A stretch of 64,000 bases of DNA, from the sequence record PX418922.1. One strand, 5' to 3'. Positions 1 to 64,000 of this stretch are shown here, in pieces. Position 1 is the stretch's first letter. Each line of letters begins with the position of its first letter. The position numbers and the translations under genes were made by a program. Origin of the DNA: a phage. Below the pieces are notes generated by a model, which worked only from the letters and a program-made list of their open reading frames with translations, had not been told where the DNA came from and searched no databases.

Positions 1-285
1 ATGTATTATTCACAAAATGAAGCAGCAAACATTAAACTGGCAGTTGGCGATCTTATTGTGTCACCTAACTACCATTGGGATAACACAGATTTGGTTGAAG
101 TAGTAACTCATGTTGGGTTTGAGGGTGTTGTGCTCTACACATTAGGTGGAGGTGTTGTTGGGGAAATGGAACGTTATACAACAACGAAGAAACTGGTAAG
201 CTCTTATCGCATGTTTTTACACCAAGGTTCGGAAGAGTATACAGCTTTCTTGTTGAAATTAGATGCAGATCGGGAGAAGGCATGA
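1..285 (+). CDS. hypothetical protein (94 aa)
   Basis: ATG at window position 1, 94-aa ORF; next gene overlaps by ATGA; upstream context not visible. Confidence 0.45.
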   Translation: MYYSQNEAANIKLAVGDLIVSPNYHWDNTDLVEVVTHVGFEGVVLYTLGGGVVGEMERYTTTKKLVSSYRMFLHQGSEEYTAFLLKLDADREKA

Positions 286-641
286 TGAAAATTGTACACG
301 ATGAAATTCAAATAGAAGAAAGTGACCTGATGGATTTGGATGCAGCTTTGGGGAAGGTAATCTATGCAGGAATTAAAGCCTTCCGTGAGAAGGCAAACAA
401 TAGCACGTTTGTCATGATCCCCACTAAACTGATGCGTGTTTTGTATCCAAATAGAAGTGCGCCGTATACAGATGAAGAAGAGGAGACAGGTAGAAGAGAG
501 TGGTTAAATATTTTAGAAAAGATGGAGAATGCTTTTATTGATAGTGGTAATCCAGAAATCGTGTATGCTGAAGATCAAAGGAAGGCACGGTTAGAGGGCC
601 GTCTTTTATTCGCTAGTTATTTTGATAATCTTTGGAGCTAA
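282..641 (+). CDS. hypothetical protein (119 aa)
   Basis: RBS GGGAGAAGG upstream; ATGA overlap with previous ORF. Confidence 0.55.
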   Translation: MMKIVHDEIQIEESDLMDLDAALGKVIYAGIKAFREKANNSTFVMIPTKLMRVLYPNRSAPYTDEEEETGRREWLNILEKMENAFIDSGNPEIVYAEDQRKARLEGRLLFASYFDNLWS

Positions 642-643
642 AT

Positions 644-820
644 ATGTCTGAATTCTTCACAATGGCTTTCTTAGGGATCTATCTGATTATTAGTGCTGTT
701 GGCTTAATCATGTCTCTAATAGAGGAAATGGGAATTAAGTGGAATTGTGCATTCGGTATAGCTCTTATGCTCACTCCGGTTTGGATCTACATCTGCAAAG
801 CAGTTGAACTAATTGGTTAA
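644..820 (+). CDS. small membrane protein (58 aa)
   Basis: RBS GGAG before ATG 644; hydrophobic segments FLGIYLIISAVGLI / FGIALMLTPVWIYI. Confidence 0.5.
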   Translation: MSEFFTMAFLGIYLIISAVGLIMSLIEEMGIKWNCAFGIALMLTPVWIYICKAVELIG

Positions 821-831
821 TAGGGGGTAAT

Positions 832-1083
832 ATGATTCAGTTTCAAAAAGGTCAAAAGATGACGGTATACGACGCAAAAGATATGGAATTTGCACTTGAA
901 CTTCTCGAAGATGCAGGTTTTGTGTGGATCAACGGCGGAGAGAAGCCTACGGCTTGGCTTCCACATGAAAAAGTAGTCAACCACACCTTTCCTGACAGTA
1001 TCAACTGGCATTCTGATGGTAAGATTTGCCGTGGAAGTTACCCAACAGGTGTCGAGTGGACCATTAAATTAGGAGGGCTTTAA
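832..1083 (+). CDS. hypothetical protein (83 aa)
   Basis: RBS AGGGGG 6 nt before ATG. Confidence 0.55.
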   Translation: MIQFQKGQKMTVYDAKDMEFALELLEDAGFVWINGGEKPTAWLPHEKVVNHTFPDSINWHSDGKICRGSYPTGVEWTIKLGGL

Positions 1084-1084
1084 T

Positions 1085-1423
1085 ATGTTTAGTAAAGAGA
1101 TGAGAGACGTAATTGCCACTCTGGTAGTTGATCATGGTGTTGAAGTTGAGCGTCACGTTTGGAAAGATGAGCCTCCTTTCTTTGATTTGGCATCACGGGC
1201 TAAAAGTCACATGTATCTCCTTGAAGATGATAAGGATTTTATTCTGCGTATGCGTTATGATCGAGAGTTTAGAATTCCTCTTGACACAGATCCTGATGAT
1301 GTAGTATTGTGGTTGGCAGAGCATTTCGCATTTAACGCTCTACATGGAAGAAGTTTTGGTAATGAACGTTGGGATACCATTTGTCGTAAACATAATATTG
1401 AACCAGAATACGGGAGTATGTAA
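1085..1423 (+). CDS. hypothetical protein (112 aa)
   Basis: RBS GGAGGG before ATG; tight spacing with neighbours. Confidence 0.55.
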   Translation: MFSKEMRDVIATLVVDHGVEVERHVWKDEPPFFDLASRAKSHMYLLEDDKDFILRMRYDREFRIPLDTDPDDVVLWLAEHFAFNALHGRSFGNERWDTICRKHNIEPEYGSM

Positions 1424-1674
1424 TGTTAAGCATCAAACCTAAAATGATTACTGAAGATCAAAAAGATTACATTTATAAATGTGGTCGGGTGTGGAAAGAA
1501 TACACTAAAGGTAATGAAGTTATTGTAGTTACGGAACATGCTATTTCTTTATCAGATCTTTTTGGTGATTATTTGCAAGTCATTAAAATTGGTATTGACA
1601 GAGGTTTGGTGCAGGTGTTAACATTATCCCAAGTTGAAGCAGAACACTTAGACAAAATCATTGTCGAGTTCTAA
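1423..1674 (+). CDS. hypothetical protein (83 aa)
   Basis: ATG overlaps upstream stop (ATGTAATG); RBS GGGAG. Confidence 0.5.
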   Translation: MLSIKPKMITEDQKDYIYKCGRVWKEYTKGNEVIVVTEHAISLSDLFGDYLQVIKIGIDRGLVQVLTLSQVEAEHLDKIIVEF

Positions 1675-1686
1675 GAGGAGAAAGAA

Positions 1687-1852
1687 TATGATCTCTTTAG
1701 AATCAATAGCTTTTAAGAAAGGGTATACCGCAGGGTTCAAGTTTGGTATGTTTAATAAAGTAAATCCATACTGTCCAATGACACACAAAAAGGAATTTGA
1801 AGAATGGGAAGATGGATTTTCTAAAGGCTACCAGGCAAAGGGTTGGTTGTAA
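1687..1852 (+). CDS. hypothetical protein (54 aa)
   Basis: RBS GAGGAG before ATG 1687; preferred over the overlapping start at 1661. Confidence 0.5.
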
Positions 1853-1861
1853 GGAGAGAAT

Positions 1862-2026
1862 ATGATTTTAAACTTCATCATCAACTTGTGTTTGACATTG
1901 GGACTACTCTGTGCAATAGTATCCCCTCTGATTGGTGAATATTTTTCTGAACTGGCGATGTTTATAGTTCTTGGTGCGGCTGTTGCTAACATGTTTGTCG
2001 CTGCGATTTGTATGTTGTGGGAATAG
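1862..2026 (+). CDS. small hydrophobic protein (54 aa)
   Basis: RBS AAGGAGAG before ATG 1862; predicted TM-rich; below ORF-track length cutoff. Confidence 0.4.
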   Translation: MILNFIINLCLTLGLLCAIVSPLIGEYFSELAMFIVLGAAVANMFVAAICMLWE

Positions 2027-2037
2027 GAGGGAAGTTT

Positions 2038-2394
2038 ATGAAAAAATTAATCTTAGCCACATTGCTGGCTACCGTAAGCTTCACCACTTACGCTCAAAAA
2101 TTTGTAGCAGTTAAAACAGATATTGGTAAAGATGTTGTGATCACAGGCAACAAGTTTTACTATACACCTGGAAATGGTGTTCTAGAAGAGTGTAAAGATG
2201 TTGAGGCATATACAGGAAAAGAAGATAACACGGAACGTCCTTTTTATTCGATTATAGCCACTTGCAAAAATGAAATAGTAGCTATTAAACAATATAAAGA
2301 TGCCCCTGGAGGAGAATACTTATTAGTCAAGAATATTAAGAGTGAAAAAACTGCAAAGTTTACAGTAATTATTTTAAAAGGAGAAACGTTCTAA
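2038..2394 (+). CDS. secreted or lipoprotein-like protein (118 aa)
   Basis: RBS GGAGGG; N-terminal signal peptide MKKLILATLLATVSFTTYA. Confidence 0.55.
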   Translation: MKKLILATLLATVSFTTYAQKFVAVKTDIGKDVVITGNKFYYTPGNGVLEECKDVEAYTGKEDNTERPFYSIIATCKNEIVAIKQYKDAPGGEYLLVKNIKSEKTAKFTVIILKGETF

Positions 2395-3533
2395 TGAAAT
2401 ACACTATTTTTGGAGATGTGGCTGTTGTAAATAAGGAATATGGTGTTGAAGCTAATAAACTTCCTGCTGGAGTTTGGGTTGTCAACTGCGATCCGCACGG
2501 TAACTACTCTTTAGTGCGTGGCGAAAGTTTCTCTCTTCCGAACACTCTTTATGGGGAAACTAAAGACCGCGCCGCACATGTTATTAAAACATTTGCTCGT
2601 CGTAGTAAAGAAGGTAAAAATACTGGGGTGTTACTGACAGGCACAAAAGGCAGTGGTAAGACGATGTTAGCTAAACTAATTAGCATGTCCCTAATGTCCA
2701 CAGAAGGTTTAGGTATTCCAACCATTTTGGTTACACAGCCTTACACAGATGCTGGCTTCTTAGAATTTATGAGTAAAATTACAGATCGTGCTGTTGTTTT
2801 ATTTGACGAATTTGATAAAGTGTACGCTAAGAAAGAAGATCAGGAAGCACTGTTGACCTTGTTGGATGGAACAGGAAGTGGGAATAAACTTTACATCCTA
2901 ACTAAAAATAGTGGTTATATCTCGGAATATTTTGTAAACCGTCCTAGTCGTATCTATTACAGTTTCAATTACGATAAACTGTCTAGTGAAACTATGTTAG
3001 ATTACTTGGATAAGAACTTGGTAAATAAAAAACACGTAGATAACTTCCAACGTTTATGGGATGTTAGCACAGAGTTGTCTTTCGATGTTATTCAAGGTAT
3101 TGTAGAAGAATTGAATTTCTATCCAAAAATGACTTTTAAAGAATGTCTTGAAATGATGGGTATTTCTTTAGGCAACGATGCTAAATGGAATGTGGCTTCT
3201 ATCGTAGCTAATGGCAAAACTCTGAAGGTGAATTGGATCAATAACTGGCACGACTTCACCCCTACTAAGTTTTTGTCGGGTGCTTGTTCCCTGAACATCT
3301 ATCTGCAAAGCTTGAAAGATGATGAAGTGGAAGCAATGGAAACCAACAGTTATGTTATCCTGGATGAAGATGGTGATCCACATATTGATCTATGTGCAAC
3401 TGCTGATGGTCTAACTTGTGATCTGATTGAAGGTGGTAAGATCCTGGTGATGAGCACTACACCAGGAAACACTCTGCGAGTGGTGCTGGAGCCTGTAACA
3501 CAACGTTCCACCACATTAGGTAGCGTGTTCTAA
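2394..3533 (+). CDS. P-loop NTPase (AAA-like ATPase)
   Basis: Walker A GTKGSGKT and Walker B VVLFDEFD motifs; RBS AAGGAG; 379 aa. Confidence 0.6.
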   Translation: MKYTIFGDVAVVNKEYGVEANKLPAGVWVVNCDPHGNYSLVRGESFSLPNTLYGETKDRAAHVIKTFARRSKEGKNTGVLLTGTKGSGKTMLAKLISMSLMSTEGLGIPTILVTQPYTDAGFLEFMSKITDRAVVLFDEFDKVYAKKEDQEALLTLLDGTGSGNKLYILTKNSGYISEYFVNRPSRIYYSFNYDKLSSETMLDYLDKNLVNKKHVDNFQRLWDVSTELSFDVIQGIVEELNFYPKMTFKECLEMMGISLGNDAKWNVASIVANGKTLKVNWINNWHDFTPTKFLSGACSLNIYLQSLKDDEVEAMETNSYVILDEDGDPHIDLCATADGLTCDLIEGGKILVMSTTPGNTLRVVLEPVTQRSTTLGSVF

Positions 3534-3549
3534 TAAGTTGAGATTTATT

Positions 3550-3573
3550 AAACCCGCTTCGGCGGGTTTTCTC
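3550..3573 (+). terminator. rho-independent terminator (CUUCGG tetraloop hairpin)
   Basis: AAACCCGC-TTCG-GCGGGTTT stem-loop followed by T-rich run. Confidence 0.6.
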
Positions 3574-3608
3574 TTGTATGGATATCAGATTAATAAGAGG
3601 AGCAACAG

Positions 3609-4595
3609 ATGGCAGCACCAAAATCATGGGAACAATATAAAGAAGAGTGTCAACCAATAGCAGAGAGTAAGCAAATCCAAATCTTAGGATGGACGGGAGA
3701 ATGGAAAGGGGTTAATACAAAACTTGATTTGTTGTGTCATTGTGGTTATAAATGGGATACTACAAGTATTAACAATTTTAAACGTGGTAGTGGTTGTCCT
3801 TTATGTGGATATGAGAATACAAGGAAGGCACAAACAATATCCGACGATCAACATATTGCAGATTTCTTTTCTACAGGGAAGTTTAAGGAAGGCACTATTT
3901 TCACCAATACGGGGGAACGTAAAGGGTGTGATCCAGTATGGATGATTCAGTGTCCTGTTTGTTCTCATGATGAATATGTTAAAGCTGGACTATGTGATGG
4001 TAAGTTTTATATGACGCGTGGCAATCTTAAATATGGATACTTACCCTGCCGTTGCTCTGCATCTTATAGGTATACAGCGGAACAGATTACGTATAAAGTA
4101 AGAAAGAAAATAGAAAAGAAAGGGTATGTTTGGATAGGATGGATTACCAAACCATCTTCTATAGGTAAGTTTAAATATATATGTAAGAGTCATGGGGAAC
4201 AAAAAGGAACTGCAAACAACCTTTTAAACATAGGACAAGGTTGTCCGCAGTGTGCTAACAAAAATCAACAACAAGCCTACATTAATTATATTTACGATGA
4301 GCAAGATATTATCTGTGCACTGAAGTTTGGTATTGCTAATAATAGTAATCGCCGTATGAAAGAACAAAATAGTCATAATGTGTTCACTATGAAACAACAC
4401 CAAGTGTGGCACTTCCCTACTGTTAAGCAATGCCAAAACGCAGAGAAATATTGCAAGAAGGTGTTAAACACGGAAGCAGTGAGCAAATATTCTATGCAAG
4501 ATGGCTACACAGAAACAGTGGAGCTATCTTGCATGGCATCCGTACAGAATATTTATAAACTTTATGGTGGAACATTACAGGAGGAAACATGTTAG
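3609..4595 (+). CDS. Cys-rich protein, paralogue of 20297-21277
   Basis: RBS GAGGAG; shares ILGWTGEWKG, QQAYIN..ALKFGIA and DGYTET blocks with 20297-21277; several CxxC pairs. Confidence 0.55.
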   Translation: MAAPKSWEQYKEECQPIAESKQIQILGWTGEWKGVNTKLDLLCHCGYKWDTTSINNFKRGSGCPLCGYENTRKAQTISDDQHIADFFSTGKFKEGTIFTNTGERKGCDPVWMIQCPVCSHDEYVKAGLCDGKFYMTRGNLKYGYLPCRCSASYRYTAEQITYKVRKKIEKKGYVWIGWITKPSSIGKFKYICKSHGEQKGTANNLLNIGQGCPQCANKNQQQAYINYIYDEQDIICALKFGIANNSNRRMKEQNSHNVFTMKQHQVWHFPTVKQCQNAEKYCKKVLNTEAVSKYSMQDGYTETVELSCMASVQNIYKLYGGTLQEETC

Positions 4596-4954
4596 TTGAC
4601 GTTCAAATTATGCGCAACGAAAGAATGGACTTCTTTGAAGCAGTAGAGAAACATCTGATCAGATGGGACTATGAATTTGTTCCTGCTGGATGTGGACCAG
4701 TAGAGCATTTAGCGGAAGACGACGATGTATACATGATCATTCGTCAAGTGTACCAGACAGACCAGTGTGAAGAAACGCCCGAACTGATTTTGTTTGAGTG
4801 TAAAGATCTTGCAAAATATTTTGACTATGGCGGAAAAGAGGGTCATAATCTCTCCAGATACAATAAACGTCTACTTATCTTAGACTACATGCGGAACAAC
4901 AAACACAAACTCATCGACGCAGACGCAGTTTATGGCTACTGGTGGATGGATTAA
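4589..4954 (+). CDS. hypothetical protein (121 aa)
   Basis: RBS AGGAGG before ATG. Confidence 0.5.
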   Translation: MLVDVQIMRNERMDFFEAVEKHLIRWDYEFVPAGCGPVEHLAEDDDVYMIIRQVYQTDQCEETPELILFECKDLAKYFDYGGKEGHNLSRYNKRLLILDYMRNNKHKLIDADAVYGYWWMD

Positions 4955-4967
4955 CAAAGGAGAAACT

Positions 4968-5156
4968 ATGGCACGTTTAGCAGATAACCCTGTATTCTAC
5001 CCCGTTCTTGATCTTTATGATGAATTGACATATGTTGTGGAGCGGTATAATTACAATGAAGACCTCTTGGAGACAAACCTTAAAGTAGTTCTGATGAAAG
5101 CCTATCAGCAAGGGCAACGTGAAATTTTGGAGAGTATGAAAAATGCGAATAACTGA
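4968..5156 (+). CDS. hypothetical protein (62 aa)
   Basis: RBS AAGGAG before ATG 4968. Confidence 0.45.
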   Translation: MARLADNPVFYPVLDLYDELTYVVERYNYNEDLLETNLKVVLMKAYQQGQREILESMKNANN

Positions 5157-5685
5157 TGATTATGTATTCTTCTTTTCACATAAAGATGTTTTTAGTAATT
5201 GGTATATTGCACCCTTTACAGAAACCGAACCAGGTTACAATCAGACATTTAATTGTGTCGAACAATACATGATGTGGCGTAAAGCTTTGCTTTTTAATGA
5301 CCACAACACTGCACAGGCTATTCTGACTCATAGTTTGATACGGAAAGATGAGAAGATCCAAGCTTATTACAAACGTATGGGTAAGGCAGTGTCGGATTTT
5401 GATAACAACGTATGGGAAGAGAACCGTGAGCGTATTGTTATGCGAGGTTTATGCTTGAAATATGTACAGAATCCAGATTTGTATGCAGACTTACACCTTT
5501 ACCAATACAAAACGTTTGTTGAAGCAAGCCCCTACGATAAGGTTTACGGAATTGGAATGGGGATGTATGAACCAGGGGTGCTAAACCCTGCCACCTGGAA
5601 AGGGCAGAATCTTTTAGGTAAATATCATAATAAACTGATCGAAATACTTTTCCCAGACAAAATACCGCAAAGACGATATTTGTGA
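5143..5685 (+). CDS. NADAR (YbiA-like) domain protein
   Basis: Motifs FFFS..FSNW, E.YMMWRKALLF, EASPYDKVYGIGMG..GQNLLGK resemble the YbiA/DUF1768 N-glycosidase family. Confidence 0.5.
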   Translation: MRITDDYVFFFSHKDVFSNWYIAPFTETEPGYNQTFNCVEQYMMWRKALLFNDHNTAQAILTHSLIRKDEKIQAYYKRMGKAVSDFDNNVWEENRERIVMRGLCLKYVQNPDLYADLHLYQYKTFVEASPYDKVYGIGMGMYEPGVLNPATWKGQNLLGKYHNKLIEILFPDKIPQRRYL

Positions 5686-5911
5686 TATTTTAACTTTTTT
5701 CATTTTTAGAACAAAGGTGTCACTTTGTAGCACAGAAATAAGGCTCCTACAGCACCGTAGAGAGCCTGTTATTTTGTCCTATACAAACCCTTGTCTTTTT
5801 CAGTTTGCATCACTAGGATTCGATCTAAGTAGGTTCCTGAAGGTCTACCAATAAGATTAAAGGTTATCTCAAATTACCACTACCTGTTATCTCAAAAATT
5901 CCTCAAATTAT

Positions 5912-6112
5912 TTAAACTTTTTAAGAATTTACAAAAGTGAAAGTTGAAAACCAAAATTTAAAGTTTAGGAAAATTATCTTAAAATGTCAGATACAAAACA
6001 AAACTCAAAAGTCAAGGAAAATTTTAAAAATTTTGCGCGCCCACAGTATTTAAAGTTTTTTTGCTTTTACAAAAATGAAAGTACAAAAGCAAAATTTAAA
6101 GTTTACAAAAAT
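5912..6112. repeat. tandem imperfect direct repeats (~46-bp core, ~136-bp period) in AT-rich non-coding tract
   Basis: TACAAAAGTGAAAGTTGAAAACCAAAATTTAAAGTTTAGGAAAATT (5930-5975) vs TACAAAAATGAAAGTACAAAAGCAAAATTTAAAGTTTACAAAAATT (6066-6111); TTTAAAGTTT recurs. Confidence 0.6.
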
Positions 6113-6119
6113 TTATGCA

Positions 6120-6240
6120 GATGGGAATGAGAAGAGTTCTCATGTGGAAATGCAAATGATAATGATTCGCATTTAGGTTTATAAATGAGATTGATTCTTA
6201 TTTAATAAAGTAAATGATAATCATTCTCATTTAGAGAATG
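6120..6240. promoter_or_regulatory. cluster of palindromic operator-like sites (half-site TTCTCAT/ATGAGAA), Fur-box-like
   Basis: ATGAGAAGAGTTCTCAT (6127-6143); AATGATAATGATTCGCAT (6155-6172); TAAATGATAATCATTCTCAT (6211-6230) followed by GAGAATG. Confidence 0.45.
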
Positions 6241-6459
6241 ACGCGCAGGGGCGGTGTTTGTCTCGCGCTCCCGTGTCCCCTCGCCATGTACTAAGAATAA
6301 CAGATCCAGCCAGGAAAGCAAGCGATTATTTTATCTTTACATTTCTTTACAAATATATAGCGCCCAGCCTACCGGCGATCAACCTTCCAACCAGTGCCCC
6401 TGGTATGTTAGCCCCGCCTTTACGCCGTGGGGTGGCGCTTCCTCTTCTGTATGTAAAAC

Positions 6460-6488
6460 AGTATAAGCCCTATCCCTGGGCTTGTCAA
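6460..6488 (-). promoter_or_regulatory. sigma70-like promoter on minus strand (TTGACA-N17-TATACT)
   Basis: On minus strand TTGACA (plus 6483-6488), 17-nt spacer, TATACT (plus 6460-6465); drives GC-rich transcript toward ~6250. Confidence 0.35.
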
Positions 6489-6490
6489 GA

Positions 6491-6757
6491 TTATTTTTTG
6501 TTTTCTTGCCAGGTCAGGACACCTAGCCAAAAATGAATATCACCTTTTCCCCAATGTGGTATATTGCTTTCTTTCCCACCTTCACGCGCCCAGGTAAAAC
6601 CGCCCGTGTAACTTTGTAATTGATAACTATCCTCGACCTTATAATCTGATAGGTTGAGAACGGTTTCAACCTTTAAGCCCGTTGCGCTTGCTACCTGGTG
6701 CACCGTGCCGCCTTGCCAGCCCAATGAGTGCATAAGATGTAATGTAGTATTTGTCAT
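6491..6757 (-). CDS. hypothetical protein (88 aa)
   Basis: Minus-strand ORF in the GC-rich block; RBS AAGGG and GC hairpin upstream; divergent from the plus-strand array. Confidence 0.4.
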   Translation of the reverse strand: MTNTTLHLMHSLGWQGGTVHQVASATGLKVETVLNLSDYKVEDSYQLQSYTGGFTWAREGGKESNIPHWGKGDIHFWLGVLTWQENKK

Positions 6758-6866
6758 GGTGTCGCCCTTTCTTTGTTGTGCGCCCTGGTTGGCGCGGTAG
6801 AAAGATGATAGCCCTTTCCTTTATATATAGCAAGCAAAAAGAAAATAAAAAAGATTGAAAAAGTGG

Positions 6867-6923
6867 TTGACGTTCGCCAGGTGGCGGCATAATATTTACC
6901 ACGTAGCGCGGCAATGGTGCCGC
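6867..6923 (+). promoter_or_regulatory. early promoter unit 1 with 5' hairpin
   Basis: TTGACG-N17-TAATAT; TTACCACGTAG start region; hairpin GCGGCA-ATGG-TGCCGC 6908-6923. Confidence 0.6.
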
Positions 6924-6944
6924 TCACTATTTGGAGTTAAGATC

Positions 6945-7142
6945 ATGGCAACATTGCACATTGTGGCGAAAGCTGGACAAATCAACGTAATAGTAAACGG
7001 TTTTACTGAGTTCAGTCATCCCCAGGATGATCATGAAACGGTTTTATCTTTCATTGATTCCCTGTTAGAAATGGGAGTCATTACAGAAGACCAGCACGCT
7101 ACAAAATGCAAGCGCGTTAATCAAATTGCAGGGATAGAATAA
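6945..7142 (+). CDS. hypothetical early protein (65 aa)
   Basis: ATG 6945 after RBS GGAG downstream of unit 1. Confidence 0.5.
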   Translation: MATLHIVAKAGQINVIVNGFTEFSHPQDDHETVLSFIDSLLEMGVITEDQHATKCKRVNQIAGIE

Positions 7143-7148
7143 AAAGTA

Positions 7149-7203
7149 TTGACAACAAACAACAACCTGATAAGATGTATCACATAGGGGCGACAAGCGC
7201 CCC
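7149..7203 (+). promoter_or_regulatory. early promoter unit 2 with 5' hairpin
   Basis: TTGACA-N16-TAAGAT; GTATCACATAGGG; hairpin GGGGCG-ACAAG-CGCCCC 7187-7203. Confidence 0.6.
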
Positions 7204-7227
7204 GCCTAACAGAAGAGAGAAATCATC

Positions 7228-7500
7228 ATGGCATCATATAGCGCAACAATGATCGTAACTGGCACCACTGGTAAACCTATGAGCGGTGGCGGATCTTTCG
7301 CTAATATTAATATTGACGGGCGCTTATCCCTGGACGCAGCGATCACCGTGGCGCGGGAAACATTTAAGAAAGAATGTAAATTCAATAAACAAGATTATCT
7401 CGGTTTCGCTATTGAAAAAACCGCGCGCTTTGTTGATTATAAAAGCCCGAAAATGGTTGATACTACACTGAAAGCGCAAGATGTAGCCTTTTTGCTTTAA
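7228..7500 (+). CDS. hypothetical early protein (90 aa)
   Basis: RBS AGAGAGAAATCATC-ATG; follows unit 2. Confidence 0.55.
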   Translation: MASYSATMIVTGTTGKPMSGGGSFANINIDGRLSLDAAITVARETFKKECKFNKQDYLGFAIEKTARFVDYKSPKMVDTTLKAQDVAFLL

Positions 7501-7503
7501 GGC

Positions 7504-7559
7504 TTGACATTAACGAATAATTTGTTAATATGTTACATAAAGCGGGAATAGTTCCCGCT
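7504..7559 (+). promoter_or_regulatory. early promoter unit 3 with 5' hairpin
   Basis: TTGACA-N16-TAATAT; hairpin AGCGGGAA-TAG-TTCCCGCT 7541-7559. Confidence 0.55.
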
Positions 7560-7576
7560 ATTTGTAAGGTGGTAGA

Positions 7577-7834
7577 ATGTTTTACATCAAATTAAAAGGT
7601 CACGTGATCGCGTTCAAAGATAACGCTTTTTACAGATTAGCAAAATATGCGTTAATACATCCCCACTATGTTTATATAAGGGGGCGTGATGAAATAAATA
7701 TTTTTGATCAAACAACATGCGAAAACATCGAGATCCGCAAGGTTGGCGTACGTGATTATCGTACATCTTTCTACCCTTGCAAGGATTCAGCAAGTCTTTT
7801 TAAAGTATGCCAATTGTTGAAAAAAGGTGGTTAA
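7577..7834 (+). CDS. hypothetical early protein (85 aa)
   Basis: RBS AAGGTGG before ATG. Confidence 0.55.
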   Translation: MFYIKLKGHVIAFKDNAFYRLAKYALIHPHYVYIRGRDEINIFDQTTCENIEIRKVGVRDYRTSFYPCKDSASLFKVCQLLKKGG

Positions 7835-7835
7835 T

Positions 7836-8393
7836 ATGGGCCGCGAATATGTGATCCAGTCTTGGGTAAAACATGAAGCAGATGATCCGCGCATCATTCC
7901 CGATCATCTTATCGATGAATCCACGGGATATAGCGGTGAGCAAATAGGTAACAGATTAGCACGTAGTAACGGCAACGTAAAAGCGCGTTATGTGCGCCCT
8001 GGCTGGCTGGCAAATGGTAACGCTGATTTATCCAGTGCGGAAGATGCGAGCGACGGCGCGAAAGATAATCCTTTGTACAAAATTGATCCGGCTTTTCGTG
8101 TCCTGGATGAATACCCCAGCAAGATAGCGGCGCTCGATCAGGCCCTGGAAAGTAAGCGCATCACCTGGACCGCTTACAACATGGCAAAAAACGTACTTGA
8201 TGGTAAATTGATTCAAGCTGAAAGAAAATTAGCCAAAATTGCAGCCATAACCCAGGAGGAAGACGAGGAGACAACGGAAGAGGAAGAGTACGAAGAGATC
8301 CCGCCGTTGTTGTGTGTTGATGCTTTCCCTGATTATCAGCCGACAGAGGAAGAAAAAAGGATCGCACTAGAAAACTTTGAAAATAGTCTTTGA
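7836..8393 (+). CDS. hypothetical protein with acidic C-terminal region (185 aa)
   Basis: RBS AAAGGTGG before ATG 7836; acidic tract EEDEETTEEEEYEE. Confidence 0.55.
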   Translation: MGREYVIQSWVKHEADDPRIIPDHLIDESTGYSGEQIGNRLARSNGNVKARYVRPGWLANGNADLSSAEDASDGAKDNPLYKIDPAFRVLDEYPSKIAALDQALESKRITWTAYNMAKNVLDGKLIQAERKLAKIAAITQEEDEETTEEEEYEEIPPLLCVDAFPDYQPTEEEKRIALENFENSL

Positions 8394-8446
8394 CATATCG
8401 CCGCCACTGGCATAATATTTACCACGTAGGGCGGCAATGGTGCCGC
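8390..8446 (+). promoter_or_regulatory. early promoter unit 4 with 5' hairpin
   Basis: TTGACA-N17-TAATAT; TTACCACGTAGGG; hairpin GCGGCA-ATGG-TGCCGC 8431-8446. Confidence 0.6.
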
Positions 8447-8475
8447 TCATAGTGAAATTATGCAAGAGGTTTGCA

Positions 8476-8571
8476 ATGATTAATAAAGAAAATAGCTTGA
8501 CGGTTGGAACGATTAACGCTATCATTCTTGCCGTTCCATTTTGGATTGTATTAGCGGCTATTATTTTCTAA
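8476..8571 (+). CDS. small membrane peptide (31 aa)
   Basis: RBS AAGAGG; hydrophobic INAIILAVPFWIVLAAIIF; sits between unit 4 and unit 5. Confidence 0.4.
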   Translation: MINKENSLTVGTINAIILAVPFWIVLAAIIF

Positions 8572-8580
8572 AAAATATTC

Positions 8581-8641
8581 TTGACAACGTTTTTTAATCT
8601 GATAAGATGTATCACATAGGGCGGCGGAATACTTCCCCGCC
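8581..8641 (+). promoter_or_regulatory. early promoter unit 5 with 5' hairpin
   Basis: TTGACA-N16-TAAGAT; GTATCACATAGGG; hairpin GGCGGCGGAA-TACT-TCCCCGCC 8619-8641. Confidence 0.6.
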
Positions 8642-8662
8642 AAAACAAAAAAGGGTAACACA

Positions 8663-9025
8663 ATGAGCAAGCAAATCAATACTATCATGTTTAATCTGGT
8701 ATCTTTCCGCGATGATATGAAAAATTTACCACGTGAAACGGTTGATATTCATGTTTCAGCTTATCGCGCCCTTATTGATATGTTACCGCTAAAACGTGAT
8801 CAACATGCCGCTAATATGATGCTTAATGCTATGCTTAAAAAGATGATTCAAACGGATCTCACCCTGGCGTATGAGTATCAAGGGCGCTTATATGCAACTT
8901 ACAACAAGGCGGTACCTGGTCTGGGAAGTACCGAAGAGTTGCACGGCTTAAACCTGGATCAAAACACTTGGGATAGTATGCGCCGCGTTATGGTATGGGC
9001 CGAAAGCGGTAAAATTTACGAATAA
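8663..9025 (+). CDS. hypothetical early protein (120 aa)
   Basis: RBS AAAAGGG before ATG. Confidence 0.55.
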   Translation: MSKQINTIMFNLVSFRDDMKNLPRETVDIHVSAYRALIDMLPLKRDQHAANMMLNAMLKKMIQTDLTLAYEYQGRLYATYNKAVPGLGSTEELHGLNLDQNTWDSMRRVMVWAESGKIYE

Positions 9026-9031
9026 AAACGG

Positions 9032-9091
9032 TTGACATTGTTTAAAATTCTAGTATAGTTTACCACATAGGGCGGGAAGTGGTTTCCCGCC
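9032..9091 (+). promoter_or_regulatory. early promoter unit 6 with 5' hairpin
   Basis: TTGACA-N16-TATAGT; TTACCACATAGGG; hairpin GGCGGGAA-GTGGT-TTCCCGCC 9071-9091. Confidence 0.6.
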
Positions 9092-9113
9092 AACAATGAA
9101 AAAGGTTATCATC

Positions 9114-9479
9114 ATGGCTATTAATATTAATGTTTCCGCTTATGCTACCCTGGCTAACACGGCTAAAATTGAATTATCCAGCATTGAGGCGGTGCATATT
9201 AGCGCCCGTCGCTGGTTTCAACGGTCCTACGGTAACACATATTTTTCTTTAATGGTTGACGTTGAGATCGGCGGTAAACTGATCGAGGTGGTTAACGTTC
9301 CGTTTCAATATGGCTATGGTGATCATTTTGATACCGTCGCCCTAGAAGAGTTTAGCAAGGTTATCAACCTGGAAGGTAAAGAGTTTTCAAATTATGCCTA
9401 CCTTTCCCGTTTTTGCCGTGACAATGGGATCACTGTATACAGTCATGCGAGCGATGTAAAACGTAAAAAAGATTTATAA
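9114..9479 (+). CDS. hypothetical early protein (121 aa)
   Basis: ATG 9114 preceded by conserved AAAAAGGT..ATC context; alternative in-frame ATG at 9096. Confidence 0.5.
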   Translation: MAININVSAYATLANTAKIELSSIEAVHISARRWFQRSYGNTYFSLMVDVEIGGKLIEVVNVPFQYGYGDHFDTVALEEFSKVINLEGKEFSNYAYLSRFCRDNGITVYSHASDVKRKKDL

Positions 9480-9485
9480 AAAGCA

Positions 9486-9545
9486 TTGACAGCACGAATA
9501 AAAAGAGTAAACTGTATTACATAGAGAGCGGGAACACTTCCCGCC
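9486..9545 (+). promoter_or_regulatory. early promoter unit 7 with 5' hairpin
   Basis: TTGACA-N16-TAAACT; GTATTACATAGAG; hairpin GCGGGAA-CAC-TTCCCGC 9528-9544. Confidence 0.6.
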
Positions 9546-9568
9546 TCACTGAAAAAGAGAGAAAAATC

Positions 9569-9808
9569 ATGGCTAAATCTAAAATGTACAACGGTCACAA
9601 AAACAAAACTCATTGGAATGTAAGCCTTTGGATTAATAACGATGAATCGTTATACCGGTTGGCCCAAGATTTTATTAACGCTAATGCTAATCGTAATGAT
9701 GCGGCGCGGGATATGATGCTTTTTCTGGAACAAACTGGACAAGATAAAACGCCAGACGGTTTCAAATATAGCACTACTGCGATCCGTGCCGCGATGGTTG
9801 GAATGTAA
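9569..9808 (+). CDS. hypothetical early protein (79 aa)
   Basis: RBS AAGAGAGAAAAATC-ATG. Confidence 0.55.
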   Translation: MAKSKMYNGHKNKTHWNVSLWINNDESLYRLAQDFINANANRNDAARDMMLFLEQTGQDKTPDGFKYSTTAIRAAMVGM

Positions 9809-9817
9809 TAAAAACAG

Positions 9818-9877
9818 TTGACAACGTTTAAAATTAGTGTAAGATGTATCACATAGGGCGGGAAGTGGTTTCCCGCC
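9818..9877 (+). promoter_or_regulatory. early promoter unit 8 with 5' hairpin
   Basis: TTGACA-N16-TAAGAT; GTATCACATAGGG; hairpin GGCGGGAA-GTGGT-TTCCCGCC 9857-9877 (identical to unit 6). Confidence 0.6.
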
Positions 9878-9898
9878 AAAACAAAGAGATTAAAGATT

Positions 9899-10126
9899 AT
9901 GGCTATCAATATTGTTCGCGTATCCGGCACCGTTGGCACTTCCCAGGTTATTGCAGTTGTAACAAACAAAAAGATTAATGATGTATGTGAGATCTTGAAT
10001 AAGTGGGCTATTGCTAATTTTGGGGAATATGCAAGCGTCGAGTACATCGAATCCTACCAGGTGCCAACCATCAGCCTAACCGATCTCAACGTTGATCGCC
10101 TGTTATGCCTGGATGAATTGATCTGA
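9899..10126 (+). CDS. hypothetical early protein (75 aa)
   Basis: RBS AAAGAGA..ATT-ATG after unit 8. Confidence 0.55.
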   Translation: MAINIVRVSGTVGTSQVIAVVTNKKINDVCEILNKWAIANFGEYASVEYIESYQVPTISLTDLNVDRLLCLDELI

Positions 10127-10135
10127 AAAAGATTG

Positions 10136-10191
10136 TTGACACCGGAAAGAAAAAGAGTAAACTGTATTACGTAGGGCGGCAATGGTGCCGC
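10136..10191 (+). promoter_or_regulatory. early promoter unit 9 with 5' hairpin
   Basis: TTGACA-N16-TAAACT; GTATTACGTAGGG; hairpin GCGGCA-ATGG-TGCCGC 10176-10191. Confidence 0.6.
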
Positions 10192-10216
10192 TCACAACAA
10201 AAGAGAGATTATTACG

Positions 10217-10429
10217 ATGGCTAATATCCGCACACTGTTAAAAAATGCAAGTCAAGTTTTATTTTCAGATGACGAGTATTTCAATAAAGACATTACAGGC
10301 GTGAAGAATATCAAAGATGTAAAAAGTGTTATGGGTATATATTGCAATGTTAAACGTGTTGGAACGTTCGGTGATAAAGTATTGTACCAATCAGGTGATT
10401 ACAATTTTACTTTGACGATTATTTCATAA
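10217..10429 (+). CDS. hypothetical early protein (70 aa)
   Basis: RBS AAGAGAGA before ATG. Confidence 0.55.
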   Translation: MANIRTLLKNASQVLFSDDEYFNKDITGVKNIKDVKSVMGIYCNVKRVGTFGDKVLYQSGDYNFTLTIIS

Positions 10430-10434
10430 AACGC

Positions 10435-10496
10435 TTGCAATACTGCAAAAATAAAGTAAACTGTATTACATCAAGGCGGCGGAATGGTCCACCGCC
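10435..10496 (+). promoter_or_regulatory. early promoter unit 10 with 5' hairpin
   Basis: TTGCAA-N16-TAAACT; GTATTACATCAAGG; hairpin GGCGGCGGA-ATGG-TCCACCGCC 10475-10496. Confidence 0.55.
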
Positions 10497-10520
10497 TAAC
10501 AAAGAGAAGAGGAAAATATC

Positions 10521-10688
10521 ATGATCACTTTCGCTACCCGTGAAGCCGCTCGCAACGTTGCACGTAAAGTTAACGCCGCCAACCTGGGCGCTACTTTTAA
10601 AGCGCCTGTAAAAGATGAATCAGGAAAATGGATCTTCCCTGGTCTGCGTCACGCTGATAAGCTAGGCACTTTAAGCCTTAAAAAATAA
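10521..10688 (+). CDS. small basic protein (55 aa)
   Basis: RBS AGAGGAAAATATC-ATG; first 16 nt of coding sequence identical to the next ORF (ATGATCACTTTCGCTA). Confidence 0.45.
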   Translation: MITFATREAARNVARKVNAANLGATFKAPVKDESGKWIFPGLRHADKLGTLSLKK

Positions 10689-10691
10689 TCG

Positions 10692-10729
10692 TTGACTTTT
10701 CGTTATAGCGCCCATTATAAGGCGCTATA
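10692..10729 (+). promoter_or_regulatory. early promoter unit 11 (variant hairpin)
   Basis: TTGACT-N17-TTATAA; 9-bp inverted repeat TATAGCGCC..GGCGCTATA 10705-10729 overlaps the -10 region. Confidence 0.45.
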
Positions 10730-10762
10730 GAGAAGAGAAACCACTACTAACAAGGAAACATC

Positions 10763-10984
10763 ATGATCACTTTCGCTATTGTCGCCGTTGTCGCTGGTCA
10801 GGTTTACGTAAACGATACATTCACCACAGAAGACAAGGCCGCAGGAGACATAACCGCCGTTTACAATGAGTGCAAGGCAGTAGAAAGGATGTTAGCGCCT
10901 TGTATGTTAATGAGTGAACGCCAGGACGGGATAACAGTGTTTACTAACATTGAAACAGGGTACCAAATGGTAGTAACAAAATAA
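10763..10984 (+). CDS. hypothetical early protein (73 aa)
   Basis: RBS-like AAGGAAA; N-terminus MITFA shared with previous small ORF. Confidence 0.5.
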   Translation: MITFAIVAVVAGQVYVNDTFTTEDKAAGDITAVYNECKAVERMLAPCMLMSERQDGITVFTNIETGYQMVVTK

Positions 10985-10987
10985 AGC

Positions 10988-11044
10988 TTGACACGGATTT
11001 AATTTTCAGTAAACTGTTACACGTAGGGCGGGAATAGTTCCCGC
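10988..11044 (+). promoter_or_regulatory. early promoter unit 12 with 5' hairpin
   Basis: TTGACA-N16-TAAACT; GTTACACGTAGGG; hairpin GGCGGGAA-TAG-TTCCCGC 11027-11044. Confidence 0.6.
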
Positions 11045-11062
11045 TAAAAAGAGAGAAAGACC

Positions 11063-11416
11063 ATGAAAGCACAAAATGCAATTAAAGAGTACATCCTTGC
11101 CGCTATCGATTTTAATGATTACGGTATTACAACCGAAAAAGAGAAGATCGCGGAATTGATGCGCCGTTTTAATTCCGAGTACTGGTACCCTGATAATCAA
11201 TCACGTTTTAATTATAGTATTGTTAAAGCACTTGCATCATGGTTACAAGGCTTGCCATCAGATATTAATATAGCTTTCGAATATTGGGAAATTGATCGTT
11301 TGTTAACATCCTGGGGATACATTAAAGAGAATAGCAGCGATGATAAAATCCAACGAGAAAGGGAAAATTATTGGCTTTATATTGCAGGCGTGATCCTTGC
11401 TTGCTCTTATGAATGA
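11063..11416 (+). CDS. hypothetical early protein (117 aa)
   Basis: RBS AAGAGAGAAAGACC-ATG. Confidence 0.55.
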   Translation: MKAQNAIKEYILAAIDFNDYGITTEKEKIAELMRRFNSEYWYPDNQSRFNYSIVKALASWLQGLPSDINIAFEYWEIDRLLTSWGYIKENSSDDKIQRERENYWLYIAGVILACSYE

Positions 11417-11422
11417 TAAACC

Positions 11423-11476
11423 TTGACAATTTTACAAAACAGTTTAAATTAATAATATAGCGGCAATGGTGCCGCT
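11423..11476 (+). promoter_or_regulatory. early promoter unit 13 with 5' hairpin (spacing atypical)
   Basis: TTGACA then TAAATT or TAATAT; hairpin GCGGCA-ATGG-TGCCGC 11460-11475 lies closer to -10 than in other units. Confidence 0.4.
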
Positions 11477-11495
11477 CATATAAAGAGGAAACAAA

Positions 11496-11642
11496 ATGAA
11501 TACATCTAATCGCGCAGAAAAAATTCAATCTTCCAAGATCCGCAAGGCCTGGAATGAGGAAGTGATCCGCAAAGGCGACAAGCGCAATAAAACAAAGCGC
11601 GGGAAGAGTGACAAATATAATTGGATGGATTTAGAGGATTAA
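11496..11642 (+). CDS. small basic protein (48 aa)
   Basis: RBS AAGAGGAAACAAA-ATG; Lys/Arg-rich; followed by terminator. Confidence 0.45.
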   Translation: MNTSNRAEKIQSSKIRKAWNEEVIRKGDKRNKTKRGKSDKYNWMDLED

Positions 11643-11650
11643 CATAACAA

Positions 11651-11676
11651 GGGCGCACCAAGCGCCCTTTCTTTTT
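11651..11676 (+). terminator. rho-independent terminator
   Basis: GGGCGCACCAAGCGCCC hairpin followed by TTTCTTTTT. Confidence 0.65.
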
Positions 11677-11697
11677 ACATGTAGAGGATAAACAAAA

Positions 11698-11883
11698 ATG
11701 ACTTTAAACGAGCTTAAAACAGCCTATAACGCAACATTAAAAATAGCCGTGCGTTACCGTGACGAATACGGTTTTATTGCGCAGGGCGTGATCCTGGGCT
11801 TTTCTGACGATGGTTTGATCTATGTTGATGCACATCACAACAAGGTTAAACCGGAAAACGTTATCAGTATAAAATATCTTTAA
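11698..11883 (+). CDS. hypothetical protein (61 aa)
   Basis: RBS GAGGATAAACAAAA-ATG. Confidence 0.5.
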   Translation: MTLNELKTAYNATLKIAVRYRDEYGFIAQGVILGFSDDGLIYVDAHHNKVKPENVISIKYL

Positions 11884-11889
11884 AAGTGG

Positions 11890-11946
11890 TTGACACCATA
11901 ACCGGACCTGTTAAACTGTATTACATCAGGCGGGGAATAGTTCCCC
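11890..11946 (+). promoter_or_regulatory. early promoter unit 14 with 5' hairpin
   Basis: TTGACA-N16-TAAACT; GTATTACATCAGG; hairpin GGGGAA-TAG-TTCCCC 11929-11946. Confidence 0.55.
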
Positions 11947-11969
11947 AACCATACAAAAAGGTAAATATT

Positions 11970-12176
11970 ATGATCACCGCAAAACAAGAAAAAATCATTA
12001 TCGACGTTGCAGCCGTTGCCGCTATTGCTATTATTGGATCTTATTATGATACCCGTTTCCCGTCGGCTATGCATGAGATCGCCGCCGTTGCATCAGTTGG
12101 CGTGCTGTTTTACGTTGGTAAACGCTATTTATCACCAATGATTAACAAGCTGACACCGTGGAAAAATAAAGGTTGA
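11970..12176 (+). CDS. small membrane protein (68 aa)
   Basis: ATG 11970 preceded by AAAAAGGTAAATATT; hydrophobic IIIDVAAVAAIAIIGSYY. Confidence 0.5.
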   Translation: MITAKQEKIIIDVAAVAAIAIIGSYYDTRFPSAMHEIAAVASVGVLFYVGKRYLSPMINKLTPWKNKG

Positions 12177-12230
12177 TCCTGTTTTATATTGTGTTATAGT
12201 TATCGTGTAGGGCGGCAATGGTGCCGCGCC
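12173..12230 (+). promoter_or_regulatory. early promoter unit 15 with 5' hairpin
   Basis: TTGATC-N16-TATAGT; TATCGTGTAGGG; hairpin GCGGCA-ATGG-TGCCGC 12212-12227. Confidence 0.5.
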
Positions 12231-12247
12231 CCTTTGAGGATGCAATC

Positions 12248-12532
12248 ATGAGTAAAGCTAACACCGTGCTAATGTTTTCCCTGATTAATGATCCCGCTTA
12301 CTTGTCCAACATGACGCAGGAGGGTAACACATTAACGGCAACATTCACCAATAAGCTTGACCGAGTGATCATCATCTCACTGAAAACAGTTAGTAAAGGC
12401 TTTTACTCGTTAGCTTATCATTGGATCACTGATACCGATGAGACAAGCCAGGACTATAGCGCCCCTTTCCCTGAATCAATGGCACGGGAGATCATCGCCG
12501 CCGTTGTAAATGATGGTTTGTTTACTGCATAA
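12248..12532 (+). CDS. hypothetical early protein (94 aa)
   Basis: RBS GAGGATGCAATC-ATG. Confidence 0.5.
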   Translation: MSKANTVLMFSLINDPAYLSNMTQEGNTLTATFTNKLDRVIIISLKTVSKGFYSLAYHWITDTDETSQDYSAPFPESMAREIIAAVVNDGLFTA

Positions 12533-12549
12533 ATAATTTAGAAAAAGGC

Positions 12550-12606
12550 TTGCAATCATTTTGAGATAGTGTATATTTAATTCATAGGGCGGCGGGAATA
12601 GTTCCC
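12550..12606 (+). promoter_or_regulatory. early promoter unit 16 with 5' hairpin
   Basis: TTGCAA-N16-TATATT; TTCATAGGG; hairpin GGGAA-TAG-TTCCC 12587-12606. Confidence 0.5.
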
Positions 12607-12629
12607 AAAGCAAACGAGAGGATTACACG

Positions 12630-12749
12630 ATGAGCAAGTACACAGTAGAATACACGGTAGAGAATCCGGCAGTATCCGAAGGTAAAAAGATGACATTTGC
12701 CATCAGTATAATCGCTTTCGTTGTCACTATCTTATCAATCATCTTATAA
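12630..12749 (+). CDS. small membrane peptide (39 aa)
   Basis: RBS GAGAGGATTACACG-ATG; hydrophobic C-terminus AISIIAFVVTILSIIL. Confidence 0.4.
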   Translation: MSKYTVEYTVENPAVSEGKKMTFAISIIAFVVTILSIIL

Positions 12750-12759
12750 GGTACACACC

Positions 12760-12921
12760 ATGAAAATAACAGACATTATCAAAGAGATCGCCCTTGCCGC
12801 TGGCGTTGAAGTCGAGGAAGTGATCGCGCTCAATCTTACAGAAAACGATCTGCGCAACTATGAAGCGGAAAGCGTGAAAGCAAGCGGCGCGGTCCTGGTA
12901 TATGATCCGGCTAACAAGTAA
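12760..12921 (+). CDS. hypothetical small protein (53 aa)
   Basis: ATG 12760 with weak AAGG RBS. Confidence 0.4.
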   Translation: MKITDIIKEIALAAGVEVEEVIALNLTENDLRNYEAESVKASGAVLVYDPANK

Positions 12922-12930
12922 GGGGGTAAC

Positions 12931-13041
12931 ATGAATCCGAAAGATATGCAAGCATGGAAAGGGTACGACGATCTAAGCGCCTTGCGCAATAAGTCAAGCC
13001 GTAACTTTAGACGGTTGGAAGCAAAGAAAAAGAAAAAATAG
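12931..13041 (+). CDS. small basic peptide (36 aa)
   Basis: RBS AAGGGGG before ATG 12931; Lys-rich C-terminus. Confidence 0.35.
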   Translation: MNPKDMQAWKGYDDLSALRNKSSRNFRRLEAKKKKK

Positions 13042-13042
13042 T

Positions 13043-13098
13043 TTGACAAGTCCGCCTAGTCTGATAATATGTATCTTGTAGGGCGGCAATGGTGCCGC
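13043..13098 (+). promoter_or_regulatory. early promoter unit 17 with 5' hairpin
   Basis: TTGACA-N16-TAATAT; GTATCTTGTAGGG; hairpin GCGGCA-ATGG-TGCCGC 13083-13098. Confidence 0.6.
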
Positions 13099-13119
13099 TC
13101 ACAAGAAGAGAGAAAAATC

Positions 13120-13404
13120 ATGAAAATTACAAAAAGCCTAACTAATTATGCAGCACGTCGCGGATTATGTTTAACCGTTGAAAACTTAGGGAAAGAAGAC
13201 TTTTTGTGTTTTTGGGAGCTTGAGAATGATTGCGAGTGGATGTTTTCTTATTCTATCTGCGAAGATCAAAACGGTTGTTTGTTAACCTGGCGCGGTAATA
13301 TCTATTTACCGGAAGAAATTAAAGAAGAGTTACCAGGTACGATCATGACAGAGAGACAGCTTAAGGAAGTGATCAATTTTGTAGGGCAAAACATTAAAAA
13401 ATAA
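13120..13404 (+). CDS. hypothetical early protein (94 aa)
   Basis: RBS AGAAGAGAGAAAAATC-ATG. Confidence 0.55.
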   Translation: MKITKSLTNYAARRGLCLTVENLGKEDFLCFWELENDCEWMFSYSICEDQNGCLLTWRGNIYLPEEIKEELPGTIMTERQLKEVINFVGQNIKK

Positions 13405-13405
13405 T

Positions 13406-13466
13406 TTGACAGCAGGCAAACAACGTAGTAAAGTTTACCACATAGGGCGGCGGAATGGTCCACCGC
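13406..13466 (+). promoter_or_regulatory. early promoter unit 18 with 5' hairpin
   Basis: TTGACA-N17-TAAAGT; TTACCACATAGGG; hairpin GGCGGCGGA-ATGG-TCCACCGC 13446-13466. Confidence 0.55.
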
Positions 13467-13489
13467 TCACAACAGAAGAGAAACAAATC

Positions 13490-13660
13490 ATGATCCCGAC
13501 TATGTTTTATGTATCGCGCAAAGGTCACAATATTTTTTGGTCTGAAGATTTAAATGAAGCTATGACGTTTGCCCGTGATCGTGTTGCTATCGGTGGCGTT
13601 AACATCACCGTAACCGATGAAAATGGCATTGAATACTATAACGGCGACGATGAAGAATAA
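13490..13660 (+). CDS. hypothetical early protein (56 aa)
   Basis: RBS AGAAGAGAAACAAATC-ATG. Confidence 0.5.
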   Translation: MIPTMFYVSRKGHNIFWSEDLNEAMTFARDRVAIGGVNITVTDENGIEYYNGDDEE

Positions 13661-13667
13661 TTAATGA

Positions 13668-13688
13668 GGCGGGGGAGTATTCCCCGCC
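13668..13688 (+). promoter_or_regulatory. 5' UTR hairpin without a clear -35/-10
   Basis: GGCGGGGGA-GTAT-TCCCCGCC stem-loop 20 nt before RBS of 13708 gene; promoter hexamers not convincing. Confidence 0.35.
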
Positions 13689-13707
13689 GTCAATAAAGAG
13701 GTAAATC

Positions 13708-13977
13708 ATGAAAATATCATTAGACGTTGCAATCAAGGCCATCGAATCCGGTTACACCCTGGTAAAAGATGATAAGGCTAAAACCGTGCACCACGTTAAC
13801 AAAGAAACAGGCGAAAGCATGATCACATATAAAGCCGCCTACTTTCTCCAATCAGTAGCAGATCCGCGCGTACAACGCCAGGTTACAGCGGCTATTGCTA
13901 AAAAATTATGTGCTTTACAGGGCACAAGTTTTAACGAGATCGCCCCGTGTTTTGACTGGTCGAGCTTGAAAAAATAG
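13708..13977 (+). CDS. hypothetical early protein (89 aa)
   Basis: RBS AAAGAGGTAAATC-ATG. Confidence 0.55.
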   Translation: MKISLDVAIKAIESGYTLVKDDKAKTVHHVNKETGESMITYKAAYFLQSVADPRVQRQVTAAIAKKLCALQGTSFNEIAPCFDWSSLKK

Positions 13978-13978
13978 T

Positions 13979-14040
13979 TTGACAACAATTATAAATCGGG
14001 TAGAATGTATTTCGTAGGGCGGGGCAATGGTGCAACGCCT
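13979..14040 (+). promoter_or_regulatory. early promoter unit 20 (degenerate hairpin)
   Basis: TTGACA-N16-TAGAAT; GTATTTCGTAGGG; weaker stem GGCG...CGCC 14018-14040. Confidence 0.5.
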
Positions 14041-14058
14041 ACTAATGAGGGTAAAATC

Positions 14059-14163
14059 ATGTTAGAGAAAATTTTCACGGTTGTAGTAGTGGGCCTGGTG
14101 TTATCGGTTGGAGTGGTTGCAACTATGGCTAACATGATCCTATCTTCCCACGGTATTGGATAA
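14059..14163 (+). CDS. small membrane peptide (34 aa)
   Basis: RBS GAGGGTAAAATC-ATG; hydrophobic FTVVVVGLVLSVGVVATMANMIL. Confidence 0.4.
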   Translation: MLEKIFTVVVVGLVLSVGVVATMANMILSSHGIG

Positions 14164-14173
14164 GGTGAATCAA

Positions 14174-14389
14174 ATGATCACGAATAAGACAGGTAAAACA
14201 GAATTTTTACGCGCCTTGCAGATCGGCAAGCCTGAGATCTGGCATTGCACTAAATCCGCGCATAATGAAATGAAAGATTTTACCGCTACTTTACAACGTG
14301 TTAAAATATCTATCACACAGAAAAAAGCCTTGTTAGTAGTAGAAAACGAGATCCCGCAAACTATTATTATTGTCGAGCGTACAGCATGA
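14174..14389 (+). CDS. hypothetical protein (71 aa)
   Basis: RBS AAGGTG before ATG 14174; alternative TTG start at 14156. Confidence 0.5.
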   Translation: MITNKTGKTEFLRALQIGKPEIWHCTKSAHNEMKDFTATLQRVKISITQKKALLVVENEIPQTIIIVERTA

Positions 14390-14772
14390 AAACAGAAATC
14401 ATTATTGAAATCATCAACGGTTATAAAGAAGCCTTTATTTTTGCTGAATCAGCAAGGGATCATGAAGGTAATTTTATTGATAACTTAGACGATTATGATT
14501 TTTCTCCTAGCGTGGATCAACGGATCGCCCAGGATGTAACAGCCTTTATTAATGCTAATCTTGCCGCTATCTCTGAGGCAATGAGCGACGGCGCAACAGC
14601 CAACCAGATCGGGAATGATTTACATTTTACCCGTAACGGTCACGGCGTAGGCTTTTGGGATCGCCCTGAAATATACACCACTAACACGGCGAACCGCCTA
14701 ACCAATGCAGCTAAGTTTATGCCGAACGTGTCGGCTTACATTGGTGAAGATAATTTGATTTATATTGAATAA
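14386..14772 (+). CDS. hypothetical protein (128 aa)
   Basis: ATGA overlap with upstream ORF. Confidence 0.55.
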   Translation: MKTEIIIEIINGYKEAFIFAESARDHEGNFIDNLDDYDFSPSVDQRIAQDVTAFINANLAAISEAMSDGATANQIGNDLHFTRNGHGVGFWDRPEIYTTNTANRLTNAAKFMPNVSAYIGEDNLIYIE

Positions 14773-14778
14773 AAAGTA

Positions 14779-14837
14779 TTGACACCGATCCCCAATATGG
14801 TACTATTTACCACGTAGGCGGGAAATGGTTTCCCGCC
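14779..14837 (+). promoter_or_regulatory. early promoter unit 21 with 5' hairpin
   Basis: TTGACA-N16-TACTAT; TTACCACGTAGG; hairpin GGCGGGAAA-TGG-TTTCCCGCC 14817-14837. Confidence 0.6.
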
Positions 14838-14860
14838 AGGTAATCAAAAAGGTAAATACT

Positions 14861-15250
14861 ATGCGCAACCTGGTTTCTGTTTCTAACGTTGAAAAATTTC
14901 AATCTTTACAGGGTATCGTTAACAACGTAGCGCCTTTTTTAGTCAACGGCTTGATTGCAAAGATGAAAAATAAACATCATGCGGCATGGTCTGCTTACTG
15001 CTTTGATAATGATGAAAAAGCGGCTGAAATGATGTTAAATATGCTGTTAGACAGTGTAGAATCATCTTTACCGGAAAACATCGCAGAAGAGATCACCTAT
15101 CGTTATAATATGGCGATCACTTACCAGGAGGTTGCGCAATTTAATATGATGGACGATGACGAACAACAGGATCAGGAAATGTTTTGGGAGTATGCTGATC
15201 GTCAATCGGCTTTTGATGAAAAATTAGCGATGTATTATAACGAATATTAA
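14861..15250 (+). CDS. hypothetical early protein (129 aa)
   Basis: ATG 14861 preceded by AAAAAGGTAAATACT. Confidence 0.55.
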   Translation: MRNLVSVSNVEKFQSLQGIVNNVAPFLVNGLIAKMKNKHHAAWSAYCFDNDEKAAEMMLNMLLDSVESSLPENIAEEITYRYNMAITYQEVAQFNMMDDDEQQDQEMFWEYADRQSAFDEKLAMYYNEY

Positions 15251-15266
15251 TACACGGTAAAAGAAA

Positions 15267-15290
15267 GGGGCGCACTAAGCGCCCTTTTTT
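15267..15290 (+). terminator. rho-independent terminator
   Basis: GGGGCGCACTAAGCGCCC hairpin followed by TTTTTT. Confidence 0.7.
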
Positions 15291-15635
15291 GTATTCTTTT
15301 TTCACGATGGAAACAACACGTAAAGAATAGGCGTAAAGGTGGCGTAAAACCATCTAAAACCGACTGTAACCGCTTAAACAAGGTAGGAATGATTAATCAC
15401 CTTGCCAGGATGAAAAAGCCGTTATAAAGCTATCTAGAGCGTTTAAAGCACATAGGAAATAATTTGCTTTTTATCTTGCCTTTTACCCTGCTTTTGATTA
15501 TTATTATGGAACGGGCGGCACCTGGAGACAGGGGAAGATAATCACCGGAAGATCCCGCTATATATTGATAGCTAATACCTATTAAACAACAAAACATCAA
15601 AGGAATAAACTATCAAATCTTTACAATTCTACCTA

Positions 15636-15670
15636 TTGACACCGGATCGCCCTTATACTAAGATGTATCA
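15636..15670 (+). promoter_or_regulatory. early promoter unit 22 (no GC hairpin)
   Basis: TTGACA-N17-TAAGAT; GTATCACGTAGGG conserved start region but downstream hairpin absent. Confidence 0.5.
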
Positions 15671-15710
15671 CGTAGGGCAAATGATTTTAAACGGTAAACG
15701 AGGAATCACC

Positions 15711-16094
15711 ATGAGCAATATCATCAACCTGGCAGCGACTGTAAACGGTAAAGACTTTAACGGCGCTGTAGACCGTGATCCTATGTGGTACTTGTCAGTG
15801 TTTAAAGGCGATCTGGTTGAAGTTAGAACAACCGAAGGGTATAGCGATGATTATAAATGCGAGATTCATTTACATAATTGGTACACGGGTAAAACTTATG
15901 CGCTGAATCACGCGTTTATCGGAAAAATCGAATATCGTGAGATGATCGACGAAGAAACGGGGCAAGATTTTAGCGAAAACGTTTATATTCGTTCCGAGAC
16001 ATTAGCCGAACGTTTGATCGAGAAAATGAAAGCAAAAAATAAAATTAATTTATCTCATTGGATTGATATAACAAACGATCCAGCTTATCAGTAA
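15711..16094 (+). CDS. hypothetical early protein (127 aa)
   Basis: RBS CGAGGAATCACC-ATG. Confidence 0.55.
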   Translation: MSNIINLAATVNGKDFNGAVDRDPMWYLSVFKGDLVEVRTTEGYSDDYKCEIHLHNWYTGKTYALNHAFIGKIEYREMIDEETGQDFSENVYIRSETLAERLIEKMKAKNKINLSHWIDITNDPAYQ

Positions 16095-16110
16095 ATAACA
16101 TTTCATACCA

Positions 16111-16136
16111 GGGCGCACAAAGCGCCCTTTCTTTTT
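16111..16136 (+). terminator. rho-independent terminator
   Basis: GGGCGCACAAAGCGCCC hairpin followed by TTTCTTTTT. Confidence 0.7.
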
Positions 16137-16139
16137 GCC

Positions 16140-17150
16140 CGAACAATGTTGATAGATTCCGCCTATGGAAAACCGACACAGAACAAAACTGAATAAATAG
16201 CGGTATCAAGCTAATCAACCATTAAATGAATAACCATACCTCCCAGGGTAACAGGCTGTTAGAGAGCCATTTAAAGCGGTTAAAATCGATCAACAACCAA
16301 CAACAAACCATCAAAAACACCCTTTTACCTCCTTTCTAGTGCAATGATAACCATTATCATCTATCCATGTTTATCTATACAATATAAGTGCATAATTATA
16401 ATGTTGATAATAGTTCGCAACAACTAACCAACAAACAACATAAAACAATAAGCAAACTAATCATAATCAAAGGAATAATAGCAAGATGATTGATAACAAC
16501 AAACAATCAAACCATGATGAATACTAAGCAAGATAACGATAACACGACAAAACAACCAACTAACGAACAATAACAAACGAAACCATTAAAATAATAACTA
16601 TTGCCATAATAGTGACTAAATGAAATCATTACAAAACGAATCATTCACAGAGTCATCATTAGCACGCTATGCCGGACACATAGCGAGCTAATAATAAGCC
16701 AACTACACCCCAACAATCATAACCATCGGTGATGGTTATTTCTTGTTACTGCGTAGCTTGCAATAATTGCAAGCGTAATGACGCTTACACTTATTGCGCT
16801 GGCTTATTATTAGCATTATATGTAATTACCAAGATCATAACATTAGCGCAATAACAATAATCATTGTGGTAATTACGTAAGGAAACAATTAGCATGGCAA
16901 TAATTATGGGGCAATGGGAGGATGATTATCATCATTCCGATACATTGCACACTATGCACATAATAGAATAAAAAGCAATAATTTTGGGGGCGAAATGTTA
17001 CCGCCACAGGCGGGAATGTTGAGCACTAAGAAAAGAGATAAACCTTAATCATGGGGGCGTAAATATCCGCAGGATTGCCAACGGCGATCCGGTAGGATGT
17101 TGAGCATCTTCTCTTAAACGTAAATAAAATCAGAAAATTCTTGATTTATT
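16140..17150. other. A+C-rich, G-poor non-coding tract with palindromes (candidate origin, regulatory region or ncRNA)
   Basis: About 1 kb without credible ORF; runs of CAACAA/AACAAA; palindromes CTTGCAATAATTGCAAG (~16757), GATGATTATCATC (~16920), AGCGT-AATG-ACGCT (~16774). Confidence 0.45.
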
Positions 17151-17174
17151 TTAGTTTTTATGTTAATAAACGTT

Positions 17175-17379
17175 TAAATAATAATCATTCTCATATAAAT
17201 AATAGTCTGCTTGTCATGAGCGGGATTAGTTGACAATGTTCCGTCATATGATGAAGTTGCCAACCTATTGATAAATAAGTGTTTGTGTGATTTATAATCA
17301 AGTGGCCCACCTTGTCGCTACGTTGGCATAAGCCTTGCATAAGTCATTGAATACGAATGATAATTATTCTCATTCGCAT
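17175..17379. promoter_or_regulatory. second cluster of Fur-box-like / TTCTCAT palindromic sites
   Basis: TAAATAATAATCATTCTCAT (17175-17194) is 19/20 identical to 6211-6230; AATGATAATTATTCTCATTCGCAT (17356-17379) matches 6155-6172. Confidence 0.45.
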
Positions 17380-17493
17380 GATATTTGGGAATTGTCGCTG
17401 CGTGGACCTGACGGCCCGAAAATTCGCGTTAAGCACTTCTTACGTATGCGCCATGATTTTTGCCATATGATATTGATTCTATTAGATATTCTT

Positions 17494-17678
17494 GCCATGA
17501 TTGCCATGAAACAGGGTGTCCCGAAATAATCTTTCCCCGTAGATATTTTGGGTTACTTTTTATACAAGAGTGGGGTGTCAAAAATAATCGGTATATATGG
17601 GATAATTGATAGGAATCCCCTATGATAATTCGATTGTAATTCCCTGAGATTGATCGTATGATGTTGGTGATTGATGAT
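17494..17678. repeat. direct repeats ATGATTGCCATGAAA (two copies ~170 bp apart) and GGTGTC..AAATAATC
   Basis: Copies at ~17494-17508 and ~17664-17678; GGTGTCCCGAAATAATC (~17515) vs GGTGTCAAAAATAATC (~17573). Confidence 0.35.
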
Positions 17679-17715
17679 TGCCATGAAAGATGGCTAACGA
17701 TGAGAGGAGATTATC

Positions 17716-18090
17716 ATGCAAGAGAGTAAAAATATTCCGTTGAGCAGTGCAGCATTGCTTCGCTTCTATAAAGCATGGATTGCCAACTATCCTGCAATGA
17801 ATCGCACAACGAGTGGCTTATGTGGTTGTCTGGTGGATTATGTAGATGATTTTGTTGGTGAGACAACTAGAGAAGAAGATAGAAGATGGCGGGATAGTTT
17901 GTTGGACCGTTTGAAATATGAAATGAGGAGACAATTTACATGTGCAGGGCTGGACTATAATCTTCCGTTCAATGCAGATTGCATGGATTACCTTTCAGAG
18001 TGTATAAACTTGGCGTGTCATACCAACACGTTACGTCTTCAGTGGGTGAAAGACAGAATTGAAGATGCAAATAATGTTTGCATTGAATAA
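17716..18090 (+). CDS. GLCxCL-family small protein (124 aa), paralogue set member 1
   Basis: RBS GAGGAG; motifs FYKAW..YP, GLCGCL, C-terminal LRLQWVKDR shared with 22323, 28117, 29422 ORFs. Confidence 0.6.
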   Translation: MQESKNIPLSSAALLRFYKAWIANYPAMNRTTSGLCGCLVDYVDDFVGETTREEDRRWRDSLLDRLKYEMRRQFTCAGLDYNLPFNADCMDYLSECINLACHTNTLRLQWVKDRIEDANNVCIE

Positions 18091-18149
18091 AAATGTCTGT
18101 ATAGTGGTTTGCATACCGCGCATAACAGATAGCCAATGAGGAGATTGAA

Positions 18150-18359
18150 ATGTCAAATATGAAAACTGTATCCTTGTATTTAGCTAACACTGATCGTGTG
18201 CACACCCTTGCTAACGCAAGTCGTGTACTCGTGCAGTTCCGAAACTTTAAGCCGTCCGTTGTGACAGGCAGTGAAACGTGTGTTATCGATTTCATTAACG
18301 AATACTTCCGAGGGAATCCGGTTGGTCGTTACTTTATTAAGGGTTTGAAGGATGCATAG
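18150..18359 (+). CDS. hypothetical protein (69 aa)
   Basis: RBS GAGGAG before ATG. Confidence 0.55.
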   Translation: MSNMKTVSLYLANTDRVHTLANASRVLVQFRNFKPSVVTGSETCVIDFINEYFRGNPVGRYFIKGLKDA

Positions 18360-18360
18360 T

Positions 18361-18582
18361 ATGAAACGCATGAAAATTCGTATTGAGAATGATGGTGGTT
18401 ATAAAGGATTGGCACATGCAAAATTTCCACTTGTGTTGGAAGCTACGGTGGAATACAGTGGGCTTGCTCATGTGCGATTCTCGAAGATGATGGAAGTGCA
18501 GGAATGGTTTTGGGACGAGATAGATGCACGAGAAGGAGAAGATTATGTTTTCTTTCCTCACGAATATAACATTGTTTATTAA
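18361..18582 (+). CDS. hypothetical protein (73 aa), paralogue of 23033-23254
   Basis: Shared block EWFWDE..EGEDYVFF with 23033 ORF; alternative ATG at 18352. Confidence 0.5.
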   Translation: MKRMKIRIENDGGYKGLAHAKFPLVLEATVEYSGLAHVRFSKMMEVQEWFWDEIDAREGEDYVFFPHEYNIVY

Positions 18583-18594
18583 AGGTTGTGTGCA

Positions 18595-18834
18595 ATGATC
18601 ACACCACAACAGAATGAAGCAGCAATGGATCTTCTTGATAGTTTGTATTTCGATAATTGGTACTCTGAATGTGAATGGATGAATATGCAAACTCTGAAAG
18701 AGAAGACAAAAGCGTTGATTACAGTAGATCAATTTCTTGCAGAGACGGAAAGAATGAATTATGATATGGCATCTCGCGCACGACGCGTTTCCATTTTCAA
18801 TAAAATGTTAGCATTATGGGGAGGTAGAAAATGA
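18595..18834 (+). CDS. hypothetical protein (79 aa)
   Basis: ATG 18595 after AAAGG; in-frame GTG at 18586 possible. Confidence 0.5.
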   Translation: MITPQQNEAAMDLLDSLYFDNWYSECEWMNMQTLKEKTKALITVDQFLAETERMNYDMASRARRVSIFNKMLALWGGRK

Positions 18835-19292
18835 GACAACCATCTATACTGGAAGCGCATGTGCAATGTGTTGTAGATTATGTCAAAGAACACTCAAGTT
18901 TGTTGAATGTAACCTGTGCAGTGCAAAATGATGTAGGTATTGTCTGTGTGCAACATATCTTATCTGAAACTCGTTATGAAGTATTTCGTGCCACGTTGTT
19001 TGGATGTGATCGAGTGCATGTAAACTTCCTGGACTCCAATTATCGTTATGCTTTAGAAAATATTGATGATTATCTTCCTTGCTCTCCGACAGGATATGTA
19101 ATGGTAACAGCAAACGAAGTAACACCGAGCAACAGTGAACAGGAAGCTTTGTTACGGAAGAAAATACGCCAACTGCAAGTGTTGAATGAACTGAAAGAAG
19201 AGATTGAAAAAGAACTGAAAGAAGATTTTGGTATGCTTCCAAAAGACGCTTTGAAATGGTATGATGAGTTAGGAGGAGAGAACAATGTTTAA
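18831..19292 (+). CDS. hypothetical protein (153 aa)
   Basis: RBS GGAGG; ATGA overlap with upstream ORF. Confidence 0.55.
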   Translation: MRQPSILEAHVQCVVDYVKEHSSLLNVTCAVQNDVGIVCVQHILSETRYEVFRATLFGCDRVHVNFLDSNYRYALENIDDYLPCSPTGYVMVTANEVTPSNSEQEALLRKKIRQLQVLNELKEEIEKELKEDFGMLPKDALKWYDELGGENNV

Positions 19293-19743
19293 AGAAGGTC
19301 ATGTCTACCGTTTCCAGGATGAGGATTATATGCGATTATATTCTACCTTTGATAACAGTATTGCTGCTATCATTGGAGAGAATTTTTTCGAGGTGTTGAG
19401 CACTGATGCAAATGGTAATATCTTGTCAATGGTTGTAATAGGTATGAGAGACGGTATTATCACTGCTGGTGATGGGGATCGTTACATAATCAATTCTGCT
19501 CATATAGATTATTTTGTTGACGGTGGTGTTCGTGGTGGTCGTGGAAAACCCCAAGAAGAACCTGTTGATACAACAAAAGAAGAGTGGTATGTTGTAATGA
19601 CTGATGACACCTGTATTTCTGGATTTGAAAGTTATGAAGAAGCTTTGAAAGAAGCAGCAGAGCATAAAATGGCTAATCCTACAGAAGAGGTTGAAGTTTA
19701 TAAACGTTTGGTTGTTGCTACCATCGGCGTATCTTTTGTTTAA
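19285..19743 (+). CDS. hypothetical protein (152 aa)
   Basis: RBS AGGAGGAG; overlaps upstream stop. Confidence 0.55.
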   Translation: MFKEGHVYRFQDEDYMRLYSTFDNSIAAIIGENFFEVLSTDANGNILSMVVIGMRDGIITAGDGDRYIINSAHIDYFVDGGVRGGRGKPQEEPVDTTKEEWYVVMTDDTCISGFESYEEALKEAAEHKMANPTEEVEVYKRLVVATIGVSFV

Positions 19744-19755
19744 AAGGGGAATGTT

Positions 19756-20193
19756 ATGTTTAAAGTTAATGCTGTTTACTGTTTCAAAAGTAAAGCTGCC
19801 TGTGAAGCTTTCTCTATGATCTCTGATGAAAATTTCAAAATGGCAGCTTTGATTGAAGGGTCTTGTTTCCGCGTCGAGGATGTTAGTGAATCAGGGTCTG
19901 TTTGCTCATTGACTTTATTGGACAGCGGGGATATTATTGAAGCTGGACAGTATCCGTTCAGGAGTTGGGAGATATTGTTAGCTCGCGGAGAGCGTAACTT
20001 TTTTATGTGCGTGTCTGCGGGGGAAGTTGTGAAAGAAACTAAGGATGTTTCTGTTTACAATTCTGAATTTATAAGTTATAGTGAGTATCAACATCTGGAA
20101 GGCATTGTTGGTCACTTGTTATCTCTGATTGACATTGAATGTGACCTGCCTGAATCATTGAAAGAAGAGTTGAAAGCATTAGATCTGCTGTAA
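19756..20193 (+). CDS. hypothetical protein (145 aa)
   Basis: RBS AAAGGGG before ATG. Confidence 0.55.
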   Translation: MFKVNAVYCFKSKAACEAFSMISDENFKMAALIEGSCFRVEDVSESGSVCSLTLLDSGDIIEAGQYPFRSWEILLARGERNFFMCVSAGEVVKETKDVSVYNSEFISYSEYQHLEGIVGHLLSLIDIECDLPESLKEELKALDLL

Positions 20194-20296
20194 TGTTTCG
20201 CACAACGGAGACTAAGCATGTCGATTGTTTACCTGGCTGTTTGGTTCCGCTGTGATTTGTTTGTCCTGTCGGGGCATTTTTAGGAGTCTGGAAGTA

Positions 20297-21277
20297 ATGG
20301 CTAAAACTAAAAGTTGGGAAGAACATTTAAAAGATTGTTTAGAGGTTGTAAAACCAGGTGTTAAGATACTAGGATGGTCAGGAGAATGGAAAGGAGCACA
20401 TACCCGTTTGCGGTGCGTGTGTTCTGTTCACGGGGAATGGACTTCCACCACAATACATAAGTTTAAAATGGGGAGAAGTTGTCCAGGTTGTAGGACAGAT
20501 GCTTCAGCCCATGCTAGACACAACGGAGATAAGTTTTGGTTGGATTTGTTGTATAATTTTTGTCAAGAACGAGATTTCTTTTTTGAAGTGCCTCAACCTC
20601 CTATCTACGGTAGGTCTGAAATCAAGATCTGCTGCCCGAAACACGGTACATTTAGAAGTACACTAAGTAATATACAAAAACAAAGATCATGTCCCATGTG
20701 TAAAGTAGATGCAGCCAGAGAGAATAATCTTTTACCTGACCAATATCACGTGGAGAAGTACATGGCGACAGGTTCTTTTCCACAGGGCAGTTTATTTCGT
20801 AGAATAGGTAAAACAAGAAGTTCGAAAGGTTCAGCACAAACATGGGAGTGCTACTGTCCCACATGCAATGAAACACATCTTGCACGTGATAGCAATCTGG
20901 CTCAAGGTAAGCGACCATGTTCTTGTTCAGGGAATAATCAGAAGCAAGCGTACATTAATGTGGTATTTGACAACAACACTCCTATAGCTTTAAAGTTTGG
21001 AATAGCAAGAAACAGTGCACAAAGATTAGCCGCACAAAATAAAAAGAATTTTTTGAAGATGGATTGCTTGGCGGTATATTCTTTCAGAACAGTCAGAGAA
21101 TGTAAAGCTGCGGAACGCGCTTGTAAGAGGATGCTGGTCTGTAGTACAGTAGGTAAGAAAGAAATGGTTGACGGGTATACTGAAACAACATATATTTCTA
21201 ATTACGATACAATTGTGGATATCTATAAGAAGTTTGGAGGTGTGAAGTTGCAAATGATAAAGAAGAGTACCGAGTGA
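20297..21277 (+). CDS. Cys-rich protein, paralogue of 3609-4595
   Basis: RBS AGGAG before ATG 20297; N-terminus MAKTKSWEEHLKDC parallels MAAPKSWEQYKEEC; shared ILGWSGEWKG, KQAYIN..ALKFGIA, DGYTET. Confidence 0.55.
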   Translation: MAKTKSWEEHLKDCLEVVKPGVKILGWSGEWKGAHTRLRCVCSVHGEWTSTTIHKFKMGRSCPGCRTDASAHARHNGDKFWLDLLYNFCQERDFFFEVPQPPIYGRSEIKICCPKHGTFRSTLSNIQKQRSCPMCKVDAARENNLLPDQYHVEKYMATGSFPQGSLFRRIGKTRSSKGSAQTWECYCPTCNETHLARDSNLAQGKRPCSCSGNNQKQAYINVVFDNNTPIALKFGIARNSAQRLAAQNKKNFLKMDCLAVYSFRTVRECKAAERACKRMLVCSTVGKKEMVDGYTETTYISNYDTIVDIYKKFGGVKLQMIKKSTE

Positions 21278-21374
21278 GGCGTACACATATCTATTAAATT
21301 TGGATTGTTTATAAAGAAATGGATCTAAACGGAGCATATGAGTGGATCACTATTGATTGGTCGGAGGTGAAATA

Positions 21375-21584
21375 ATGGTTACTATCACGTTGACAGTTAC
21401 ACAAGAGCAAGCAGAAGAATTACGTGATGCACTGGCATATATGGGACGCGCTTATTATATGCCTCACAAATCTCAAGATGTTTTTGCTACAGCCGTTGAG
21501 AAAGCTTTAAACAAATACCGAGAAACTCATGCCGTTCCTAAAGTATCAGCAGAAGAGTTTGGCACTTGGCACGAAGTTCACTGA
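21375..21584 (+). CDS. hypothetical protein (69 aa)
   Basis: RBS GGAGGTG before ATG 21375. Confidence 0.5.
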   Translation: MVTITLTVTQEQAEELRDALAYMGRAYYMPHKSQDVFATAVEKALNKYRETHAVPKVSAEEFGTWHEVH

Positions 21585-21595
21585 GGAGGTTTCGA

Positions 21596-21849
21596 TGAAA
21601 GGTAACAAGATGAAAGTTAATCAAGTGCCGAGCGCATACACTTTGTGGCTTGCGCGAGCGTTACACCAGACGATCAAAGACCCTAAGAAGCCAATGAAGA
21701 GTGGGAAGAAGTTTATGTCTAAGGGCAAAACAACCTTTGGCTTCACTCGTATGTCTGTTAAGATGAAAAGGCTGGGGGGTACAAGCCAAACTACGCTCGT
21801 TACCCTTCTGAATACAACTGGTTTGATTAAAGAGGAGAACAAAACATGA
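21596..21849 (+). CDS. small basic protein (84 aa)
   Basis: RBS GAGGAGG before ATG 21596; Lys-rich, possible nucleic-acid binding. Confidence 0.5.
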
Positions 21850-22130
21850 AAACATCTATTCGCGTAAAACATGATCCAAACAGCAGTTACCCATATGTGT
21901 ATGTTGAACGTCATGAAGGGGACTATTACACCATAAAACGTAAAGTCCCAACTGATACAGGGTTTAACTTTGATGTTATTGCACTGGATGATCAAGGTGT
22001 TGATAATCTGGTAAATGCATTACTCGCATTGAAGGAAGTACGACATGAAAATCAGACTAAAGGTAAAGTGGCTTTCGATTCTTGTGATCGTTTAGCCGAA
22101 GAGATTGCCGAATGGCGTGATACTCACTAA
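21846..22130 (+). CDS. hypothetical protein (94 aa)
   Basis: RBS AGAGGAG; ATGA overlap. Confidence 0.55.
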   Translation: MKTSIRVKHDPNSSYPYVYVERHEGDYYTIKRKVPTDTGFNFDVIALDDQGVDNLVNALLALKEVRHENQTKGKVAFDSCDRLAEEIAEWRDTH

Positions 22131-22145
22131 AACAGGAGAAAGATT

Positions 22146-22322
22146 ATGGCTACTTTTCAACAACTGAAAGATGTTTCACGTTTAGTAAGAAAAATCCGAG
22201 AAGCAGACGCTGCTGTGCGGAATGCATTAACGCCAGCAGAGCGTGAAGATCTTGAAGAGGAGGTGAAAACAGCCGAGAATGCTTTTGCTGCGTATCTTTC
22301 AACACTGTATACAGGAGGTTAA
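22146..22322 (+). CDS. hypothetical small protein (58 aa)
   Basis: RBS ACAGGAG before ATG 22146; fills gap between neighbours. Confidence 0.45.
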   Translation: MATFQQLKDVSRLVRKIREADAAVRNALTPAEREDLEEEVKTAENAFAAYLSTLYTGG

Positions 22323-22637
22323 ATGTCAGAAGAACTTAAAGAATTTTATCAAGCATATCATAACTGGCTGTTAGCTGGTGCTCCAGATAATAATCCTTTC
22401 TGGCATGATAAAGGATTATGTAGTTGCCTCTACCTTTGGACTGGAGGTTATGATGATCTAAATTATGAAATGCAAATGCAATTCCGTGAGGCAGGATTGT
22501 CTGAAGAATACCCGTTTGATGACGGAGACTGGTTTAAATATGATTTTGCACAAAGAAACGGGCTATTGCATTTGAATGCTGCCCGTATAAAATGGGTAAA
22601 AGACCATGCTACACAGGAGGATGTGCAATGCCAATAG
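22323..22637 (+). CDS. GLCxCL-family small protein (104 aa), member 2
   Basis: RBS AGGAGG; FYQAYHNWLLAGAP, GLCSCL, ARIKWVKDH motifs. Confidence 0.6.
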   Translation: MSEELKEFYQAYHNWLLAGAPDNNPFWHDKGLCSCLYLWTGGYDDLNYEMQMQFREAGLSEEYPFDDGDWFKYDFAQRNGLLHLNAARIKWVKDHATQEDVQCQ

Positions 22638-22828
22638 TGTTTAGTTTCTTAGTAATTGTTATGGTTGTTCTTTTCGCGGCATGGCTTTGGGATTTTGACC
22701 CAGGAGCAGCGCAGCAAAGAGCTACAGACTGGAAAGAACAATGTATTGTGCTCAAACATGAACGAAATGCGGAGAAATTTCTTGACCTAGAGTGTGATCG
22801 CCTTGTAAGATACAAGCAAGATAAATAA
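22628..22828 (+). CDS. small membrane protein (66 aa)
   Basis: RBS GGAGG before ATG 22628; hydrophobic PIVFSFLVIVMVVLFAAWLW. Confidence 0.45.
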   Translation: MPIVFSFLVIVMVVLFAAWLWDFDPGAAQQRATDWKEQCIVLKHERNAEKFLDLECDRLVRYKQDK

Positions 22829-22842
22829 CCTTGAGGTGCAAA

Positions 22843-23031
22843 ATGGTAATTGAGATTAAACTTGAATATGCTGGGGCTGTTGCTCTGATCGCACAAATGC
22901 TTGGAGCAAAGATTGAAGAAGTGTATATCAATGCCTGGAGCGTAGAGATTGATGTTCCTATGGACAACATTGCTAATCGCTTGCTGGTGGCAGAGTGTGA
23001 ACGCACCAACATAATCTACAAAGGAGCATAA
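22843..23031 (+). CDS. hypothetical protein (62 aa)
   Basis: RBS GAGGTG before ATG 22843. Confidence 0.5.
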   Translation: MVIEIKLEYAGAVALIAQMLGAKIEEVYINAWSVEIDVPMDNIANRLLVAECERTNIIYKGA

Positions 23032-23032
23032 T

Positions 23033-23254
23033 ATGAAAATTAGAGTTTGTGATGTATTGGGTTATGTTGGTTTTGAGAATGTTCAGATTCCTTTTGTTGT
23101 TGAAGCACATCTTGTTAGCGACGATATGACAACATTCTTTGTTACGATAGAAGAAATGTCCAAAGTTGAGGGATGGGAGTGGTTTGAAGAAGATGTTTGG
23201 GAAGGTTGTGATTACGTATTTTTCTCTGACGAAGTGAATGTTCTTGCGGAGTAG
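23033..23254 (+). CDS. hypothetical protein (73 aa), paralogue of 18361-18582
   Basis: RBS AAGGAG; shared WEWFEED.WEGCDYVFF block. Confidence 0.5.
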   Translation: MKIRVCDVLGYVGFENVQIPFVVEAHLVSDDMTTFFVTIEEMSKVEGWEWFEEDVWEGCDYVFFSDEVNVLAE

Positions 23255-23256
23255 GT

Positions 23257-23463
23257 ATGTCTTGTTTTACAAAAGCAGTGTCCATATGTAAGAAACAGTA
23301 TGAAAGTGATTACGGAATATTTAATATTCCAGCAGATCATACAAAGTATTGTTCATGTGGTGGCAGAATGAAGAAAACAGTGATTTATGCGGATAGTGGA
23401 GACGAACTTGTTCCGGTTATGGTTTGCAAAGCTTGTCATTCTGTTAAAACATTAAAAGCGTAA
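23257..23463 (+). CDS. Cys-containing small protein (68 aa)
   Basis: RBS GGAG; Cys pairs CSCGG and CKACH suggest a zinc-binding fold. Confidence 0.5.
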   Translation: MSCFTKAVSICKKQYESDYGIFNIPADHTKYCSCGGRMKKTVIYADSGDELVPVMVCKACHSVKTLKA

Positions 23464-23558
23464 GGAGTCGGGACACCCGACGATTGGAGCTAAAAATTTT
23501 GCGTACAACCCTTTCCGCCCAACAGGGGCGCGTCGGGTAAATAAAGAGGAGAGTTTAT

Positions 23559-23957
23559 ATGAAAAAGATCATCGTAGGTTTATTGTTACTCATTGCATCA
23601 CTCGGAACAGCAAATGCGTCTCAAGTTTATGAGTGTGTGTCAGATGTGGTTGTTAAAAATCTGAAAGGTGAAGTGATTTCTGGTCCTAAGAAAATGGCTT
23701 CTGTTGTCATTAATAAAGATAACTCCTTTATCCTTAAAAATTCAGGTGGTGCTTTGATGAGTGGCATTCTGCAATACACAGGAGAAAAAAGTAAAGATGG
23801 TAGTGCTATGTATGGTTCACAACAGTTTATTGGCACTACTGAAGTTGTGATGATGCGCACAGAGTATCGAGACACTTTAGCTTGGTTTGCATTTCTAAAA
23901 AATGATAAAACAATAACAAATGTTCTTACTCTAGAAGCCGATTGTACGCAACGATAA
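23559..23957 (+). CDS. secreted protein (132 aa)
   Basis: RBS GAGGAG; signal peptide MKKIIVGLLLLIASLGTANA. Confidence 0.55.
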   Translation: MKKIIVGLLLLIASLGTANASQVYECVSDVVVKNLKGEVISGPKKMASVVINKDNSFILKNSGGALMSGILQYTGEKSKDGSAMYGSQQFIGTTEVVMMRTEYRDTLAWFAFLKNDKTITNVLTLEADCTQR

Positions 23958-23967
23958 GGGGGTATTT

Positions 23968-24423
23968 ATGACTAAAGTGCGACATTACGCTGTAAACTGC
24001 AACGATGCTTGGCGTTTGTGTCCTGATGATCCGACAGAAGGCACATTTGTAAGATATGAGGATTATAAAGAATTATCGGATGCTGTAATCGCATTGTTAA
24101 CTGATATCCGTTCACGTTATCCAGGACAAGATTTCACTTGCCCTCACATCAAACTTCTTGCTTGCCTGGTAGAAGGTGAGAAAGAAGTGGAAGATGGCTT
24201 CAAGCGTGTAGAGTATCAAGGTGAAACTTTAGATGTTCCTGAATTTGTTAATTATATTGCAACAGATTCGAGTGGCGAGCGTTATGGTTACACTCATAAA
24301 CCGGAGATTCCAGATTTCGCTTATGCGTGGCGTATTCCTTATGAAGTTTTTAATGTTGCAGATTGCTGGTATTTAGGAGAAGGAAACAACCTTAATTGGC
24401 GTGATTCCTTGGTTCAGGTTTAA
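23968..24423 (+). CDS. hypothetical protein (151 aa)
   Basis: RBS AAGGGGG before ATG. Confidence 0.55.
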   Translation: MTKVRHYAVNCNDAWRLCPDDPTEGTFVRYEDYKELSDAVIALLTDIRSRYPGQDFTCPHIKLLACLVEGEKEVEDGFKRVEYQGETLDVPEFVNYIATDSSGERYGYTHKPEIPDFAYAWRIPYEVFNVADCWYLGEGNNLNWRDSLVQV

Positions 24424-24427
24424 CAAT

Positions 24428-24691
24428 ATGAAAGAGACATTGCCAGCAGCATACCGTTTGAATGATGAACGTATTTGGGAGTGGACCGACGTTTCTTGTT
24501 TTTACCCTGAAATAGTTCAATATTGGCGAGCAAAAGGGTGTGTTGTAGTTATCAACCCATGTGGACCAGTGGATGAAGATTGCTTGTATCTCGATGGAAA
24601 GTGGCACAGTTATTGTCGCTGGCCTTTTGAGTGGATGTGTAAAGAAGATCTCCCAGAGGGTTGGGAGTATCCAAAAGCAAATAGGAGATAA
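24428..24691 (+). CDS. hypothetical Cys/Trp-rich protein (87 aa)
   Basis: ATG 24428 just after upstream stop; alternative GTG at 24401. Confidence 0.45.
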   Translation: MKETLPAAYRLNDERIWEWTDVSCFYPEIVQYWRAKGCVVVINPCGPVDEDCLYLDGKWHSYCRWPFEWMCKEDLPEGWEYPKANRR

Positions 24692-24692
24692 T

Positions 24693-25055
24693 ATGTCTAA
24701 AGATTTTGTTGAAATGTTTGTCAAAGATGAAGAAACTGGTTTAGGCACAGGTTTCATTTGTGAAGAAACCTTTAAACGTGAACAAGAAAAAGCTATTCTT
24801 ATGCGAAACTATGATCACGCATTAGAACAATGGAAAAATGCAGAACAAAAATGCAAAAACCTTTATGCAGAAAATAGAAAACTACAAGATCAAATGGAGT
24901 TGTTAGCTATCAGTTTACGATCTCTCATTTTGGCTGTAGAAGATGGTTTTAAAAATCCAGATGGTTTTCCTGTGAGCGATATTGAACATGATTTGTATCT
25001 TGCTCGTGGTGCTTACTTCTATGTTAAACAGAAGTCTGTAGAAGGAGAGAAGTGA
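24693..25055 (+). CDS. hypothetical protein (120 aa)
   Basis: RBS AGGAG before ATG 24693. Confidence 0.5.
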   Translation: MSKDFVEMFVKDEETGLGTGFICEETFKREQEKAILMRNYDHALEQWKNAEQKCKNLYAENRKLQDQMELLAISLRSLILAVEDGFKNPDGFPVSDIEHDLYLARGAYFYVKQKSVEGEK

Positions 25056-25252
25056 TGGAAGAAAAACTGGAACGTATTATCGAGTTAGCCATGTCTATTG
25101 GCTACGACGATTGTTTTCTCCAAACTATTGGAGAAATAGAGAACGATTACGACTCTTGGGTGAAAGAGTTGGAAGAACTTAAAACTTCCTTGATTGCTGA
25201 CTTTGCTGAAGCAGAGGATAAAGCAGATCGTTACAACTATCTGTGTCGATAA
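25052..25252 (+). CDS. hypothetical protein (66 aa)
   Basis: RBS AAGGAGAG; ATGA overlap. Confidence 0.5.
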   Translation: MMEEKLERIIELAMSIGYDDCFLQTIGEIENDYDSWVKELEELKTSLIADFAEAEDKADRYNYLCR

Positions 25253-25255
25253 AGC

Positions 25256-25283
25256 TTGACACACGCTTCCTGTATGGTATGCT
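25256..25283 (+). promoter_or_regulatory. sigma70-like promoter
   Basis: TTGACA 25256-25261, 16-nt spacer, TATGCT; TTACCACATCAAG start region resembles array units but no GC hairpin. Confidence 0.45.
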
Positions 25284-25312
25284 TACCACATCAAGACAAT
25301 AAGGAGAGAAAA

Positions 25313-25657
25313 ATGACTAAACTTTTGTGCGTATCATCTTCCGTTCCATATTTCACTGTTGGTAAGCAATACCCTGTGACAAATACGGACGAGGATGTAG
25401 ATTACTACTGGATCAATAGTGATGACGGAACAGATTGTGTTATTGAGTTGAGAATGCGCTGCGCCACTTTTGAGGTGGTAACTGAAAACGTGATGCGTCT
25501 TTTCGAGATCCGATATACAAAAGATAACGGCAGTATTAAAACTTATCAGATCCCAGCCCTTTCTATCTACGACGCATGTGTACGTTTGGGTCAGATTTAC
25601 GGGGACGATAAATACTACCGTGACGATGTGTCCATTCATGTGGTAGAGGTGGTGTAA
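25313..25657 (+). CDS. hypothetical protein (114 aa)
   Basis: RBS AAGGAGAG before ATG 25313. Confidence 0.55.
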   Translation: MTKLLCVSSSVPYFTVGKQYPVTNTDEDVDYYWINSDDGTDCVIELRMRCATFEVVTENVMRLFEIRYTKDNGSIKTYQIPALSIYDACVRLGQIYGDDKYYRDDVSIHVVEVV

Positions 25658-25658
25658 T

Positions 25659-25931
25659 ATGAATAAAGATCGGTTTCTTTCTTTAGTCGCGGAAGCTCCT
25701 TTTGATGTTCTTGGGGTGAGATTATGGAAAGACAGAAACTATGGGTTAGATGTTCAAACATACTCTCTTTGGTTGGTTGGGGAGCACAGCTTAGATGAAA
25801 GCTTGTGCATGGGTAGGGATTCTCGTTCCCTCTGTTTAAAGTTCAGAAGCTTAGAACGCGCAAACAAAGAGCAAGAAAAACTAACGAGGTGGCTAAATGA
25901 AAACAAGCGCAAGGTTGATGGAGTTTTATAA
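25659..25931 (+). CDS. hypothetical protein (90 aa)
   Basis: RBS GAGGTGG before ATG. Confidence 0.55.
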   Translation: MNKDRFLSLVAEAPFDVLGVRLWKDRNYGLDVQTYSLWLVGEHSLDESLCMGRDSRSLCLKFRSLERANKEQEKLTRWLNENKRKVDGVL

Positions 25932-26101
25932 AATTTATCTAGCATGGATTGATGTTGGTGCTCCTGATGGTAAACCTTTTCGGCGGGATTGACTTTGGGT
26001 CATTGTTTGGCAAACATTGAAGATGTTGTGATCCAAAGGGTTGTTTTAGAGAAAGAGGCTATTTGAGAGAAGACGGCACAATACTTAAATATAAAGATTA
26101 A
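25918..26101 (+). pseudogene. decayed GLCxCL-family gene remnant
   Basis: MEFYKIYLAWIDVGAPDGKPFRRD* matches family N-terminus; downstream frame-shifted ILKYKD* matches C-terminal (I/L)KWVKD; ~184 nt vs ~320-375 nt for intact members. Confidence 0.45.
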
Positions 26102-26118
26102 CCACAAAGGAGATAGAT

Positions 26119-26418
26119 ATGCAAGTTGAAGACCTGATTAAAATTTTGAATGAAGCTAAAGAGAAAGGTGCTATCAAGGACTGGAAACGTGAAACAAGTG
26201 AAGACCTATCTCATTGTTGCCGAGAGTTTTACATCGAAGGTATTGCTGACGATCATTATACTATCGAATGGTATATCAACTTAATGACCCTTAAGCACGG
26301 TTCATTTGAGATTTGGTTTGATGACATTGATGTAAATGGTTTTCATCCTGGCTATAAAATCGCTATGCAGTTATCTTATCGTAGAGAAGTTGTAGCACAT
26401 TTGGGTTTACATAACTAA
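26119..26418 (+). CDS. hypothetical protein (99 aa)
   Basis: RBS AAGGAG before ATG. Confidence 0.55.
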   Translation: MQVEDLIKILNEAKEKGAIKDWKRETSEDLSHCCREFYIEGIADDHYTIEWYINLMTLKHGSFEIWFDDIDVNGFHPGYKIAMQLSYRREVVAHLGLHN

Positions 26419-26428
26419 GGAGAAAAGA

Positions 26429-26752
26429 ATGCAAGCAGTTGTTAACGAAGCTATTATGAACTTATCCTTCTTGTTAGCTGGTTTAGGAGGTGTTCTCATA
26501 GGTTTGGCTCTTATCTGGTGTATTCGTCGATTAATCGGGTACCGACAAAAAGGTGTTTCATGTTTTGTATCTTACAATTTTACAACTGCTTACAGCAATG
26601 AAGTTGGATCTGGTAATGCTCAAGCATTTTTACCAACATATCCTCCTACGGTGGAAGATATTCGAAACTTGGAAGTACAACTTATGGGACTAGGTGATAA
26701 CTATACATCTCTAGTTATTCAAAATATTTTTCGACTAAAACAGGGGGCGTGA
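26429..26752 (+). CDS. membrane protein (107 aa)
   Basis: RBS AAGGAG; N-terminal TM segment LSFLLAGLGGVLIGLALIWCI. Confidence 0.55.
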   Translation: MQAVVNEAIMNLSFLLAGLGGVLIGLALIWCIRRLIGYRQKGVSCFVSYNFTTAYSNEVGSGNAQAFLPTYPPTVEDIRNLEVQLMGLGDNYTSLVIQNIFRLKQGA

Positions 26753-26965
26753 ATGAAGGTACATTACCCTCATCCATTTGATCCTAAAAACAAAGCCGTA
26801 ATTCTTCGTCAGTGGCAACGGGTTTGTCGTACTAAATGTCCAATCAATAGCCCACACAATGTAGACAAGGACTATCTTGGGACATTTGTTGAATACACTT
26901 ACATAGACAAAAACAAGCGTAAACAGCATGTCGAGGAATACTGCTTAAGAGTAGAATGGCTGTAA
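26753..26965 (+). CDS. hypothetical protein (70 aa)
   Basis: RBS GGGGG; ATG overlaps upstream stop. Confidence 0.5.
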   Translation: MKVHYPHPFDPKNKAVILRQWQRVCRTKCPINSPHNVDKDYLGTFVEYTYIDKNKRKQHVEEYCLRVEWL

Positions 26966-26977
26966 ATAATAAATACC

Positions 26978-27006
26978 TTGACAAGTGTTTATTCGTTTTG
27001 TAAAGT
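26978..27006 (+). promoter_or_regulatory. sigma70-like promoter for recombinase gene
   Basis: TTGACA 26978-26983, 17-nt spacer, TAAAGT 27001-27006. Confidence 0.5.
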
Positions 27007-27035
27007 GAGAATACAGCAATGGTTTAGGAGTGGTT

Positions 27036-27707
27036 ATGAAAAAGTTTGTTGTTTACAGTCGTCTTTCTAAACAGAAAAAAGGTGAGGCACAATATGGTAT
27101 GGAGAGCCAAGAGAATGATATCCGTTACTTCTTAGACTCTGTGCCTGATGCGGAAGTTATTGGTCAATTTTCTGAATACTATTCGGGTAAGGGCGATTGG
27201 AAGCAACGTAAGGAACTGGTTAAAGCGGTTGAAATGTGTAAAGCTACCGGAGCAACTTTATTGGTAGCTAAAGTTGACCGCTTGGGTCGTAACAACGCCT
27301 CCGTAGCAACTCTTCTAGAAATGATCGATGTTAAGATAGCCATTATGCCAGACGCAGATAAAATGGTTATACAGCTTCTGTCTGTTCTGGCTGAACAAGA
27401 AGTTAGAGGTATTGCTGATCGTATTAAAAAGGGTCTTGCTGTAGCAAAAAGCAAAGGTGTTTTATTAGGCAGTGCTAATCCTAAAACTGCCGCTGCACGT
27501 AGAAAAGGAAAAATGGAATACAACTCTGTTAAAGCAGACGCTTTTGCAGAGACATTCCGTGAACGCTTGGAGATCCTTAGAGATTTAAATACACCTTACA
27601 AAACTATTGCTGAAAAATTCAATAGTAAGAAAATAGCAACAGCACGTGGTGGTAAATGGGATGCTAAAACTGTTTCTCGTTTGTGTGCCAGACTGAACAT
27701 TAAATAG
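27036..27707 (+). CDS. serine recombinase (resolvase/invertase family)
   Basis: N-terminal VYSRLSKQ (catalytic Ser context), LLVAKVDRLGRN motif, C-terminal basic HTH-like region; RBS AGGAG. Confidence 0.65.
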   Translation: MKKFVVYSRLSKQKKGEAQYGMESQENDIRYFLDSVPDAEVIGQFSEYYSGKGDWKQRKELVKAVEMCKATGATLLVAKVDRLGRNNASVATLLEMIDVKIAIMPDADKMVIQLLSVLAEQEVRGIADRIKKGLAVAKSKGVLLGSANPKTAAARRKGKMEYNSVKADAFAETFRERLEILRDLNTPYKTIAEKFNSKKIATARGGKWDAKTVSRLCARLNIK

Positions 27708-27715
27708 GAGAGGAT

Positions 27716-28138
27716 ATGAAACAAGAAAATGAATCTGTAGATCACTTAATCATGCTGTCAGCCCTTTTTGCCGGATGGGACGTATTTTTTGAAAATTTGT
27801 TCAATTCTGCTACAGATGGTTCCGATTTTATGCGCCAGTTTAAACGACGAACTGTTGAGGACTATGCTTTCTATTCAGGTCGGATTGAAAAAGGTTACGA
27901 AGATACAAATACAACACTCACCATTAAAGTTTTAGATGTGATGTTTAGTGTTATAGATGCTATCGACGAAAGTCTTCCGATCCTAGACAATTGTAATACG
28001 AAAGCCTATGTTTACAAAATAGCTCGTGCTTATGTGTCTGCAAACAGTTGTCTTCTTTCCACCCAGATTGCCGTGAACAATCTTGCCAACTTGTTTGATG
28101 AAGGAGAAACTTTTTATGACAATCGATTTGAAGTGTAA
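27716..28138 (+). CDS. hypothetical protein (140 aa)
   Basis: RBS AGGAGAGG before ATG. Confidence 0.55.
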   Translation: MKQENESVDHLIMLSALFAGWDVFFENLFNSATDGSDFMRQFKRRTVEDYAFYSGRIEKGYEDTNTTLTIKVLDVMFSVIDAIDESLPILDNCNTKAYVYKIARAYVSANSCLLSTQIAVNNLANLFDEGETFYDNRFEV

Positions 28139-28481
28139 GAGGATTCTTTTAGATTTCTATAATAATTGGTTAGAACACCTCCGGCTCTTTCCAAGAGAAA
28201 GTGGTTACGCTGATGTTGGCTTATGCCGAGGTCTACGTATGTATATAAGTGGTGAATTTCGGGCCGAGCATTCTTTAGCATATTCTGTTTATGGTATGCA
28301 ATTAGCCAGTTTTGAAAACGCTGGCTTAGATACAACTTTCCCATTTAACACAGCAAAATCTTTTGAGCAAGAGTGTAAGGAAAAACGTTGCATGTTTAAT
28401 GAAAAACGTGTACAGTGGGTTAAGGATCGAGTTAAACAACTGGAACAAGAGTTGGATTTCTTCTATGATGAGGCAGAATAA
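28117..28481 (+). CDS. GLCxCL-family small protein (121 aa), member 3
   Basis: RBS GGAGAAA; FYNNWLEHL, GLCRGL, KRVQWVKDR motifs. Confidence 0.55.
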
Positions 28482-28753
28482 TGGATAGACAAACCTTAAA
28501 AACAATGGCAGATGCCACTAATTCCCCGTACTTTGAAAAAGTAAGTAAATTGGTAGCTAAAGCCGCAGAGGAAGGATATTATAACATAAACATCCATAAC
28601 CCAAGTCTTATACTAGAAATGCCAAGTGATAAGAAGATACAAGAGAGTATCTGTGAAGGTATTGTTAGTTACTGGCGCGAGCGTGGGTGTGGTGCAAACA
28701 TGGCTTTAGACAGTGCAAACATTGTAAGATATATAAATATTTCTTGGGGGTGA
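28481..28753 (+). CDS. hypothetical protein (90 aa)
   Basis: Start overlaps upstream stop (TAATG). Confidence 0.5.
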   Translation: MDRQTLKTMADATNSPYFEKVSKLVAKAAEEGYYNINIHNPSLILEMPSDKKIQESICEGIVSYWRERGCGANMALDSANIVRYINISWG

Positions 28754-28794
28754 TTTTATGATTCAATGCACTCATATCCAAATTACTTGGAGAG

Positions 28795-29370
28795 ATGAAC
28801 TTTACCATTTTGGGACAATTTACTGTAGGGGAAACATACCCTGTCATTAAACATAATCCTAACATCGCAAACTTTGATAGGATGGTTCTTGTTGAGGACG
28901 ATCTGGGTCAAACTTATTCTTTAGATCTAAAATATCCGTTTTCTTACGGCTACGATTGGATCGTTACTTTTGAAGACGTGGAGGAAAATAAAACAATGAA
29001 CGAAAAAAATTCTTGGTATTATCGTTGTGAACTGCCGCCAGTAGGTGAAAAGGTTATCTTTGTTCCTGATTTGGAAAGATATTCTTGGGACAGTTCTTAT
29101 TCTATTCCTAAAGAAGGCACCGAAGTTGAAGTTATTGCACATCGCACAACTTCGCATGGTAACGATGTAGCAGTTGTTTTCTGGGATGATGAAGGTGCTG
29201 CTTGTGCAGGTGGCTTTGTTGCAGGTAATTTTGAACCCCTGCCAGATCCTTTGAAGGAGGCAATTTTAGGCGTAGCTTCTTTTGGACTCTCTTACACATC
29301 TGCACAAGAGATCGTAGAAGGTATTTTAAACGGTACCGTTCCAAACGAAATTTTTAAACAGATTAAATAA
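28795..29370 (+). CDS. hypothetical protein (191 aa)
   Basis: RBS GGAGAG before ATG. Confidence 0.55.
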   Translation: MNFTILGQFTVGETYPVIKHNPNIANFDRMVLVEDDLGQTYSLDLKYPFSYGYDWIVTFEDVEENKTMNEKNSWYYRCELPPVGEKVIFVPDLERYSWDSSYSIPKEGTEVEVIAHRTTSHGNDVAVVFWDDEGAACAGGFVAGNFEPLPDPLKEAILGVASFGLSYTSAQEIVEGILNGTVPNEIFKQIK

Positions 29371-29375
29371 TAGTT

Positions 29376-29400
29376 GCACCCCGTTCTGCGGGGTGTTATT
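29376..29400 (+). terminator. rho-independent terminator
   Basis: GCACCCCG-TTCT-GCGGGGTG hairpin then TTATT. Confidence 0.6.
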
Positions 29401-29421
29401 GTATATGTAAAGGAGGCGCTA

Positions 29422-29760
29422 ATGTATTACACTGAAGACTACATATTGTATAACTTTTTTAAAGGTTGGTTGAAATGGGCGGAACAAGCTCCTGTCGGAG
29501 ATTGTGTTTTTCCTTGGGATTCTCGTCAAGGCTTGTGTCGTTGTTTGGAAGATTGGCTTATAACCACAAACTACAATTCAGAAACTAAGAAATCTACATC
29601 AAACAGATTAAAAATGTTGTTTGAAGAAGATGGTTTAGATCCAATTTATCCTTTCGGTGAGGAAAGTTTCCACAATGGTCTTTTCCTTGGCACTCAACAT
29701 TATGATAAAGATCGTGTAGATTGGGTAAAAGAAAAGGTAGCACAGTATGAATGGGGTTAA
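29422..29760 (+). CDS. GLCxCL-family small protein (112 aa), member 4
   Basis: RBS AAGGAGG before ATG 29422; FFKGWLKWAEQAP, GLCRCL, DRVDWVKEK motifs. Confidence 0.6.
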   Translation: MYYTEDYILYNFFKGWLKWAEQAPVGDCVFPWDSRQGLCRCLEDWLITTNYNSETKKSTSNRLKMLFEEDGLDPIYPFGEESFHNGLFLGTQHYDKDRVDWVKEKVAQYEWG

Positions 29761-29950
29761 GAATTATCACCGCTGGTTAGAAAGCTATCTTAAGAAATGT
29801 GAACTTGGTGTTCCAGGTTATACTTACGACACGGACGAGATCCTTGATGAAATGGAAGTTTGGTTTAAAGAGCCTCGTGAACTATTGGAAAACATTCTAA
29901 TGGCTTGGGATGGTACGGCACAAAGCATTGAAGGAGGTAGAAATGAGTAA
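29747..29950 (+). CDS. hypothetical protein (67 aa)
   Basis: Overlaps upstream gene end; weak RBS. Confidence 0.45.
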   Translation: MNGVKNYHRWLESYLKKCELGVPGYTYDTDEILDEMEVWFKEPRELLENILMAWDGTAQSIEGGRNE

Positions 29951-30077
29951 GAAATTGTTTAATATTCGTGAGAATCGTGATGGATCGTTCTCTGTAGTCA
30001 ATGAGTTTAATGTTTCGGTTGGGACTTTTATTACTAAACGTCAAGCAGAACAAGTAAGAGATACTTTAAACAAGTAA
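29943..30077 (+). CDS. hypothetical small protein (44 aa)
   Basis: RBS AAGGAGG before ATG 29943; below ORF-track cutoff. Confidence 0.4.
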   Translation: MSKKLFNIRENRDGSFSVVNEFNVSVGTFITKRQAEQVRDTLNK

Positions 30078-30094
30078 ATTTTTAAGGGGGACTT

Positions 30095-30514
30095 ATGTTA
30101 GGTAAGATCAAAGCTTTTTTCAAACGTATTGTTGAAGGAAGTCCAACAGAAGGTGCATTAGGAAGATCTCTAACAGGAGAACCGCTTGCCATAATTTCTA
30201 TCAGTCGGTATGGTGGATATTCAATTAAACAAACACCTTTAGGTATAGAAGGTAGTATGCTTTCTTGGACAATATCTCAAGTTGGTGATAACAGGCTTGC
30301 AGCTATAGCATTGCTTCGTGGGGAGTATGACTATTGTTTATCAGCGCCTTGTAAAAAGCATCTCATAGAGCACATTAGAGATAGAGTAGAAAGAGAAGGC
30401 GGATACTTCTTCGAAACTAAGAGAAACGAACAAGGAACTCTTGACTTCACTAAGGTTTACTGGGACAATCATACTCGTCAAACTGTTGAACAACTTCTGG
30501 AGGAAAGATGTTAA
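30095..30514 (+). CDS. hypothetical protein (139 aa)
   Basis: RBS AAGGGGG before ATG. Confidence 0.55.
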   Translation: MLGKIKAFFKRIVEGSPTEGALGRSLTGEPLAIISISRYGGYSIKQTPLGIEGSMLSWTISQVGDNRLAAIALLRGEYDYCLSAPCKKHLIEHIRDRVEREGGYFFETKRNEQGTLDFTKVYWDNHTRQTVEQLLEERC

Positions 30515-30717
30515 AAGCTTTTGCTGTATACTCTACTGTAGGATTCTTTTATTGGATTATAGTTGTTGTTGGATGTTGGTTGGGTTCTTCTGTTGTGATG
30601 GGAGAATGGTTAACATACAATGTATTTGAATGGAATGTAGTTTGTAGATCATTACTTGTTATATGGACTGCTATTGTTTGTTGGATAACTGTTAGTCTAA
30701 CATTAGATCTATATTGA
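30508..30717 (+). CDS. membrane protein (69 aa)
   Basis: RBS GGAGG; two hydrophobic segments. Confidence 0.5.
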   Translation: MLKAFAVYSTVGFFYWIIVVVGCWLGSSVVMGEWLTYNVFEWNVVCRSLLVIWTAIVCWITVSLTLDLY

Positions 30718-31010
30718 TTAATAGATGGTAGATAGATGATCATAGTTTATCTACCTTCACTTACGTTTCATACCTCACTATCGTGAGTAACATGAAACAT
30801 TATTATATAGAAATCTACTACTCGCTATCGCTCGTAAACATATGTTTAGGGTACCATATTTTTTTGAAAAAGTCAATGCTGATTCACCTATCAATTATCT
30901 GTTTAAGATAAATCTTACCTATCAATCTAACTCTTAACTAGTATTGCACCTATAGTAAGACTATTCCTATAGTTATTAACCCTCTTCTTCTGTAGAATGT
31001 AATTAGATCC

Positions 31011-31040
31011 TTGACAAACTCACAAAGCTTGTGTTACATT
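31011..31040 (+). promoter_or_regulatory. sigma70-like promoter
   Basis: TTGACA 31011-31016, 17-nt spacer, TTACAT/TACATT; follows 300-bp non-coding gap. Confidence 0.4.
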
Positions 31041-31077
31041 GTGTCTCACAAGTGAATAATACCGAACAGGAGGAAGA

Positions 31078-31293
31078 ATGAGTTCCAATTTTCTATACAA
31101 AGCAAAAGATTCACGAGATGGAGAGAACCATTGGTGGTTGATCACAGAAGATGGTGTTATCATCCTACCGTGGGACGGAGAGACGAAAGTTCAAATACTA
31201 GAGAAAGTAAAAGGTGTTAGTTTTAATGTTAATCATGATATAACAACTTTCAAAGCTTTTGCTATGAATCCTAGTCTTGTTGCTGAATGGTAA
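31078..31293 (+). CDS. hypothetical protein (71 aa)
   Basis: RBS AGGAGG before ATG; C-terminus ..LVAEW. Confidence 0.55.
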   Translation: MSSNFLYKAKDSRDGENHWWLITEDGVIILPWDGETKVQILEKVKGVSFNVNHDITTFKAFAMNPSLVAEW

Positions 31294-31305
31294 TCCAGGA
31301 GAAGA

Positions 31306-31525
31306 TATGACTAAAATGTATGCAGCCGTTGATAAGCTGGATGGGTCTGATTCTGTTTTTATTTTGAATAAAATGGGTGTCTTAGTTTATGCCCGAACTT
31401 CTCAAAACATAGAGCACCAAGTGGAAGCAGCACAAATTTTAGAGCAAATAACCCCTCCATACCTATACTCAAATGTTGAGCGTTTTAACGATGCACTTGG
31501 TTTGACGTTAATAGCGGAATGGTAA
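31306..31525 (+). CDS. hypothetical protein (72 aa)
   Basis: RBS AGGAGAAG before ATG 31306; C-terminus ..LIAEW similar to previous ORF. Confidence 0.5.
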
Positions 31526-31725
31526 TAATGGCGAAAATGTTGAAAATTGATAATGTCGTAACAATCACTACGTCCATACCTTGTCCTCCTATGCCTTGCC
31601 CCTATTGTGGTGGTGCAGGATATGTTATGGCGGATGTAGGTCAAATTTACGAGTGTAACCCGTGCAAAACCACAGGTTATATCCAAATAGAATCAGAGGA
31701 GAAACACTATGAGCCAAAACGCTAA
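31519..31725 (+). CDS. zinc-ribbon small protein (68 aa)
   Basis: CPYCGG..CNPCK Cys pairs; start ATG 31519 or 31528. Confidence 0.5.
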   Translation: MVIMAKMLKIDNVVTITTSIPCPPMPCPYCGGAGYVMADVGQIYECNPCKTTGYIQIESEEKHYEPKR

Positions 31726-32158
31726 AGAAAAAGAAGTAATCACGGTAATCCGTCAGATGGAAGGTGCCGAAAACAATGCTTTTGTTACTAAGATTCTTCT
31801 TAATATCTTTGAAGATGTTATTTTAAACAATCCTGGTCATAAAGATTATCAGTATGATGTTATGATGGGTGCTTTGCTTGAGATTAACAAAAACACTTTT
31901 GCTGAATATGAGCAACACATGCTTTTACCAGAGGAAGATCAGGATTATTTGTTATCTGGTGCTTTAAGTGCACAAGAAAATTTCTACCACGTTCTTAATA
32001 TGGCTTATGCAGATGAACTTGCTGTCTCCCTTGAAGAGCGGATTCAAATGGTTCGTGACGTAATGAATGAACAAATCCAAGAAGTTGAGGATCTGGTGGC
32101 AGAGCCTTTAGCAGAAATTCGTGCAGCTATTGAAAAACAAAAAGGAACTCAATCATGA
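31709..32158 (+). CDS. hypothetical protein (149 aa)
   Basis: RBS GAGGAG before ATG. Confidence 0.55.
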   Translation: MSQNAKEKEVITVIRQMEGAENNAFVTKILLNIFEDVILNNPGHKDYQYDVMMGALLEINKNTFAEYEQHMLLPEEDQDYLLSGALSAQENFYHVLNMAYADELAVSLEERIQMVRDVMNEQIQEVEDLVAEPLAEIRAAIEKQKGTQS

Positions 32159-32322
32159 TGCAAGTAGGTGATGTGGTTTGCCTTAAAGGTGCAAACAAAC
32201 AAATGACAGTAATAGAAAGTTATGGTGAATCTTGTAAAGTAACTTGGTTCGATGAAAACGGGGAATTGCAACACGCCATATTCGATCAAAAAGCTTTGAG
32301 GAAGGTTGAAGAAAAAGAATGA
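32155..32322 (+). CDS. hypothetical small protein (55 aa)
   Basis: RBS AAAGGA; ATGA overlap with upstream gene; below ORF-track cutoff. Confidence 0.4.
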   Translation: MMQVGDVVCLKGANKQMTVIESYGESCKVTWFDENGELQHAIFDQKALRKVEEKE

Positions 32323-32582
32323 GCCATCCGTCAATATTTTTCTGTTTTGTAGATCTTGAAAACGAGTCTTTAATCGTTGATAGTGAGGGTTACTTCACTT
32401 ATTGGGAATCCGAGCACGAAACTATAAGTGTAGTGAAAGAAATTATGCAAACCAATCCAAACCTACCAGCACATAAGTACGGTATTGCAAAAGTGTTTGT
32501 TACTAAAACAGAGTACACAAAAGAGCGAAGCACTTTGTACCATAATATTGAAGTGATTCACTATTTCAAAGATGTTATTTAG
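32319..32582 (+). CDS. hypothetical protein (87 aa)
   Basis: ATGA overlap with upstream ORF. Confidence 0.5.
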   Translation: MSHPSIFFCFVDLENESLIVDSEGYFTYWESEHETISVVKEIMQTNPNLPAHKYGIAKVFVTKTEYTKERSTLYHNIEVIHYFKDVI

Positions 32583-32590
32583 GAGGTTAT

Positions 32591-33199
32591 ATGGAAGAGA
32601 AGATTTGGGATGGTAAAGATCCTTTAGAAGTTGGACACGTAGCACGTGTCAAAAAATCTACTACAGGTCCTGGTTTTTCTGGTTTGTATCATATACCAGA
32701 AGAAGGTCAGCACGTTACAATTTTGGCTCGTGACAAACAAAACGGAGCAACGCCTGTGTGGATTGTTCGCTGGTATGACAAAGATCTTAACATTTGCTTG
32801 TCACCTATTATGGCTCATTTGCTGGAAGCCCCTTGCTCTGAAGAAGCTCTAATTTTTGTTTCGGCTTTTCAGAAAGCCACAGGTTTAACATTAGATGCAA
32901 AAGATGTGCAAAAAGCATTTGACATTATTCAGGAAGACAACGATACTACATCTAACGACGAACTGGTTGAAGTTACAATCTTATCTTCAGCAGATATCCG
33001 AGAGATTGATAATTGTGATTTTCCAATCACATTTAAAATGTCGCAGAAAGACATGCAGTCATCTGGAAGTTGTTTTGGTATACCTCGTTGGTTTTTTGAT
33101 TCTATCAAAAATTCTACTACAGAGGGATCAGACTATGATCAAGATGACATGCTTTGGTTCTTAAAAAACCGAGAGATTGTTCTCTCACCACTTAAATAA
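32591..33199 (+). CDS. hypothetical protein (202 aa)
   Basis: RBS AGGAGG before ATG. Confidence 0.55.
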   Translation: MEEKIWDGKDPLEVGHVARVKKSTTGPGFSGLYHIPEEGQHVTILARDKQNGATPVWIVRWYDKDLNICLSPIMAHLLEAPCSEEALIFVSAFQKATGLTLDAKDVQKAFDIIQEDNDTTSNDELVEVTILSSADIREIDNCDFPITFKMSQKDMQSSGSCFGIPRWFFDSIKNSTTEGSDYDQDDMLWFLKNREIVLSPLK

Positions 33200-33362
33200 G
33201 GAGAAATAATGGTTTCATTTATCGTAGGTGTAGTTGTAGGCTATCTGATTAACAAATATCAAGACGTTATCACGGCAAAAGTAAAAGACATTTTAGACTC
33301 ATCTAAATAATCTATCAAAGCTGCATCTTCAATAGGTGCAGCCTTTTAAAAGGAGATATGGC

Positions 33363-33536
33363 ATGACTAAACGCACTGATTTTAAATGTATGCATTGTGG
33401 GAAATCTTTTGGGGATCATCAAGCTCGCACATTCAACTGTCCACGTAAAGGTCGCGGAAATTTTAAAGGTTTTAATCCCGCACATGTTTATTCTCCAGAT
33501 TACGATAAGCCAGAAGAAGAAAAATTTGTTATTTAA
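33363..33536 (+). CDS. zinc-finger small protein (57 aa)
   Basis: RBS AAGGAG before ATG 33363; CMHCG..CPRKG Cys pairs. Confidence 0.5.
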   Translation: MTKRTDFKCMHCGKSFGDHQARTFNCPRKGRGNFKGFNPAHVYSPDYDKPEEEKFVI

Positions 33537-33548
33537 TAAGGAGGTCAT

Positions 33549-33830
33549 ATGGAACTCGTTCAAGAATTGTATAATGCTTTAGGAGCAAAAGGAAAAGATT
33601 GGCCCGAACATGCGCTTATTGCTATAAGAGACTCCGATGGTGAGATTAAGTTTTCAAGCGTAAGTAAAGAGCACATCGTAGAAACAAAACTGGGTATTTA
33701 CATGCGTGGAACTTATTGCTTATTCAACACCAGAATGGTAGAAGCTCCTGTTATTGAAAATGGGACAAAAGATTGCCCCACAATCGTAACAAAAGCTGAA
33801 TATGAGAAGTTTTTCTACGCTAAGGCTTGA
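33549..33830 (+). CDS. hypothetical protein (93 aa)
   Basis: RBS AAGGAGG before ATG. Confidence 0.55.
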   Translation: MELVQELYNALGAKGKDWPEHALIAIRDSDGEIKFSSVSKEHIVETKLGIYMRGTYCLFNTRMVEAPVIENGTKDCPTIVTKAEYEKFFYAKA

Positions 33831-33874
33831 CACAGGAACAATACTATAGGATAGTAATCCTATCGTAGCAATAG

Positions 33875-33897
33875 AACCCGCTTCGGCGGGTTTTTTC
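33875..33897 (+). terminator. rho-independent terminator (CUUCGG hairpin)
   Basis: AACCCGC-TTCG-GCGGGTT followed by TTTTTT. Confidence 0.7.
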
Positions 33898-33921
33898 ATA
33901 TCTGTAGCAATAGGAGGTCGT

Positions 33922-34152
33922 GTGTTAAATAAAATCGAAGAAGGTTGTATGGCATTTTTGGTAGATAACCCGTTTCCCTTTATGGTTAAGGTCCATGTAG
34001 GAGAGTATTTAGGTTATGACGAATGGGATTGTATTATCAATAGTGAAATGCACCACTACCAACCAACAATACTTAAGACGGATCAAATGGCGCGTATTAC
34101 AGTAGAGGATGAATTGATCATTGAGTTATACGAGAGAGCACTACACAAGTAA
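33922..34152 (+). CDS. hypothetical protein (76 aa)
   Basis: GTG start 33922 with RBS AGGAGG 5 nt upstream. Confidence 0.45.
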   Translation: MLNKIEEGCMAFLVDNPFPFMVKVHVGEYLGYDEWDCIINSEMHHYQPTILKTDQMARITVEDELIIELYERALHK

Positions 34153-34193
34153 GCTAGAACCCACCTAAATCGAACAGAGACGCTCTAAAATAG

Positions 34194-34224
34194 AAAAGGC
34201 ACCCACTTGGGTGCCTTTGTTTTA
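34194..34224. terminator. bidirectional terminator at convergence of plus and minus gene blocks
   Basis: AAAAGGCACCC-ACTT-GGGTGCCTTT with A-run upstream and T-run downstream. Confidence 0.65.
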
Positions 34225-34494
34225 TTCTTCGTTAGATTGCGTTTCAGACGCGTTAAATTCGGTTTCAGTACAACTTGCTAGGTAACTTATATTTTGCATC
34301 ACTACAACTACAGGTGTTTGAAGTTTATCTTCTAGCCCAGCAGCCACTTGAGCCAAAGCATTATCAATATTCGATTTCCTAACACCTGTTCCATGTCCTG
34401 TTGCCAAGTAAAGATTACCTTCCCCTTTTTGTGTAGCATTGGCAAAGTAGTAAACGTAATGTGCAAGGTAGTAATCACGGATTTCTTCAGTCAT
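34222..34494 (-). CDS. hypothetical protein (90 aa)
   Basis: Minus-strand ORF; RBS AGGAG upstream. Confidence 0.5.
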   Translation of the reverse strand: MTEEIRDYYLAHYVYYFANATQKGEGNLYLATGHGTGVRKSNIDNALAQVAAGLEDKLQTPVVVVMQNISYLASCTETEFNASETQSNEE

Positions 34495-34514
34495 TTTATT
34501 CTCCTAATAAGAAA

Positions 34515-34528
34515 GGGGCCGAAGCCCC
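34515..34528 (-). terminator. GGGGCUUCGGCCCC tetraloop hairpin (terminator/attenuator)
   Basis: Minus-strand GGGGC-TTCG-GCCCC followed by TTTCTT, between Sir2 gene and next RBS. Confidence 0.5.
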
Positions 34529-34537
34529 TTGAGTGGT

Positions 34538-35338
34538 TTATTTGTTTAAGTGGTCTTCGACCATTTTAATAAAACCTTCATTGCTGAAGGCTGTTGCAGC
34601 TTTTTCTCGGTAAACAAAAACTCCACGATCTTCATAGAGAAGTGTTTCTTCGTAATTAACTTCAGGGTTAACTACAACCATTTTTGTCCCGATGTTAAGA
34701 GCAGGAAAAAGCTCCCAGTTAAAATTGATAACTTGATTAGAGCAACCCACTACAATCACCATATCTTGAGCCGTCAAGCCGTCTAAGATGTGGTACATAT
34801 CGTTATACAATGGGGCAGTCTCCCCAAAGAACACTACATTAGGCTTCACATACTTGTAATCATCTACATCGATAGCAGCATAGCCAACATCTTTGATGAT
34901 TCTATTGTCTACGATCACTTCAGGCAGGAAGCCGTGAACATGTAGAACATCTTCATGAACAACACCCGCTTGTTCCAGAAGATCATCTACGTTTGTCGTG
35001 ATGTTGATAACACGATCACAGCCGTACTCTTGAAACCATTCCGCGATCTGGTAATGCGCAGCGTTAGGAGTTACACTATCCATCTCTACGCGACGTTTAT
35101 TGTAGAAGTCATGAGTTTTACGGTAGAGGTTGTATCCCTCTGCATCTAATCCGCCAACAGCCCCAGGAACACACTGTTCTTGTTGGTATCCAGCACGGAA
35201 GTTGAAAATGTCACACACTTCAGAAAGGTCGTATTCATCCCACAAAGCTTTCCCACTATCTGTATCAGTGCGGAAAGTACGTACACCGCTATCGGCGCTT
35301 AAGCCAGCGCCGCTGATCACTATTAATCGTCTTGGCAT
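34538..35338 (-). CDS. Sir2-family NAD-dependent protein (sirtuin-like)
   Basis: GAGLSADSGVRTFR NAD-binding motif, TTNVDDL, catalytic-type HVHG, VVFFGE; no CxxC zinc ribbon seen. Confidence 0.6.
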   Translation of the reverse strand: MPRRLIVISGAGLSADSGVRTFRTDTDSGKALWDEYDLSEVCDIFNFRAGYQQEQCVPGAVGGLDAEGYNLYRKTHDFYNKRRVEMDSVTPNAAHYQIAEWFQEYGCDRVINITTNVDDLLEQAGVVHEDVLHVHGFLPEVIVDNRIIKDVGYAAIDVDDYKYVKPNVVFFGETAPLYNDMYHILDGLTAQDMVIVVGCSNQVINFNWELFPALNIGTKMVVVNPEVNYEETLLYEDRGVFVYREKAATAFSNEGFIKMVEDHLNK

Positions 35339-35835
35339 TCTTCCTCCTCATAATCATCATAATCTTCATCATCCAAATCGTACACTTCGTCTTGAGAATA
35401 ACTCACTTCAAAGTAAATATCAAACTCTGCAAACAAACGTAGAATGTTGGACATGCTGTAATAGTTATCATAAGCTTCCTCTGCTTCATAGTAGAGGCGT
35501 AGCAAACGTTCAGCTTCTTCGTCTTCTACCCATTTATGATCAACATAAACAGAAGCGGCATAAATATTGTAGGCTTGTTCTCGACTATCAGCAAGATTTC
35601 GGCTTAACAGTTCAGGGAAGTCTTTACCATTTACATTTAGTCTTCCGCATAACCACAAAGCAATATCATGCCAATCTGCATCCTCTCCGCTGAAGCAGCT
35701 TGCGACTTCGCCAAACTTGGCATCCCCTAAGTCTCCGCTAATAGTGATCATGGTTGAACTATTGTAACCACAAGTTTCGCAATTTGAACAACTGTTGTGC
35801 ACATGAATTTCTACTTGAAACATATTTCCTCCCAT
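35323..35835 (-). CDS. hypothetical protein with acidic C-terminus (170 aa)
   Basis: Minus-strand ORF overlapping Sir2 start; C-terminal DLDDEDYDDYEEEE. Confidence 0.5.
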   Translation of the reverse strand: MGGNMFQVEIHVHNSCSNCETCGYNSSTMITISGDLGDAKFGEVASCFSGEDADWHDIALWLCGRLNVNGKDFPELLSRNLADSREQAYNIYAASVYVDHKWVEDEEAERLLRLYYEAEEAYDNYYSMSNILRLFAEFDIYFEVSYSQDEVYDLDDEDYDDYEEEECQDD

Positions 35836-35881
35836 AAAAGAAAAGCCCCCTGAAACAGGAGGCTTTGTTCAGATTCTGACA

Positions 35882-36532
35882 CTATACCAGACTTTGTAGG
35901 TATTTGTCAAGGGCTTCTTGATCACCTTGACAAACATAGCAACGGAAGTCTTGAGCCGAAGGTTGTTTATTCTCATCCCAGTCCCACATTATATTACCTT
36001 TGTAACGTGAACCAGGGAAGTCGAAAAATGCTGTATGGGTGATGTGGTGTGGACCGCCCCAAACCTCTGTAAAGGTGAACTGCGGATACGCTACCTTCAC
36101 CGCCTCCATAAACCAAGCTTTACGAATCAAAGCATTGTTGATAAAATGCGCGTGACGTTCCATTTCTTCCCAGTTCTTCCACACGCTTTTCTCGTCAAGG
36201 GAAAATACAAGATCCTCTTCAATATACAAGCCATCTTCGCATTCGTCAAAATCTGCCTCAAGACCTCCTACAGGTTCGTCGAGTCTAACACCATCAAAAG
36301 CAGAATATACCCACCAACCATCTTCCAGTAAGGCTTTGATAGGGACGAAGCCTTTATCAGCATATTGATCGAATTGTTTCACACGGTGGCTTGTGCAGTC
36401 TTCAAACTCACATTCTAAACGATATGCACCTTTTCGACGAGCCTCAAGACCGTGTGTACTGAAAATAACAACACTTCCTTCACCATCATTACGATCTACT
36501 TGATAAGCAACTACTGGTTTTGAATTTGACAT
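35882..36532 (-). CDS. hypothetical protein (216 aa)
   Basis: Minus-strand ORF. Confidence 0.5.
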   Translation of the reverse strand: MSNSKPVVAYQVDRNDGEGSVVIFSTHGLEARRKGAYRLECEFEDCTSHRVKQFDQYADKGFVPIKALLEDGWWVYSAFDGVRLDEPVGGLEADFDECEDGLYIEEDLVFSLDEKSVWKNWEEMERHAHFINNALIRKAWFMEAVKVAYPQFTFTEVWGGPHHITHTAFFDFPGSRYKGNIMWDWDENKQPSAQDFRCYVCQGDQEALDKYLQSLV

Positions 36533-37215
36533 TATTTCTCCTTATCTAGAAGATTGTTAGACAAAAACACGGCACGAGCAAAACCACGTGCGGTTAGGGA
36601 TCTAAGTTGTTTTGTTTTTGCACTAGCTCCACCTAAGCTTTTCCAACCCCAGAAGCAGCCTATATGATCTACTGGTTTCTTCACTGGTTGAACAAAACCA
36701 TTGCCGTGCCAAATACAAGTTTTCTTTGTATACCCATCACGGGTAGGCATTTTAGGATGAAAGCTTCCTTCCTCTTCAAACAAATACCCACCATATTCAT
36801 AAGGATTAAAGTAAAAATCGGGTTTACGCCATAAGGTTGAAAGTTTACCTACTGGGTTCTCAATCATCCAAGGAACATTATATTTGTTACCCAAAGCTTC
36901 CACTACACGAATATTAGCTAAAGCTTCATCTAATTCCTCTGTGCTACGTTCGTGTTTGCTACCACTACCTGCTAACATAGTACAAGGTGGAAATCCAAAA
37001 ATAATATCGGGTTTAGGTATCCCATGATCTTCAGGGTTGAATGTAGAATCTATCCAGGCATTCACATAGGTTATGTTTGGGTGCTCCATCCTAACCTCGT
37101 ATTTACCGTGATCCCCTTCATCAGCGTTTACACAAAAACACTTGTGACCTGCTTCGGCATAACGTAACACCATGATCCCAGATCCGTCAAACATAGACAA
37201 AACTGTTTTACTCAT
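36532..37215 (-). CDS. DNA (cytosine-5)-methyltransferase-like protein
   Basis: Motif I LSMFDGSG, motif IV FGFPPC, motif VI-like ENPVG; start ATG 37215 with RBS GGAGGGG; short for the family (227 aa). Confidence 0.5.
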   Translation of the reverse strand: MSKTVLSMFDGSGIMVLRYAEAGHKCFCVNADEGDHGKYEVRMEHPNITYVNAWIDSTFNPEDHGIPKPDIIFGFPPCTMLAGSGSKHERSTEELDEALANIRVVEALGNKYNVPWMIENPVGKLSTLWRKPDFYFNPYEYGGYLFEEEGSFHPKMPTRDGYTKKTCIWHGNGFVQPVKKPVDHIGCFWGWKSLGGASAKTKQLRSLTARGFARAVFLSNNLLDKEK

Positions 37216-37621
37216 TACCCCTCCATTCAAGACAAGCCATAACTTTACGCCAATCACTTTCTGTAAGAAAAATCTCGTTTGCTTTCTTCCACAAATCTAA
37301 ATCGTGAAGGGTTGGAATACGATATGTTAGTTCACAGAATCTATGCTCTTCTTCTGTAATATAACCAAAATGCAGAGCCACATCGTGAAACCAACACCAA
37401 CCATGCATCTCTCGAACAACATGGTCATGCTGAGACATTGTTTTATGCCGTAAACCTAACCAACAAGGAACAGATACTTTAGTAGTCTTTAATCTGTGAT
37501 CAACAGTATTAGAGTATTCAATAATAGCTGTCAGTTTCAATCGTGCTTTTTCTAAATCCTCATGGGTCACTTTGAAATAACTTTCTGAAAGATATCCACA
37601 CATATTAATAACCTCCTTCAA
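37208..37621 (-). CDS. hypothetical protein (137 aa)
   Basis: Minus-strand ORF with several His/Cys/Trp. Confidence 0.5.
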   Translation of the reverse strand: MKEVINMCGYLSESYFKVTHEDLEKARLKLTAIIEYSNTVDHRLKTTKVSVPCWLGLRHKTMSQHDHVVREMHGWCWFHDVALHFGYITEEEHRFCELTYRIPTLHDLDLWKKANEIFLTESDWRKVMACLEWRGNE

Positions 37622-38546
37622 AAGGCTTTACTACATGTTGATTAGCTTTAAAACGTTCAACATAGTCGTTTTCACCCATGTTTTCATATAGTTTAGTAAC
37701 AACATAAAAGTTTTCCCAAGCATATTCCCTAAACCAACCACTAGTGATGGAGGTGCAGACTTTTGATAAAGCCATTATAAAACTTTGCTTAGGGGTTGGA
37801 CCTCCGATCTCTTCACCGAAAGGAATTTGTGAACGTTCCAAAGCCAAAACACACGCTTCTTCATAAACACCTAACAGGCGCACATGTTTTGGTTGAGCAA
37901 AAAACTTTTCTTTGCTGGTCATAACTTCACTTCCATCTTTCATATAAGATTTATATGCTGGAGCATCCATTAACGCGATTGCTTCATGGATAGAATCATG
38001 ATCATAAACATACGGAACCTCGTCACCTTTAAAGAACTCTTTACTTTTTACGTTTAAGTTCGGATGAGAGTAAGTGTATGTTTCTTTCTCACGCAACTCA
38101 TAAATACTCTTAAGATTTTCTGGGATCTTTGCGCCCAGTGACCGCATGAAATGAATATCTTTCATAGTTTTAAAGAAGTGAGGACTATCCTTTTTAAAAC
38201 GATGACTCATTTTAAGAAGGTAGAGCACATCTAAAGGAGCAACAACATGTCCAGCGTAAGTTCGACGAACATCATCAGAATCTTCACAATAACTAATCAA
38301 AGCTTCTGTGCTATCTCCTTGAGAAGCAATATCGTATTCCAAATGTGCACCAGCTATCATTTTGACATGGCCTTTGTTCCCTTTACGTTCTACAAGTTCA
38401 ACAAACTCGTCTTGAGAGAACATTTTTGATAATTCTTCCCACTCTTGTTCTGTACACAGGTAATCTAAATCTACACAAGGGCGATACAAGTCTTTTCCCA
38501 TGTCCATAGCATGAATTTGTAATGCACGGCTACCAATTAACACCAT
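37605..38546 (-). CDS. hypothetical protein, possible nucleotidyltransferase-fold (313 aa)
   Basis: N-terminal IGSRAL...VDLDYL resembles GS..DxD NTase signature with longer spacing; RBS GAGGAG. Confidence 0.4.
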   Translation of the reverse strand: MVLIGSRALQIHAMDMGKDLYRPCVDLDYLCTEQEWEELSKMFSQDEFVELVERKGNKGHVKMIAGAHLEYDIASQGDSTEALISYCEDSDDVRRTYAGHVVAPLDVLYLLKMSHRFKKDSPHFFKTMKDIHFMRSLGAKIPENLKSIYELREKETYTYSHPNLNVKSKEFFKGDEVPYVYDHDSIHEAIALMDAPAYKSYMKDGSEVMTSKEKFFAQPKHVRLLGVYEEACVLALERSQIPFGEEIGGPTPKQSFIMALSKVCTSITSGWFREYAWENFYVVTKLYENMGENDYVERFKANQHVVKPFEGGY

Positions 38547-38576
38547 AATATTTCTCCTCTATTGGTTGATAGGTTA

Positions 38577-38605
38577 AGTTTATCAAGCTTCCAGATTCCT
38601 GTCAA
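38577..38605 (-). promoter_or_regulatory. sigma70-like promoter on minus strand
   Basis: Minus-strand TTGACA-N17-TAAACT immediately after terminator hairpin. Confidence 0.5.
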
Positions 38606-38627
38606 TAAAAAACCCGCCGAAGCGGGT
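38606..38627 (-). terminator. rho-independent terminator (CUUCGG hairpin), minus strand
   Basis: Minus-strand AACCCGC-TTCG-GCGGGTT followed by TTTTTT. Confidence 0.65.
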
Positions 38628-38636
38628 TATTATTTA

Positions 38637-38909
38637 CTAACACATTGAGGAAGAAGAGATCCAAACACCTCTTGTGGTTAAACCATTTTCATCCAACTCT
38701 ACACCATAATCTTCACAAATGAAATCAATATAGTGATCTGCGGCTGGCGTTCCTGTAGGGTAATAAGTTTCTCCGTTACCGTAGTCACCTATCCAAGCTT
38801 GTTCCTGAAACTGTTCACAAAGTTCTTCAATTTCCTTACGAAACTTTCCTTGTGCTTGTTCCATCTCTTTAACTTTCTTTTTTATCAGCAGTTCGCCTTC
38901 AGACTCCAC
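38637..38909 (-). CDS. small acidic protein with C-terminal W-x-SSS-x-C motif (paralogue 1)
   Basis: GTG start with RBS AAGGAGAG; C-terminus GVWISSSSMC. Confidence 0.5.
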   Translation of the reverse strand: MESEGELLIKKKVKEMEQAQGKFRKEIEELCEQFQEQAWIGDYGNGETYYPTGTPAADHYIDFICEDYGVELDENGLTTRGVWISSSSMC

Positions 38910-38918
38910 AATCTCTCC

Positions 38919-39137
38919 TTAACAGCTACTACTGTGCCAAACGCCTTGAGAATTAACAACGAAACCATCATCACCTTCACCATAACAAGAAGAGGATTGC
39001 CAATCTTCAAAACAGATTGCGTCATCTTCTAAACTAAGACCAAAACCAGCATCTTCAGCTTCTTTTGTAAGTTCGTCCACCAAAGCCATAATAGCTTGGG
39101 CTTTTTCAGTTAATTCTTCAACATTACGATAACTCAT
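38919..39137 (-). CDS. small acidic protein with C-terminal W-x-SSS-C motif (paralogue 2)
   Basis: ATG 39137 with RBS GAGGAG; shared VEEL..A..L..E block; C-terminus GVWHSSSC. Confidence 0.5.
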   Translation of the reverse strand: MSYRNVEELTEKAQAIMALVDELTKEAEDAGFGLSLEDDAICFEDWQSSSCYGEGDDGFVVNSQGVWHSSSC

Positions 39138-39451
39138 TAGTATTTCTCCTCTGGTTGGAAAACGGAACGACAAGCCCACATACTAGCTTCTTTTAAATGT
39201 TTAATAGCACAACGGATTTGATCAATACGTTCGTATGCAAGATCTAATTCTTTTTCTGTGCCGTCAAAAGACCCATGATATGCTTCACAATACTCTTCCT
39301 CTAAAGCTTTGAAGATTAAACCTAAACGCTCTTCTGCATCTTTAATAGCGTTAACCTTGCCAATCTTATCGTCAGTATGCGCCTTATAACCTTTGATATC
39401 TTCGATTCCCACTTTACCTCCTATTAACAACTTAAAGAAGATGGATGCCAA
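39137..39451 (-). CDS. hypothetical protein (104 aa)
   Basis: Minus-strand ORF overlapping neighbours by 1 nt. Confidence 0.5.
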   Translation of the reverse strand: MASIFFKLLIGGKVGIEDIKGYKAHTDDKIGKVNAIKDAEERLGLIFKALEEEYCEAYHGSFDGTEKELDLAYERIDQIRCAIKHLKEASMWACRSVFQPEEKY

Positions 39452-39621
39452 TTTGTTCCAGTATTCTCATTTTCATCTTCTGGATCATAATAGCCACCCA
39501 TCCCATATTCAGGGGAGAAACGGAAACCTTTACCAGTCTCATCTGCTAACTGCTCTGCTTCCGCTAAAGCCTCATAAGCTGCTTTTACGGCTTCTTCTAC
39601 TGTTTTAAACTTGGTCGTCAT
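39424..39621 (-). CDS. small acidic protein with C-terminal W-x-SS-x-SC motif (paralogue 3)
   Basis: RBS AGGAGAGGAG; VEEAVKAAYEALAEAE block; C-terminus NWHPSSLSC. Confidence 0.5.
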   Translation of the reverse strand: MTTKFKTVEEAVKAAYEALAEAEQLADETGKGFRFSPEYGMGGYYDPEDENENTGTNWHPSSLSC

Positions 39622-39895
39622 AAAATTTCTCCTCTCCTAAAGACATGTTGACATGAAATGCACGATATGTAAATTCGTTGTCCGTTGTGTTTGAATAAAA
39701 CTCAAATTGAACAACACCGTCTTGAGAAGACAGATACATGCCAATTTGAACTGTTCCTTCTGGTACCAGGTAAGCATACTCTGGACGTAGTGTTACATTG
39801 TAAAAATAAAGTTCCCCAACACCCATTTCATCCCAAGCTTCCCAAGCGGTAACGAAGTTACTTTCAAAACTTGTTACTGATCTGAACTCTGCCAT
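39605..39895 (-). CDS. hypothetical protein (96 aa)
   Basis: Minus-strand ORF. Confidence 0.5.
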   Translation of the reverse strand: MAEFRSVTSFESNFVTAWEAWDEMGVGELYFYNVTLRPEYAYLVPEGTVQIGMYLSSQDGVVQFEFYSNTTDNEFTYRAFHVNMSLGEEKFYDDQV

Positions 39896-40386
39896 AAAAC
39901 CTCCTCAATCTTGTAGTTTGACTCCATCTCCAATACATTTCCACGAACGTCTCTCCGAAGAAAGGCATAAGCTTTATTAGGTATTGTAGACTCATATTTA
40001 ACCATATCTGGCACAGCAAAAGATACTACTACTCCTGCTGGGCTTCTGTCAAGAGCCTTATTAATATTTCTAAGGATATCGTTAGCCAAGATTTCTGCCA
40101 ATTCTCCAAGAACGGTTTCGGTTATATCTTTATATCCCATTAAGTATTTGTTGATATCTTTCATCTCTGTATTGTTCAGAGTATAATCCAAAGGATAGAA
40201 ATTCAAAGCGGAGTCACTTTTATGTGTCCACATGAAATGCACCCGATCCGAGCAGAATCGTAACCCTCTTTGAAGAATATCTTCTACAACAGGCAGAATT
40301 TCTTTTGTCACATCATTAACCATGTTGTAATCTAAGATTTCTGCCAAGTTTGTTCTTTGTTCACCACGTTTACGTTTAGGAATCAC
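39874..40386 (-). CDS. hypothetical protein (170 aa)
   Basis: Minus-strand ORF. Confidence 0.5.
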   Translation of the reverse strand: MIPKRKRGEQRTNLAEILDYNMVNDVTKEILPVVEDILQRGLRFCSDRVHFMWTHKSDSALNFYPLDYTLNNTEMKDINKYLMGYKDITETVLGELAEILANDILRNINKALDRSPAGVVVSFAVPDMVKYESTIPNKAYAFLRRDVRGNVLEMESNYKIEEVLWQSSDQ

Positions 40387-40957
40387 TTGTTATTGCCCTC
40401 ATTACCAAAGGTCGTAGAAAATCGTAAATCTCTTGTTTTGTTTTCCCACGAATGTTTAAACAAGGAACATTATTGGCTTTAGCTATCTTCCAAGCCGTAG
40501 CTGTTCCACCTTTTGCATCTCCATGTTTATCAGTATTAGCACAAGCCAACAAGAAACATGATGGAGCAGGATTCTCCAAATCTCTACCTAACACTTGATG
40601 CACATTACGTTGGTGCAATTTTCTAGCACCCTGCTTAAGCTTTTCATAGGCTGGGTGAACATCTTTGATCCATTGCACAGAGATAGCATAGTTCATTGTA
40701 TCTGGTTTTGCAAGAACAATAACATCCCCTGGAATCTGATTACCTTTGAAATTTTCCCAAGGAACATAAATCTCCTTGTTAGTAGGATTTTCAGACTCTT
40801 GGACACCTGTTTCAAAAGCAGAATCACTACCCTCTGCCTTCCCAGACCTTAATTTAAACCCAAGGTTTGAAAGCCATTTCCCTATGCCTACCATCAAAGC
40901 CCACTCTTCTTCGGATATGTCTCTACTTCCAACTCCCGTATAGAACAGTTCTGCCAT
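40376..40957 (-). CDS. DprA/Smf-like (SLOG-type Rossmann) protein
   Basis: TGVGSR...SGKAEGSDSAFETGV and ..RNVHQVLG.. resemble the DprA Rossmann core; ATG 40957 with RBS GAGGTGA. Confidence 0.4.
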   Translation of the reverse strand: MAELFYTGVGSRDISEEEWALMVGIGKWLSNLGFKLRSGKAEGSDSAFETGVQESENPTNKEIYVPWENFKGNQIPGDVIVLAKPDTMNYAISVQWIKDVHPAYEKLKQGARKLHQRNVHQVLGRDLENPAPSCFLLACANTDKHGDAKGGTATAWKIAKANNVPCLNIRGKTKQEIYDFLRPLVMRAITSDS

Positions 40958-40964
40958 AATCACC

Positions 40965-41273
40965 TCAACAAGTAATTTCAAAAGGTGTATACGGTTCCGT
41001 ATTTCTCATGATCCAAGGACTGCTAGGATTGCTCGGATCATAAGGACCAAAAGGTTTTATGGTCGGTTGTGTTTCTTTCTTCTGAATCTCTTCAAAAATA
41101 CGACGAAGTTCAGAATATTCTTGATCCACCATAAGATTCGGTGCATCTGATTCTACAGCTTGCAGGTTATCTTCCTTAAGAACAATCTCACGAACAAGAT
41201 TAACATCTTCTGTTTCTAAGATAACTTCTTTACGGATATTACCTACACTTTGAATAATTGTAATCTTATACAT
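40965..41273 (-). CDS. hypothetical protein (102 aa)
   Basis: Minus-strand ORF. Confidence 0.5.
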   Translation of the reverse strand: MYKITIIQSVGNIRKEVILETEDVNLVREIVLKEDNLQAVESDAPNLMVDQEYSELRRIFEEIQKKETQPTIKPFGPYDPSNPSSPWIMRNTEPYTPFEITC

Positions 41274-42016
41274 TAATCCTCCTCAAGAGTTGAATAAAAT
41301 TGAAGACCACCGTCCATATCGAAATAAGCAAATGTTAAGTTATTATTGAACACAGATCCAGTATCCATATAAACACGATTCGCATTGATAATAGGTGTTT
41401 TTACATAAGAGTGTCCATGAAACACATAATCCACACCCATCACAACAGGAAGTTTCATTCCCTCTTTAGCACAGTCTACCATATCTCTGTCCCACATAAG
41501 TGCTTCAGCAAAACGGTTTTCCTGTGTTTTTGTCATCTTCGAAATGTATTCTGGAATATCTGTTACAGGGAGATATTCCAAAGAAGATGGATACCCACCA
41601 TGAATAAACGCAAGTTTCATGCCTCTGTAGTTAACAATGAGAACAACAGGTAAATCTTCTGTCATCATTGTTAAGGCTGTAGCTCCTTCTTCACCACATT
41701 CTTCAAAGACCGTATATCCTCCATTTTGATACCAACACTCGTAGTAGCTACGATCTCCTTCCAGCATACCTTTAATCATCATGTCTTCATGATTGCCACG
41801 AATAGCGTAGCGATTGTGTTTACGAGTAAATTCTAAAACACAACGAAAGTTTTGCTTTCCACGGTCAGTAAGATCTCCTAGAGATACAACCACATCTGTA
41901 TCTCGGATACCTAACTTTGCCTTTCCTTTTTCATACAAATTATAACAACCGTGTAGATCTCCAATTATAAAAAGATCTTGATCGCTTTTAACAGTAATTT
42001 CTCTGTGTATGATCAC
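41273..42016 (-). CDS. Ser/Thr protein phosphatase (calcineurin-like metallophosphatase)
   Basis: GDLHG, GDLTDRG, GNHE metallophosphatase motifs. Confidence 0.8.
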   Translation of the reverse strand: MIIHREITVKSDQDLFIIGDLHGCYNLYEKGKAKLGIRDTDVVVSLGDLTDRGKQNFRCVLEFTRKHNRYAIRGNHEDMMIKGMLEGDRSYYECWYQNGGYTVFEECGEEGATALTMMTEDLPVVLIVNYRGMKLAFIHGGYPSSLEYLPVTDIPEYISKMTKTQENRFAEALMWDRDMVDCAKEGMKLPVVMGVDYVFHGHSYVKTPIINANRVYMDTGSVFNNNLTFAYFDMDGGLQFYSTLEED

Positions 42017-42342
42017 TTATCCTCCTCAAAATCTAAGAAAATAAAAATATTCACCTTTCCTTCAATCTCTTGTTCTAAAACAAGATCGGCAAATTCTGCA
42101 TAAGCTTTCTCTTCAACTTTTTCAATATGTTCTGCGGCATCTTTAAAAGGCGTATCCCCATCCACCTTTACTAATAAGAAAAGAGATCGCATTTCGACGT
42201 TTTTACTGTTACGAGGAAGGAAATCTACAGCTTCAACAATTCTCCAACCCAAATAGCCAGGGGTTTTATGAATCTCCCCTAAATACTTTTCTAAGATTTT
42301 ACGACCCTCGTCGATAAGGGCTTGTTCTGTAGTAATTTCCAT
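42013..42342 (-). CDS. hypothetical protein (109 aa)
   Basis: ATGA overlap with downstream phosphatase gene. Confidence 0.5.
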   Translation of the reverse strand: MEITTEQALIDEGRKILEKYLGEIHKTPGYLGWRIVEAVDFLPRNSKNVEMRSLFLLVKVDGDTPFKDAAEHIEKVEEKAYAEFADLVLEQEIEGKVNIFIFLDFEEDK

Positions 42343-42352
42343 TCCTTCCTCC

Positions 42353-42925
42353 TCAAATTATTAACGAAACCGCATGACTAAATCTTGGTTCAGATATAAC
42401 CTCTGCTACAGTCACATATGTATCGTGCAGCCAAAAAGATTCTACTCTACAAACACAAATACCGTTGATAATGAAATCTACACAGGCTTTATTATTTTCG
42501 CACACTTGTTGACTATAAACAACCCCTAAAGAGTCATAAAGTGATCTCACTGTTGCTACCATTTCATCTGTTTCGTCTTCCTGTGAAACAAAGAAAACGA
42601 ATACAGACAAGTTATTAGCGAAAGTATTGCTATTCTCTACTTCAACCGACTTACAAGGTAAAAAGGAGTAATATTTACCGTTAGGTATCAATTTCGCCTC
42701 AACCTGGTTAAGTATGCTTTGAGATGGTTTTGTTACATAAAAAAGATTTTCTGTTGGGTTTTCAACATTGCTCCTTACTATGCAACGAGTGGGGTTCGAA
42801 GGATCAAAAACATGATCGAAATCGACACACACAGGTAAGTTAACAACTTTAAACTTTTTGCTAAGAATGCTTACTGCTGTAAAAATCAAACCAGCATTTA
42901 TTTTGCCAGTGAAAGTTGAACGCAT
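42353..42925 (-). CDS. hypothetical protein (190 aa)
   Basis: ATG 42925 with RBS GAGGAG; in-frame upstream ATG at 42943 also possible. Confidence 0.5.
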   Translation of the reverse strand: MRSTFTGKINAGLIFTAVSILSKKFKVVNLPVCVDFDHVFDPSNPTRCIVRSNVENPTENLFYVTKPSQSILNQVEAKLIPNGKYYSFLPCKSVEVENSNTFANNLSVFVFFVSQEDETDEMVATVRSLYDSLGVVYSQQVCENNKACVDFIINGICVCRVESFWLHDTYVTVAEVISEPRFSHAVSLII

Positions 42926-42939
42926 AACTACTCCTCGGA

Positions 42940-43134
42940 TCATTCTACCAAAGAGAATTCCGCCTCTTCCAGGTAGATTACAGACCTTGTTGCATGATAT
43001 TTAACGCTCCAGAAATTACCTTCGCGCCGTAAAAGTATCTCATTCACATCAAGATTGCTTAGAAAAACCATATAACTTAAAGCTTGTTGACGCGTTGAGA
43101 ATTGTTTCTCTAAAAGTTCTTCTCCGCTCTGCAT
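42940..43134 (-). CDS. hypothetical protein (64 aa)
   Basis: Minus-strand ORF. Confidence 0.45.
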   Translation of the reverse strand: MQSGEELLEKQFSTRQQALSYMVFLSNLDVNEILLRREGNFWSVKYHATRSVIYLEEAEFSLVE

Positions 43135-43180
43135 AATCCCTCCTTAAAGATACTCCCTCCGAAAAGGGAGTATAAGTATA

Positions 43181-43384
43181 TCACGTAGTTGTTATGTTGT
43201 CTTCTTGGATACTAGAATCCACTTCTGCAAACATATCTTCTGCACTGTAATTATTTCCAGTCCAGCGTGATAAAAGGATAGCACCAATCTCTTTTGCATG
43301 AGATTCGGACTCCGCATAAACGTTAGTCCCAGTGTCACCTTTTTTCTTTTCATGTGCATAAATGCAGTAATAATTGTAAGCCAT
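43181..43384 (-). CDS. hypothetical protein (67 aa)
   Basis: Minus-strand ORF. Confidence 0.45.
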   Translation of the reverse strand: MAYNYYCIYAHEKKKGDTGTNVYAESESHAKEIGAILLSRWTGNNYSAEDMFAEVDSSIQEDNITTT

Positions 43385-43620
43385 TAATCTTCCCAGTCAT
43401 TGCCCTCGGTAGAGTGAACTAAAGCTCGCACGATACCACCGTAATCTACTGCCTGATTTGCAGCATGTTCGGCATAAACTTCAATGGCTTTTTTGAAGAA
43501 AAGAGCAGTAGCTGCTTCAATATTATCCATTTCGCCATCTACGTCAGTAGAAAGTGAAAGGTTGAGGCTTTCATCTACTTCATCAAAATCAATAGCCACT
43601 GTCATAATTAGTTTACCCAT
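43384..43620 (-). CDS. hypothetical acidic protein (78 aa)
   Basis: Minus-strand ORF; overlaps downstream start by 1 nt. Confidence 0.5.
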   Translation of the reverse strand: MGKLIMTVAIDFDEVDESLNLSLSTDVDGEMDNIEAATALFFKKAIEVYAEHAANQAVDYGGIVRALVHSTEGNDWED

Positions 43621-43632
43621 AGTTCACACTCC

Positions 43633-44142
43633 TTAAACAAAATAAAATGGTTGAGAGAGGCCCAAACGATTCTTTGGGTCGTATACATACCAAGCGTATG
43701 CTGTCTTATCTGTTCCACCTGCAACAAACGAAGGCCGTTCTGAAAGGACTATAAGGTTTGTTGGTGGATTCTTTTGATGGAACTCTCGTCGTTTCTTTGA
43801 CTCCAAGAAGCCCAACCGAAGAAGATAAATACAAACATCCGCCTCTTTTAAGCTCTTTTCCAAGAACTCCATTGCCAACTTAAATGGAGGATTTGTGATT
43901 ATAATGTCGGGACGATTTTCCCATTCATGACTAAAATAATCTTTACCTTCTTCAAGTTCGCAATATTCTGAACCTTCAGGAAAATGGCGATAAATCGCTT
44001 CAGCTTCACCTCTGCAAGGTTCTGCAAAAACCCAACCTTCTTCCTTTAGATTTTTGAAATCTATAACACTAAACAAACTATTGATTGCTTTTTGCGGTGT
44101 CGGATAATAATCGCTCGTTGGGCGATCATAATCTAATGCCAT
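43633..44142 (-). CDS. DNA N6-adenine methyltransferase (small phage Dam-like)
   Basis: Catalytic DIIITNPPF (NPPF) motif and N-terminal YYPTPQKAINSL. Confidence 0.7.
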   Translation of the reverse strand: MALDYDRPTSDYYPTPQKAINSLFSVIDFKNLKEEGWVFAEPCRGEAEAIYRHFPEGSEYCELEEGKDYFSHEWENRPDIIITNPPFKLAMEFLEKSLKEADVCIYLLRLGFLESKKRREFHQKNPPTNLIVLSERPSFVAGGTDKTAYAWYVYDPKNRLGLSQPFYFV

Positions 44143-44560
44143 CTAAAATCTCCTCTTTTGTAATATTATCCAACTCTTTAAAGGATGAAATCTCGTTTAA
44201 TAATCCTATTTGATCAGCCTCTAGAGGATAAGTGTTTTTATCTGTTTTTCTAGACAGAATATCTTCAACAAACTTATCAATAGCCAAAGAAGAATCATAA
44301 AATTTTAAAAGTTGGTAATCCATAGGAGATATTTTGTCATCTCTTAGAAATATTTCTAACATGTTTTCAGGAGTATCGTGGTTTAGTTTATGTTCACCAA
44401 AAATATTAACTTCGTAAACATCTTTGCCAAACCAACGTTTTTTCTTTTCAACAGTATAGGTTTTTGCCACCAGACCATCTAAACAGTTTCTTGCCCTCTT
44501 ACATGTTTGACGGTAAGAGTGGATAGCGCCTTCAACAAACTTAGCAGGAACTTGTAACAT
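44126..44560 (-). CDS. hypothetical protein (144 aa)
   Basis: RBS AGGAG before ATG 44560. Confidence 0.5.
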   Translation of the reverse strand: MLQVPAKFVEGAIHSYRQTCKRARNCLDGLVAKTYTVEKKKRWFGKDVYEVNIFGEHKLNHDTPENMLEIFLRDDKISPMDYQLLKFYDSSLAIDKFVEDILSRKTDKNTYPLEADQIGLLNEISSFKELDNITKEEILDGIRL

Positions 44561-44584
44561 TATTAATCTCCTATGTTTAAGAAA

Positions 44585-44600
44585 TGCCCCCGAAGGGGCA
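44585..44600 (-). terminator. CUUCGG-type hairpin terminator, minus strand
   Basis: Minus-strand TGCCCC-TTCG-GGGGCA followed by TTTCTT. Confidence 0.55.
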
Positions 44601-44605
44601 GTTTG

Positions 44606-45298
44606 TTAAATAGCGGTTCCTTCGAAATCCGCCACATTTACGAGATTAATATTTTCAGATTTAGAAGTCAAGTTGTTTTCTGCAACAGATTTTTCTTCAG
44701 TATCCGCCTCGTTACCTGCCACGTTACGAGGTTCTTCTTCACCGTAGGGATTACCGAATTTCAAAAGATTGATCAATTCTTCTTTGGAGAAGTTTTCTAA
44801 ATCATCGTCTGTTAATTCAATAATCTCGTCTTGTTCTTCAATAAATGTTTCACCACCAGAAAAAGCATCTCGCTTTTTAGCTACTTCCATAGCCTGTTCT
44901 GGTGTTGCCCCTGCATCAAGAGCAGCTAAAGCAAAGTCTGACCCACTTCCTACCGCATAATATTCTTCATCAATCGGATATGCACGTGTTGGGTTGTTAC
45001 CTTCGTGCAGGAAAATACGTCCGTCTGGATGAACAACAAGTGCAATAAACTCTTCATCTTCTTTATCTGGATCAGAGTGAATCATCAAACCAGGGACAGC
45101 ATCACGTGCTGCTTCGCACTGTAGATTTTGTTCAAACCATTGAAAGAAAGAAAGCACGGAGGTCAGACGACCAGCACCACCTACAAGGTAATCTCCAATT
45201 TTTCGGACCTTTTTGAAATTAATAGAATCTACACGTCCACCAAAAGTTACCTTACCATCACTCAAAATCTTATTTTTGGTTGCAATAATTGTCGTCAC
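44606..45298 (-). CDS. HslV-like Ntn-hydrolase peptidase with acidic C-terminal extension
   Basis: N-terminal MTTIIATKN (Thr nucleophile after Met), GG..D motif, YAVGSGSDFALAALDAG resemble HslV/ClpQ; ~50-aa acidic tail. Confidence 0.7.
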   Translation of the reverse strand: MTTIIATKNKILSDGKVTFGGRVDSINFKKVRKIGDYLVGGAGRLTSVLSFFQWFEQNLQCEAARDAVPGLMIHSDPDKEDEEFIALVVHPDGRIFLHEGNNPTRAYPIDEEYYAVGSGSDFALAALDAGATPEQAMEVAKKRDAFSGGETFIEEQDEIIELTDDDLENFSKEELINLLKFGNPYGEEEPRNVAGNEADTEEKSVAENNLTSKSENINLVNVADFEGTAI

Positions 45299-45801
45299 TA
45301 TTCTTCCTCCTCTGTTAATGTTTTAAGAACCGCTTTCCCACCATTCACATATTTGCAGATGTATTCTATCGCACGTAGTGTCTCTTTGTCAACAAAAATT
45401 TGATCAGACGTTGCGAGCGGGTTATTAAGAAGATCACTGCAATCACGAACAAGCAGTGCTTTCTTATTAAACAAATTACTTAAGAACAGTAACTTCGCCT
45501 CTTCTTCTGTTATGTGCAGAAGGCTAGGATCGGAGCCAGCTATTCCTATTATACAATCAAACAAGCTTTCTTTACTATCAGAAAGTTCTTGAAAATGGTT
45601 TAAAAGCCAATCTTCTCCTAGACACCAACATTTAAACATTTCCAGTTTATCTCGGAGGGTCATATTCTCTAAAGTAAGAGCAATCTCTTTTTCAATATGG
45701 TTTACACAAATTTGACGAAATTCGTTAGGTTTTACGAGTCCCGTTTGATAGCACTCATCTATACCGCTTCTTCCGATAGCTATTGTTGCTACACCCATCA
45801 A
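45298..45801 (-). CDS. hypothetical protein (167 aa)
   Basis: Minus-strand ORF immediately upstream of HslV-like gene. Confidence 0.5.
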   Translation of the reverse strand: MMGVATIAIGRSGIDECYQTGLVKPNEFRQICVNHIEKEIALTLENMTLRDKLEMFKCWCLGEDWLLNHFQELSDSKESLFDCIIGIAGSDPSLLHITEEEAKLLFLSNLFNKKALLVRDCSDLLNNPLATSDQIFVDKETLRAIEYICKYVNGGKAVLKTLTEEEE

Positions 45802-45833
45802 TCCTCCTTATAAATGGCTTCCCTGCCATGTTA

Positions 45834-46592
45834 TTAAATAAACACTTCAGTAATCAGTTTAGACAAACGTCCACGTTTATTATCGTCCGTTGTCAGTTCA
45901 ACGTATCCAATAAAATCTACAATTGGCTCACGAACACCTTCTTCATTTTCTGGATATAAAAGTTCCAAAATTTGATGCAGACCATTGCTACGTTTTTTAA
46001 TTGCATATGTCTGGCGAACATCGCCTAATACAATAACATGCGTATTAATACCTGCACGTTCAATAAGAAGTTTAAGTGTTTCTGTTGACATAAGTTGTGC
46101 TTCGTCAATAATGACGATTGTATTATCCAGGGTGGCCCCCAACAAATAGTTAGGAATATTCAATTCGATCTTACCTGATCCAATATCGTTTTCCAATTTG
46201 TTGGCTGTCATGAATTGCTGGAAAATACGTTTTGTAGATTCATAGTGTGCTGCTAGTTTATCTGTTTTATCCCCAGACAAGAAACCAATCTGGTCATCTC
46301 CGACTTCAGTAGGGTTCTTGATAAAAAGTAGTTTACGGAAGTCTCCTGAACGAAGCATCTGCAAAGCTTTCCATAAAGCAACAGAGGTTTTACCAGTCCC
46401 TGCCGGAGCATTTACAACAGTCAGATCATTCCAGATCATGCTTTGAACAATCTTATTTTGGTCCCCTTCAGGCATAAATTCATCTAAACGGTAATCGTCA
46501 TTACCTACCGCTTTTGCTGCATAACGGCTTTCAATCTTTGCTGAATTAGCCAATTTCTGCCGTTGTGTTTTAGCTGCGGTTTTATTTCCCAT
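45834..46592 (-). CDS. phoH: PhoH-like ATPase
   Basis: Walker A GTGKTSVA, Walker B IVIIDEAQ; start ATG 46592 with RBS AAGGAG (ORF-track start 46643 lies in terminator). Confidence 0.8.
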   Translation of the reverse strand: MGNKTAAKTQRQKLANSAKIESRYAAKAVGNDDYRLDEFMPEGDQNKIVQSMIWNDLTVVNAPAGTGKTSVALWKALQMLRSGDFRKLLFIKNPTEVGDDQIGFLSGDKTDKLAAHYESTKRIFQQFMTANKLENDIGSGKIELNIPNYLLGATLDNTIVIIDEAQLMSTETLKLLIERAGINTHVIVLGDVRQTYAIKKRSNGLHQILELLYPENEEGVREPIVDFIGYVELTTDDNKRGRLSKLITEVFI

Positions 46593-46609
46593 AGTAGCAC
46601 TCCTTTTAG

Positions 46610-46627
46610 AAGGGGCCGAAGCCCCTT
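46610..46627 (-). terminator. GGGGCUUCGGCCCC hairpin terminator, minus strand
   Basis: Minus-strand AAGGGGC-TTCG-GCCCCTT right after lysozyme stop. Confidence 0.55.
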
Positions 46628-46629
46628 TA

Positions 46630-47130
46630 TTAGTTGTAAGCATCTAAAGTTCCAGAAGTCAGAACTTTAATTACTCGTTCAGCACGGTTTGGCGTCTGGC
46701 TATACCATCGGCTTTTACGCATGTTTTTACCTGCTTGAGTATAATATGCATTGCTGATTAAAGTCAAGCTATTTTGAAACCCTTCAGCACCTTTTAACCC
46801 CAACTGGAAAACCATGTTGATTATTCCCAATTTACGAGTATCACTAACCTTATCATAGATTGGTGATAAGATAGCACTGTTTTTTATGTCTCTCTTCACT
46901 TTTGCAACATCGTCAGCAAAGATTTGACGGGCTTCTTTTTCTGTGATAACTCCATTAGTCTTACGACCAAGAAGATTATCTAAGATTTGAATAGCCTTTG
47001 CTTTATCTTTTATTTTAGTCAGAAGGTGTCCTATGCCGACTGTCCAATAACCAAGATGGTCTTGATAAACAGTAAGCTTCAGTCCTTCATCGACTCGTAG
47101 CATATCAAACTCATCTACTACTTTAGCCAT
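46630..47130 (-). CDS. e: T4-type lysozyme (endolysin, muramidase)
   Basis: Strong similarity to T4 lysozyme: MLRVDEGLKL..Y.D..GYWTVGIGHLLTK, catalytic Glu/Asp context, INMVFQLG, KSRWYSQTPNRAERVI. Confidence 0.85.
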   Translation of the reverse strand: MAKVVDEFDMLRVDEGLKLTVYQDHLGYWTVGIGHLLTKIKDKAKAIQILDNLLGRKTNGVITEKEARQIFADDVAKVKRDIKNSAILSPIYDKVSDTRKLGIINMVFQLGLKGAEGFQNSLTLISNAYYTQAGKNMRKSRWYSQTPNRAERVIKVLTSGTLDAYN

Positions 47131-47137
47131 TTACTTC

Positions 47138-47287
47138 CTATTCGTCGTCTCCTACTCCGTGATCCAACTCGTTAAACAACAGATGTTCTGGAGAAGTTTC
47201 ACGTTTTGGTTTCGTTTTCTTTATGTTGGACTTCAGCTCATTTGCCAAAGCACGAGAAAAGATCTTACGTTTCTGTTTACTTTTCAT
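47138..47287 (-). CDS. small basic protein (49 aa)
   Basis: ATG 47287 with RBS GGAG; Lys/Arg-rich; below ORF-track cutoff. Confidence 0.4.
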   Translation of the reverse strand: MKSKQKRKIFSRALANELKSNIKKTKPKRETSPEHLLFNELDHGVGDDE

Positions 47288-47292
47288 AATTG

Positions 47293-47553
47293 TTACTCCG
47301 CAATTTGAGCCATGAGATCACGCAGTTCGGTAAAACCGCCTACGTATGTTACCTCCCCGTTCACTTCAGACAGAATTTGTGGAAATGTGCGTGGAGGAAC
47401 TCCGGTAAGATCAACAACTGTTTTAGTCATTGATTCTAAATCATAGTCTTGATCAAGACTTAAATATTCAAACTGTTTATTGCGCATGGTTAATAGTTGT
47501 TTTGACATTTCACAAAATTGACAGTTAGGTTTACCAAAAATTACAAATTCCAT
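47293..47553 (-). CDS. glutaredoxin/NrdH-like redoxin
   Basis: CQFC active-site motif in GKPNCQFCE context, thioredoxin-fold size (86 aa); RBS AAGGAG. Confidence 0.75.
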   Translation of the reverse strand: MEFVIFGKPNCQFCEMSKQLLTMRNKQFEYLSLDQDYDLESMTKTVVDLTGVPPRTFPQILSEVNGEVTYVGGFTELRDLMAQIAE

Positions 47554-48395
47554 TACCTCTCCTTATTAAGTAATACTGCTAAAGACTGTTCAATACCTTT
47601 ATTTAAATCTGATTTTGTAAGATAGTGACTGGTTACTAGTTGTGACTTCACCGGACGTGCTGCTGGAGCATTATAGGTTGAAGCTGATACCGCCGATATC
47701 TTAACAGGTTCTGGCATCTGTGTCAAGATCTTTTCCGCAAACTCCGCCCAAGAAATAAGATGGCTTCCTGCAAAATGGTAAGTCTTAACAGACCTTGACC
47801 AACCTGTTTTTAATACTTCAAAAATAGCTTCTGCTAAATCTGGAGCATATGTTGGACAAGAGAACTGATCAGCAACAATAATAAAATCACGTTGTCCATC
47901 ATTATAGCGAGACAACATGGTTTTTAGAAAGTTATTTCCAAATTCGCTATATACCGAGGCTGTTCGAATAATATATGCATTTGGGTTAACTCCTCGCACC
48001 ATTTTTTCACCAAGTTCTTTCGTATACCCATAATTGTTTATTGGGTTAGGTGTAGTATCTTCAAAAATAGGATGAGAATAATTAAAAATATAGTCTGTAG
48101 AAATATGCACAAAATCAATTTTAAGTTTGCTGCACACTGCCGCAATATTTGCAGGTCCATACGCATTAACAGCCAAAGCAGTAGCAAAATCATGTTCTGC
48201 TTTATCTACAGCCGTATAAGCGGCGCAATTAATAACACCATCTACATAATCTTCAATAATAGCGTTTCGCACAGCTTCAAAATTTGTAATATCTACACGT
48301 TCTTTAGGATAAATTAAAGATACATTTGAAGGAGCCACTTTACGTAAAGCTTGTCCCAGTTGTCCATTACCGCCCAATACCAGATATGTTAGCAT
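47553..48395 (-). CDS. rmlD: dTDP-4-dehydrorhamnose reductase
   Basis: N-terminal LVLGGNGQLGQAL Rossmann motif and overall RmlD-like sequence; last gene of rmlBACD block. Confidence 0.8.
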   Translation of the reverse strand: MLTYLVLGGNGQLGQALRKVAPSNVSLIYPKERVDITNFEAVRNAIIEDYVDGVINCAAYTAVDKAEHDFATALAVNAYGPANIAAVCSKLKIDFVHISTDYIFNYSHPIFEDTTPNPINNYGYTKELGEKMVRGVNPNAYIIRTASVYSEFGNNFLKTMLSRYNDGQRDFIIVADQFSCPTYAPDLAEAIFEVLKTGWSRSVKTYHFAGSHLISWAEFAEKILTQMPEPVKISAVSASTYNAPAARPVKSQLVTSHYLTKSDLNKGIEQSLAVLLNKER

Positions 48396-48955
48396 ACACC
48401 CTCGCTACGTAACTGTTGAAAAGATTTAGCCATTGCATCTTTTGTTGATAGGATAGGTTTAAAACCTTCGTCAAAAATCATATCGAAGCCCCAATCGATC
48501 CCTATATCAGGATCATCCCAACGTAAACTTTGTTCACTAGAAGGGTCGTATGGAGTTGTGCATTTGTATTCAAAGATAGCATCCATACTCAAAACTATAA
48601 AACCATGAGCCAAACCAGGCGGAAGCCAAAACTGCGTATGGTGTCGTGCACGAAGAACAACACCGTCCCAAGCACCGTAAGTTGGACTATCTTTACGTAA
48701 ATCTACAGCGAAATCCAATACTTCCCCACTTACACAACGAACTAGCTTACCTTGCGGGTTATTTGTTTGAAAGTGCATTCCTCGCAAAACACCGAAGTTT
48801 GATTTAGACATGTTATCTTGAACGAAAGTTTGTCTACCAATAATATCTTCGTATTTTTGTTCATTATATGTTTCTAGAAAGAAACCACGATCATCTTTAT
48901 AAACGTCTGGTTTGATAATTACCGCACCTTCAATTTTTGTTTTTTCTACTTTCAT
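48389..48955 (-). CDS. rmlC: dTDP-4-dehydrorhamnose 3,5-epimerase
   Basis: RmlC-like DDRGFF..E and RGMHFQ motifs; ATG 48955 with RBS GGAGAG overlapping rmlA stop (ATGA). Confidence 0.8.
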
Positions 48956-49830
48956 TTTCTCTCCGCTAATTTGAGTAGGTATTGCCCGTACTCTGTTTTC
49001 TTCAGTGAGTTTCCATGATACACCAAAGTCTCTAAAGAAATCCACCCTTTTTTGAAAGCAATTTCTTCCAGGCACGCAATCTTCAATCCTTGACGGTTCT
49101 CAATAGTCTGCACGAATTGACCAGCTTCCATCAGACTGGCGTGTGTTCCTGTGTCAAGCCAAGTAAATCCTCGTCCGAGAACTTCCACTTGTAACTTCCT
49201 GTCTTCTAGGTAGCTGCGATTGATATCAGTGATCTCCAGTTCTCCACGCGCGGAAGGGGTTACTTCTAATGCACGTTGAATAACAGAGTTATCATAGAAA
49301 TACAAACCTGTGACAGCATAATCTGATTTAGGATTTTCAGGTTTCTCTTCAATAGAAATAGCTTGACGATTACTCCCAAATTCAACCACACCGAATCGTT
49401 CAGGATCTTTCACCAAATACCCGAAGATACAAGCTCCACCCCAAACATCTACCATCTCACTAGCGTTAATCAGTAGTTTACCAAAGCTTTGTCCGAAGAA
49501 TAGGTTGTCACCTAAAATAAGAGCAACAGAGTCTTCTCCGATAAAATCTTTACCGATGATGAAAGCGTCAGCAAGACCTCGTGGCTCGGATTGGATTGCG
49601 TAAGTGAGTTTTATCCCAAACATAGATCCATCTCCGAGAAGATACTCAAAGTCTTCCTGATCGCCTGGTGTGGTGATGATTAAGATATCCTTAATATCAG
49701 CCAACATCAATACCGATAAAGGGTAGTAGATCATGGGTTTGTCATACACAGGGAGCAATTGCTTGCTCACACTGCGTGTTACCGGATGAAGGCGGGTTCC
49801 ACTTCCTCCCGCCAAAATAATACCTTTCAT
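48952..49830 (-). CDS. rmlA: glucose-1-phosphate thymidylyltransferase
   Basis: N-terminal [18 protein letters not shown] nucleotidyltransferase motif; RmlA-like throughout. Confidence 0.85.
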
Positions 49831-49838
49831 AACCCTCC

Positions 49839-50831
49839 TTAAATCTTCTCACTCCACCATTGAGGGTTGTTTAAGTACCATTCAATCGTTGAGTAGAGAT
49901 CTTGTTCAAATGTAGAGTTTGCACTCCAACCCAGTTCAGACTCTATTTTAGAAGGATTGATTTCATAACGCAAGTCATGTCCTTTACGATCTTCAACAAA
50001 AGTTATCAAGTTGGAAGAAGGGTAGGTTCCTGCTTCTGGATGTACAGCATCCATGTAGTCACAAACCATATAGATGATCTCCATATTGGTTTTGGGATTA
50101 CGTGTTCCAACATTATACGTTTGACCTGGTTCTCCACCTGTTGCCACTTGAAGAATAGCTCGCGCATGATCCTCAACAAAAAGCCAGTCTCGCACCTGAT
50201 CGCCTTTACCATACACCGGAATCTCTTTATTCGTCAAGATATTTGTGATGATTTTTGGGATCAGCTTTTCTGGATGTTGATAAGGTCCAAAGTTATTGGA
50301 GCAGTTGGTTATCACAACAGGTAAATCGTAGGTACGGTACCAAGCTTTCACAAGATGGTCAGATGCCGCCTTAGACGCACTGTATGGGCTTGAAGGGGCA
50401 TAAGCTGTCTCTTCGGTAAAAGGAACGCCAGAGTCTGCCATATCGCCGTACACTTCGTCTGTGGAGACGTGTACGAACATCTTCAGTTTATTTTTTGGGA
50501 GGAGCCTTGCAGCTTCCAATAAATTGTATGTACCAATAATATTGGAGTCAATGAAAACTCGTGGATTCTTGATAGAATTATCCACATGACTCTCTGCCGC
50601 TAAGTGAATGATGAAATCGGGATTGCACTCTACTACTAAACTTTTGACCTGGGTTTCGTTTGCCAAATCTGTTATGCTTAGTTTAACGTGAGTGATATCG
50701 CCTACATTCTCAATATCTGCTGCATAGCCCATCTTATCAACGACAAAAACTTCGTTATTAGGATCTTGACAAAGAGAGCGCACCACGGCACTCCCAATAA
50801 AACCAAGACCACCTGTTACCAGATAGCGCAT
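49839..50831 (-). CDS. rmlB: dTDP-glucose 4,6-dehydratase
   Basis: N-terminal [16 protein letters not shown]-binding motif; SDR catalytic YSASK. Confidence 0.85.
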
Positions 50832-50840
50832 CAGTTCTCC

Positions 50841-51167
50841 TTACCAGACATGTTGAGAAATAATAGTTTCCGTTTTAATGTTATATTTTTCAAGTAGCTT
50901 TGCATAGGCTTCTTTTGCATTCTCATTCAATTGCTCAAGATCTACAGCTATGCTTCCCTCTCCGCCTTCTAAATCAAGGCCATATATGCAATAAGACTCA
51001 TCCGCATCGTAGAAAGGAGAGATGCGGCTTAAGTCCAGACCTTCTTGTAAGAACCAGTTAAAATCTCCATCAAATTCTTCTTCAATTCTAGGATCTTCTC
51101 CTACAGCCTCTTCCCATTTATTAAAAGGTGCACCCTGTAACATACGCCATGCAATATCAACTCCCAC
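50841..51167 (-). CDS. hypothetical acidic protein (108 aa)
   Basis: GTG start; minus-strand ORF. Confidence 0.45.
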   Translation of the reverse strand: MGVDIAWRMLQGAPFNKWEEAVGEDPRIEEEFDGDFNWFLQEGLDLSRISPFYDADESYCIYGLDLEGGEGSIAVDLEQLNENAKEAYAKLLEKYNIKTETIISQHVW

Positions 51168-51303
51168 TATCTTCCTCCTCTTCTTTTTCTTCTGTATGAA
51201 CGAAACCTAAGCCGTTACAATTCCAACAAGGAATAAATTGTTCCATACTAACAATAAAATTCCCAGTGCCGCCGCAGATAGGACAAATACTTACATCATC
51301 CAT
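51166..51303 (-). CDS. zinc-ribbon small protein (45 aa)
   Basis: ATG 51303 with RBS GGAG; CPICGGTG..CWNCNG; acidic tail; below ORF-track cutoff. Confidence 0.4.
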
Positions 51304-51305
51304 TA

Positions 51306-51512
51306 TTAAAGCTCCTTAATCTTTTCTAACATCTGTTCTAACTCATTCTCTGTTAACAGAATTTCTGTGATACCATCATAAGTTTCTACCATCAGAGTAA
51401 AACATTTTTCCCCATCTGAACACACAAAAGCGCCACCTTCATCTTCTGTTAAGTCAGAATTAATATCTACATCACCAAAATCAATCATCTTTTTCTCCTT
51501 TGATAATTTCAA
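51306..51512 (-). CDS. hypothetical acidic protein (68 aa)
   Basis: Minus-strand ORF. Confidence 0.45.
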   Translation of the reverse strand: MKLSKEKKMIDFGDVDINSDLTEDEGGAFVCSDGEKCFTLMVETYDGITEILLTENELEQMLEKIKEL

Positions 51513-51699
51513 ACTTGGCTACACCATTAACTATAATGTGACCACAAGACATAACTCCTAGCCAAGGATCGCCGTTTTTCTTCAGGCGTTTACCGAATAC
51601 ATCACAAAAACCATTCTTCATTTCGGAGGCTTCATAAGAAGCCCCTTTATCAAAAACGTCTTTGAATGTGTCGATTATACCAACACATCTCAAAATCAT
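51481..51699 (-). CDS. hypothetical protein (72 aa)
   Basis: Minus-strand ORF abutting nrdB stop. Confidence 0.45.
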   Translation of the reverse strand: MILRCVGIIDTFKDVFDKGASYEASEMKNGFCDVFGKRLKKNGDPWLGVMSCGHIIVNGVAKFEIIKGEKDD

Positions 51700-52784
51700 T
51701 AGAAGTCAAGCTCCTCATCATCAGAGAGATCTTTGTTAGCTGAATTCAATTTGTAATTAGTTAACTGAATCTCTTGGGCTGCTGACTGAATCAAATCAGG
51801 ATTCAACCATTTTTCCATCCAAGCTAAAGGACTATGTTTAGGTGCTTTAAACTTGGCTTTCATTTTCAATCGACGATAAATAGGAGCAGCATTGAAATAA
51901 ACCCACTGTTTAGACAATTCGGCGTTAAGACCTACAATAAAACGACCTTCACTAAACAGGTAGTCACACCACTGTTCCTCTTGTTCAACAACAGTGTCGA
52001 GGATCAAAGTCAACTCTTCAATATTATCTTCGTAAATTTTACGCCAAATTGGGTCATGCATCAATGCATCAATTACAGCATAATCCATCTTAACATGCAA
52101 GATTTCATCTAGCATAATTTTCTGGATCAGTTTACAAGCCCCAACAAACAGTTGTTGTTCTGCCATAGCAAAAGTAGCAGAGAAGGAAGATATAAACTGA
52201 ATACCTTCTAATCCAATCAGGGCTACCATCCCTTTAAGAATCAGCAATCGAAGTTCATCGTTAGCTTCAATCAATCCTAGAGCATACTTATGACCAGCTT
52301 CTTCCAACTGACCCATGATATCAGCAATGATACCCATACGATTGAAAATTTTATCATTAATCATAATCTGATTGATGACTTCAATTGGATCTGGAGTACA
52401 TTGACGGATTATTTCAGAATACGTTAACGCATGGAGAACTTCCATTTCACTCTGCTTCATCATCATAGCACAGGCTTCATTGTTACTCAAGAATGGAGAG
52501 AACAAAGTGATGATTGATTTTGCAAGAGAATCATTTTCCCATTGGAACGATAAGTTTTTAATCATAACATCATAGTTGTTTTTAGAACAAGCTACGAAAT
52601 CTTTACGTGTCTGATCCAGATTAACTTCGTTTTCATCCCAATCTTGTGCTTTTTGAAGTTTGTAGAGTTTGTGCATTTCTGGATAAGTTACGTTAACAGA
52701 ATCAAAGATCCCTAATTGCTCCCCCAAAAATACTGGATATTTTCCTGTTTTGTAAACTTCATTGTGTAAATTAATTGCTGCCAT
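51699..52784 (-). CDS. nrdB: ribonucleotide reductase class Ia small subunit
   Basis: Ferritin-like di-iron R2 fold; size and position next to nrdA. Confidence 0.8.
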   Translation of the reverse strand: MAAINLHNEVYKTGKYPVFLGEQLGIFDSVNVTYPEMHKLYKLQKAQDWDENEVNLDQTRKDFVACSKNNYDVMIKNLSFQWENDSLAKSIITLFSPFLSNNEACAMMMKQSEMEVLHALTYSEIIRQCTPDPIEVINQIMINDKIFNRMGIIADIMGQLEEAGHKYALGLIEANDELRLLILKGMVALIGLEGIQFISSFSATFAMAEQQLFVGACKLIQKIMLDEILHVKMDYAVIDALMHDPIWRKIYEDNIEELTLILDTVVEQEEQWCDYLFSEGRFIVGLNAELSKQWVYFNAAPIYRRLKMKAKFKAPKHSPLAWMEKWLNPDLIQSAAQEIQLTNYKLNSANKDLSDDEELDF

Positions 52785-52805
52785 TTAAAATTCTCCTCAA
52801 TAAAA

Positions 52806-52821
52806 GGGGGCCGAAGCCCCT
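52806..52821 (-). terminator. GGGGCUUCGGCCCC hairpin between HEG and nrdB
   Basis: Minus-strand GGGGC-TTCG-GCCCCC followed by TTTTATT, then RBS of nrdB. Confidence 0.5.
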
Positions 52822-52827
52822 TTATAT

Positions 52828-53484
52828 TTAGCCTCGAAATACTGTTTTTGTTTCCGCCAGGTGCCAATAGAAATCAGCTTTGTTTACAAGAGTGTTGTAC
52901 ACCTCTGGATAAAAATGTTCTTCCTCTTTGTAACGATCTGCTGTTTCCCTGATTGACTTAGCTTTATCCTTTAGCCAATCGAAGTGTGCCTCTTCCTCTG
53001 TAGAGAAGTAGCCTAAATGCTTTCCTTTACTCCCAGAAGCTTTGGCATAAATCTTACCATCTTTCCTAACATGTGCTCCTAGTAAGTATTTTCTTTCATA
53101 CCTCTTAGCATAACTTAAGAGTGTATTTATATAAGGAGGAACAAACCTACAATATTCAGGACAATAAACAGTATTTCCTTCAAGAACAAGATCTTTATCT
53201 AAAACAAAGCCTTCCACATTGTGTTCTTGATACCAGTTATCAAAGTTTGAAAAGGTGAACCAAGCATCACACACAGTAACATCTTTATAACCTGGTCTAA
53301 TGTTTTCCATACGATATGCACGATTAAACATGCCTTTCCAAGCTGCATAGGAAGGGTCTATGAATGTATTAACCCTTTTCCCATTGATAACACCACCTTC
53401 CCACAATCTACGTTCAACATCCACAATCAAGGGGATTTCTCCCCTCTCTGTGAGAACGGTAACTTTACGTTTACCCTTCTTCAT
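52828..53484 (-). mobile_element. HNH homing endonuclease with AP2-like DNA-binding domain, inserted between nrdA and nrdB
   Basis: N-terminal phage HNH-type block (YAAWKGMFNRAY..VTVCDAWF.FSNF) and C-terminal KHLGYFSTEEEAHFDWL AP2-like motif; location mirrors T4 mobE. Confidence 0.6.
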
Positions 53485-53495
53485 CTGTTCTCCTA

Positions 53496-55739
53496 CTACA
53501 TTTTACAGGCACTACACCCTTCGTCTTCAGAATCTTCTTGTGCTAAAGAATCTGCTGATTTTGTTCTACTGTTAAGGTAATACAATGACTTACCACCCAG
53601 TCTAGCAAAATTCAGAATAAACTGCATCTCAGCTTTCACTGATAAACGTCCACCTACCAATTTAGAATAATCTAGCCAAGAATCACAAGAAATTCCTTGG
53701 TCCGTAAACTTGGTAAAGATACCATACATTTCTGCAAGGTCTTTAGCCGGAGTATCCCAGGCGGATTGGTAGAACATTTTCAGTTTTTCGTAGTCTGGAA
53801 CAATAAATAATACGCTACCTTTCTGACTTTGTTTATACATAATGGTATCACGAACAGGGTACAGAGAGTTAGTAGTATTGCTTACCAAACTGCTGGACTC
53901 ATTAGGTGCAATAGCAGCCAAGACACTGTTACGGATACCACCTTGTTCAATGATTTCAGCACGTAAGCCTTCCCAGTCCATTTTAAGATCAAAATTACCG
54001 ATACTATCTACTGTTTTAGCATAAGTGTCAATTGGTAGCCAACCTTGAGGCCATTTGGTCTTATCGATCCATTCTGCATTACCTTTTTCCTTAGCCAGAC
54101 GCAGAGAGGCTTTTGCCAACCAAAAGTAATGACGTTCTGCAAGTTCATGCATTAATTTTTTAGCATAAGCATCTGAATAATTTACAAAATTACTTGCCAA
54201 ATAATGCGCTAAGTTTGTAATACCTACACCAATAGATCTACGTGCTTTAGCAGTTATTTCGTTATGTTTAAATGGATAATCCATTGTTTCAATAACGTTG
54301 TCAATTGTCAATACAGTGTAGTATGCAACATCCTCATATTCTTCAGGTAAGACACGACCAGCGACAATAGAAGATAAGAAGCATAAAGCCAATTCTTGAT
54401 CTTCTGTATTCTCACCAGTAAAGAGATCCGGCATACTGTGGAAAGCTTTAGTTGGTAAGAAGATCTCTTGACACAGGTTTGATTGATACACCGTATCCAG
54501 GAAAGGTGTATGGTTGTTAACGTTGTCAGCAAAGAACATGTAAATACGTCCTGTTTCTGCACGTTGAACAATAATCTCTGTCAGAAGATCACGAGCCTTA
54601 ACAAATTTTTTCTTAATGCGACGACGGCTTACTTTGTCATAAACTGCATCAAACTCTTCTTCACTTTTATACAAGGCTTCATAAAGTTCAGGAGCATCAT
54701 CACAACTAACTAACATCCAGTCTTCGTTTTTTGCTGCTCGACGCAAGAACGAACGGTTAACAACAATAGAATAATCTAGTTTGTCTACTCGTTTATCTAT
54801 AGGTGTTGTTGGATTCTTCAGTCGAATCAGATCGTCGAAGTCTGGTTCAAGTATGGTAAAGGTAACTGTAGCACTACCTCCACGGCTTGCTTGCTTCGAA
54901 GCTCCAACACTATCTTCCATCCATTTCAGATACGGAAGAAGACCACCATGAATAATACGATTATTCTTAACACCTTGACCTGTGGCACGAGTTTGAAGAT
55001 TAACACCAATACCTGCGTTATTCAACGTATACTCATGAGCTAAGTAATTAGCAATGGCTAAAGATTCTGCCGTATCGTCTGCACGGAATAAACAACAAGA
55101 CGCACTTCCTTTGATTGGAGTTCGTAGAGTTGTCAGATACGGCGATGGCAGATTAATCTTAAGATCGCTAACATAAGTATAAAGTTTTTTAATATCTTCT
55201 ATACGGCGTTCTTTTGGTTGGATCTCCATAACCTTCATTGCGATACCAATGAAAAGAAACTGTGGAGACTCATGCACCACATCGTTTACTGCATCTCGAA
55301 TAAGATATTTATCTACCATCTGACGTAAAACAGAATAACCATAAGTTAGATTTTTATTATGCTTTACAATCTTACCTATTTCTTTGATCTCTTCATCAGT
55401 ATAATCCATTTTAGCCCAATGTCCACGTTCTACCATATCATGATAAAAGGTATTCAGTGAAGGGATGCTGTGGTATCCCCCATGAGCCTGTTTGTAAATC
55501 ATACCCAGAAGAAGTCTTCCTGCCATATCACTGTAAGCTTGTGTTTTCTTGTCAATACACGCTGCAATCATTGCTTTATGCAGATCACGCGTAGACACAC
55601 CGTCATAACACCGCTTCACAGCTTCTAATTCAATTTCAGACCAGTTTAGTTTACCTGCTGCAAATTCAGACCACTTGCGAAGTTTTTCTGGATTAAACTC
55701 CTCTGTCTTACCGTTAGATTTAGTTACAAAACGAATCAA
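53496..55739 (-). CDS. nrdA: ribonucleotide reductase class Ia large subunit
   Basis: N-terminal ATP-cone; active-site NLCQEI and ESSS motifs; C-terminal CSACKM redox cysteines; 747 aa. Confidence 0.9.
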   Translation of the reverse strand: MIRFVTKSNGKTEEFNPEKLRKWSEFAAGKLNWSEIELEAVKRCYDGVSTRDLHKAMIAACIDKKTQAYSDMAGRLLLGMIYKQAHGGYHSIPSLNTFYHDMVERGHWAKMDYTDEEIKEIGKIVKHNKNLTYGYSVLRQMVDKYLIRDAVNDVVHESPQFLFIGIAMKVMEIQPKERRIEDIKKLYTYVSDLKINLPSPYLTTLRTPIKGSASCCLFRADDTAESLAIANYLAHEYTLNNAGIGVNLQTRATGQGVKNNRIIHGGLLPYLKWMEDSVGASKQASRGGSATVTFTILEPDFDDLIRLKNPTTPIDKRVDKLDYSIVVNRSFLRRAAKNEDWMLVSCDDAPELYEALYKSEEEFDAVYDKVSRRRIKKKFVKARDLLTEIIVQRAETGRIYMFFADNVNNHTPFLDTVYQSNLCQEIFLPTKAFHSMPDLFTGENTEDQELALCFLSSIVAGRVLPEEYEDVAYYTVLTIDNVIETMDYPFKHNEITAKARRSIGVGITNLAHYLASNFVNYSDAYAKKLMHELAERHYFWLAKASLRLAKEKGNAEWIDKTKWPQGWLPIDTYAKTVDSIGNFDLKMDWEGLRAEIIEQGGIRNSVLAAIAPNESSSLVSNTTNSLYPVRDTIMYKQSQKGSVLFIVPDYEKLKMFYQSAWDTPAKDLAEMYGIFTKFTDQGISCDSWLDYSKLVGGRLSVKAEMQFILNFARLGGKSLYYLNSRTKSADSLAQEDSEDEGCSACKM

Positions 55740-55755
55740 CTTCTCCTCCCTATTA

Positions 55756-55998
55756 TTAATGCATATTCAAAACATCTACATCATAACCGAACTTCATTTC
55801 ATTAAAAAGTCCATTAGCATATAGAAAACCTTCAAAATGAGTTATGTCATCAAACCCTTTTGCTTTTGCTCGACGGTCTGCTTCTTGTCTTTTAGGAGAT
55901 AAACGTTTTGAAGTGTCTAGAATTACAGTTACATTACAACCAACAGTTTCATCAAAATAGACTTCGATTTCACAGCCTTCATATTTATTATCAGTCAT
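55756..55998 (-). CDS. hypothetical protein (80 aa)
   Basis: ATG 55998 with RBS GAGAGGGA. Confidence 0.45.
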   Translation of the reverse strand: MTDNKYEGCEIEVYFDETVGCNVTVILDTSKRLSPKRQEADRRAKAKGFDDITHFEGFLYANGLFNEMKFGYDVDVLNMH

Positions 55999-56006
55999 TG
56001 TCCCTC

Positions 56007-56417
56007 TCATTGATTAGTATCATCTGCTTTCGCAGGATCATAAGAGTTACCGAAATCATCCATCTTAATATGTGACGCACCCCAACCTGTAAATTCTTCA
56101 TCACCAAAATGAAAAATATCATTTTCTTGATAGATTCGTTTAAAACCACAATTAGGTGAAACAGGGAAAGTGAAAAGCGTTGTATTTGCAAACACTACTC
56201 GCTTATCGTTATTGCTTCGGATATTCACATTACGCTCAACAGAATAGTGTGAATCTTCAGCCATACCCAGCATTACAAGCGACGCTCTAATAACAGCATT
56301 TTGTTTCTCGTGTGGGATATTGCCATTGTGTTTATTTGATTCTAGTTTCCAGATAGGGGTAGACATTACAGTAGACATGCTTACGGTAGCCCAAGTTGTA
56401 GTATTTACTAATGACAT
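56007..56417 (-). CDS. hypothetical protein (136 aa)
   Basis: ATG 56417 with RBS AAGGAG; preceded by promoter plus 5' hairpin. Confidence 0.5.
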   Translation of the reverse strand: MSLVNTTTWATVSMSTVMSTPIWKLESNKHNGNIPHEKQNAVIRASLVMLGMAEDSHYSVERNVNIRSNNDKRVVFANTTLFTFPVSPNCGFKRIYQENDIFHFGDEEFTGWGASHIKMDDFGNSYDPAKADDTNQ

Positions 56418-56438
56418 ATTTTCTCCTTCATTTTGAAT

Positions 56439-56499
56439 GGGAGGACTCACCTCCTCCCAGTATTGTGCTATATTATACTAAAACTAATACTAAAGTCAA
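56439..56499 (-). promoter_or_regulatory. sigma70 promoter with 5' GC hairpin, minus strand
   Basis: Minus-strand TTGACT-N16/17-TATAAT followed by hairpin GGGAGGA-GGTGA-GTCCTCCC and RBS AAGGAG. Confidence 0.55.
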
Positions 56500-56515
56500 T
56501 AACTATTTAAACAGA

Positions 56516-57514
56516 TCACCATTTAGTATGATTTGTTAAAAGTTGACGATGTTGAATCCAGCCTTTGAAATTGCCAGACCAAAACTTACCATTACGATCT
56601 ACATGGGTAATACCTGGTTCCCAAGAGTTAAAATCCCAAGGAGCATTGATAAACAAATCTTCAAAACAGTTCTCTCCATATTGTTCGCATGTTTCTTGAA
56701 TTGGAGTGGCTTGATGTTCAAACGGAGAAGCATGAACCTTGCGCCCAGTCAGCAAGCGACCATAGATATCTAAAGCTTTATCTTTAGTTGCATTTAAACG
56801 ACGATAGCTAACCTGTGCACAACATGAAGCTGAAATAGCTTTGGCTTCTTCCAAAGTAAGCACAACAACTTCTCCAGATTCATCTTGAACGTAGTATCCA
56901 CCAAAAACAAAATGATCGTCACCTTCTGTGCCAATATTATCGTAGAAATGGTCTACATAAGGTGTGTGCCATTGCCCTGGTTTCAGCACTTCTGGTGTAG
57001 ATCCTTCATACTCTTTGTGCATCTCTTTAGCCAAAGCTTCGATAGTAGGATCGGCTTCTTTGTCATCACGTAGCCACCAGAAATTTTCATATTCTGTTGC
57101 TGTCAGAACTGTTTTAATTCGTTGGAAAGGTTCCAGAAGACGGTTTGCAACTTGTTTGTGGTACCCTGCCAAAGAGAATTCTTCTGCAAAACGTGCTGCA
57201 CTAAGCGCGGCAAGATCCCACCACTCTTGAGCAGTATAACCTGCATCAATAAGAGCGTCATGATCAACACCTTTATCCTGCATACCAGGTTGGTTAGCCC
57301 CAAAACGATAAGGACGAGCAGGTTGATTTCGCACCATTTCAATCAGTGTTTTAACAGGTATAGCACGGCTAGAAGCAGCATTACGACTGAACAGGCGGTG
57401 AGTCATCAATTCTGAATGAATAATACGTGGATATTCTAGTTCAAAAGTTACAATCTCTTTTCCGTCTTCAGTGATGGAATGCGCAATAATACTAGCCGAA
57501 ATCTGTTTTGTCAT
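56516..57514 (-). CDS. thyX: ThyX-like protein with variant signature motif (putative flavin-dependent thymidylate synthase)
   Basis: ELMTHRLFSRNAASSRA aligns to ThyX signature LIRHRHFSYSQLSQRY with R to T and Y to A changes; 332 aa, longer than typical ThyX. Confidence 0.5.
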   Translation of the reverse strand: MTKQISASIIAHSITEDGKEIVTFELEYPRIIHSELMTHRLFSRNAASSRAIPVKTLIEMVRNQPARPYRFGANQPGMQDKGVDHDALIDAGYTAQEWWDLAALSAARFAEEFSLAGYHKQVANRLLEPFQRIKTVLTATEYENFWWLRDDKEADPTIEALAKEMHKEYEGSTPEVLKPGQWHTPYVDHFYDNIGTEGDDHFVFGGYYVQDESGEVVVLTLEEAKAISASCCAQVSYRRLNATKDKALDIYGRLLTGRKVHASPFEHQATPIQETCEQYGENCFEDLFINAPWDFNSWEPGITHVDRNGKFWSGNFKGWIQHRQLLTNHTKW

Positions 57515-57523
57515 TTTTTCTCC

Positions 57524-58132
57524 TTAGTTTTTAAAATTGTTCAAAGTGTTAAAAACATCCAAACATGTTAGCCACTGATCTTCTAAACCTGTGATCACAA
57601 CATTTGGTTTTTTCTTTAGTTCTTCTAGATGGTTATCTTTATAAGGCGTATTAAAATATATTTTAACCACTTCATCTGGAAAATATAGTAGGTTATCAGC
57701 CCTGTCATCTATTGCTATATCACAAGGCAATAAGTATTTTTCTTTCGTAGCAAAAAAGCCGTTACCAGATCCTTTGCTAAAATCAATCGTATCTAATGTT
57801 CTTAAAACATGCTTATGTTTAGAACTTAAGTGACCACCTTTTGTCACACTTGCGATCAAAAGATCGCTACCTTTCCTTGAAACATACTTTAAGAAATCTG
57901 GCATACCTGGAACAAAACCCATTGTATCATAGAGATGAGGATTATCCAGAAATCCGTAAGGATCTATATTGAACTCCTCCCTGAAACCAGGAAAGTAGTT
58001 GGTAAGATCATAGTCTGCATTTTTTGTGAATGTGTCTATCTTAACACCAAGTCCACTAATCTTATTCAACCATTCTAACCAAGCAACATCTAATGGAGCC
58101 ACAACTAAATCCCAATCACATACTATCTGCAT
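57524..58132 (-). CDS. HAD-family 5'(3')-deoxyribonucleotidase-like protein
   Basis: N-terminal IVCDWDLV DxD motif typical of 5'-nucleotidases; nucleotide-metabolism neighbourhood. Confidence 0.45.
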   Translation of the reverse strand: MQIVCDWDLVVAPLDVAWLEWLNKISGLGVKIDTFTKNADYDLTNYFPGFREEFNIDPYGFLDNPHLYDTMGFVPGMPDFLKYVSRKGSDLLIASVTKGGHLSSKHKHVLRTLDTIDFSKGSGNGFFATKEKYLLPCDIAIDDRADNLLYFPDEVVKIYFNTPYKDNHLEELKKKPNVVITGLEDQWLTCLDVFNTLNNFKN

Positions 58133-58168
58133 AAAACCTCCTCTCTCTTTTAGTATAGTTATCTTATA

Positions 58169-58744
58169 CTAACTTTCAATTTCCTGCAATAGGATTTTGA
58201 CTATTTGTTTACGGCGTTTTGCTACTGTGCTTTCAGGTTCTATTTTACGCTTCTTCAACCAAGCTTTATCTTTCTTAGCTCTACACAAAGCTATTGCTTC
58301 TTTTTCAGCTTTCGCTTCTTCAAAAGATATACCTTGTTTATCTGCATAAGCAAGAATAGAGTTGCACAATTTACAAACCATGCGCAAATCTTCTTCTTTC
58401 ACATAGATTAAACGGAAAACAAAAAGGGGAATATCCTCAAAACATTGAAGTTGTTTTGCTGCGTGAATATGATCCACTTGGAAGTCTTTCATTCCTCCTC
58501 TGTGTCCACATATTTCGCACTCACAATTCCAAACTTGTTTTGGTTTTCCAGTTTTCTTATCTATCATTACATTGCCGTCTTTATCTACACGATCAACTTT
58601 AAAACGCCTTGCATTGATAACCTTAATTTTATTAGGGTGTCTCATCCATGCTTTTCTAAAGCATCCCCTAAGATAAGTATAAAATTCAGCTTGTGTTTTC
58701 CAGGGTGTTCCTTCACCCCACATTATTTTTGGTTCACCTGCCAA
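58169..58744 (-). mobile_element. HNH endonuclease (probable homing endonuclease)
   Basis: CECEICGH...FQVDHIH...CKLCN HNH zinc-finger nuclease motif; basic C-terminus. Confidence 0.6.
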
Positions 58745-58802
58745 TATTGCTCACCTTTTTAGCTGTATATTCCCCTGGTGGGATATTATGTTTAAAAAAC
58801 AA

Positions 58803-58822
58803 AAGGCGGTCTAACCCCGCCT
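58803..58822 (-). terminator. hairpin terminator, minus strand
   Basis: Minus-strand GGCGG-GGTTAGA-CCGCC followed by TTTTGTTTTTT. Confidence 0.5.
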
Positions 58823-58911
58823 TGCACATTGTTTCTGGAATAGTCAAAGTTAGTAAAAGTTTATCACCTTTTCGGTTGAATATTTTATAAACTTCTCCTG
58901 CTCCATATTGT

Positions 58912-59313
58912 TTAGTATTGCTCGCCACTAATACGTTCCTTAAGTTGTTTAATAGCTTCGATTGCATCTACATAAGAAGAGTTATACATGTGTTTCAGTG
59001 CTACTCGTATTAAAGGATCTTTTGTGAAGAAATCAATAAGAAGCATAGCTTGATCATGTTTAGCTGCATTTGTCATAGATGGATAATTTTCACGAACCAT
59101 ATACGTGTTATTTTGCATAAGGGTTCTTTCTAGTTCAATACAATGAATAGCTTTATCTAGGTTAATCTGACGTTCACCTTTAATACGTGTTGCGTATTTT
59201 GCCAATTTGCAAAAACAAGGTGTGCCACCAACCAAATAAGCTAGTTCAATAGGTTGCATTGTCATTTTTGTGTAGTGATCACCGTCAACCTGATTATCAA
59301 AAGCATTAGACAT
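58912..59313 (-). CDS. hypothetical protein, possible DUF3310-like (133 aa)
   Basis: GDHYTK..QPIE..GG..C..A.KY..R block loosely resembles phage DUF3310; unverified. Confidence 0.4.
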   Translation of the reverse strand: MSNAFDNQVDGDHYTKMTMQPIELAYLVGGTPCFCKLAKYATRIKGERQINLDKAIHCIELERTLMQNNTYMVRENYPSMTNAAKHDQAMLLIDFFTKDPLIRVALKHMYNSSYVDAIEAIKQLKERISGEQY

Positions 59314-59533
59314 AATTTTCCTCCTGAATTCCTACTGCACCTTCTTCTGGGTAGTCTGCATAATAAGCTACCCTACCTTGATAGATAATATCACCATCGT
59401 CATTATAAATTGCTGTATCTTCTTGGATTGTTATTTCAACGTCAAGTAAATCTGGGTCTTTCTCGATGGTATAGTTCAAACCTAACATTTCAAACAGTTC
59501 GAAAATTTCGTTACCTGTTAATGTAATGCTCAT
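59306..59533 (-). CDS. hypothetical protein (75 aa)
   Basis: ATG 59533 with RBS AAGGAGG downstream of promoter. Confidence 0.5.
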   Translation of the reverse strand: MSITLTGNEIFELFEMLGLNYTIEKDPDLLDVEITIQEDTAIYNDDGDIIYQGRVAYYADYPEEGAVGIQEENYV

Positions 59534-59560
59534 ATTTCCTCCTTTTATTGTGGTTAGCAG

Positions 59561-59589
59561 AGTATACACTAATATCAAATTTTTGTCAA
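59561..59589 (-). promoter_or_regulatory. sigma70-like promoter on minus strand
   Basis: Minus-strand TTGACA-N17-TATACT just after terminator hairpin. Confidence 0.55.
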
Positions 59590-59595
59590 TAAAAA

Positions 59596-59612
59596 AGGGA
59601 GCAATAAGCTCC
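59596..59612 (-). terminator. rho-independent terminator, minus strand
   Basis: Minus-strand GGGAGC-TTATT-GCTCCC followed by TTTTTT. Confidence 0.6.
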
Positions 59613-59619
59613 CTGATTA

Positions 59620-60579
59620 TTAGATTCCAATGATAGTTGCTGCTCGTTTATCCTTGGATCTGGTGTTTGCTCTACTACGTGACAAACCTCCACAAGATTC
59701 ACAACGAATGATATCGAAAGAACTTACCGCAGTGTGGTATTGTTTACCAGTAACAACGTGAACGTGATCACTGCCACAACGAGAACAACGGACCTTCTCA
59801 TCTGGGTAATAAGCGGATAAGTTAGGATGCTGTGGAATCCACGGAAGGATTTTCATATACAAATCACGGAGTGAAACAACATCACCATCATTGTAAATCT
59901 GCATACGTTCAAAAGCATCACGATCACCTTCACAACATGCTTTCCATAAAGGGAACCCCTCGTTATCCAGTTTTTCACTTTCTGTTTCGAAATATGCTCC
60001 CATTTCTTTAAGGGAGTTGGAAGGAAGTGCAAATTGTTTCTTAGCTGCCTTCAATGTATCAACAACTACATAATTAGAAGGAGGAGCCATATCGTGATAT
60101 GCAAATCGTTGGTTAATGTATGCACGGTCAAACTTATACCCGTTGTGTGCCACAACTACATCTGCCTCATTCAGAAGGTTCCAAAGATCTTGGCAAAGCT
60201 CCCAATCATCTGTATAATCAATATCAAAAAGAGGATAAGAAGACAAGTTCTTACCTTCCACTTCACCAGTATACAGGTCAGCAGAAGAGTAAGATAACAA
60301 ATAACCCCTACGAATTACTTGATCTGGAGAAATGAAGGCTTTGAATCGACGGAAAGTATATGCAATCTCTGGTGCAGTTTCAACATCAATAATTTTAATA
60401 ACGGGTTGTTTCTTTTTAACTGGCTCTTGTTTACTTGCTCCAAATCGTGCAAGGAAATCGTTCACTGTGCTTTTTCTTGTTGGACTACCTAAAACAATTG
60501 CTGCAATATTACGAGAAGACATACCCTCTGCACTCATACTAAGGATATCTGCTTTCTGCTCTTCTGTTAATCTGCTCAC
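59620..60579 (-). CDS. DEDD-family 3'-5' exonuclease with N-terminal HTH and C-terminal zinc ribbon
   Basis: Exo I IDVETAP, Exo II VAHNGYKFD, Exo III YNDGDVVSLRDLY; N-terminal sigma-region-4-like HTH; C-terminal CSRCG..CESCG. Confidence 0.6.
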   Translation of the reverse strand: MSRLTEEQKADILSMSAEGMSSRNIAAIVLGSPTRKSTVNDFLARFGASKQEPVKKKQPVIKIIDVETAPEIAYTFRRFKAFISPDQVIRRGYLLSYSSADLYTGEVEGKNLSSYPLFDIDYTDDWELCQDLWNLLNEADVVVAHNGYKFDRAYINQRFAYHDMAPPSNYVVVDTLKAAKKQFALPSNSLKEMGAYFETESEKLDNEGFPLWKACCEGDRDAFERMQIYNDGDVVSLRDLYMKILPWIPQHPNLSAYYPDEKVRCSRCGSDHVHVVTGKQYHTAVSSFDIIRCESCGGLSRSRANTRSKDKRAATIIGI

Positions 60580-61682
60580 TCTGCCTCCTGTTGTGAGATG
60601 TATGACTGAAGCATACTCTCAAATGTTGTATCGTCATTATCCCAGCGTTTCATGTATACCAACTGGAAAATTGTTTCTATCCATTCATCTGTTGTCATAT
60701 GGACTTCTTCTCCATCCCAAGAAGTAAAATTAACACCATCTGGGAACCATGAGTAGTAAGTATCTTTAACTGTTTGGAAAAGTTCTGCTTGAGTTTTACA
60801 AGCTGAAAGAAGATTAAAACAAGTAATATCTCCGAACTTAATATCAAAATCTTGATAAGGTCGAATACTATCTGTTTTATCTCCCATTAGCATCTGATAT
60901 GCTAACCAGTAACTGCCCCAACCTTTAACTTCTTTCTTTTTACCTTTATCTACGATCCATATATCGCCAATAGACTCGTCAATAAGAATTATATCTGGAT
61001 TTTTAAATACTCCATCCTCTTTGTAGAAATTAAAAAGGATACTAGGAGTATGTAAACTATCTTTATCTATAGATACTACGATATAAGAAAATTTACCCGT
61101 CCTTTTATAATCTTTATAACCTTGGAAACCATACTTCTCTAACTCATCATCAGCTTCTATTACAGTAACAACATCACCATTGTGGAACTCCACAAGATAA
61201 TCTTTGGTTTCTGAAAGCTGAAGTGGTTTGATATCTAATCGTTCAGATTTATATTCTACAGGCATTTTGAAGGCGTGTCTGAAAGTTTTTCCTACGCCAA
61301 TAACTCCGCAATATTTTTCTAAACGTAGATGTTTTAGAATACCTAAGACTTTTGTTTTAGCTGCTTGGAAGGTGTGTCCGATATCTTCTGGCGGGTATTG
61401 CTTATCAATGATTTCGAACTCTTCCTTTGTGAAGGGACGTTTGTTTTTGGAGGCTCTTTCTGCATTTGTATCTCCTAGCCAACCTCCAATTTTAGTCTTG
61501 CTTTTACCCCAAAACTCTGTCTTATTTTTAAATTCCTTTTGAGCACCTGAAGGGATGTGCTTCGCAATGATTGTTCTTTTCTCTAATGCAGATGCTGCTT
61601 GGAAAGCGATCTGATCATAATCAATTGCAGCTATTGTTTCTTCGTTGACATATAAATGAAGATCTTCAGGTTTAATTAAAAT
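60576..61682 (-). CDS. rnh: T4 RNase H-like 5'-3' exonuclease / flap endonuclease; 5' end uncertain
   Basis: ETIAAIDYDQIAFQAAS, VIEADDEL and MLMGDKTDSIRP match T4 rnh/FEN motifs; only ATG is internal (61265) but frame stays open to 61706 with no ATG/GTG/TTG. Confidence 0.5.
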   Translation of the reverse strand: MLIKPEDLHLYVNEETIAAIDYDQIAFQAASALEKRTIIAKHIPSGAQKEFKNKTEFWGKSKTKIGGWLGDTNAERASKNKRPFTKEEFEIIDKQYPPEDIGHTFQAAKTKVLGILKHLRLEKYCGVIGVGKTFRHAFKMPVEYKSERLDIKPLQLSETKDYLVEFHNGDVVTVIEADDELEKYGFQGYKDYKRTGKFSYIVVSIDKDSLHTPSILFNFYKEDGVFKNPDIILIDESIGDIWIVDKGKKKEVKGWGSYWLAYQMLMGDKTDSIRPYQDFDIKFGDITCFNLLSACKTQAELFQTVKDTYYSWFPDGVNFTSWDGEEVHMTTDEWIETIFQLVYMKRWDNDDTTFESMLQSYISQQEAE

Positions 61683-61706
61683 ATAACCGCTAATATTTCC
61701 CCCTAA

Positions 61707-61916
61707 TTATTCATCGTCATCCTCTGTTGAGAATGTTTTAGTATACGGACATTGACGACTTTTCGGGATTGCTATAACTTCATCTTGGTTAGCGTTAGAA
61801 TAGTAGCAATATTTTGTATTGCCATTAACTTCAGAATCAGACAAGATTAAAGTAATTTGACCTGCTGCTACTGTGAAACTAAAAGCTAAAAGAACGACTG
61901 TCAGAATCTTTTTCAT
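61707..61916 (-). CDS. secreted small protein (69 aa)
   Basis: Signal peptide MKKILTVVLLAFSFTVAAG; acidic C-terminus. Confidence 0.5.
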   Translation of the reverse strand: MKKILTVVLLAFSFTVAAGQITLILSDSEVNGNTKYCYYSNANQDEVIAIPKSRQCPYTKTFSTEDDDE

Positions 61917-61988
61917 AACGCCTCCTAAAAAGCCTACCTCATTAAGTAGGTAGGCATAATATCATAACTAATCCCGCAAGTCAAGAAC

Positions 61989-62867
61989 TTATTTAAGGAT
62001 TGTTGCTTTGGTTAAATCTTCCATCAGACCTCGAATCTCATTGAAGCACAGAAGGACCGAAGCTTCAATACTACCTTCTTCGTCTGCAAAATATTTCGGA
62101 AAACGTAGTTTAGAAAGTTTAAACTCTTTATCCACTACAAAATCTACAACACCGTCATATTCAAGACCGATTGCAACAACATCTTTACCATCTTCTTTTA
62201 GTTCGACAGCTTTAGACTCGTATAGGGATTCTTTACTCCAAACAACAACGCCCTCGCTATCCTCCATTTTGATATAATTTCCGAGAGTAATACGATCTGC
62301 TTCGTGATTCTCCAGCAATTCACCAAAACCTTTTACAATAGCTTCTTCGTGCACACTAAAACCTACCGAAGGGAAAGTCCCAAGAACGGAACGGAGGAAA
62401 GAAGTAATCTCTTCTGCAACCTTTTTACTTCCATTAAGAACATAAAGAAGATTCGTAGTTTTATCCAAGACAATATAGTTAAAGAAATCTTCAGGTTCTG
62501 TTTCAGGCAATAGTGCAAATTCAATATCTTCCTTCATTGCTTTGACTACTTCTTTATCGACATAAAACTCTTTACCTTCGCTCTCCATGTCCTGACGCAT
62601 TTCTTCTAGACGTTCATTCAGAATACGTTTAACTTTCTTTTTATCTACCTTCTTCACAGATTGACCTACATTAAGTAGTTCAAGATCTGAAAACTCTTTT
62701 ACAAATTTAGAGTCATCTTCGAAACGAACAAGACCGATAGTGTGTGACTGGGAGCCTTCTGCTGTTACAAATTCCAGAGGAATATCTGTAATGCTGTTAA
62801 GGGATGCTACAGAAGCATTGTCACCAACAACCATAGGCAGAGCAGATTTAAAAGATTTTACAAACAT
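61989..62867 (-). CDS. hypothetical protein (292 aa)
   Basis: Minus-strand ORF, acidic. Confidence 0.5.
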   Translation of the reverse strand: MFVKSFKSALPMVVGDNASVASLNSITDIPLEFVTAEGSQSHTIGLVRFEDDSKFVKEFSDLELLNVGQSVKKVDKKKVKRILNERLEEMRQDMESEGKEFYVDKEVVKAMKEDIEFALLPETEPEDFFNYIVLDKTTNLLYVLNGSKKVAEEITSFLRSVLGTFPSVGFSVHEEAIVKGFGELLENHEADRITLGNYIKMEDSEGVVVWSKESLYESKAVELKEDGKDVVAIGLEYDGVVDFVVDKEFKLSKLRFPKYFADEEGSIEASVLLCFNEIRGLMEDLTKATILK

Positions 62868-62922
62868 GTTTCCTCCTATTTAATACATCTCACATTACCG
62901 CCCGTAAAGGCGGCTTACAACA

Positions 62923-63648
62923 TTACTTGTTAATAATACCTGCAATATTAGGTTTAATGAAACCTGACCACTTCATGATCTTACCTTTATCATCAAAGAA
63001 CACATACACTTTCTGTTTTTCATTATAAACAGCATGAACACCAGTGTATGCCCCTTCTGGACGATTGGCATTTCGTTCTTCAATTGCAGCGCATTCTTGT
63101 GCAATGGCTGAATCGATATCCGAAGTTTTCCAAGTTTTCAGCAACTGTTGTTTAGTTGGATACTTGGAATCATTACTTTTCAATACCTCTTTAATAACTT
63201 TCTTTTCTGGATATTTTGAACGGATTAGAGTGTCACGAGACATACGCATAATACCAGCAGCCATTAGTGCCATTTGAACTGGCTCTGTAAATGTTTGTTC
63301 CAAAGCATCGAAATCGGTATACACAGTTGGAGTAAAAACATCGCCTACAGCATAGTCCAAGAAATTCATCGTATGTTCTTCACCAAAGAACATGTAAGTC
63401 AGATAACTGGATACTACAAAAATATCCGCTGCTGCATCCAAGAGTTCTACATGATCGTTTACTTTCGCGGCTGTTTCATACTCTTTAAGCTCTTCACGAA
63501 CGAACCCGATTTGGGACATAAATAACTCTTGAGTGAATTCAGGTTGTTCACCACCTCGTGCTTTGGCATTCCAATCAATTACGTGCTTTGCTGCATTTTT
63601 GAAAAATTCAGTATCGAATTTAATATCTTTAAAAAAATTCTCGATCAT
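62923..63648 (-). CDS. hypothetical protein, possible MazG-like NTP pyrophosphohydrolase
   Basis: EELKEYETAAK..D.VELLDAAADIFVVSSYL resembles all-alpha MazG-type motif; unverified. Confidence 0.35.
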   Translation of the reverse strand: MIENFFKDIKFDTEFFKNAAKHVIDWNAKARGGEQPEFTQELFMSQIGFVREELKEYETAAKVNDHVELLDAAADIFVVSSYLTYMFFGEEHTMNFLDYAVGDVFTPTVYTDFDALEQTFTEPVQMALMAAGIMRMSRDTLIRSKYPEKKVIKEVLKSNDSKYPTKQQLLKTWKTSDIDSAIAQECAAIEERNANRPEGAYTGVHAVYNEKQKVYVFFDDKGKIMKWSGFIKPNIAGIINK

Positions 63649-63657
63649 TATAACTCC

Positions 63658-63840
63658 TTATTTAAAATAGCTTTCTAGAAAGTTGCTAATATTTACTACA
63701 GACTCACCCATGTAAATCCCTGCGAAACCGAAAACAAGCATACGTGGAATATTGAAATACCATTTATCTGCCGGAAAAGATGCCAGGATTACAATAGCAA
63801 TTGCTATCAACATCATAAGAATTGTTGCTAAAATTATCAT
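63658..63840 (-). CDS. small membrane protein (60 aa)
   Basis: RBS GGAGG; hydrophobic MIILATILMMLIAIAIVILA. Confidence 0.5.
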   Translation of the reverse strand: MIILATILMMLIAIAIVILASFPADKWYFNIPRMLVFGFAGIYMGESVVNISNFLESYFK

Positions 63841-63893
63841 AAAAATGCCTCCAGGTATTTTTCACAATGATAAGCTAAGAACATTTTTCCTCC

Positions 63894-64000
63894 TTATTCT
63901 GCTGGTTCCCAAGTGCCTGGGATCATTTCTCGAATACGAACACCAACAGGTTTTGTTGGAATACCTTCATCTGAAAATTCTTCATACTCTATTTCAACGA
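63894..64000 (-). CDS. hypothetical protein, 3' end only (N-terminus beyond window)
   Basis: Minus-strand frame open from window edge to TAA at 63894-63896. Confidence 0.4.
   Translation of the reverse strand, partial: VEIEYEEFSDEGIPTKPVGVRIREMIPGTWEPAE

What the first reader, a model, noticed from the sequence alone, without database searches (positions are those of the whole stretch)
16140..17150. 1-kb A+C-rich, G-poor non-coding tract with perfect palindromes
After the terminator at 16111-16136 about 1 kb has no credible ORF and strong strand bias on the plus strand (runs such as CAACAACCAACAACAAACC and AACAAACAATCAAACC). It also holds perfect palindromes (CTTGCAATAATTGCAAG, GATGATTATCATC) and stem-loops (AGCGT-AATG-ACGCT; CCGCC-ACA-GGCGG). 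Non-coding stretches this long are unusual in a phage this densely packed. It could be an origin or UP-element-rich control region, or a long unstructured A/C-rich RNA; the (AAN)n-like repeats resemble Hfq distal-face motifs, which is speculative.
Basis: partly seen in the sequence, partly recalled or inferred. Interest (0 to 1): 0.55.

Follow-up and report, generated by a model that had tools for sequence, protein, structure and literature searches.

The report
Non-coding control region beside phage genome end
The flagged stretch is the gene-free DNA just inside the right physical end of a phAPEC8-like coliphage genome, and it holds a previously undescribed, strongly conserved folded element of about 150 bases read from the opposite strand to the neighbouring genes.

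Summary
The window is a Phapecoctavirus (phAPEC8-like myovirus). The flagged tract lies in the largest ORF-free gap of the window (16095-17715). The palindromes are real. The strand bias is real only for 16260-16720, where the + strand is A-rich and G-poor; C is at the genome average.

Relatives show a 329-bp direct terminal repeat mapping to 17103-17431. The flagged tract is therefore the unique non-coding DNA next to the right genome end.

The same module order recurs in at least four lineages:
- terminator
- Fur-box-like operators
- a G-depleted tract of 230-410 nt
- a ~150-nt multi-helix element (16663-16816)
- variable modules ending in TGTTGAGC
- the repeat border

The element has strong covariation support: 98% of cells paired and 13 compensatory pairs. 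It folds better on the minus strand in all 20 copies, with G·U pairs only there. It has no Rfam match.

The best reading is a cis-acting terminal control region for end formation or packaging. It probably involves a leftward structured transcript with a C-poor tail. The mechanism is inferred, because no expression data exist. The Hfq-motif and small-peptide readings are rejected. An origin of replication is not excluded.

The parts
16110..16136 (+). Intrinsic terminator closing the upstream plus-strand genes. It is the left boundary of the conserved non-coding block.
   Evidence: Stem of 7 pairs (6 G-C) followed by a T run. It is conserved in all genera, while the gene before it is replaced by unrelated alleles.
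16140..16259 (.). Left conserved block, including the inverted repeat TGATAG-N7-CTATGG (16150-16168) and GAATAAATAGCGGTATC.
   Evidence: Conserved across genera at the nucleotide level, in all reading frames and on both strands, so it is not coding. Identity within the genus is 86-93%.
16343..16360 (.). Fur-box-like operator 1 (AATGATAACCATTATCAT). It matches the 7-1-7 motif TGATAATnATTATCA with one mismatch and the 19-mer consensus at 15/19.
   Evidence: It sits at the same position in Justusliebigvirus, the Klebsiella lineage and the metagenomic lineage.
16376..16394 (.). Inverted repeat TATGCA-N6/7-TGCATA, imperfect in this window (TATACA...TGCATA). It is flanked by Fur-like boxes in relatives.
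   Evidence: TTATGCA-N6-TGCATAA is conserved with a variable spacer in three genera.
16260..16654 (.). G-depleted, A-rich tract on the plus strand, which makes the minus strand C-depleted and U/G-rich. It is unstructured.
   Evidence: G is 8-10% here. The same position is G-poor (3-11% G) in all lineages although the sequences diverge and the length varies from 230 to 410 nt. Folding is no better than shuffles on either strand. Identity within the genus is 85-97%.
16663..16816 (-). Conserved multi-helix element. P1 is a hairpin at 16665-16685. P2 is a 15-bp closing helix, 16687-16701 with 16800-16814. An invariant junction CAACTACAC lies at 16700-16708. P3 is a hairpin at 16719-16739. A 19-nt palindrome hairpin lies at 16756-16774. 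A further helix lies around 16773-16799.
   Evidence: In the minus-strand consensus, 48 pairs form and 98.1% of cells are paired (slid controls 26-50%). Thirteen pairs show compensatory change (controls 1-4) and the covariation score is 0.237 (controls 0.068 or less). The minus strand is more stable in all 20 unique copies, and G·U pairs occur almost only there. Energy z-scores are -6.7 to -11.9. The covariance model finds a single copy in the window, scoring 176 bits on the minus strand and 45 on the plus strand. There is no Rfam match. It is the most conserved segment, at 91-99% identity.
16817..17102 (.). Hypervariable spacer built from G+C-rich hairpin modules. Two units, 16982-17025 and 17048-17106, each end in GGAATGTTGAGCA or GGATGTTGAGCA.
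   Evidence: Identity to relatives is 33-84%, with many indels. Other lineages carry one to three extra TGTTGAGC copies upstream of the border, mostly at ~67-81-bp spacing (24 bp in muut). The palindrome GATGATTATCATC (16921-16933) lies here and is not conserved.
17099..17106 (+). Left border motif of the terminal repeat: GTTG|AGCA.
   Evidence: The exact 329-bp repeat of Schickermooser starts here. The PhageTerm-defined 342-bp repeat of BME3 starts at the same motif. TGTTGAGC is invariant in all lineages.
17103..17431 (.). Direct terminal repeat (one copy in this circularly assembled window). It contains Fur-like boxes 2 (17177-17194) and 3 (17356-17373) and an invariant CTTGATTT (17140-17147).
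   Evidence: Repeat lengths predicted from the two border motifs are 330-353 bp where the copies nearest the repeat are taken (read off coordinates for 4 loci). Published values are 328 bp (PMC6563267) and 342 bp (PMC12210895). Several records start or end exactly here.
17425..17444 (+). Right border motif: CGCGTTA|AGCACTTCTTACG. It shares the core GTTRAGCAyyTTCT with the left border, in the same orientation.

Best explanation
SHOWN. The flagged tract is the unique, gene-free DNA immediately inboard of the right-hand copy of a 329-bp direct terminal repeat (window 17103-17431) of a Phapecoctavirus. In the replicating concatemer it is the left flank of the genome junction. It is a fixed series of modules conserved in at least four lineages of this phage subfamily:
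- a terminator
- Fur-box-like operators around a TATGCA...TGCATA inverted repeat
- a 230-410-nt tract depleted of G on the plus strand
- a ~150-nt four- to five-helix folded element
- a variable array of hairpin modules ending in TGTTGAGC
- the repeat border, GTTG|AGC

INFERRED. This is the cis-acting region that controls formation of the genome end and the start of packaging, as the unique sequences beside the T7/T3 terminal repeat do. The repeated TGTTGAGC modules and the two like-oriented border motifs would be the terminase recognition and cutting sites.

The folded element works as a single strand, and that strand is the minus strand. Its helices keep pairing through compensatory changes and through G·U pairs that exist only on that strand. 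I therefore think it is made as a leftward, non-coding transcript that starts in or near the repeat. The C-poor, unstructured tract would be its tail. C-depletion would let an untranslated RNA escape Rho, while the same tract read rightward is G-poor and would help stop read-through from the upstream operon before it reaches the junction.

[quoted passage not shown] The Fur-like boxes would tie this, and the early promoters in the repeat, to host Fur or to a phage protein of similar specificity.
For: Location:
- The exact 329-bp repeat at both ends of the Schickermooser record maps to 17103-17431. The published value is 328 bp.
- The PhageTerm repeat of BME3 (342 bp) has the same border motif.
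- Border motifs are conserved across lineages, and predicted repeats are 330-353 bp where the copies nearest the repeat are taken (read off coordinates for 4 loci).
- Several independent records begin or end at these borders.
- All Stephanstirmvirinae are reported to end in direct terminal repeats.

Selection:
- The block from the terminator to the element stays 85-99% identical where the upstream gene is replaced and the repeat interior falls to 64%.
- G-depletion is kept at the same place in all lineages although the sequence diverges.

Folded element:
- Searches give 98.1% of cells paired, 13 compensatory pairs, and no shuffle or slid control reaching the observed values.
- Strand: the minus-strand MFE is lower in 20 of 20 copies. 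All 11 hairpin mismatches on the plus strand are A·C or C·A, which are G·U on the minus strand. There are 60 G·U cells at 9 pair positions on the minus strand against 2 cells at 1 position on the plus strand.
- There is a single copy per window.

T7 analogy:
- T7 packaging specificity lies within 5% of the termini.
- T7 phagemids need an origin, a pac site and the terminal repeat.

Composition: minus-strand C/G is 0.48 and YC density is 5.4 per 100 nt, the lowest measured. Plus-strand C/G is 2.08.
Against: - There are no expression data. No transcriptome of this subfamily is in the searchable literature.
- No consistently placed sigma-70 promoter was found on the minus strand upstream of the element. 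The only recurrent hit overlaps Fur-like box 3, whose own sequence resembles a -10 hexamer. No minus-strand terminator was found.
- Small terminase subunits normally read double-stranded DNA, so a single-strand fold is not what a classical pac site needs.
- The distance from the element to the repeat border varies from 182 to 465 bp.
- Part of the minus-strand advantage could come from composition alone, because a G/U-rich strand offers more wobble pairs.
- G·T pairs are also tolerated in single-stranded DNA, so an RNA is not proven.
- Rightward Rho loading is weakly supported, since YC density is only at background.
- The two border motifs are in direct, not inverted, orientation. This fits double-strand cuts better than staggered nicks and leaves the duplication of the repeat unexplained.
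Confidence: 0.45

Rival explanations
1. A free-standing regulatory non-coding RNA gene with no role in end formation. A minus-strand transcript with a structured 5' domain and a U/G-rich tail would act in trans on host or phage targets, or as antisense to read-through from the upstream operon. Its place next to the repeat would be incidental, simply because early promoters cluster there.
For: - There is covariation with G·U pairs on one strand only.
- There is no ORF and no conserved peptide.
- There is no Rfam family.
- The C-poor tail suits a long untranslated RNA.
- The spacing to the repeat border is variable.
Against: - No conserved promoter or terminator was found.
- The tail sequence is not conserved between genera, so a base-pairing target is unlikely.
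- Strict synteny with the repeat border holds in every lineage examined.
Confidence: 0.2
2. A replication origin of the T7 secondary-origin type: a host-polymerase promoter (the Fur-box/TATGCA region or one in the repeat) followed by an A+T-rich, strand-asymmetric unwinding region. The folded element would be a single-strand initiation or primosome signal exposed on the minus strand as a fork or R-loop opens the duplex.
For: - The tract is the most A+T-rich and unstructured part of the gap.
- rV5-type phages carry a T7-like PolA and a gp4-like primase-helicase.
- T7 needs an origin next to its junction for plasmid packaging.
- The fold is very stable with DNA parameters on the minus strand (z -11.9).
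- TTATTAGC repeats occur, four in tandem in KP13-26.
Against: - There is no DnaA-box cluster and no iteron array conserved across lineages, and GATC is under-represented.
- rU:dA hybrids from a leftward transcript would be weak (established knowledge of hybrid stability).
- A second conserved non-coding region with repeats at 5686-6253 is an equally good origin candidate.
Confidence: 0.15
3. The tract would be transcribed rightward as an unstructured A/C-rich RNA that loads Rho (an insulator behind the intrinsic terminator) or binds Hfq, or it would be a UP-element-rich promoter region.
For: - Plus-strand C/G is 2.08 over about 390 nt, and the RNA is essentially unstructured.
- It lies directly behind a terminator, where a back-up stop would make sense.
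Against: - YC dinucleotide density is only at background, and C is not enriched.
- (AAN)n and (ARN)n runs are not above composition and are absent in other genera.
- In Justusliebigvirus the tract is as T-rich as it is A-rich.
- This reading does not explain the adjacent minus-strand fold.
Confidence: 0.08
4. Small hydrophobic peptides encoded on the minus strand (T-rich codons), including a 32-aa ORF at 16222-16320 with a perfect Shine-Dalgarno sequence, or decayed remnants of such genes.
For: - Minus-strand ORFs of 32-45 aa with hydrophobic products exist.
- AAAGGAGGT lies 6 nt before the GTG at 16320.
- Some annotators called 7-8 small genes here.
Against: - The 32-aa ORF is truncated or absent in close relatives and replaced by unrelated ORFs in other genera.
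- No translated similarity across genera is seen inside the tract. Where DNA is conserved, it is conserved in all frames on both strands.
Confidence: 0.04

Closest known systems
T7/T3 concatemer-junction region: the unique DNA left of the terminal repeat at the right genome end, with the pac signals, the phiOR promoter/secondary origin and the CJ pause site
   Same: Both are non-coding DNA directly beside a short direct terminal repeat at the right end, carrying inverted repeats and repeated short motifs. In T7 this region is needed in cis for packaging, and transcription into it is part of the mechanism. The rV5-type replication genes are also T7-like.
   Different: There is no sequence similarity. 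This phage is a 150-kb myovirus that, as far as is known, uses the host RNA polymerase. The region is far longer, about 1 kb. It contains a multi-helix element with strand-specific covariation and a 400-nt G-depleted tract, neither of which is described for T7. A cis requirement has not been tested here.
The unexplained 'non-coding' box on the rV5 genome map (Vequintavirus)
   Same: Both are large ORF-free blocks in a related group of large coliphage myoviruses, drawn but not explained by the authors.
   Different: I did not fetch the rV5 sequence, so homology or a shared layout is untested. No DNA similarity to Vequintavirus was found beyond the terminator block.
E. coli Fur boxes (19-bp GATAATGATAATCATTATC, or 7-1-7 TGATAATnATTATCA)
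   Same: The boxes at 16343, 17177 and 17356, and the cluster at 6155-6231, match at 14-16 of 19 positions and with 1-2 mismatches to the 7-1-7 motif. There are seven such sites against 0.8 expected. They are conserved in position across genera.
   Different: Binding by Fur is untested, and a phage-encoded dimeric protein could be the ligand. No clear promoter overlap was established. I did not find Fur-controlled sites of this kind described for lytic coliphage termini.
phi29 packaging RNA (pRNA)
   Same: Both are structured RNA-sized elements (~150-170 nt, multi-helix junction) encoded close to a genome end and oriented against the neighbouring genes.
   Different: The phi29 family packages protein-primed DNA without a small terminase. 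There is no sequence or Rfam similarity. Transcription, multimerisation and portal binding are all untested. The resemblance is positional only.
Rho-dependent terminator rut regions
   Same: Both have a long C>G, unstructured stretch in an untranslated region behind a gene.
   Different: C is not enriched and YC density is at background. In this genus the tract is A-rich rather than pyrimidine-rich.

Membership tests
Terminal (concatemer-junction) cis region of a direct-terminal-repeat phage | Lies directly beside a border of the direct terminal repeat | tested here: met
   The repeat maps to 17103-17431 through the exact 329-bp repeat of a 95-97% identical relative. The same border is found in a PhageTerm-typed genome of another genus.
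Terminal (concatemer-junction) cis region of a direct-terminal-repeat phage | Conserved sequence at the cutting sites | tested here: met
   TGTTGAGC(C/A) on the left and CGCGTTAAGCAC on the right are found in all lineages, with a shared core GTTRAGC.
Terminal (concatemer-junction) cis region of a direct-terminal-repeat phage | Termini of this very phage mapped on virion DNA | not testable with these tools
   No reads are available for this isolate. The border is transferred from relatives.
Terminal (concatemer-junction) cis region of a direct-terminal-repeat phage | Required in cis for packaging and bound by terminase | not testable with these tools
   This needs a plasmid transduction assay or deletion mutants.
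Structured non-coding RNA | Conserved secondary structure supported by compensatory changes | tested here: met
   There are 48 pairs, 98.1% of cells are paired, and 13 pairs show changes on both sides. No shuffle or slid control reaches these values.
Structured non-coding RNA | Strand-specific wobble (G·U) pairs | tested here: met
   There are 60 G·U cells at 9 positions on the minus strand and 2 cells at 1 position on the plus strand. All 11 plus-strand hairpin mismatches are A·C or C·A.
Structured non-coding RNA | Own promoter and terminator; transcript detected | tested here: inconclusive
   No consistently placed sigma-70 promoter was found, and no terminator was found. No transcriptome is available.
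Structured non-coding RNA | Member of a described Rfam family | tested here: not met
   cmscan at E up to 1 over 14000-20000 on both strands returned only one chance snoRNA hit elsewhere. No tRNA or tmRNA was found.
Fur box | Match to the 19-bp consensus and the 7-1-7 inverted repeat | tested here: met
   Matches are 14-16 of 19. There are 28 sites at 14/19 or better against 5.6 in shuffles, clustered in two non-coding regions. There are seven 7-1-7 matches against 0.79 expected.
Fur box | Overlaps a promoter and is bound by Fur-Fe | not testable with these tools
   Promoter overlap is only suggestive. Binding needs EMSA or ChIP.
Rho-dependent terminator (rut) | C>G, unstructured stretch of 80 nt or more | tested here: met
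   Plus-strand C/G is 2.08 over 391 nt, and the folding z-score is -0.75.
Rho-dependent terminator (rut) | Enrichment of C / YC dinucleotides | tested here: not met
   C is at most 2-3 points above the 19.2% average (20-22%), and there are 7.7 YC per 100 nt against 7.5 in flanking sense strands.
Hfq distal-face (ARN)n / (AAN)n site | Runs of four or more in-frame triplets beyond what composition gives, conserved in relatives | tested here: not met
   The longest runs are 4-5, with P = 0.34-0.50 against shuffles. They are absent in KP13-26 and L116.
Replication origin | Host initiator or architectural sites, or iterons, beside an A+T-rich unwinding region | tested here: inconclusive
   An A+T-rich tract is present. 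There is one near-DnaA box, one IHF core and few GATC. TTATTAGC repeats are tandem only in KP13-26.
Protein-coding gene(s) on the minus strand | Reading frame and product conserved in relatives | tested here: not met

The most novel reading that the evidence does not exclude
The ~150-nt minus-strand element is a new class of phage RNA that takes a direct part in maturing the genome end. It would be a packaging- or terminus-associated RNA in a terminase-type myovirus, made from the concatemer junction and acting there in cis. It might recruit terminase or prime duplication of the terminal repeat, under Fur (iron) control. This would be the first RNA cofactor of DNA packaging outside the phi29 family.
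Probability: 0.1. Interest if true: 0.85.

Novelty: new variant of a known kind. Interest (0 to 1): 0.55.

Why it matters
phAPEC8-like and phi92-like phages are among the most frequently isolated broad-host-range coliphages and are used in therapeutic cocktails. Yet this, the largest gene-free block in the stretch examined here, is left blank in almost every deposited annotation.

This work places it at the physical genome end and gives exact border motifs. That lets such genomes be oriented and compared consistently.

The conserved folded element and the Fur-box-like sites are concrete, mutable targets. They make three open questions directly testable:
- how short direct terminal repeats are recognised and duplicated in large myoviruses
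- whether transcription is coupled to packaging outside the T7 group
- whether a lytic phage reads the host's iron status through Fur

The element is also a candidate new RNA family.

Tried and rejected
1. Known RNA families. Rfam at E up to 1 on both strands, and ARAGORN, found nothing.

2. Minus-strand small hydrophobic proteins. Frames are not conserved. The 32-aa ORF with a perfect ribosome-binding site is truncated in close relatives.

3. Hfq (AAN)n motifs are not above composition.

4. Host-type origin signals. No DnaA-box cluster was found, there is one IHF core, and GATC is under-represented.

5. Tandem repeats or iterons in the tract. Only weak CAACAA-type families were found. The tetramer TAAC is mildly enriched in several lineages, but no shared longer motif emerged.

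6. A conserved sigma-70 promoter for a minus-strand transcript was not found. Plus-strand promoter hits in the gap are no more convincing.

7. Hairpin P3 followed by T's (16719-16745) as a plus-strand intrinsic terminator. The T run is not conserved in other lineages, so it is a structural hairpin.

8. Looking for the element outside this subfamily. Pattern scans of viral, metagenome and genome collections returned only Stephanstirmvirinae-like contigs plus chance matches.

9. A second copy in the window. None was found.

11. The second G-poor stretch of the window (about 51020-51620) lies among minus-strand ORFs and is ordinary coding skew.
Full report
**Identity and context**

The 1621-nt stretch 16095-17715 matches more than 100 phage records. 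The best matches are 95-98% identical Phapecoctavirus (phAPEC8-like, Stephanstirmvirinae) genomes of about 150 kb. In almost all of them nothing is annotated under the match. Carefully annotated relatives leave the same gap of about 1.5 kb between a terminator and the next gene. Two pipeline annotations fill it with 7-8 tiny hypothetical genes. The gap also exists in Justusliebigvirus (phi92-like; muut, inny, BME3) and in Klebsiella members of the subfamily, between homologous flanking genes.

**Checking the observation**

The following are all present at or next to the stated coordinates:
- the terminator (16110-16136)
- the quoted A/C runs
- the 19-nt palindrome GCTTGCAATAATTGCAAGC (16756-16774)
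- GATGATTATCATC (16921-16933)
- the two small stem-loops

The ORF-free gap is the largest in the window, 1621 nt against 568 nt for the next.

The strand bias is real but narrower than claimed. Over 16260-16720 the plus strand is 46% A and 10.4% G. C is 21.7%, close to the 19% genome average. From 16741 onward the composition is ordinary. The tract is therefore A-rich and G-poor over about 460 nt, not A+C-rich over 1 kb.

Palindromes are only modestly above shuffles: 3 against 0.78, with 17 of 300 shuffles reaching 3.

**The decisive context: a genome end**

Many deposited records start or stop inside this gap.
- The Schickermooser record carries an exact 329-bp repeat at its two ends. Its authors report a 328-bp terminal repeat (PMC6563267). 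This repeat maps to window 17103-17431.
- BME3, from another genus, was typed with PhageTerm as having 342-bp direct terminal repeats (PMC12210895). Its repeat begins at the same motif...TTGTTG|AGCC..., and ends at ...AAAATCGCGTT.
- The left motif TGTTGAGC(C/A) and the right motif CGCGTTAAGCAC occur in every lineage examined. The repeat lengths they predict are 330-353 bp where the border copies nearest the repeat are taken (four of these I read off the coordinates).
- A recent paper states that all Stephanstirmvirinae end in direct terminal repeats (PMC12695924).

The flagged interval is therefore the unique non-coding DNA that abuts the right-hand repeat copy. Its last 48 nt are already inside the repeat. 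The two borders share the core GTTRAGCAyyTTCT in the same orientation.

**Anatomy and conservation**

Alignments within the genus and across genera show a fixed order of modules.

Identity of each segment to eight relatives:

| Segment | Identity |
|---|---|
| Upstream gene 3' end | 31-100% (it is replaced by unrelated alleles) |
| Terminator plus left block | 86-93% |
| G-poor tract | 85-97% |
| Folded element | 91-99% |
| Variable modules | 33-84% |
| Terminal repeat | 64-99% |
| Leader after the repeat | 64-99.6% |

G-depletion at the same relative position holds in all lineages: 3-4% G in Justusliebigvirus and 3-5% in the Klebsiella phages. This is so although the sequences are barely alignable and the length varies from 230 to 410 nt.

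The spacer 16817-17102 is built from G+C-rich hairpin modules, each ending in (G)GAATGTTGAGCA. This window has two, at 16982-17025 and 17048-17106. Other lineages have one to three extra upstream copies, mostly at ~67-81-bp spacing.

**A conserved folded element**

Between 16663 and 16816 lie:
- a G+C-rich hairpin (P1)
- a 15-bp helix (P2) that closes a junction
- an invariant single-stranded CAACTACAC
- a 9-bp hairpin (P3)
- the 19-nt palindrome hairpin
- a further helix

I collected 20 distinct copies from GenBank phages, IMG/VR and metagenome contigs, including a fourth, uncultured lineage (L051, L085, L116, L118).

On the plus-strand alignment, 97.5% of cells pair and 12 pairs show compensatory changes. 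Slid controls give 23-46% and 2-5.

On the minus-strand alignment:
- The consensus gains helices and reaches 48 pairs.
- 98.1% of cells pair, against 26-50% in slid controls.
- 13 pairs are compensatory, against 1-4 in controls.
- The covariation score is 0.237, against 0.068 or less in controls.
- 0 of 500 shuffles reach the observed values.

Single-sequence folding gives z-scores of -6.7 (plus strand) and -7.6 (minus strand) with RNA parameters, and -9.3 and -11.9 with DNA parameters.

A covariance model finds one copy in the window, scoring 176 bits on the minus strand and 45 on the plus strand. Rfam has no match.

**Which strand folds**

- In all 20 copies the minus strand folds 11-24 kcal/mol better.
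- All 11 mismatches in P3 on the plus strand are A·C or C·A, which are G·U wobbles on the minus strand.
- The minus-strand consensus holds 60 G·U cells at 9 pair positions. The plus-strand consensus holds 2 cells at 1 position.
- In the helix next to the junction, two adjacent pairs are either A-U plus U·G or G·U plus C-G, depending on lineage. They are always paired on the minus strand and always carry one mismatch on the plus strand.

This pattern is expected for a single-stranded minus-strand molecule, RNA above all. It is not expected for a double-stranded protein site or a cruciform.

Two caveats apply. A G/U-rich strand gets some wobble pairs for free. Single-stranded DNA also tolerates G·T.

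**What the tract is not**

- *Not coding.* Translated similarity across genera appears only where the DNA is conserved, and then in all frames on both strands. Inside the tract there is none. A tempting 32-aa minus-strand ORF (16222-16320) with AAAGGAGGT in front is truncated or missing in close relatives.
- *Not an Hfq (AAN)n array* beyond what composition gives.
- *No host-type origin signature*.
- *No structure of its own.* The folding z-scores are 0.08 and -0.75.
- *Only a weak Rho loading site when read rightward.* C/G is 2.08 but YC density is at background. Read leftward it is the poorest Rho substrate measured, with C/G 0.48 and 5.4 YC per 100 nt.

**Fur-box-like operators**

The motif AATGATAAyCATTmTCAT occurs at 16343, 17177 and 17356, and three times at 6155-6231 in a second non-coding region. 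It matches the Fur 7-1-7 motif (seven sites against 0.79 expected) and the 19-bp Fur consensus at 14-16 of 19 positions. There are 28 sites at 14/19 or better against 5.6 in shuffles, and 15 of them lie in these two regions. The sites are kept at the same positions in other genera, and one is a perfect 7-1-7 match in Justusliebigvirus. Whether Fur or a phage protein binds them is unknown.

**Mechanism**

What is shown:
- the location at the genome end
- the modular conservation
- the fold and its strand

What is inferred rests on established knowledge of T7 and T3. There, the unique DNA beside the repeat carries the packaging signals and a promoter/origin. [quoted passage not shown]

By that analogy I take the region as the cis-acting control region for end formation and packaging initiation. 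The TGTTGAGC modules and border motifs would be the terminase sites. The folded element plus C-poor tract would be a leftward non-coding transcript, or its nascent RNA, acting at the junction.

The main weaknesses are the lack of any expression data and of a conserved minus-strand promoter.

The rivals are scored separately:
- a free-standing trans-acting RNA
- a transcription-primed origin with a single-strand initiation signal
- a plus-strand Rho/Hfq reading
- small peptides

**Comparison with what is known**

The closest system is the T7/T3 concatemer-junction region. The position and logic are the same. The sequence, size and components differ, and the cis requirement is untested here.

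The rV5 genome paper draws an unexplained 'non-coding' box (PMC3606486). I did not test whether it is the same thing.

I found no description of the folded element, the G-depleted tract or the Fur-like sites in the searchable literature.

I file the finding as a new variant of a known kind: the terminal control region of a direct-terminal-repeat phage, containing a candidate new structured RNA.

Noticed in passing
window 5686-6490 (Fur-like boxes at 6155-6172, 6185-6202, 6213-6230): This is the second-largest ORF-free region of the window. It carries A/T-rich repeats of the type AAATTTAAAGTTTA and a cluster of three Fur-box-like sites, one matching the 19-bp consensus at 16/19. It is conserved at 95-98% in relatives and is also present in Justusliebigvirus. 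One record annotates a repeat_region there. It is an equally good candidate for an origin or early control region.
   Followed up: partly
window 17432-17715: The leader between the repeat and the first left-end gene holds repeated motifs: ATGATTGCCATGAAA at 17497 and 17674, a 24-bp tandem repeat at 17601-17645, and two copies of GGGTGTC-N3/4-AAATAATC. This is probably an array of early promoters or operators. In phiWec188 and PsgM04F this leader is only 64-69% identical.
   Followed up: no
window 15636-16094 versus L001, L002, L009, L015, L016: The last gene before the terminator is mosaic. At least three unrelated alleles occupy this slot in close relatives, and similarity resumes at about the terminator stem (16111). 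The terminator therefore marks a recombination boundary.
   Followed up: partly
window 11641-11678: A near-copy of the 16110-16136 terminator stem-loop region occurs about 4.5 kb upstream (94% over 36 nt to the Schickermooser copy). The first ~100 nt of the gap (roughly 16111-16214, covering the terminator stem) are also about 75-79% identical in more distant phages (Av-05, 24-2-1, FBKp34).
   Followed up: no
window 16222-16320, minus strand: A 32-aa hydrophobic ORF (VFLMVCCWLLIDFNRFKWLSNSLLPWEVWLFI) is preceded by a perfect AAAGGAGGT. It is not conserved in relatives, but the purine block itself (GGAAAGGAGG-like) recurs in Justusliebigvirus.
   Followed up: yes
window 16982-17025 and 17048-17106: This isolate carries two copies of the GGGGGCG-hairpin-GGAATGTTGAGCA module, so the border motif GTTGAGCA occurs twice, 81 nt apart (17018 and 17099). 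Schickermooser has one copy and KP13-26 has three. A second cutting site could give a longer repeat in some molecules.
   Followed up: partly
L051, L085, L116, L118 (metagenome contigs, two of them from contigs of about 150 kb): These are an uncultured fourth lineage with the same module order (Fur-like box, G-poor tract, folded element, TGTTGAGC border, ~350-bp repeat) but strongly diverged sequence. They would be useful for a larger covariation analysis.
   Followed up: partly
window ~51020-51620: This is the only other stretch as G-poor on the plus strand as the flagged tract. It lies among short minus-strand ORFs (108, 68 and 72 aa), so it is probably ordinary coding-strand skew.
   Followed up: partly

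What the first reader, a model, noticed from the sequence alone, without database searches (positions are those of the whole stretch)
17716..29760. Paralogous family of four small proteins with a GLCxCL motif and C-terminal RxxWVKD(R/K) motif
ORFs 17716-18090, 22323-22637, 28117-28481 and 29422-29760 (104-124 aa) share an N-terminal (F/Y)-x-x-(A/W)-(W/L) block, a central GLC(G/S/R)(C/G)L and a C-terminal (L/I)xWVKD(R/H/K). Four diverged copies dispersed over 12 kb of the early/accessory region indicate repeated duplication. I do not recognise the motif combination; candidate roles are host-takeover or anti-defence, with the paired cysteines possibly binding metal.
Basis: seen in the sequence. 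Interest (0 to 1): 0.6.

Follow-up and report, generated by a model that had tools for sequence, protein, structure and literature searches.

The report
Phage N4 gp3-like small protein family
Four small genes in this E. coli phage are real, diverged copies of a widespread phage-only protein family that includes gene 3 of phage N4. No function is known for the family; it looks like a dispensable accessory protein made before the late genes, not a paired-cysteine metal binder.

Summary
The window is a phAPEC8-like Phapecoctavirus. All four match PHROG 2510 ("unknown function") at E 1e-24 to 1e-29.

Invariant residues are one Cys, Pro-Phe and one Arg.

Copy number changes among near-identical phages (4, 5 and 7). 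The window also holds a 31-codon remnant of a fifth copy (25897-25992), and copy A carries the 5' end of a tandem paralog. The four copies are deep lineages, not recent duplicates.

Published knockdown of the three PTXU04 homologs gave no fitness defect. The best reading is a dispensable accessory host-interaction or counter-defence protein; its function remains unproven.

The parts
17716..18090 (+). Copy A, 124 aa. First gene after a 1.58 kb ORF-free stretch. It has the longest variable insert after the GLC helix.
   Evidence: ORF. GAGGAG Shine-Dalgarno. PHROG 2510 E 1.1e-24. Its SD and first ~11 codons match phAPEC8 gp245 and the rest matches gp244, so it looks like a recombinant of two tandem paralogs. 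Orthologs in relatives are mostly 80-97% identical, none at 99% or above.
22323..22637 (+). Copy B, 104 aa. The minimal form of the domain, with the shortest variable loop.
   Evidence: ORF. AGGAGG SD. PHROG 2510 E 8e-29. AlphaFold pLDDT 86.8, pTM 0.79, all-helical. At least 99% identical in 58 related phages.
28116..28481 (+). Copy C, 121 aa. It lacks the second Cys (GLCRGL) and the semi-conserved His (CMFN).
   Evidence: ORF opens at 28083, with ATG at 28116 behind an AAGGAG SD. The CDS is 366 nt in relatives. PHROG 2510 E 3.2e-26.
29422..29760 (+). Copy D, 112 aa. The most divergent copy (23% identical to A).
   Evidence: ATG behind an AAGGAGG SD. PHROG 2510 E 6.1e-27. AlphaFold pLDDT 95.2, pTM 0.87, with the same order of helices as B.
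25897..25992 (+). Truncated fifth copy: 31 codons (MKTSARLMEFYKIYLAWIDVGAPDGKPFRRD) followed by a stop, cut just before the GLC motif.
   Evidence: Identical to the first 31 residues of phAPEC8 gp222. The window has about 115 nt where phAPEC8 has 1.6 kb and vB_Ec-G1 has 1.07 kb.
18352..18582 (+). PHROG 15322 gene downstream of copy A. Not a family member; it is evidence of an old segmental duplication.
   Evidence: 38% identical to 23033-23254, E 8e-12. PHROG 15322 E 9e-42.
23033..23254 (+). PHROG 15322 gene downstream of copy B, the partner of 18352-18582.
29376..29396 (+). G+C-rich, terminator-like hairpin just upstream of copy D.
   Evidence: 9-bp stem with 6 GC pairs and a T-rich tail. It lies inside the spurious TTG-initiated extension of ORF D.

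Best explanation
Shown: the four ORFs are translated-looking paralogs of one phage-specific family (PHROG 2510; members include N4 gp3, phiEco32 gp52 and PTXU04 gp85-87). The domain is about 100 aa, usually acidic, with no signal peptide or membrane segment seen in the window copies, and it folds as five helices. Its signature has an invariant Cys in the first turn of helix 2, a fixed-length E-M-x2-Q-F-x2-A-G-L-x3-Y-P-F loop, and H-x-N-x2-R-x2-W-V opening the last helix. The stretch after the Cys helix varies from 15 to 34 residues. Copies are gained and lost by recombination between close relatives.

Inferred: these are accessory proteins made before the late genes. They are not needed for growth on a laboratory host. 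Each most likely acts stoichiometrically on a host component, either a defence protein or a conserved proteobacterial factor. The conserved Cys/Arg-containing core would supply a common binding site, and the variable loop and tails would give each paralog its own specificity. Natural two- and three-domain fusions, and the three-gene tandem array in PTXU04, suggest the domains may work as dimers or higher oligomers, possibly mixed ones.

Confidence is about 0.95 that this is a real PHROG 2510 / N4 gp3-like family. The figure given below (0.4) is for the accessory host-interaction / counter-defence mechanism.
For: Homology
- PHROG 2510 at E 1e-24 to 1e-29 for all four copies.
- 5 of 6 pairs significant in the window-wide BLASTP.
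- 1,420 clusters at 50% identity with E up to 1e-3, and 420 with E up to 1e-10.
- N4 gp3 scores 71 bits and Erwinia phage Frozen gp8 scores 92 bits; phiEco32 gp52 and PTXU04 gp85-87 also match.

Phage-only, Proteobacteria hosts
- 311 phage records and 846 places.
- One 'plasmid' hit, which looks like a phage-plasmid.

Expression before the late genes
- The gene lies 1.2-3.6 kb from the left end in N4-like genomes.
- N4 early promoters are confined to that end, and gp1, gp2, gp15 and gp16 are early products (PMC4496689).
- The phiEco32 member sits next to the DNA polymerase gene, in the cluster described as middle (PMC8948821).

Accessory behaviour
- 4 copies here, 5 in vB_Ec-G1 and 7 in phAPEC8, at 95-98% DNA identity.
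- A truncated fifth copy, and a hybrid 5' end on copy A.
- Frameshifted copies in relatives.

Dispensable
- PTXU04_00085, 86 and 87 are all 'Not Fit' in genome-wide CRISPRi-ART, and stayed 'unknown' after HHpred (PMC11879866, supplementary files 8 and 16).

Fold and composition
- pLDDT 86.8 and 95.2 for two copies.
- Median pI 5.2 in relatives; pI 4.5-5.5 in the window copies.

Oligomer hint
- 17 of the top 150 relatives carry 2-3 domains, and every repeat examined keeps C, PF and R.

Variable loop
- 15-34 residues, against fixed 9-residue spacers elsewhere.
Against: No target, partner or phenotype is known for any member.

The set of conserved polar residues is more typical of a catalytic or ligand-binding site than of a pure protein binder in an arms race: Cys and Arg invariant, Gln at least 90%, Glu, His and Asn at least 70%.

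The PTXU04 result could reflect redundancy among the three tandem copies rather than an accessory role.

The phiEco32 member lies among replication genes rather than early genes.

No expression-timing data exist for phAPEC8-like phages.

I could not inspect model coordinates, so it is not shown that the conserved residues cluster in space.
Confidence: 0.4

Rival explanations
1. A small enzyme or ligand-binding protein with a new fold. The invariant Cys sits in the first turn of a helix, which usually lowers a thiol's pKa. Together with the invariant Arg in the first turn of the last helix, and the conserved Gln, Glu, His and Asn, it would form a site that reacts with or binds a small molecule, a metal or a host protein side chain. 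Paralogs would differ in substrate.
For: Cys, Arg and Pro-Phe are invariant in 125 of 125 relatives at 50% identity or less, with no Ala, Ser or Lys substitutions. Q53 is at least 90% conserved, and E49, E76, H83 and N85 at least 70%. Spacers around these residues have fixed lengths. Every repeat of the multi-domain proteins examined keeps C, PF and R. The Cys lies at the helix start in both models: helix 32-40 in B with C33, and helix 38-47 in D with C39.
Against: No fold or sequence link to any known enzyme. A 100-aa all-helical enzyme would be unusual. Window copy C lacks the His, and one DUF551 fusion has Lys in place of the Cys. Several of the conserved polar residues may only be helix caps, for example N-P-x-R. 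It is not shown that the residues are close in space.
Confidence: 0.25
2. One reading: a metal-binding protein that uses the paired cysteines of GLCxCL.
For: A, B and D have C-x-C. A His is conserved in 74% of relatives.
Against: The second Cys is present in only 15% of 125 relatives, where Asn is the norm at 62%. It is Gly in copy C, which also has Met at the His position. Only one Cys is invariant, which is too few ligands for a structural zinc site within one chain. No zinc-finger or ZAS model matched.
Confidence: 0.03
3. A regulator of the phage's own programme that binds DNA or RNA through a helix-turn-helix-like bundle.
Confidence: 0.07
4. Selfish or near-neutral cargo. The copies would spread and decay by recombination, as mobile ORFs do, without benefit to the phage.
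For: Dispersed copies, presence/absence differences between near-identical phages, a truncated remnant and frameshifted copies. No knockdown phenotype.
Against: Strong purifying conservation of about 20 positions across 1,420 clusters and across phages of alpha-, beta- and gamma-proteobacteria. No nuclease or recombinase motif that could drive mobility. Copy B is at least 99% identical in 58 relatives.
Confidence: 0.05

Closest known systems
PHROG 2510 (unknown function), including Escherichia phage N4 gp3 (YP_950481)
   Same: All four window proteins match the PHROG profile over their full length. N4 gp3 matches the family profile at 71 bits with the same GLC, PF and R-x2-W motifs. Size is similar, and the gene sits in the early region of N4-like genomes.
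   Different: N4-like and T1-like phages mostly carry one copy, while this phage lineage carries 4-9. Identity to N4 gp3 is only about 27-49% over partial alignments. I found no function reported for gp3.
PTXU04_00085, 00086 and 00087 (three tandem genes of Escherichia phage PTXU04)
   Same: Same family, at 85-104 bits. Multiple paralogs in one genome, within a block of small unknown genes.
   Different: They are adjacent, overlapping genes rather than dispersed ones. They are the only members found here with experimental data: knockdown was 'Not Fit', that is, no measurable contribution on the laboratory host.
Characterised small phage counter-defence or takeover proteins made early in infection (T7 Ocr, T4 Acb2, N4 gp8). 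This is a comparison of how the family may work, not of membership.
   Same: Small, cytoplasmic, usually acidic, encoded in flexible gene blocks expressed before the late genes, and dispensable on permissive hosts. Their properties are taken from general knowledge; only the context of the present family was tested here.
   Different: No sequence or fold similarity to any solved structure. Net charge of -3 to -10 is far from DNA-mimic levels. The invariant Cys/Arg core has no counterpart in those proteins.
Thiol proteins with a reactive Cys at a helix N-terminus plus a conserved Arg (peroxiredoxins, ArsC, Cys-phosphatases, AhpD-like CxxC proteins). This is an analogy for the enzyme rival.
   Same: An invariant Cys in the first helical turn, and an invariant Arg.

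Membership tests
PHROG 2510 / N4 gp3-like family | Significant full-length match to the family profile | tested here: met
   E 1.1e-24, 8e-29, 3.2e-26 and 6.1e-27 for A, B, C and D. A profile built from relatives also recovers all four copies at E 1e-24 to 1e-33.
PHROG 2510 / N4 gp3-like family | Signature residues: F-Y, W, G-L-C, E-M-x2-Q-F-x2-A-G-L-x3-Y-P-F, (H-x-N)-x2-R-x2-W-V | tested here: met
   C, P-F and R are invariant in 125 relatives and present in all four copies. Copy C lacks the His, and D has Leu for Gln and Asp for Ala.
PHROG 2510 / N4 gp3-like family | About 100-aa all-helical domain with the same order of helices | tested here: met
   Models of B (pLDDT 86.8) and D (pLDDT 95.2) both give five main helices in the same order. 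BFVD structural hits are family members, with TM-scores of 0.74-0.87 normalised to the query.
Zinc-binding or paired-cysteine proteins (zinc ribbons, ZAS anti-sigma H-x3-C-x2-C) | Three or four conserved Cys/His ligands | tested here: not met
   One invariant Cys only. The second position is Asn in 62% and Cys in 15% of relatives. His is 74% conserved and absent in copy C. No Pfam zinc-finger match.
AhpD / carboxymuconolactone decarboxylase-like all-helical thiol proteins | CxxC motif and fold similarity | tested here: not met
Winged-helix / HTH DNA-binding regulators | Clear fold match and a basic DNA-binding surface | tested here: not met
DNA-mimic anti-restriction proteins (Ocr, ArdA) | Fold or sequence match and an extreme negative surface charge | tested here: not met
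   No PDB sequence or fold match. Net charge is -3 to -10 per 104-124 aa.
Cyclic-nucleotide sponges (Acb2, Tad1, Tad2) | Fold similarity to solved sponge structures | tested here: not met
Homing endonucleases (a usual cause of dispersed paralogs in phage genomes) | HNH, GIY-YIG, LAGLIDADG or PD-(D/E)xK nuclease domain | tested here: not met
   No nuclease domain matched in Pfam or NCBIfam; the only hits were weak, sub-threshold and unrelated. The domain is about 100 aa and all-helical.
Known bacterial defence-system proteins (PADLOC) | Match to a PADLOC model | tested here: not met
   No hit at E up to 1 for any of the four copies.

The most novel reading that the evidence does not exclude
The domain is a previously unrecognised fold that carries a reactive cysteine. 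It would be a small phage enzyme or covalent/ligand trap that modifies or sequesters a component conserved across Proteobacteria, for example an immune signal, a cofactor or a host protein side chain. Genomes with 4-9 paralogs would hold a panel of specificities. That would make N4 gp3 and over a thousand 'hypothetical' phage protein clusters one new class of host-manipulation factor.
Probability: 0.2. Interest if true: 0.75.

Novelty: new member of a known kind. Interest (0 to 1): 0.4.

Why it matters
The family is one of the larger phage protein families that are still wholly uncharacterised. It has at least 1,400 clusters at 50% identity and no Pfam model, solved structure or known function. 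It is present in model phages (N4, phiEco32, phi92, PTXU04) and in therapeutic-type E. coli phages.

It has a sharp, testable signature: an invariant Cys, Arg and Pro-Phe. It also has a simple single-copy test case in N4 gp3. Finding its target would annotate thousands of genes at once and could reveal a new counter-defence or takeover mechanism.

As it stands, this window adds no new member. The same genes are already deposited in more than 100 phage genomes as 'hypothetical protein'.

Tried and rejected
Searches that found nothing useful
- Pfam, NCBIfam and PADLOC scans of the four proteins gave nothing meaningful.
- A Pfam scan of 125 relatives also gave nothing.
- Pfam on 10 long or multi-domain relatives gave only one informative fusion, to DUF551, itself of unknown function.
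- PDB sequence search with 4-sequence and 125-sequence profiles at E up to 10 returned zero hits.
- Foldseek against the PDB found nothing. BFVD returned only uncharacterised family members.
- The afdb50 library was not available.
- The word-indexed protein search gave few hits and only 'hypothetical protein' names.
- The plasmid search found a single apparent phage-plasmid, so this is not a plasmid leading-region family.
- Literature searches for PHROG 2510, N4 gp3, its accession and Phapecoctavirus early genes gave no functional information.
- Rfam and tRNA scans of the window were empty.
- A DNA repeat search found no shared flanking element around the four copies. The only DNA-level similarity is inside the R-x2-W-V-K-D coding segment.

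Ideas considered and dropped
- A recent in-situ duplication of all four copies: rejected by the tree and identities.
- A paired-Cys metal site.
- A DNA mimic: the charge is too modest.
- A homing endonuclease: no nuclease domain.
Full report
**What the window is.** The 13 kb around the finding is 95-98% identical to more than 100 deposited E. coli myoviruses of the genus Phapecoctavirus (phAPEC8, vB_Ec-G1, ESCO5 and others). In those records all four ORFs are annotated as 'hypothetical protein'. They lie in a + strand block of small genes running from 17.7 kb to roughly 34 kb, where GC skew changes sign. In phAPEC8, the corresponding − strand block beyond this point holds nucleotide-metabolism and replication genes.

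**Checking the observation.**
- The ORFs exist at 17716-18090 (A, 124 aa), 22323-22637 (B, 104 aa) and 29422-29760 (D, 112 aa).
- C starts at ATG 28116, not 28117.
- Each ATG has a good Shine-Dalgarno sequence.
- The TTG-initiated extension of D runs through a terminator-like hairpin at 29376-29396.
- MAFFT aligns the four copies with 17 invariant columns.
- In an all-against-all BLASTP of 240 window ORFs, five of the six pairs score E 1e-5 to 1e-8. Only two other paralog pairs appear in the whole 64 kb.
- Independently, each copy matches PHROG 2510 ('unknown function') at E 1e-24 to 1e-29.
- A six-frame HMM scan finds no further full copy in the window.

The homology is therefore real and well beyond chance.

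**How big the family is.**
- An exhaustive profile search found 1,420 clusters (50% identity) at E up to 1e-3, and 420 at E up to 1e-10.
- tblastn with the HMM consensus hit 311 phage records at 846 places, with up to 9 per genome. All listed hosts are Proteobacteria, including Escherichia, Klebsiella, Rhizobium, Erwinia, Achromobacter, Pseudomonas, Burkholderia, Ralstonia and Delftia.
- Members include N4 gp3 (71 bits), Erwinia phage Frozen gp8, which is annotated 'N4 gp3-like', phiEco32 gp52 and three adjacent genes of PTXU04. By tblastn, phi92 gp006 also belongs.
- Among 72,556 plasmids only one record matched, and its gene content looks like a phage-plasmid.
- Seventeen of the top 150 relatives contain two or three copies of the domain in one polypeptide. 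One relative is fused to DUF551 and one carries an N-terminal membrane segment.

**What the family is not.**
- There is no convincing Pfam, NCBIfam or PADLOC match for the four proteins. The only hits are weak, sub-threshold and unrelated.
- No Pfam family matched among 125 relatives.
- No PDB sequence match appeared, even at E up to 10 with a 125-sequence profile.
- AlphaFold2 gives confident models: B has pLDDT 86.8 and pTM 0.79, and D has pLDDT 95.2 and pTM 0.87. Both show the same five main helices.
- BFVD returns only uncharacterised phage proteins of the same family.
- The PTXU04 authors also recorded 'unknown' for their three homologs after HHpred annotation (PMC11879866, supplementary file 8).

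**Anatomy.** In 125 relatives at 50% identity or less, using B numbering:
- C33, P64, F65 and R88 are invariant.
- L5, F8, Y9, G31, L32, Q53, F54, L59, W91 and V92 are at least 90% conserved.
- E49, M50, A57, G58, Y73, E76, H83 and N85 are at least 70% conserved.
- The invariant Cys is in the first turn of helix 2 and the invariant Arg is in the first turn of the last helix.
- Spacers F54-P64 and Y73-H83 are fixed at 9 residues. The segment from the Cys to E49 varies from 15 residues (B, the minimum) to 34; A has 32.
- Relatives are usually acidic, with a median pI of 5.2. The window copies have pI 4.5-5.5.

A paired-cysteine metal site is therefore not supported.

**Evolution of the copies.**
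- The four window copies are 23-33% identical to each other. B is as close to an N4-like homolog (36%) and a phage-plasmid homolog (34%) as to its own paralogs.
- In a neighbour-joining tree of 161 sequences, the smallest clade holding all four copies is the whole tree. They are deep lineages, not recent duplicates.
- Duplication and loss are nevertheless visible. A and B are each followed, one or two genes downstream, by a PHROG 15322 paralog. These are 18352-18582 and 23033-23254, 38% identical, which points to an old segmental duplication.
- phAPEC8 has 7 copies in its first 50 kb and vB_Ec-G1 has 5, against 4 here.
- The phAPEC8 pairs gp245/gp244 and gp222/gp219 are local duplicates, 45-50% identical and forming small clades.
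- Window copy A carries the Shine-Dalgarno sequence and first ~11 codons of gp245 joined to the body of gp244. That is the outcome expected from recombination between tandem paralogs.
- At 25897-25992 the window keeps the first 31 codons of a gp222-type copy. It is cut just before GLC by a deletion that replaces 1.6 kb of phAPEC8 sequence with about 115 nt.
- Orthologs of A are mostly 80-97% identical among relatives. B is at least 99% identical in 58 of them.

**Timing and dispensability.**
- In N4-like genomes the gene sits 1.2-3.6 kb from the left end, between gp2 and gp15. N4 early promoters are confined to that end, and gp1, gp2, gp15 and gp16 are early products (PMC4496689). An early class for gp3 is my inference from position.
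- In phiEco32 the member lies next to the DNA polymerase gene, within the cluster described as middle (PMC8948821).
- The only functional data I found are from genome-wide CRISPRi-ART. PTXU04_00085, 86 and 87 are all 'Not Fit', meaning no measurable fitness contribution on the laboratory host (PMC11879866, supplementary file 16). Redundancy among the three copies is a caveat.

**Interpretation.** Shown: this is a genuine, large, phage-restricted family with a new-looking helical fold, an invariant Cys/Arg/Pro-Phe core, a variable loop, gain and loss of copies by recombination, and no requirement on a laboratory host in the one phage tested.

Inferred: the proteins are accessory factors made before the late genes that act on a host component.
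- I favour stoichiometric binding, for counter-defence or takeover, with paralogs diversified in the variable loop and possibly working as oligomers. The natural 2-3-domain fusions and the PTXU04 three-gene array hint at this. Confidence is about 0.4.
- The main rival is a small thiol-dependent enzyme or ligand-binding protein, at about 0.25. It is supported by the number of conserved polar residues and by the position of the Cys at a helix start.
- A nucleic-acid-binding regulator, a paired-Cys metal binder and neutral selfish cargo are each unlikely.

**Novelty and score.** The genes themselves are already in databases, and the family is catalogued as PHROG 2510. I found no published description of its signature, fold, copy-number dynamics or link to N4 gp3. 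It is an attractive target for experiment rather than a surprise in itself, so I score interest at 0.4.

Noticed in passing
window 16130-17715: A 1.58 kb stretch with no ORF of 65 aa or more, immediately upstream of copy A. Part of it (about 16.2-16.7 kb) is A/C-rich low-complexity sequence. It is conserved in relatives, which also annotate no CDS there (phAPEC8 5512-7022). Upstream of it lie two near-identical G+C-rich terminator-like hairpins, at 15262-15290 and 16110-16128. There is no Rfam hit. It could be a regulatory or promoter region, or a genome-end feature.
   Followed up: partly
window 20225-21277 (ATG at 20297) and 3609-4595: Two paralogous endonuclease genes, 31% identical at E 2e-41, matching PHROG 681 and 559 (endonuclease / HNH endonuclease). 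The 20.2-21.3 kb copy is an insertion: phAPEC8 and vB_Ec-G1 have only about 240 nt at that site. It is probably a mobile homing endonuclease.
   Followed up: partly
window 18352-18582 and 23033-23254: A second small paralog pair (PHROG 15322, unknown function, 38% identical). One lies downstream of copy A and the other downstream of copy B. It was found only in Phapecoctavirus loci, not in the N4, Frozen or phage-plasmid loci scanned.
   Followed up: yes
window 19285-19743 and 19756-20193: Adjacent genes that both match PHROG 3710 and share an MFK...VY.F start, so they are probably tandem paralogs. In vB_Ec-G1 the corresponding genes are labelled 'goF mRNA metabolism modulator', a label that the PHROG hits ('unknown function') do not back up.
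   Followed up: partly
window 27030-27707: A serine recombinase / DNA invertase gene (labelled 'DNA invertase' or 'resolvase' in relatives), two genes upstream of copy C, inside the small-gene block. I did not look for an invertible segment.
   Followed up: no
relatives: Escherichia phage BI-EHEC (P0006) and a metagenomic contig (P0028): Copies of the family whose C-terminal parts diverge from the rest of the alignment, apparently by frameshift. They may be real pseudogenes or sequencing errors.
   Followed up: no
window about 34000: GC skew changes sign at about 34 kb. In the phAPEC8 annotation the corresponding point (about 23.8 kb) is where the + strand small-gene block meets the − strand block that holds replication and nucleotide-metabolism genes.
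   Followed up: no

What the first reader, a model, noticed from the sequence alone, without database searches (positions are those of the whole stretch)
25918..26101. Decayed fifth copy of the GLCxCL family
A +1-frame ORF overlapping the end of the 25659-25931 gene encodes MEFYKIYLAWIDVGAPDGKPFRRD*, matching the family N-terminus (compare LKEFYQAYHNWLLAGAPDNNPFWHD). About 100 nt downstream, in another frame, ILKYKD* mimics the C-terminal (I/L)KWVKD. The whole locus is ~184 nt against ~320-375 nt for intact members, consistent with an internally deleted, frame-shifted pseudogene and ongoing turnover of the family.
Basis: seen in the sequence. Interest (0 to 1): 0.45.

Follow-up and report, generated by a model that had tools for sequence, protein, structure and literature searches.

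The report
Deletion scar truncating a phage paralogue
The short ORF is the first 31 codons of a fifth member of an uncharacterised phage gene family; a 1.1-1.4 kb deletion between two 10-base repeats cut it off and joined it to the tail of an unrelated gene, which is an ordinary kind of gene loss in a phage's accessory region.

Summary
The window is a Phapecoctavirus (phAPEC8-like E. coli myophage). It matches phrog_2510 and a family HMM only over their N-terminal ~31 positions. It is about 99% identical in DNA to the 5' end of an intact 101-108 aa gene (phAPEC8_0041 orthologue), which is full length in 66 phage records.

The locus is not one internally deleted, frameshifted gene. At 25982-25991 (GGCGGGATTG) homology jumps 1,384 bp (UP17/ASO2A-type relatives) or 1,078 bp (ukendt/G1-type) to the last 27 codons of an unrelated 137-aa gene (25983-26066). 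'ILKYKD*' (26081-26101) lies in the conserved spacer before gene 26119-26418 and has no family signal.

In UP17-type phages the 10-mer flanks the missing block on both sides. One copy remains here, the signature of a microhomology-mediated deletion. That block holds two thirds of copy 5, two small genes, a sixth family copy, a predicted terminator/promoter and 110 codons of the 137-aa gene.

The junction occurs in no other searched sequence. ZCKP1 lost copy 5 by a separate 647-bp deletion. The scar is real and ordinary; the family's function is unknown.

The parts
25897..25992 (+). Truncated fifth copy of the family (orthologue of phAPEC8_0041): native start and 35-nt overlap with the upstream gene are kept, then 31 codons and a junction-created TGA
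   Evidence: ORF list. 98.8% nt identity to UP17 L001 800-1144, where the gene continues to 108 aa. phrog_2510 E=8.3e-5. Family HMM 26 bits.
25982..25991 (.). Deletion junction: the single retained copy of the 10-nt microhomology GGCGGGATTG
   Evidence: Both flanking alignments overlap on exactly these 10 nt. The 10-mer occurs at both ends of the missing block in UP17 and ASO2A (L001 1135 and 2519; L004 939 and 2323).
25983..26066 (+). 3' remnant (last 27 codons plus stop, AGLTLGHCLANIEDVVIQRVVLEKEAI*) of an unrelated 137-aa gene that has lost its start and first 110 codons
   Evidence: Identical C-terminus in the UP17, G1 and ukendt 137-aa proteins. That protein hits phrog_37387, not phrog_2510. 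Family HMM scores are negative.
26067..26118 (+). Conserved intergenic spacer holding the ribosome-binding site of gene 26119-26418. It contains the chance 'ILKYKD*' reading at 26081-26101.
   Evidence: The same spacer follows the 137-aa gene in UP17 and G1, with a 1-nt indel that changes the frame relation. No family signal.
25659..25931 (+). Intact upstream gene (90 aa, phrog_4423; phAPEC8_0040 orthologue) whose 3' end overlaps the remnant's start
26119..26418 (+). Intact downstream gene (99 aa, phrog_21861), now brought to 127 nt from the remnant's stop
17716..18090 (+). Intact family copy A (124 aa)
22323..22637 (+). Intact family copy B (104 aa), the window paralogue closest to the remnant
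28098..28481 (+). Intact family copy C (127 aa)
29422..29760 (+). Intact family copy D (112 aa)

Best explanation
The locus is the scar of one multi-gene deletion in the early accessory-gene region of a Phapecoctavirus.

The ancestor most likely had the UP17/ASO2A/phAPEC8 gene order: 90-aa gene, family copy 5 (108 aa), 75-aa gene, 70-aa gene, family copy 6 (106 aa), terminator/promoter spacer, 137-aa gene, 99-aa gene.

Recombination or replication slippage between two 10-nt direct repeats removed 1,384 bp and left one repeat. The repeats are GGCGGGATTG, one in codons 29-32 of copy 5 and one in codons 110-113 of the 137-aa gene. If the parent was ukendt/G1-like, with no copy 6, the loss was 1,078 bp.

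The two genes were joined out of frame. Copy 5 therefore ends at a TGA straight after codon 31. The 137-aa gene survives only as a promoterless, startless 27-codon tail.

The remnant lacks every invariant core motif of the family (GLC, PF, R..WVKD), so it is a non-functional pseudogene. It may still be translated into a 31-residue peptide because its start and its overlap with the upstream gene are intact.

Shown: orthology of both flanks, the breakpoint, the repeat, and intact copies in relatives. Inferred: the molecular mechanism, the parental architecture, and the lack of function.
For: - Flank homology: window 25647-25991 matches UP17 L001 800-1144 at 98.8%; window 25982-26200 matches L001 2519-2738 at 97.3%. 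The two alignments overlap by 10 nt, with 1,384 bp between them in UP17.
- All 70 matching phage records break at query positions 133-142, and none spans the junction.
- The exact 10-mer lies on both sides of the block in UP17 and ASO2A. The right-hand copy in G1 and ukendt has one mismatch (GGCAGGATTG).
- The intact orthologue (…PFRRDCGLCANLFDYV…INWVKDRIAEENE) is annotated in UP17, ukendt, G1, ASO2A and phAPEC8. tblastn finds it at >=80% identity in 66 records, and every orthologue row listed covers the full 108 aa.
- The family alignment shows invariant G31-L32-C33 and P64-F65 and near-invariant R88 and W91, all downstream of the breakpoint.
- Junction sequence is absent from IMG/VR and JGI metagenome contigs.
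- Precedent: T4 deletions of 0.7-6 kb in accessory regions are flanked by 6-10 bp microhomologies, of which one copy is retained (PMC9391042).
- Independent parallel: ZCKP1 lost copy 5 through a 647-bp deletion at an 8-nt microhomology, GCAGAGGA.
Against: - No sequencing reads are available, so the junction cannot be checked against the raw data. It is unique to this sequence.
- The parental architecture (1,384 or 1,078 bp) is inferred only from the exact repeat and from which architecture is commoner among close relatives.
- Nothing here tests whether the 31-codon ORF is translated or inert.
- The function of the family is unknown, so the phenotypic consequence of the loss is unknown.
Confidence: 0.88

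Rival explanations
1. One reading: a single family gene shrank to ~184 nt by an internal deletion plus a frameshift, so that both its N-terminus (MEFYK…) and its C-terminus (ILKYKD*) are still visible.
For: The N-terminal match is real. A K-D-stop ending recalls …WVKD. The pattern [IL]K.K[DE] is rare in the window's + strand frames: it occurs once, at this site.
Against: Window 25982-26200 is 97% identical to the 3' end of an unrelated 137-aa gene plus its downstream spacer in relatives. In those relatives the intact copy 5, with its own INWVKD, sits ~1.2 kb upstream. The family HMM is negative in all frames of 25993-26118. The best nucleotide match to the paralogues is at chance level, reached by 32 of 200 shuffles. 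The spacer carries a 1-nt indel between phages, as non-coding sequence does.
Confidence: 0.03
2. The junction is an artefact: either a mis-assembly or a minority deletion variant that arose during laboratory propagation and was picked up by the assembler. It would then not be a feature of the natural phage.
For: The junction is found in no other record among 50,697 phage genomes, IMG/VR or JGI metagenomes. Deletions of this type arise quickly on passaging (PMC9391042).
Against: A 10-nt repeat is shorter than the k-mers or overlaps assemblers normally use, so a collapse across it is unlikely (inference). The junction is clean and has the standard biological signature, one repeat copy retained. 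A comparable natural deletion exists in ZCKP1. A deletion that arose in the laboratory would still be a real deletion by the same mechanism.
Confidence: 0.06
3. The 31-codon ORF is kept as a functional micro-protein: helix 1 of the family fold, for example interfering with or mimicking part of its paralogues.
For: The native start codon, the Shine-Dalgarno-like AGGTGG upstream and the 35-nt overlap with the preceding gene are all intact, so translation is plausible.
Against: The remnant holds essentially only helix 1 of a five-helix domain (helices at residues 3-17, 32-40, 44-56, 70-78 and 86-96 of copy B). It lacks all core invariant residues. The stop codon is a by-product of the out-of-frame junction. 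No other sequence shares the junction, so there is no conservation to argue for selection.
Confidence: 0.03
4. The short form is ancestral, and the relatives gained a 1.1-1.4 kb insertion.
For: None specific. Indel polarity is formally an inference.
Against: An insertion would have to complete two truncated ORFs precisely into full-length members of two established families (phrog_2510 and phrog_37387). 66 records carry the long form and none carries the short form.
Confidence: 0.01

Closest known systems
phAPEC8_0041 (YP_007348409.1) and its orthologues in Phapecoctavirus (UP17 CAA7332575.1, ukendt_107, ASO2A_040; pVOG VOG7392; phrog_2510, function unknown)
   Same: Same genomic position, same start and overlap with the upstream 90-aa gene, and ~99% nt identity over the first 31 codons. 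Same family as the four intact window copies.
   Different: The window copy stops after codon 31 of 108. It lacks the GLC, PF and R..WVKD motifs and helices 2-5 of the predicted fold.
Microhomology-flanked deletions of accessory genes in T4 (Srikant, Guegler & Laub 2022, eLife; PMC9391042). Classical short-direct-repeat deletions in T4 rII, T7 and lacI are cited from general knowledge.
   Same: A kilobase-scale deletion in a non-essential early region. A 6-10 bp direct repeat lies at both ends in the parent and one copy is retained at the junction.
   Different: Here the event is inferred from comparative genomics of natural isolates and was not observed in an evolution experiment. The selective context (packaging limit, defence escape or drift) is unknown.
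Klebsiella phage ZCKP1 deletion at the same locus
   Same: Independent loss of copy 5 by a deletion between short repeats (647 bp, 8-nt GCAGAGGA) in the same gene neighbourhood.
   Different: Different breakpoints. ZCKP1 loses the 90-aa gene and nearly all of copy 5 but keeps copy 6 and the 137-aa gene, and its junction is in frame (a fusion ORF of 57 aa).

Membership tests
phrog_2510 / 'GLCxCL' phage family (function unknown) | Significant profile match | tested here: met
   The 31-aa remnant gives phrog_2510 E=8.3e-5, 26 bits against a family HMM built without it and E=1.5e-6 against all window segments. The match covers only profile positions ~4-36.
phrog_2510 / 'GLCxCL' phage family (function unknown) | Invariant G-L-C motif at the start of helix 2 | tested here: not met
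   G31, L32 and C33 are invariant in 49 sequences. The remnant ends at …PFRRD, one residue before the CGLC of its orthologues.
phrog_2510 / 'GLCxCL' phage family (function unknown) | Invariant P-F and near-invariant R..W(VKD) C-terminal motif; full domain of ~95-125 aa with five helices | tested here: not met
   These are absent. The downstream sequence scores negative in all frames. ILKYKD* lies in an unrelated spacer. Fold from the AF2 model of copy B, pLDDT 91.
Orthologue (pseudogene) of phAPEC8_0041 | Conserved synteny and high nucleotide identity with the intact gene in close relatives | tested here: met
   98.8% identity to UP17 and 98.6% to ukendt over 25647-25991; window 25850-25991 is 100% identical to phAPEC8, ASO2A and others. 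The same upstream neighbour and overlap are present.
Microhomology-mediated (short direct repeat) deletion | The two flanks are contiguous here but separated by extra DNA in relatives, and reading frames are truncated on both sides | tested here: met
   A 1,384-bp or 1,078-bp block is missing. Copy 5 is cut at codon 31 and the 137-aa gene is cut before codon 111.
Microhomology-mediated (short direct repeat) deletion | The short direct repeat is present at both ends of the block in the undeleted form, with exactly one copy at the junction | tested here: met
   GGCGGGATTG lies at L001 1135 and 2519 and at L004 939 and 2323. It occurs once in the whole window, at 25982.
Microhomology-mediated (short direct repeat) deletion | Junction supported by primary data (reads or PCR) | not testable with these tools
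   No reads or biological material are available.

The most novel reading that the evidence does not exclude
The deletion was selected, not neutral. Loss of two members of the family (copy 5 and, in a UP17-like parent, copy 6) together with three neighbouring small genes could let the phage escape a host defence that senses one of these early proteins. Alternatively it could compensate under headful packaging for DNA gained elsewhere, for example the extra gene at 25256-25657 that most relatives lack. The parallel but independent loss of copy 5 in ZCKP1 would then mark this locus as a recurrent target of such selection. The family (phrog_2510; >2,000 sequence clusters, a confidently predicted five-helix domain with no PDB match, one invariant cysteine) would be a host-interaction module.
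Probability: 0.08. Interest if true: 0.45.

Novelty: new member of a known kind. Interest (0 to 1): 0.15.

Why it matters
It matters little on its own.

- Annotation: 25897-25992 should be labelled a truncated pseudogene, and 25983-26066 a gene fragment. Neither is a new small gene.
- Dispensability: family copy 5 is dispensable for a viable Phapecoctavirus, and probably so are copy 6, the 75-aa, 70-aa and 137-aa genes and a predicted terminator/promoter.
- Mechanism: copy number in this multi-copy family changes by microhomology deletions, with two independent cases at one locus. This is the turnover mechanism already shown experimentally in T4.
- The family: it is large, phage-specific, structurally unmatched and uncharacterised. 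That is the more interesting lead, but it lies outside this finding.

Tried and rejected
- Looked for a function for the family. There were no hits passing thresholds in Pfam-A or NCBIfam. The only PHROG hits have unknown function. All 55 homologues are 'hypothetical' with no Pfam domain. There was no PDB sequence match.
- Searched the literature for phrog_2510 and found nothing. A search for 'phAPEC8' plus 'paralog' listed only the BASEL phage-collection paper, which I did not read.
- Considered whether 'AGLTLGHCL' just after the junction is a decayed GLCxCL motif. Rejected: it is the native sequence of the 137-aa gene in all relatives, and that protein has no family signal.
- Considered whether the spacer with LKYKD* is an older family relic. 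There is no nucleotide or profile support.
- Searched for the same junction elsewhere, to see whether the deletion is shared or fixed in a lineage. There were no matches in the phage records, IMG/VR or JGI metagenomes.
- A simple promoter/terminator scan of the window locus gave nothing above the shuffle expectation.

Full report
**Context**

The window is a member of the genus Phapecoctavirus (Stephanstirmvirinae, phAPEC8-like ~150-kb E. coli myophages). Window 25000-27000 and 16000-32000 match dozens of such genomes at 95-98% identity. No record is identical.

The finding lies in a long run of small + strand genes of unknown function, upstream of a serine recombinase/DNA invertase gene at 27030-27707.

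**The family**

A motif scan and translation located the four intact 'GLCxCL' genes:

| Copy | Coordinates | Length |
|---|---|---|
| A | 17716-18090 | 124 aa |
| B | 22323-22637 | 104 aa |
| C | 28098-28481 | 127 aa |
| D | 29422-29760 | 112 aa |

- All four hit phrog_2510 (unknown function) at E 1e-24 to 1e-29. None has a Pfam or NCBIfam match that passes threshold.
- A profile of 49 members has invariant F8, W15, G31-L32-C33 and P64-F65, and near-invariant L5, Y9, F54, R88 and W91, in copy B numbering.
- The profile finds 2,117 cluster representatives (50% identity clusters) at E<=1e-3 among 1.84 billion proteins. Many carry two or three tandem domains.
- tblastn finds the family in phi92-like, N4-like, Rhizobium, Achromobacter, Erwinia and other phages.
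- The function of the family is therefore unknown.

**Checking the observation**

The ORF is real. ATG 25918 gives MEFYKIYLAWIDVGAPDGKPFRRD*. The reading frame opens at ATG 25897 (MKTSARLMEFYK…, 31 aa; stop 25990-25992) and overlaps gene 25659-25931 by 35 nt.

The similarity to the family is well beyond chance:
- phrog_2510 at E=8.3e-5 for the 31-mer alone, aligned to profile positions 4-34.
- 26.1 bits against a family HMM that does not contain it.
- Among all 2,511 stop-to-stop segments of the window in six frames, that HMM hits only the four intact genes and this ORF, at E=1.5e-6.
- At the nucleotide level, 25921-25989 aligns in register with positions 19-87 of copy B at 68.6% identity, a score reached by 0 of 200 shuffles.

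It is met for the right part:
- The best match of 25993-26118 to any paralogue is reached by 32 of 200 shuffles.
- All three frames score negative against the HMM.
- ILKYKD* (26081-26101) matches (I/L)KWVKD only with a gap. It lacks the near-invariant R and W.

**What is really there**

Relatives resolve the locus. In UP17 (L001), ukendt (L003), G1 (L002), ASO2A (L004) and phAPEC8 (L005) the 90-aa gene is followed by an intact 101-108 aa family member with the same 35-nt overlap. This gene is phAPEC8_0041. Its sequence is:

MKTSARLMEFYKIYLAWIDVGAPDGKPFRRDCGLCANLFDYV…LPFNENYDAYVLESDADACHLNVDRINWVKDRIAEENE

tblastn finds this orthologue at >=80% identity in 66 phage records. Every orthologue row listed covers all 108 residues.

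The window matches UP17 in two blocks:

| Window | UP17 (L001) | Identity |
|---|---|---|
| 25647-25991 | 800-1144 | 98.8% |
| 25982-26200 | 2519-2738 | 97.3% |

- The two alignments share the 10 nt GGCGGGATTG (window 25982-25991).
- 1,384 bp of UP17 lie between the two blocks.
- In all 70 matching phage records the alignment breaks at exactly this point, and no record spans it.
- The junction 27-mer is also absent from IMG/VR and from the JGI metagenome contigs.

The right flank is the end of an unrelated 137-aa gene (phrog_37387 N-terminal domain). Window 25983-26066 encodes its last 27 codons, AGLTLGHCLANIEDVVIQRVVLEKEAI*. After it comes the 52-nt spacer 26067-26118 that precedes the 99-aa gene 26119-26418.

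ILKYKD* sits in that spacer. The same spacer is present after the intact 137-aa gene in UP17 and G1. There it differs by a 1-nt indel, as expected of non-coding DNA.

**Mechanism**

In UP17 and ASO2A the exact 10-mer occurs at both ends of the missing block: L001 1135 and 2519, L004 939 and 2323. The window has it once, at the junction. Adjacent bases add imperfect homology: ACCTTTTC-GGCGGGATTG against ACCTTTCAAGGCGGGATTG.

This is the standard signature of deletion between short direct repeats, by replication slippage or microhomology-mediated recombination. In T4, experimentally evolved clones carry 0.7-6 kb deletions of accessory genes flanked by 6-10 bp microhomologies, with one copy retained (PMC9391042). 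Older examples in T4 rII, T7 and lacI are cited from general knowledge.

The join is out of frame. Copy 5 reads …TTT CGG CGG GAT TGA. The 137-aa gene reads GCG GGA TTG ACT…. This creates the immediate TGA.

The event was not an internal deletion plus a frameshift within one gene. It was a single multi-gene deletion.

In the UP17/ASO2A/phAPEC8 architecture the lost block contains:
- codons 32-108 of copy 5;
- a 75-aa gene (phrog_25020);
- a 70-aa gene (phrog_21106);
- a sixth family copy (106 aa, phAPEC8_0044 orthologue, phrog_2510 at E=1e-30);
- a spacer with a hairpin annotated as a rho-independent terminator in ASO2A, and a near-consensus sigma-70-like promoter (TTGACA-17-CATAAT with TG, 11 of 12 matches; consensus match only);
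- the first 110 codons of the 137-aa gene.

G1 and ukendt lack copy 6. Their block is 1,078 bp and their right-hand repeat has one mismatch, GGCAGGATTG. I therefore favour a UP17-like parent, but this is an inference.

**Consequences**

The remnant keeps its start codon, an AGGTGG upstream and the overlap with the preceding gene. A 31-residue peptide may therefore still be made (sequence reading; not tested). It holds essentially only helix 1 of the five-helix domain and none of the GLC, PF and R..W residues. I regard it as a non-functional pseudogene. The 27-codon tail has no start of its own other than a mechanical TTG.

**Turnover of the family**

- Among the Phapecoctavirus orthologue rows listed, places per genome hit by the copy 5 query range from 3 to 7.
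- Copy 6 is present in some genomes and absent in others.
- Klebsiella phage ZCKP1 lost the 90-aa gene and almost all of copy 5 through an independent 647-bp deletion at an 8-nt microhomology, GCAGAGGA.
- DIJ07P2 has different sequence upstream of UP17 position 2076, with another family copy there.
- Phage BI-EHEC carries copy C with a frameshifted C-terminus (P0026).

**Verdict**

| Question | Verdict |
|---|---|
| Observation | Partly confirmed: the N-terminal remnant is real, the C-terminal 'mimic' is chance |
| Interpretation | Partly supported: a dead fifth copy, but produced by a 1.1-1.4 kb multi-gene, microhomology-flanked deletion that fused it to an unrelated gene's tail |

This is a new instance of a well-known process in phage accessory regions. 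It is private to this genome among the collections searched. Interest is low.

The main caveat is that the junction cannot be verified against reads. The more interesting open question is what the large, structurally unmatched phrog_2510 family does, and that lies outside this finding.

Noticed in passing
L006 (Klebsiella phage ZCKP1) 1815-1870; equivalent to L001 720-1366: Independent 647-bp deletion flanked by the 8-nt microhomology GCAGAGGA. It removes the 90-aa gene and nearly all of family copy 5, and fuses the upstream 65-aa gene in frame to the last codons of copy 5.
   Followed up: yes
L001 2132-2160 (UP17), L004 1937-1970 (ASO2A); inside the block missing from the window: A near-consensus sigma-70-like promoter (TTGACA-17-CATAAT with TG, 11 of 12) overlaps a hairpin that ASO2A annotates as a rho-independent terminator. 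The deletion removed this putative transcription-unit boundary, so gene 26119-26418 would depend on read-through from upstream. These are consensus matches only.
   Followed up: partly
window 25256-25657: This 133-aa ORF (probably starting at the internal MTKLLCV…) is absent from most close relatives, whose homology to the window begins only at 25647. Among the loci inspected only phage G1 has a homologue (114 aa). It is a gain or replacement next to the loss.
   Followed up: partly
P0026 (Escherichia phage BI-EHEC) versus window 28098-28481 and alt-frame ORF 28363-28488: BI-EHEC's copy C has a C-terminus (…HVYSGLRIELNNWNKSWISSMMRQNNG) identical to the window's alternative frame. This is either a frameshifted copy C or a sequencing error in that record. 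P0053 also has an aberrant C-terminus.
   Followed up: no
family-wide: The family profile finds 2,117 cluster representatives. Many of the best are 190-245 aa proteins with two domains, and there is one of 344 aa with three. Tandem duplication and fusion are therefore common in this family, which fits the 219-position phrog_2510 profile.
   Followed up: no
[not shown]
   Followed up: partly
L005 (phAPEC8) 3688-4242 versus L001 2190-2603: The gene downstream of copy 6 exists in two forms that share an N-terminal ~74 aa (phrog_37387): 184 aa in phAPEC8 and 137 aa in UP17 and others. Between L001 2407 and 2644 there is no DNA homology, so the C-terminal part looks like a swapped module.
   Followed up: partly
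L007 (Phapecoctavirus DIJ07P2) 1273-1656: DIJ07P2 shares no homology with UP17 upstream of L001 2076. It carries a different 128-aa family copy there, giving another architecture of the same hypervariable region.
   Followed up: no
phage records: Records named Campylobacter phage B15, Acinetobacter phage vB_AbaM_ABPW7 and a Pseudomonas phage are 98-99% identical to this E. coli Phapecoctavirus locus. The host labels are probably wrong, or the phages may be contaminants.
   Followed up: no
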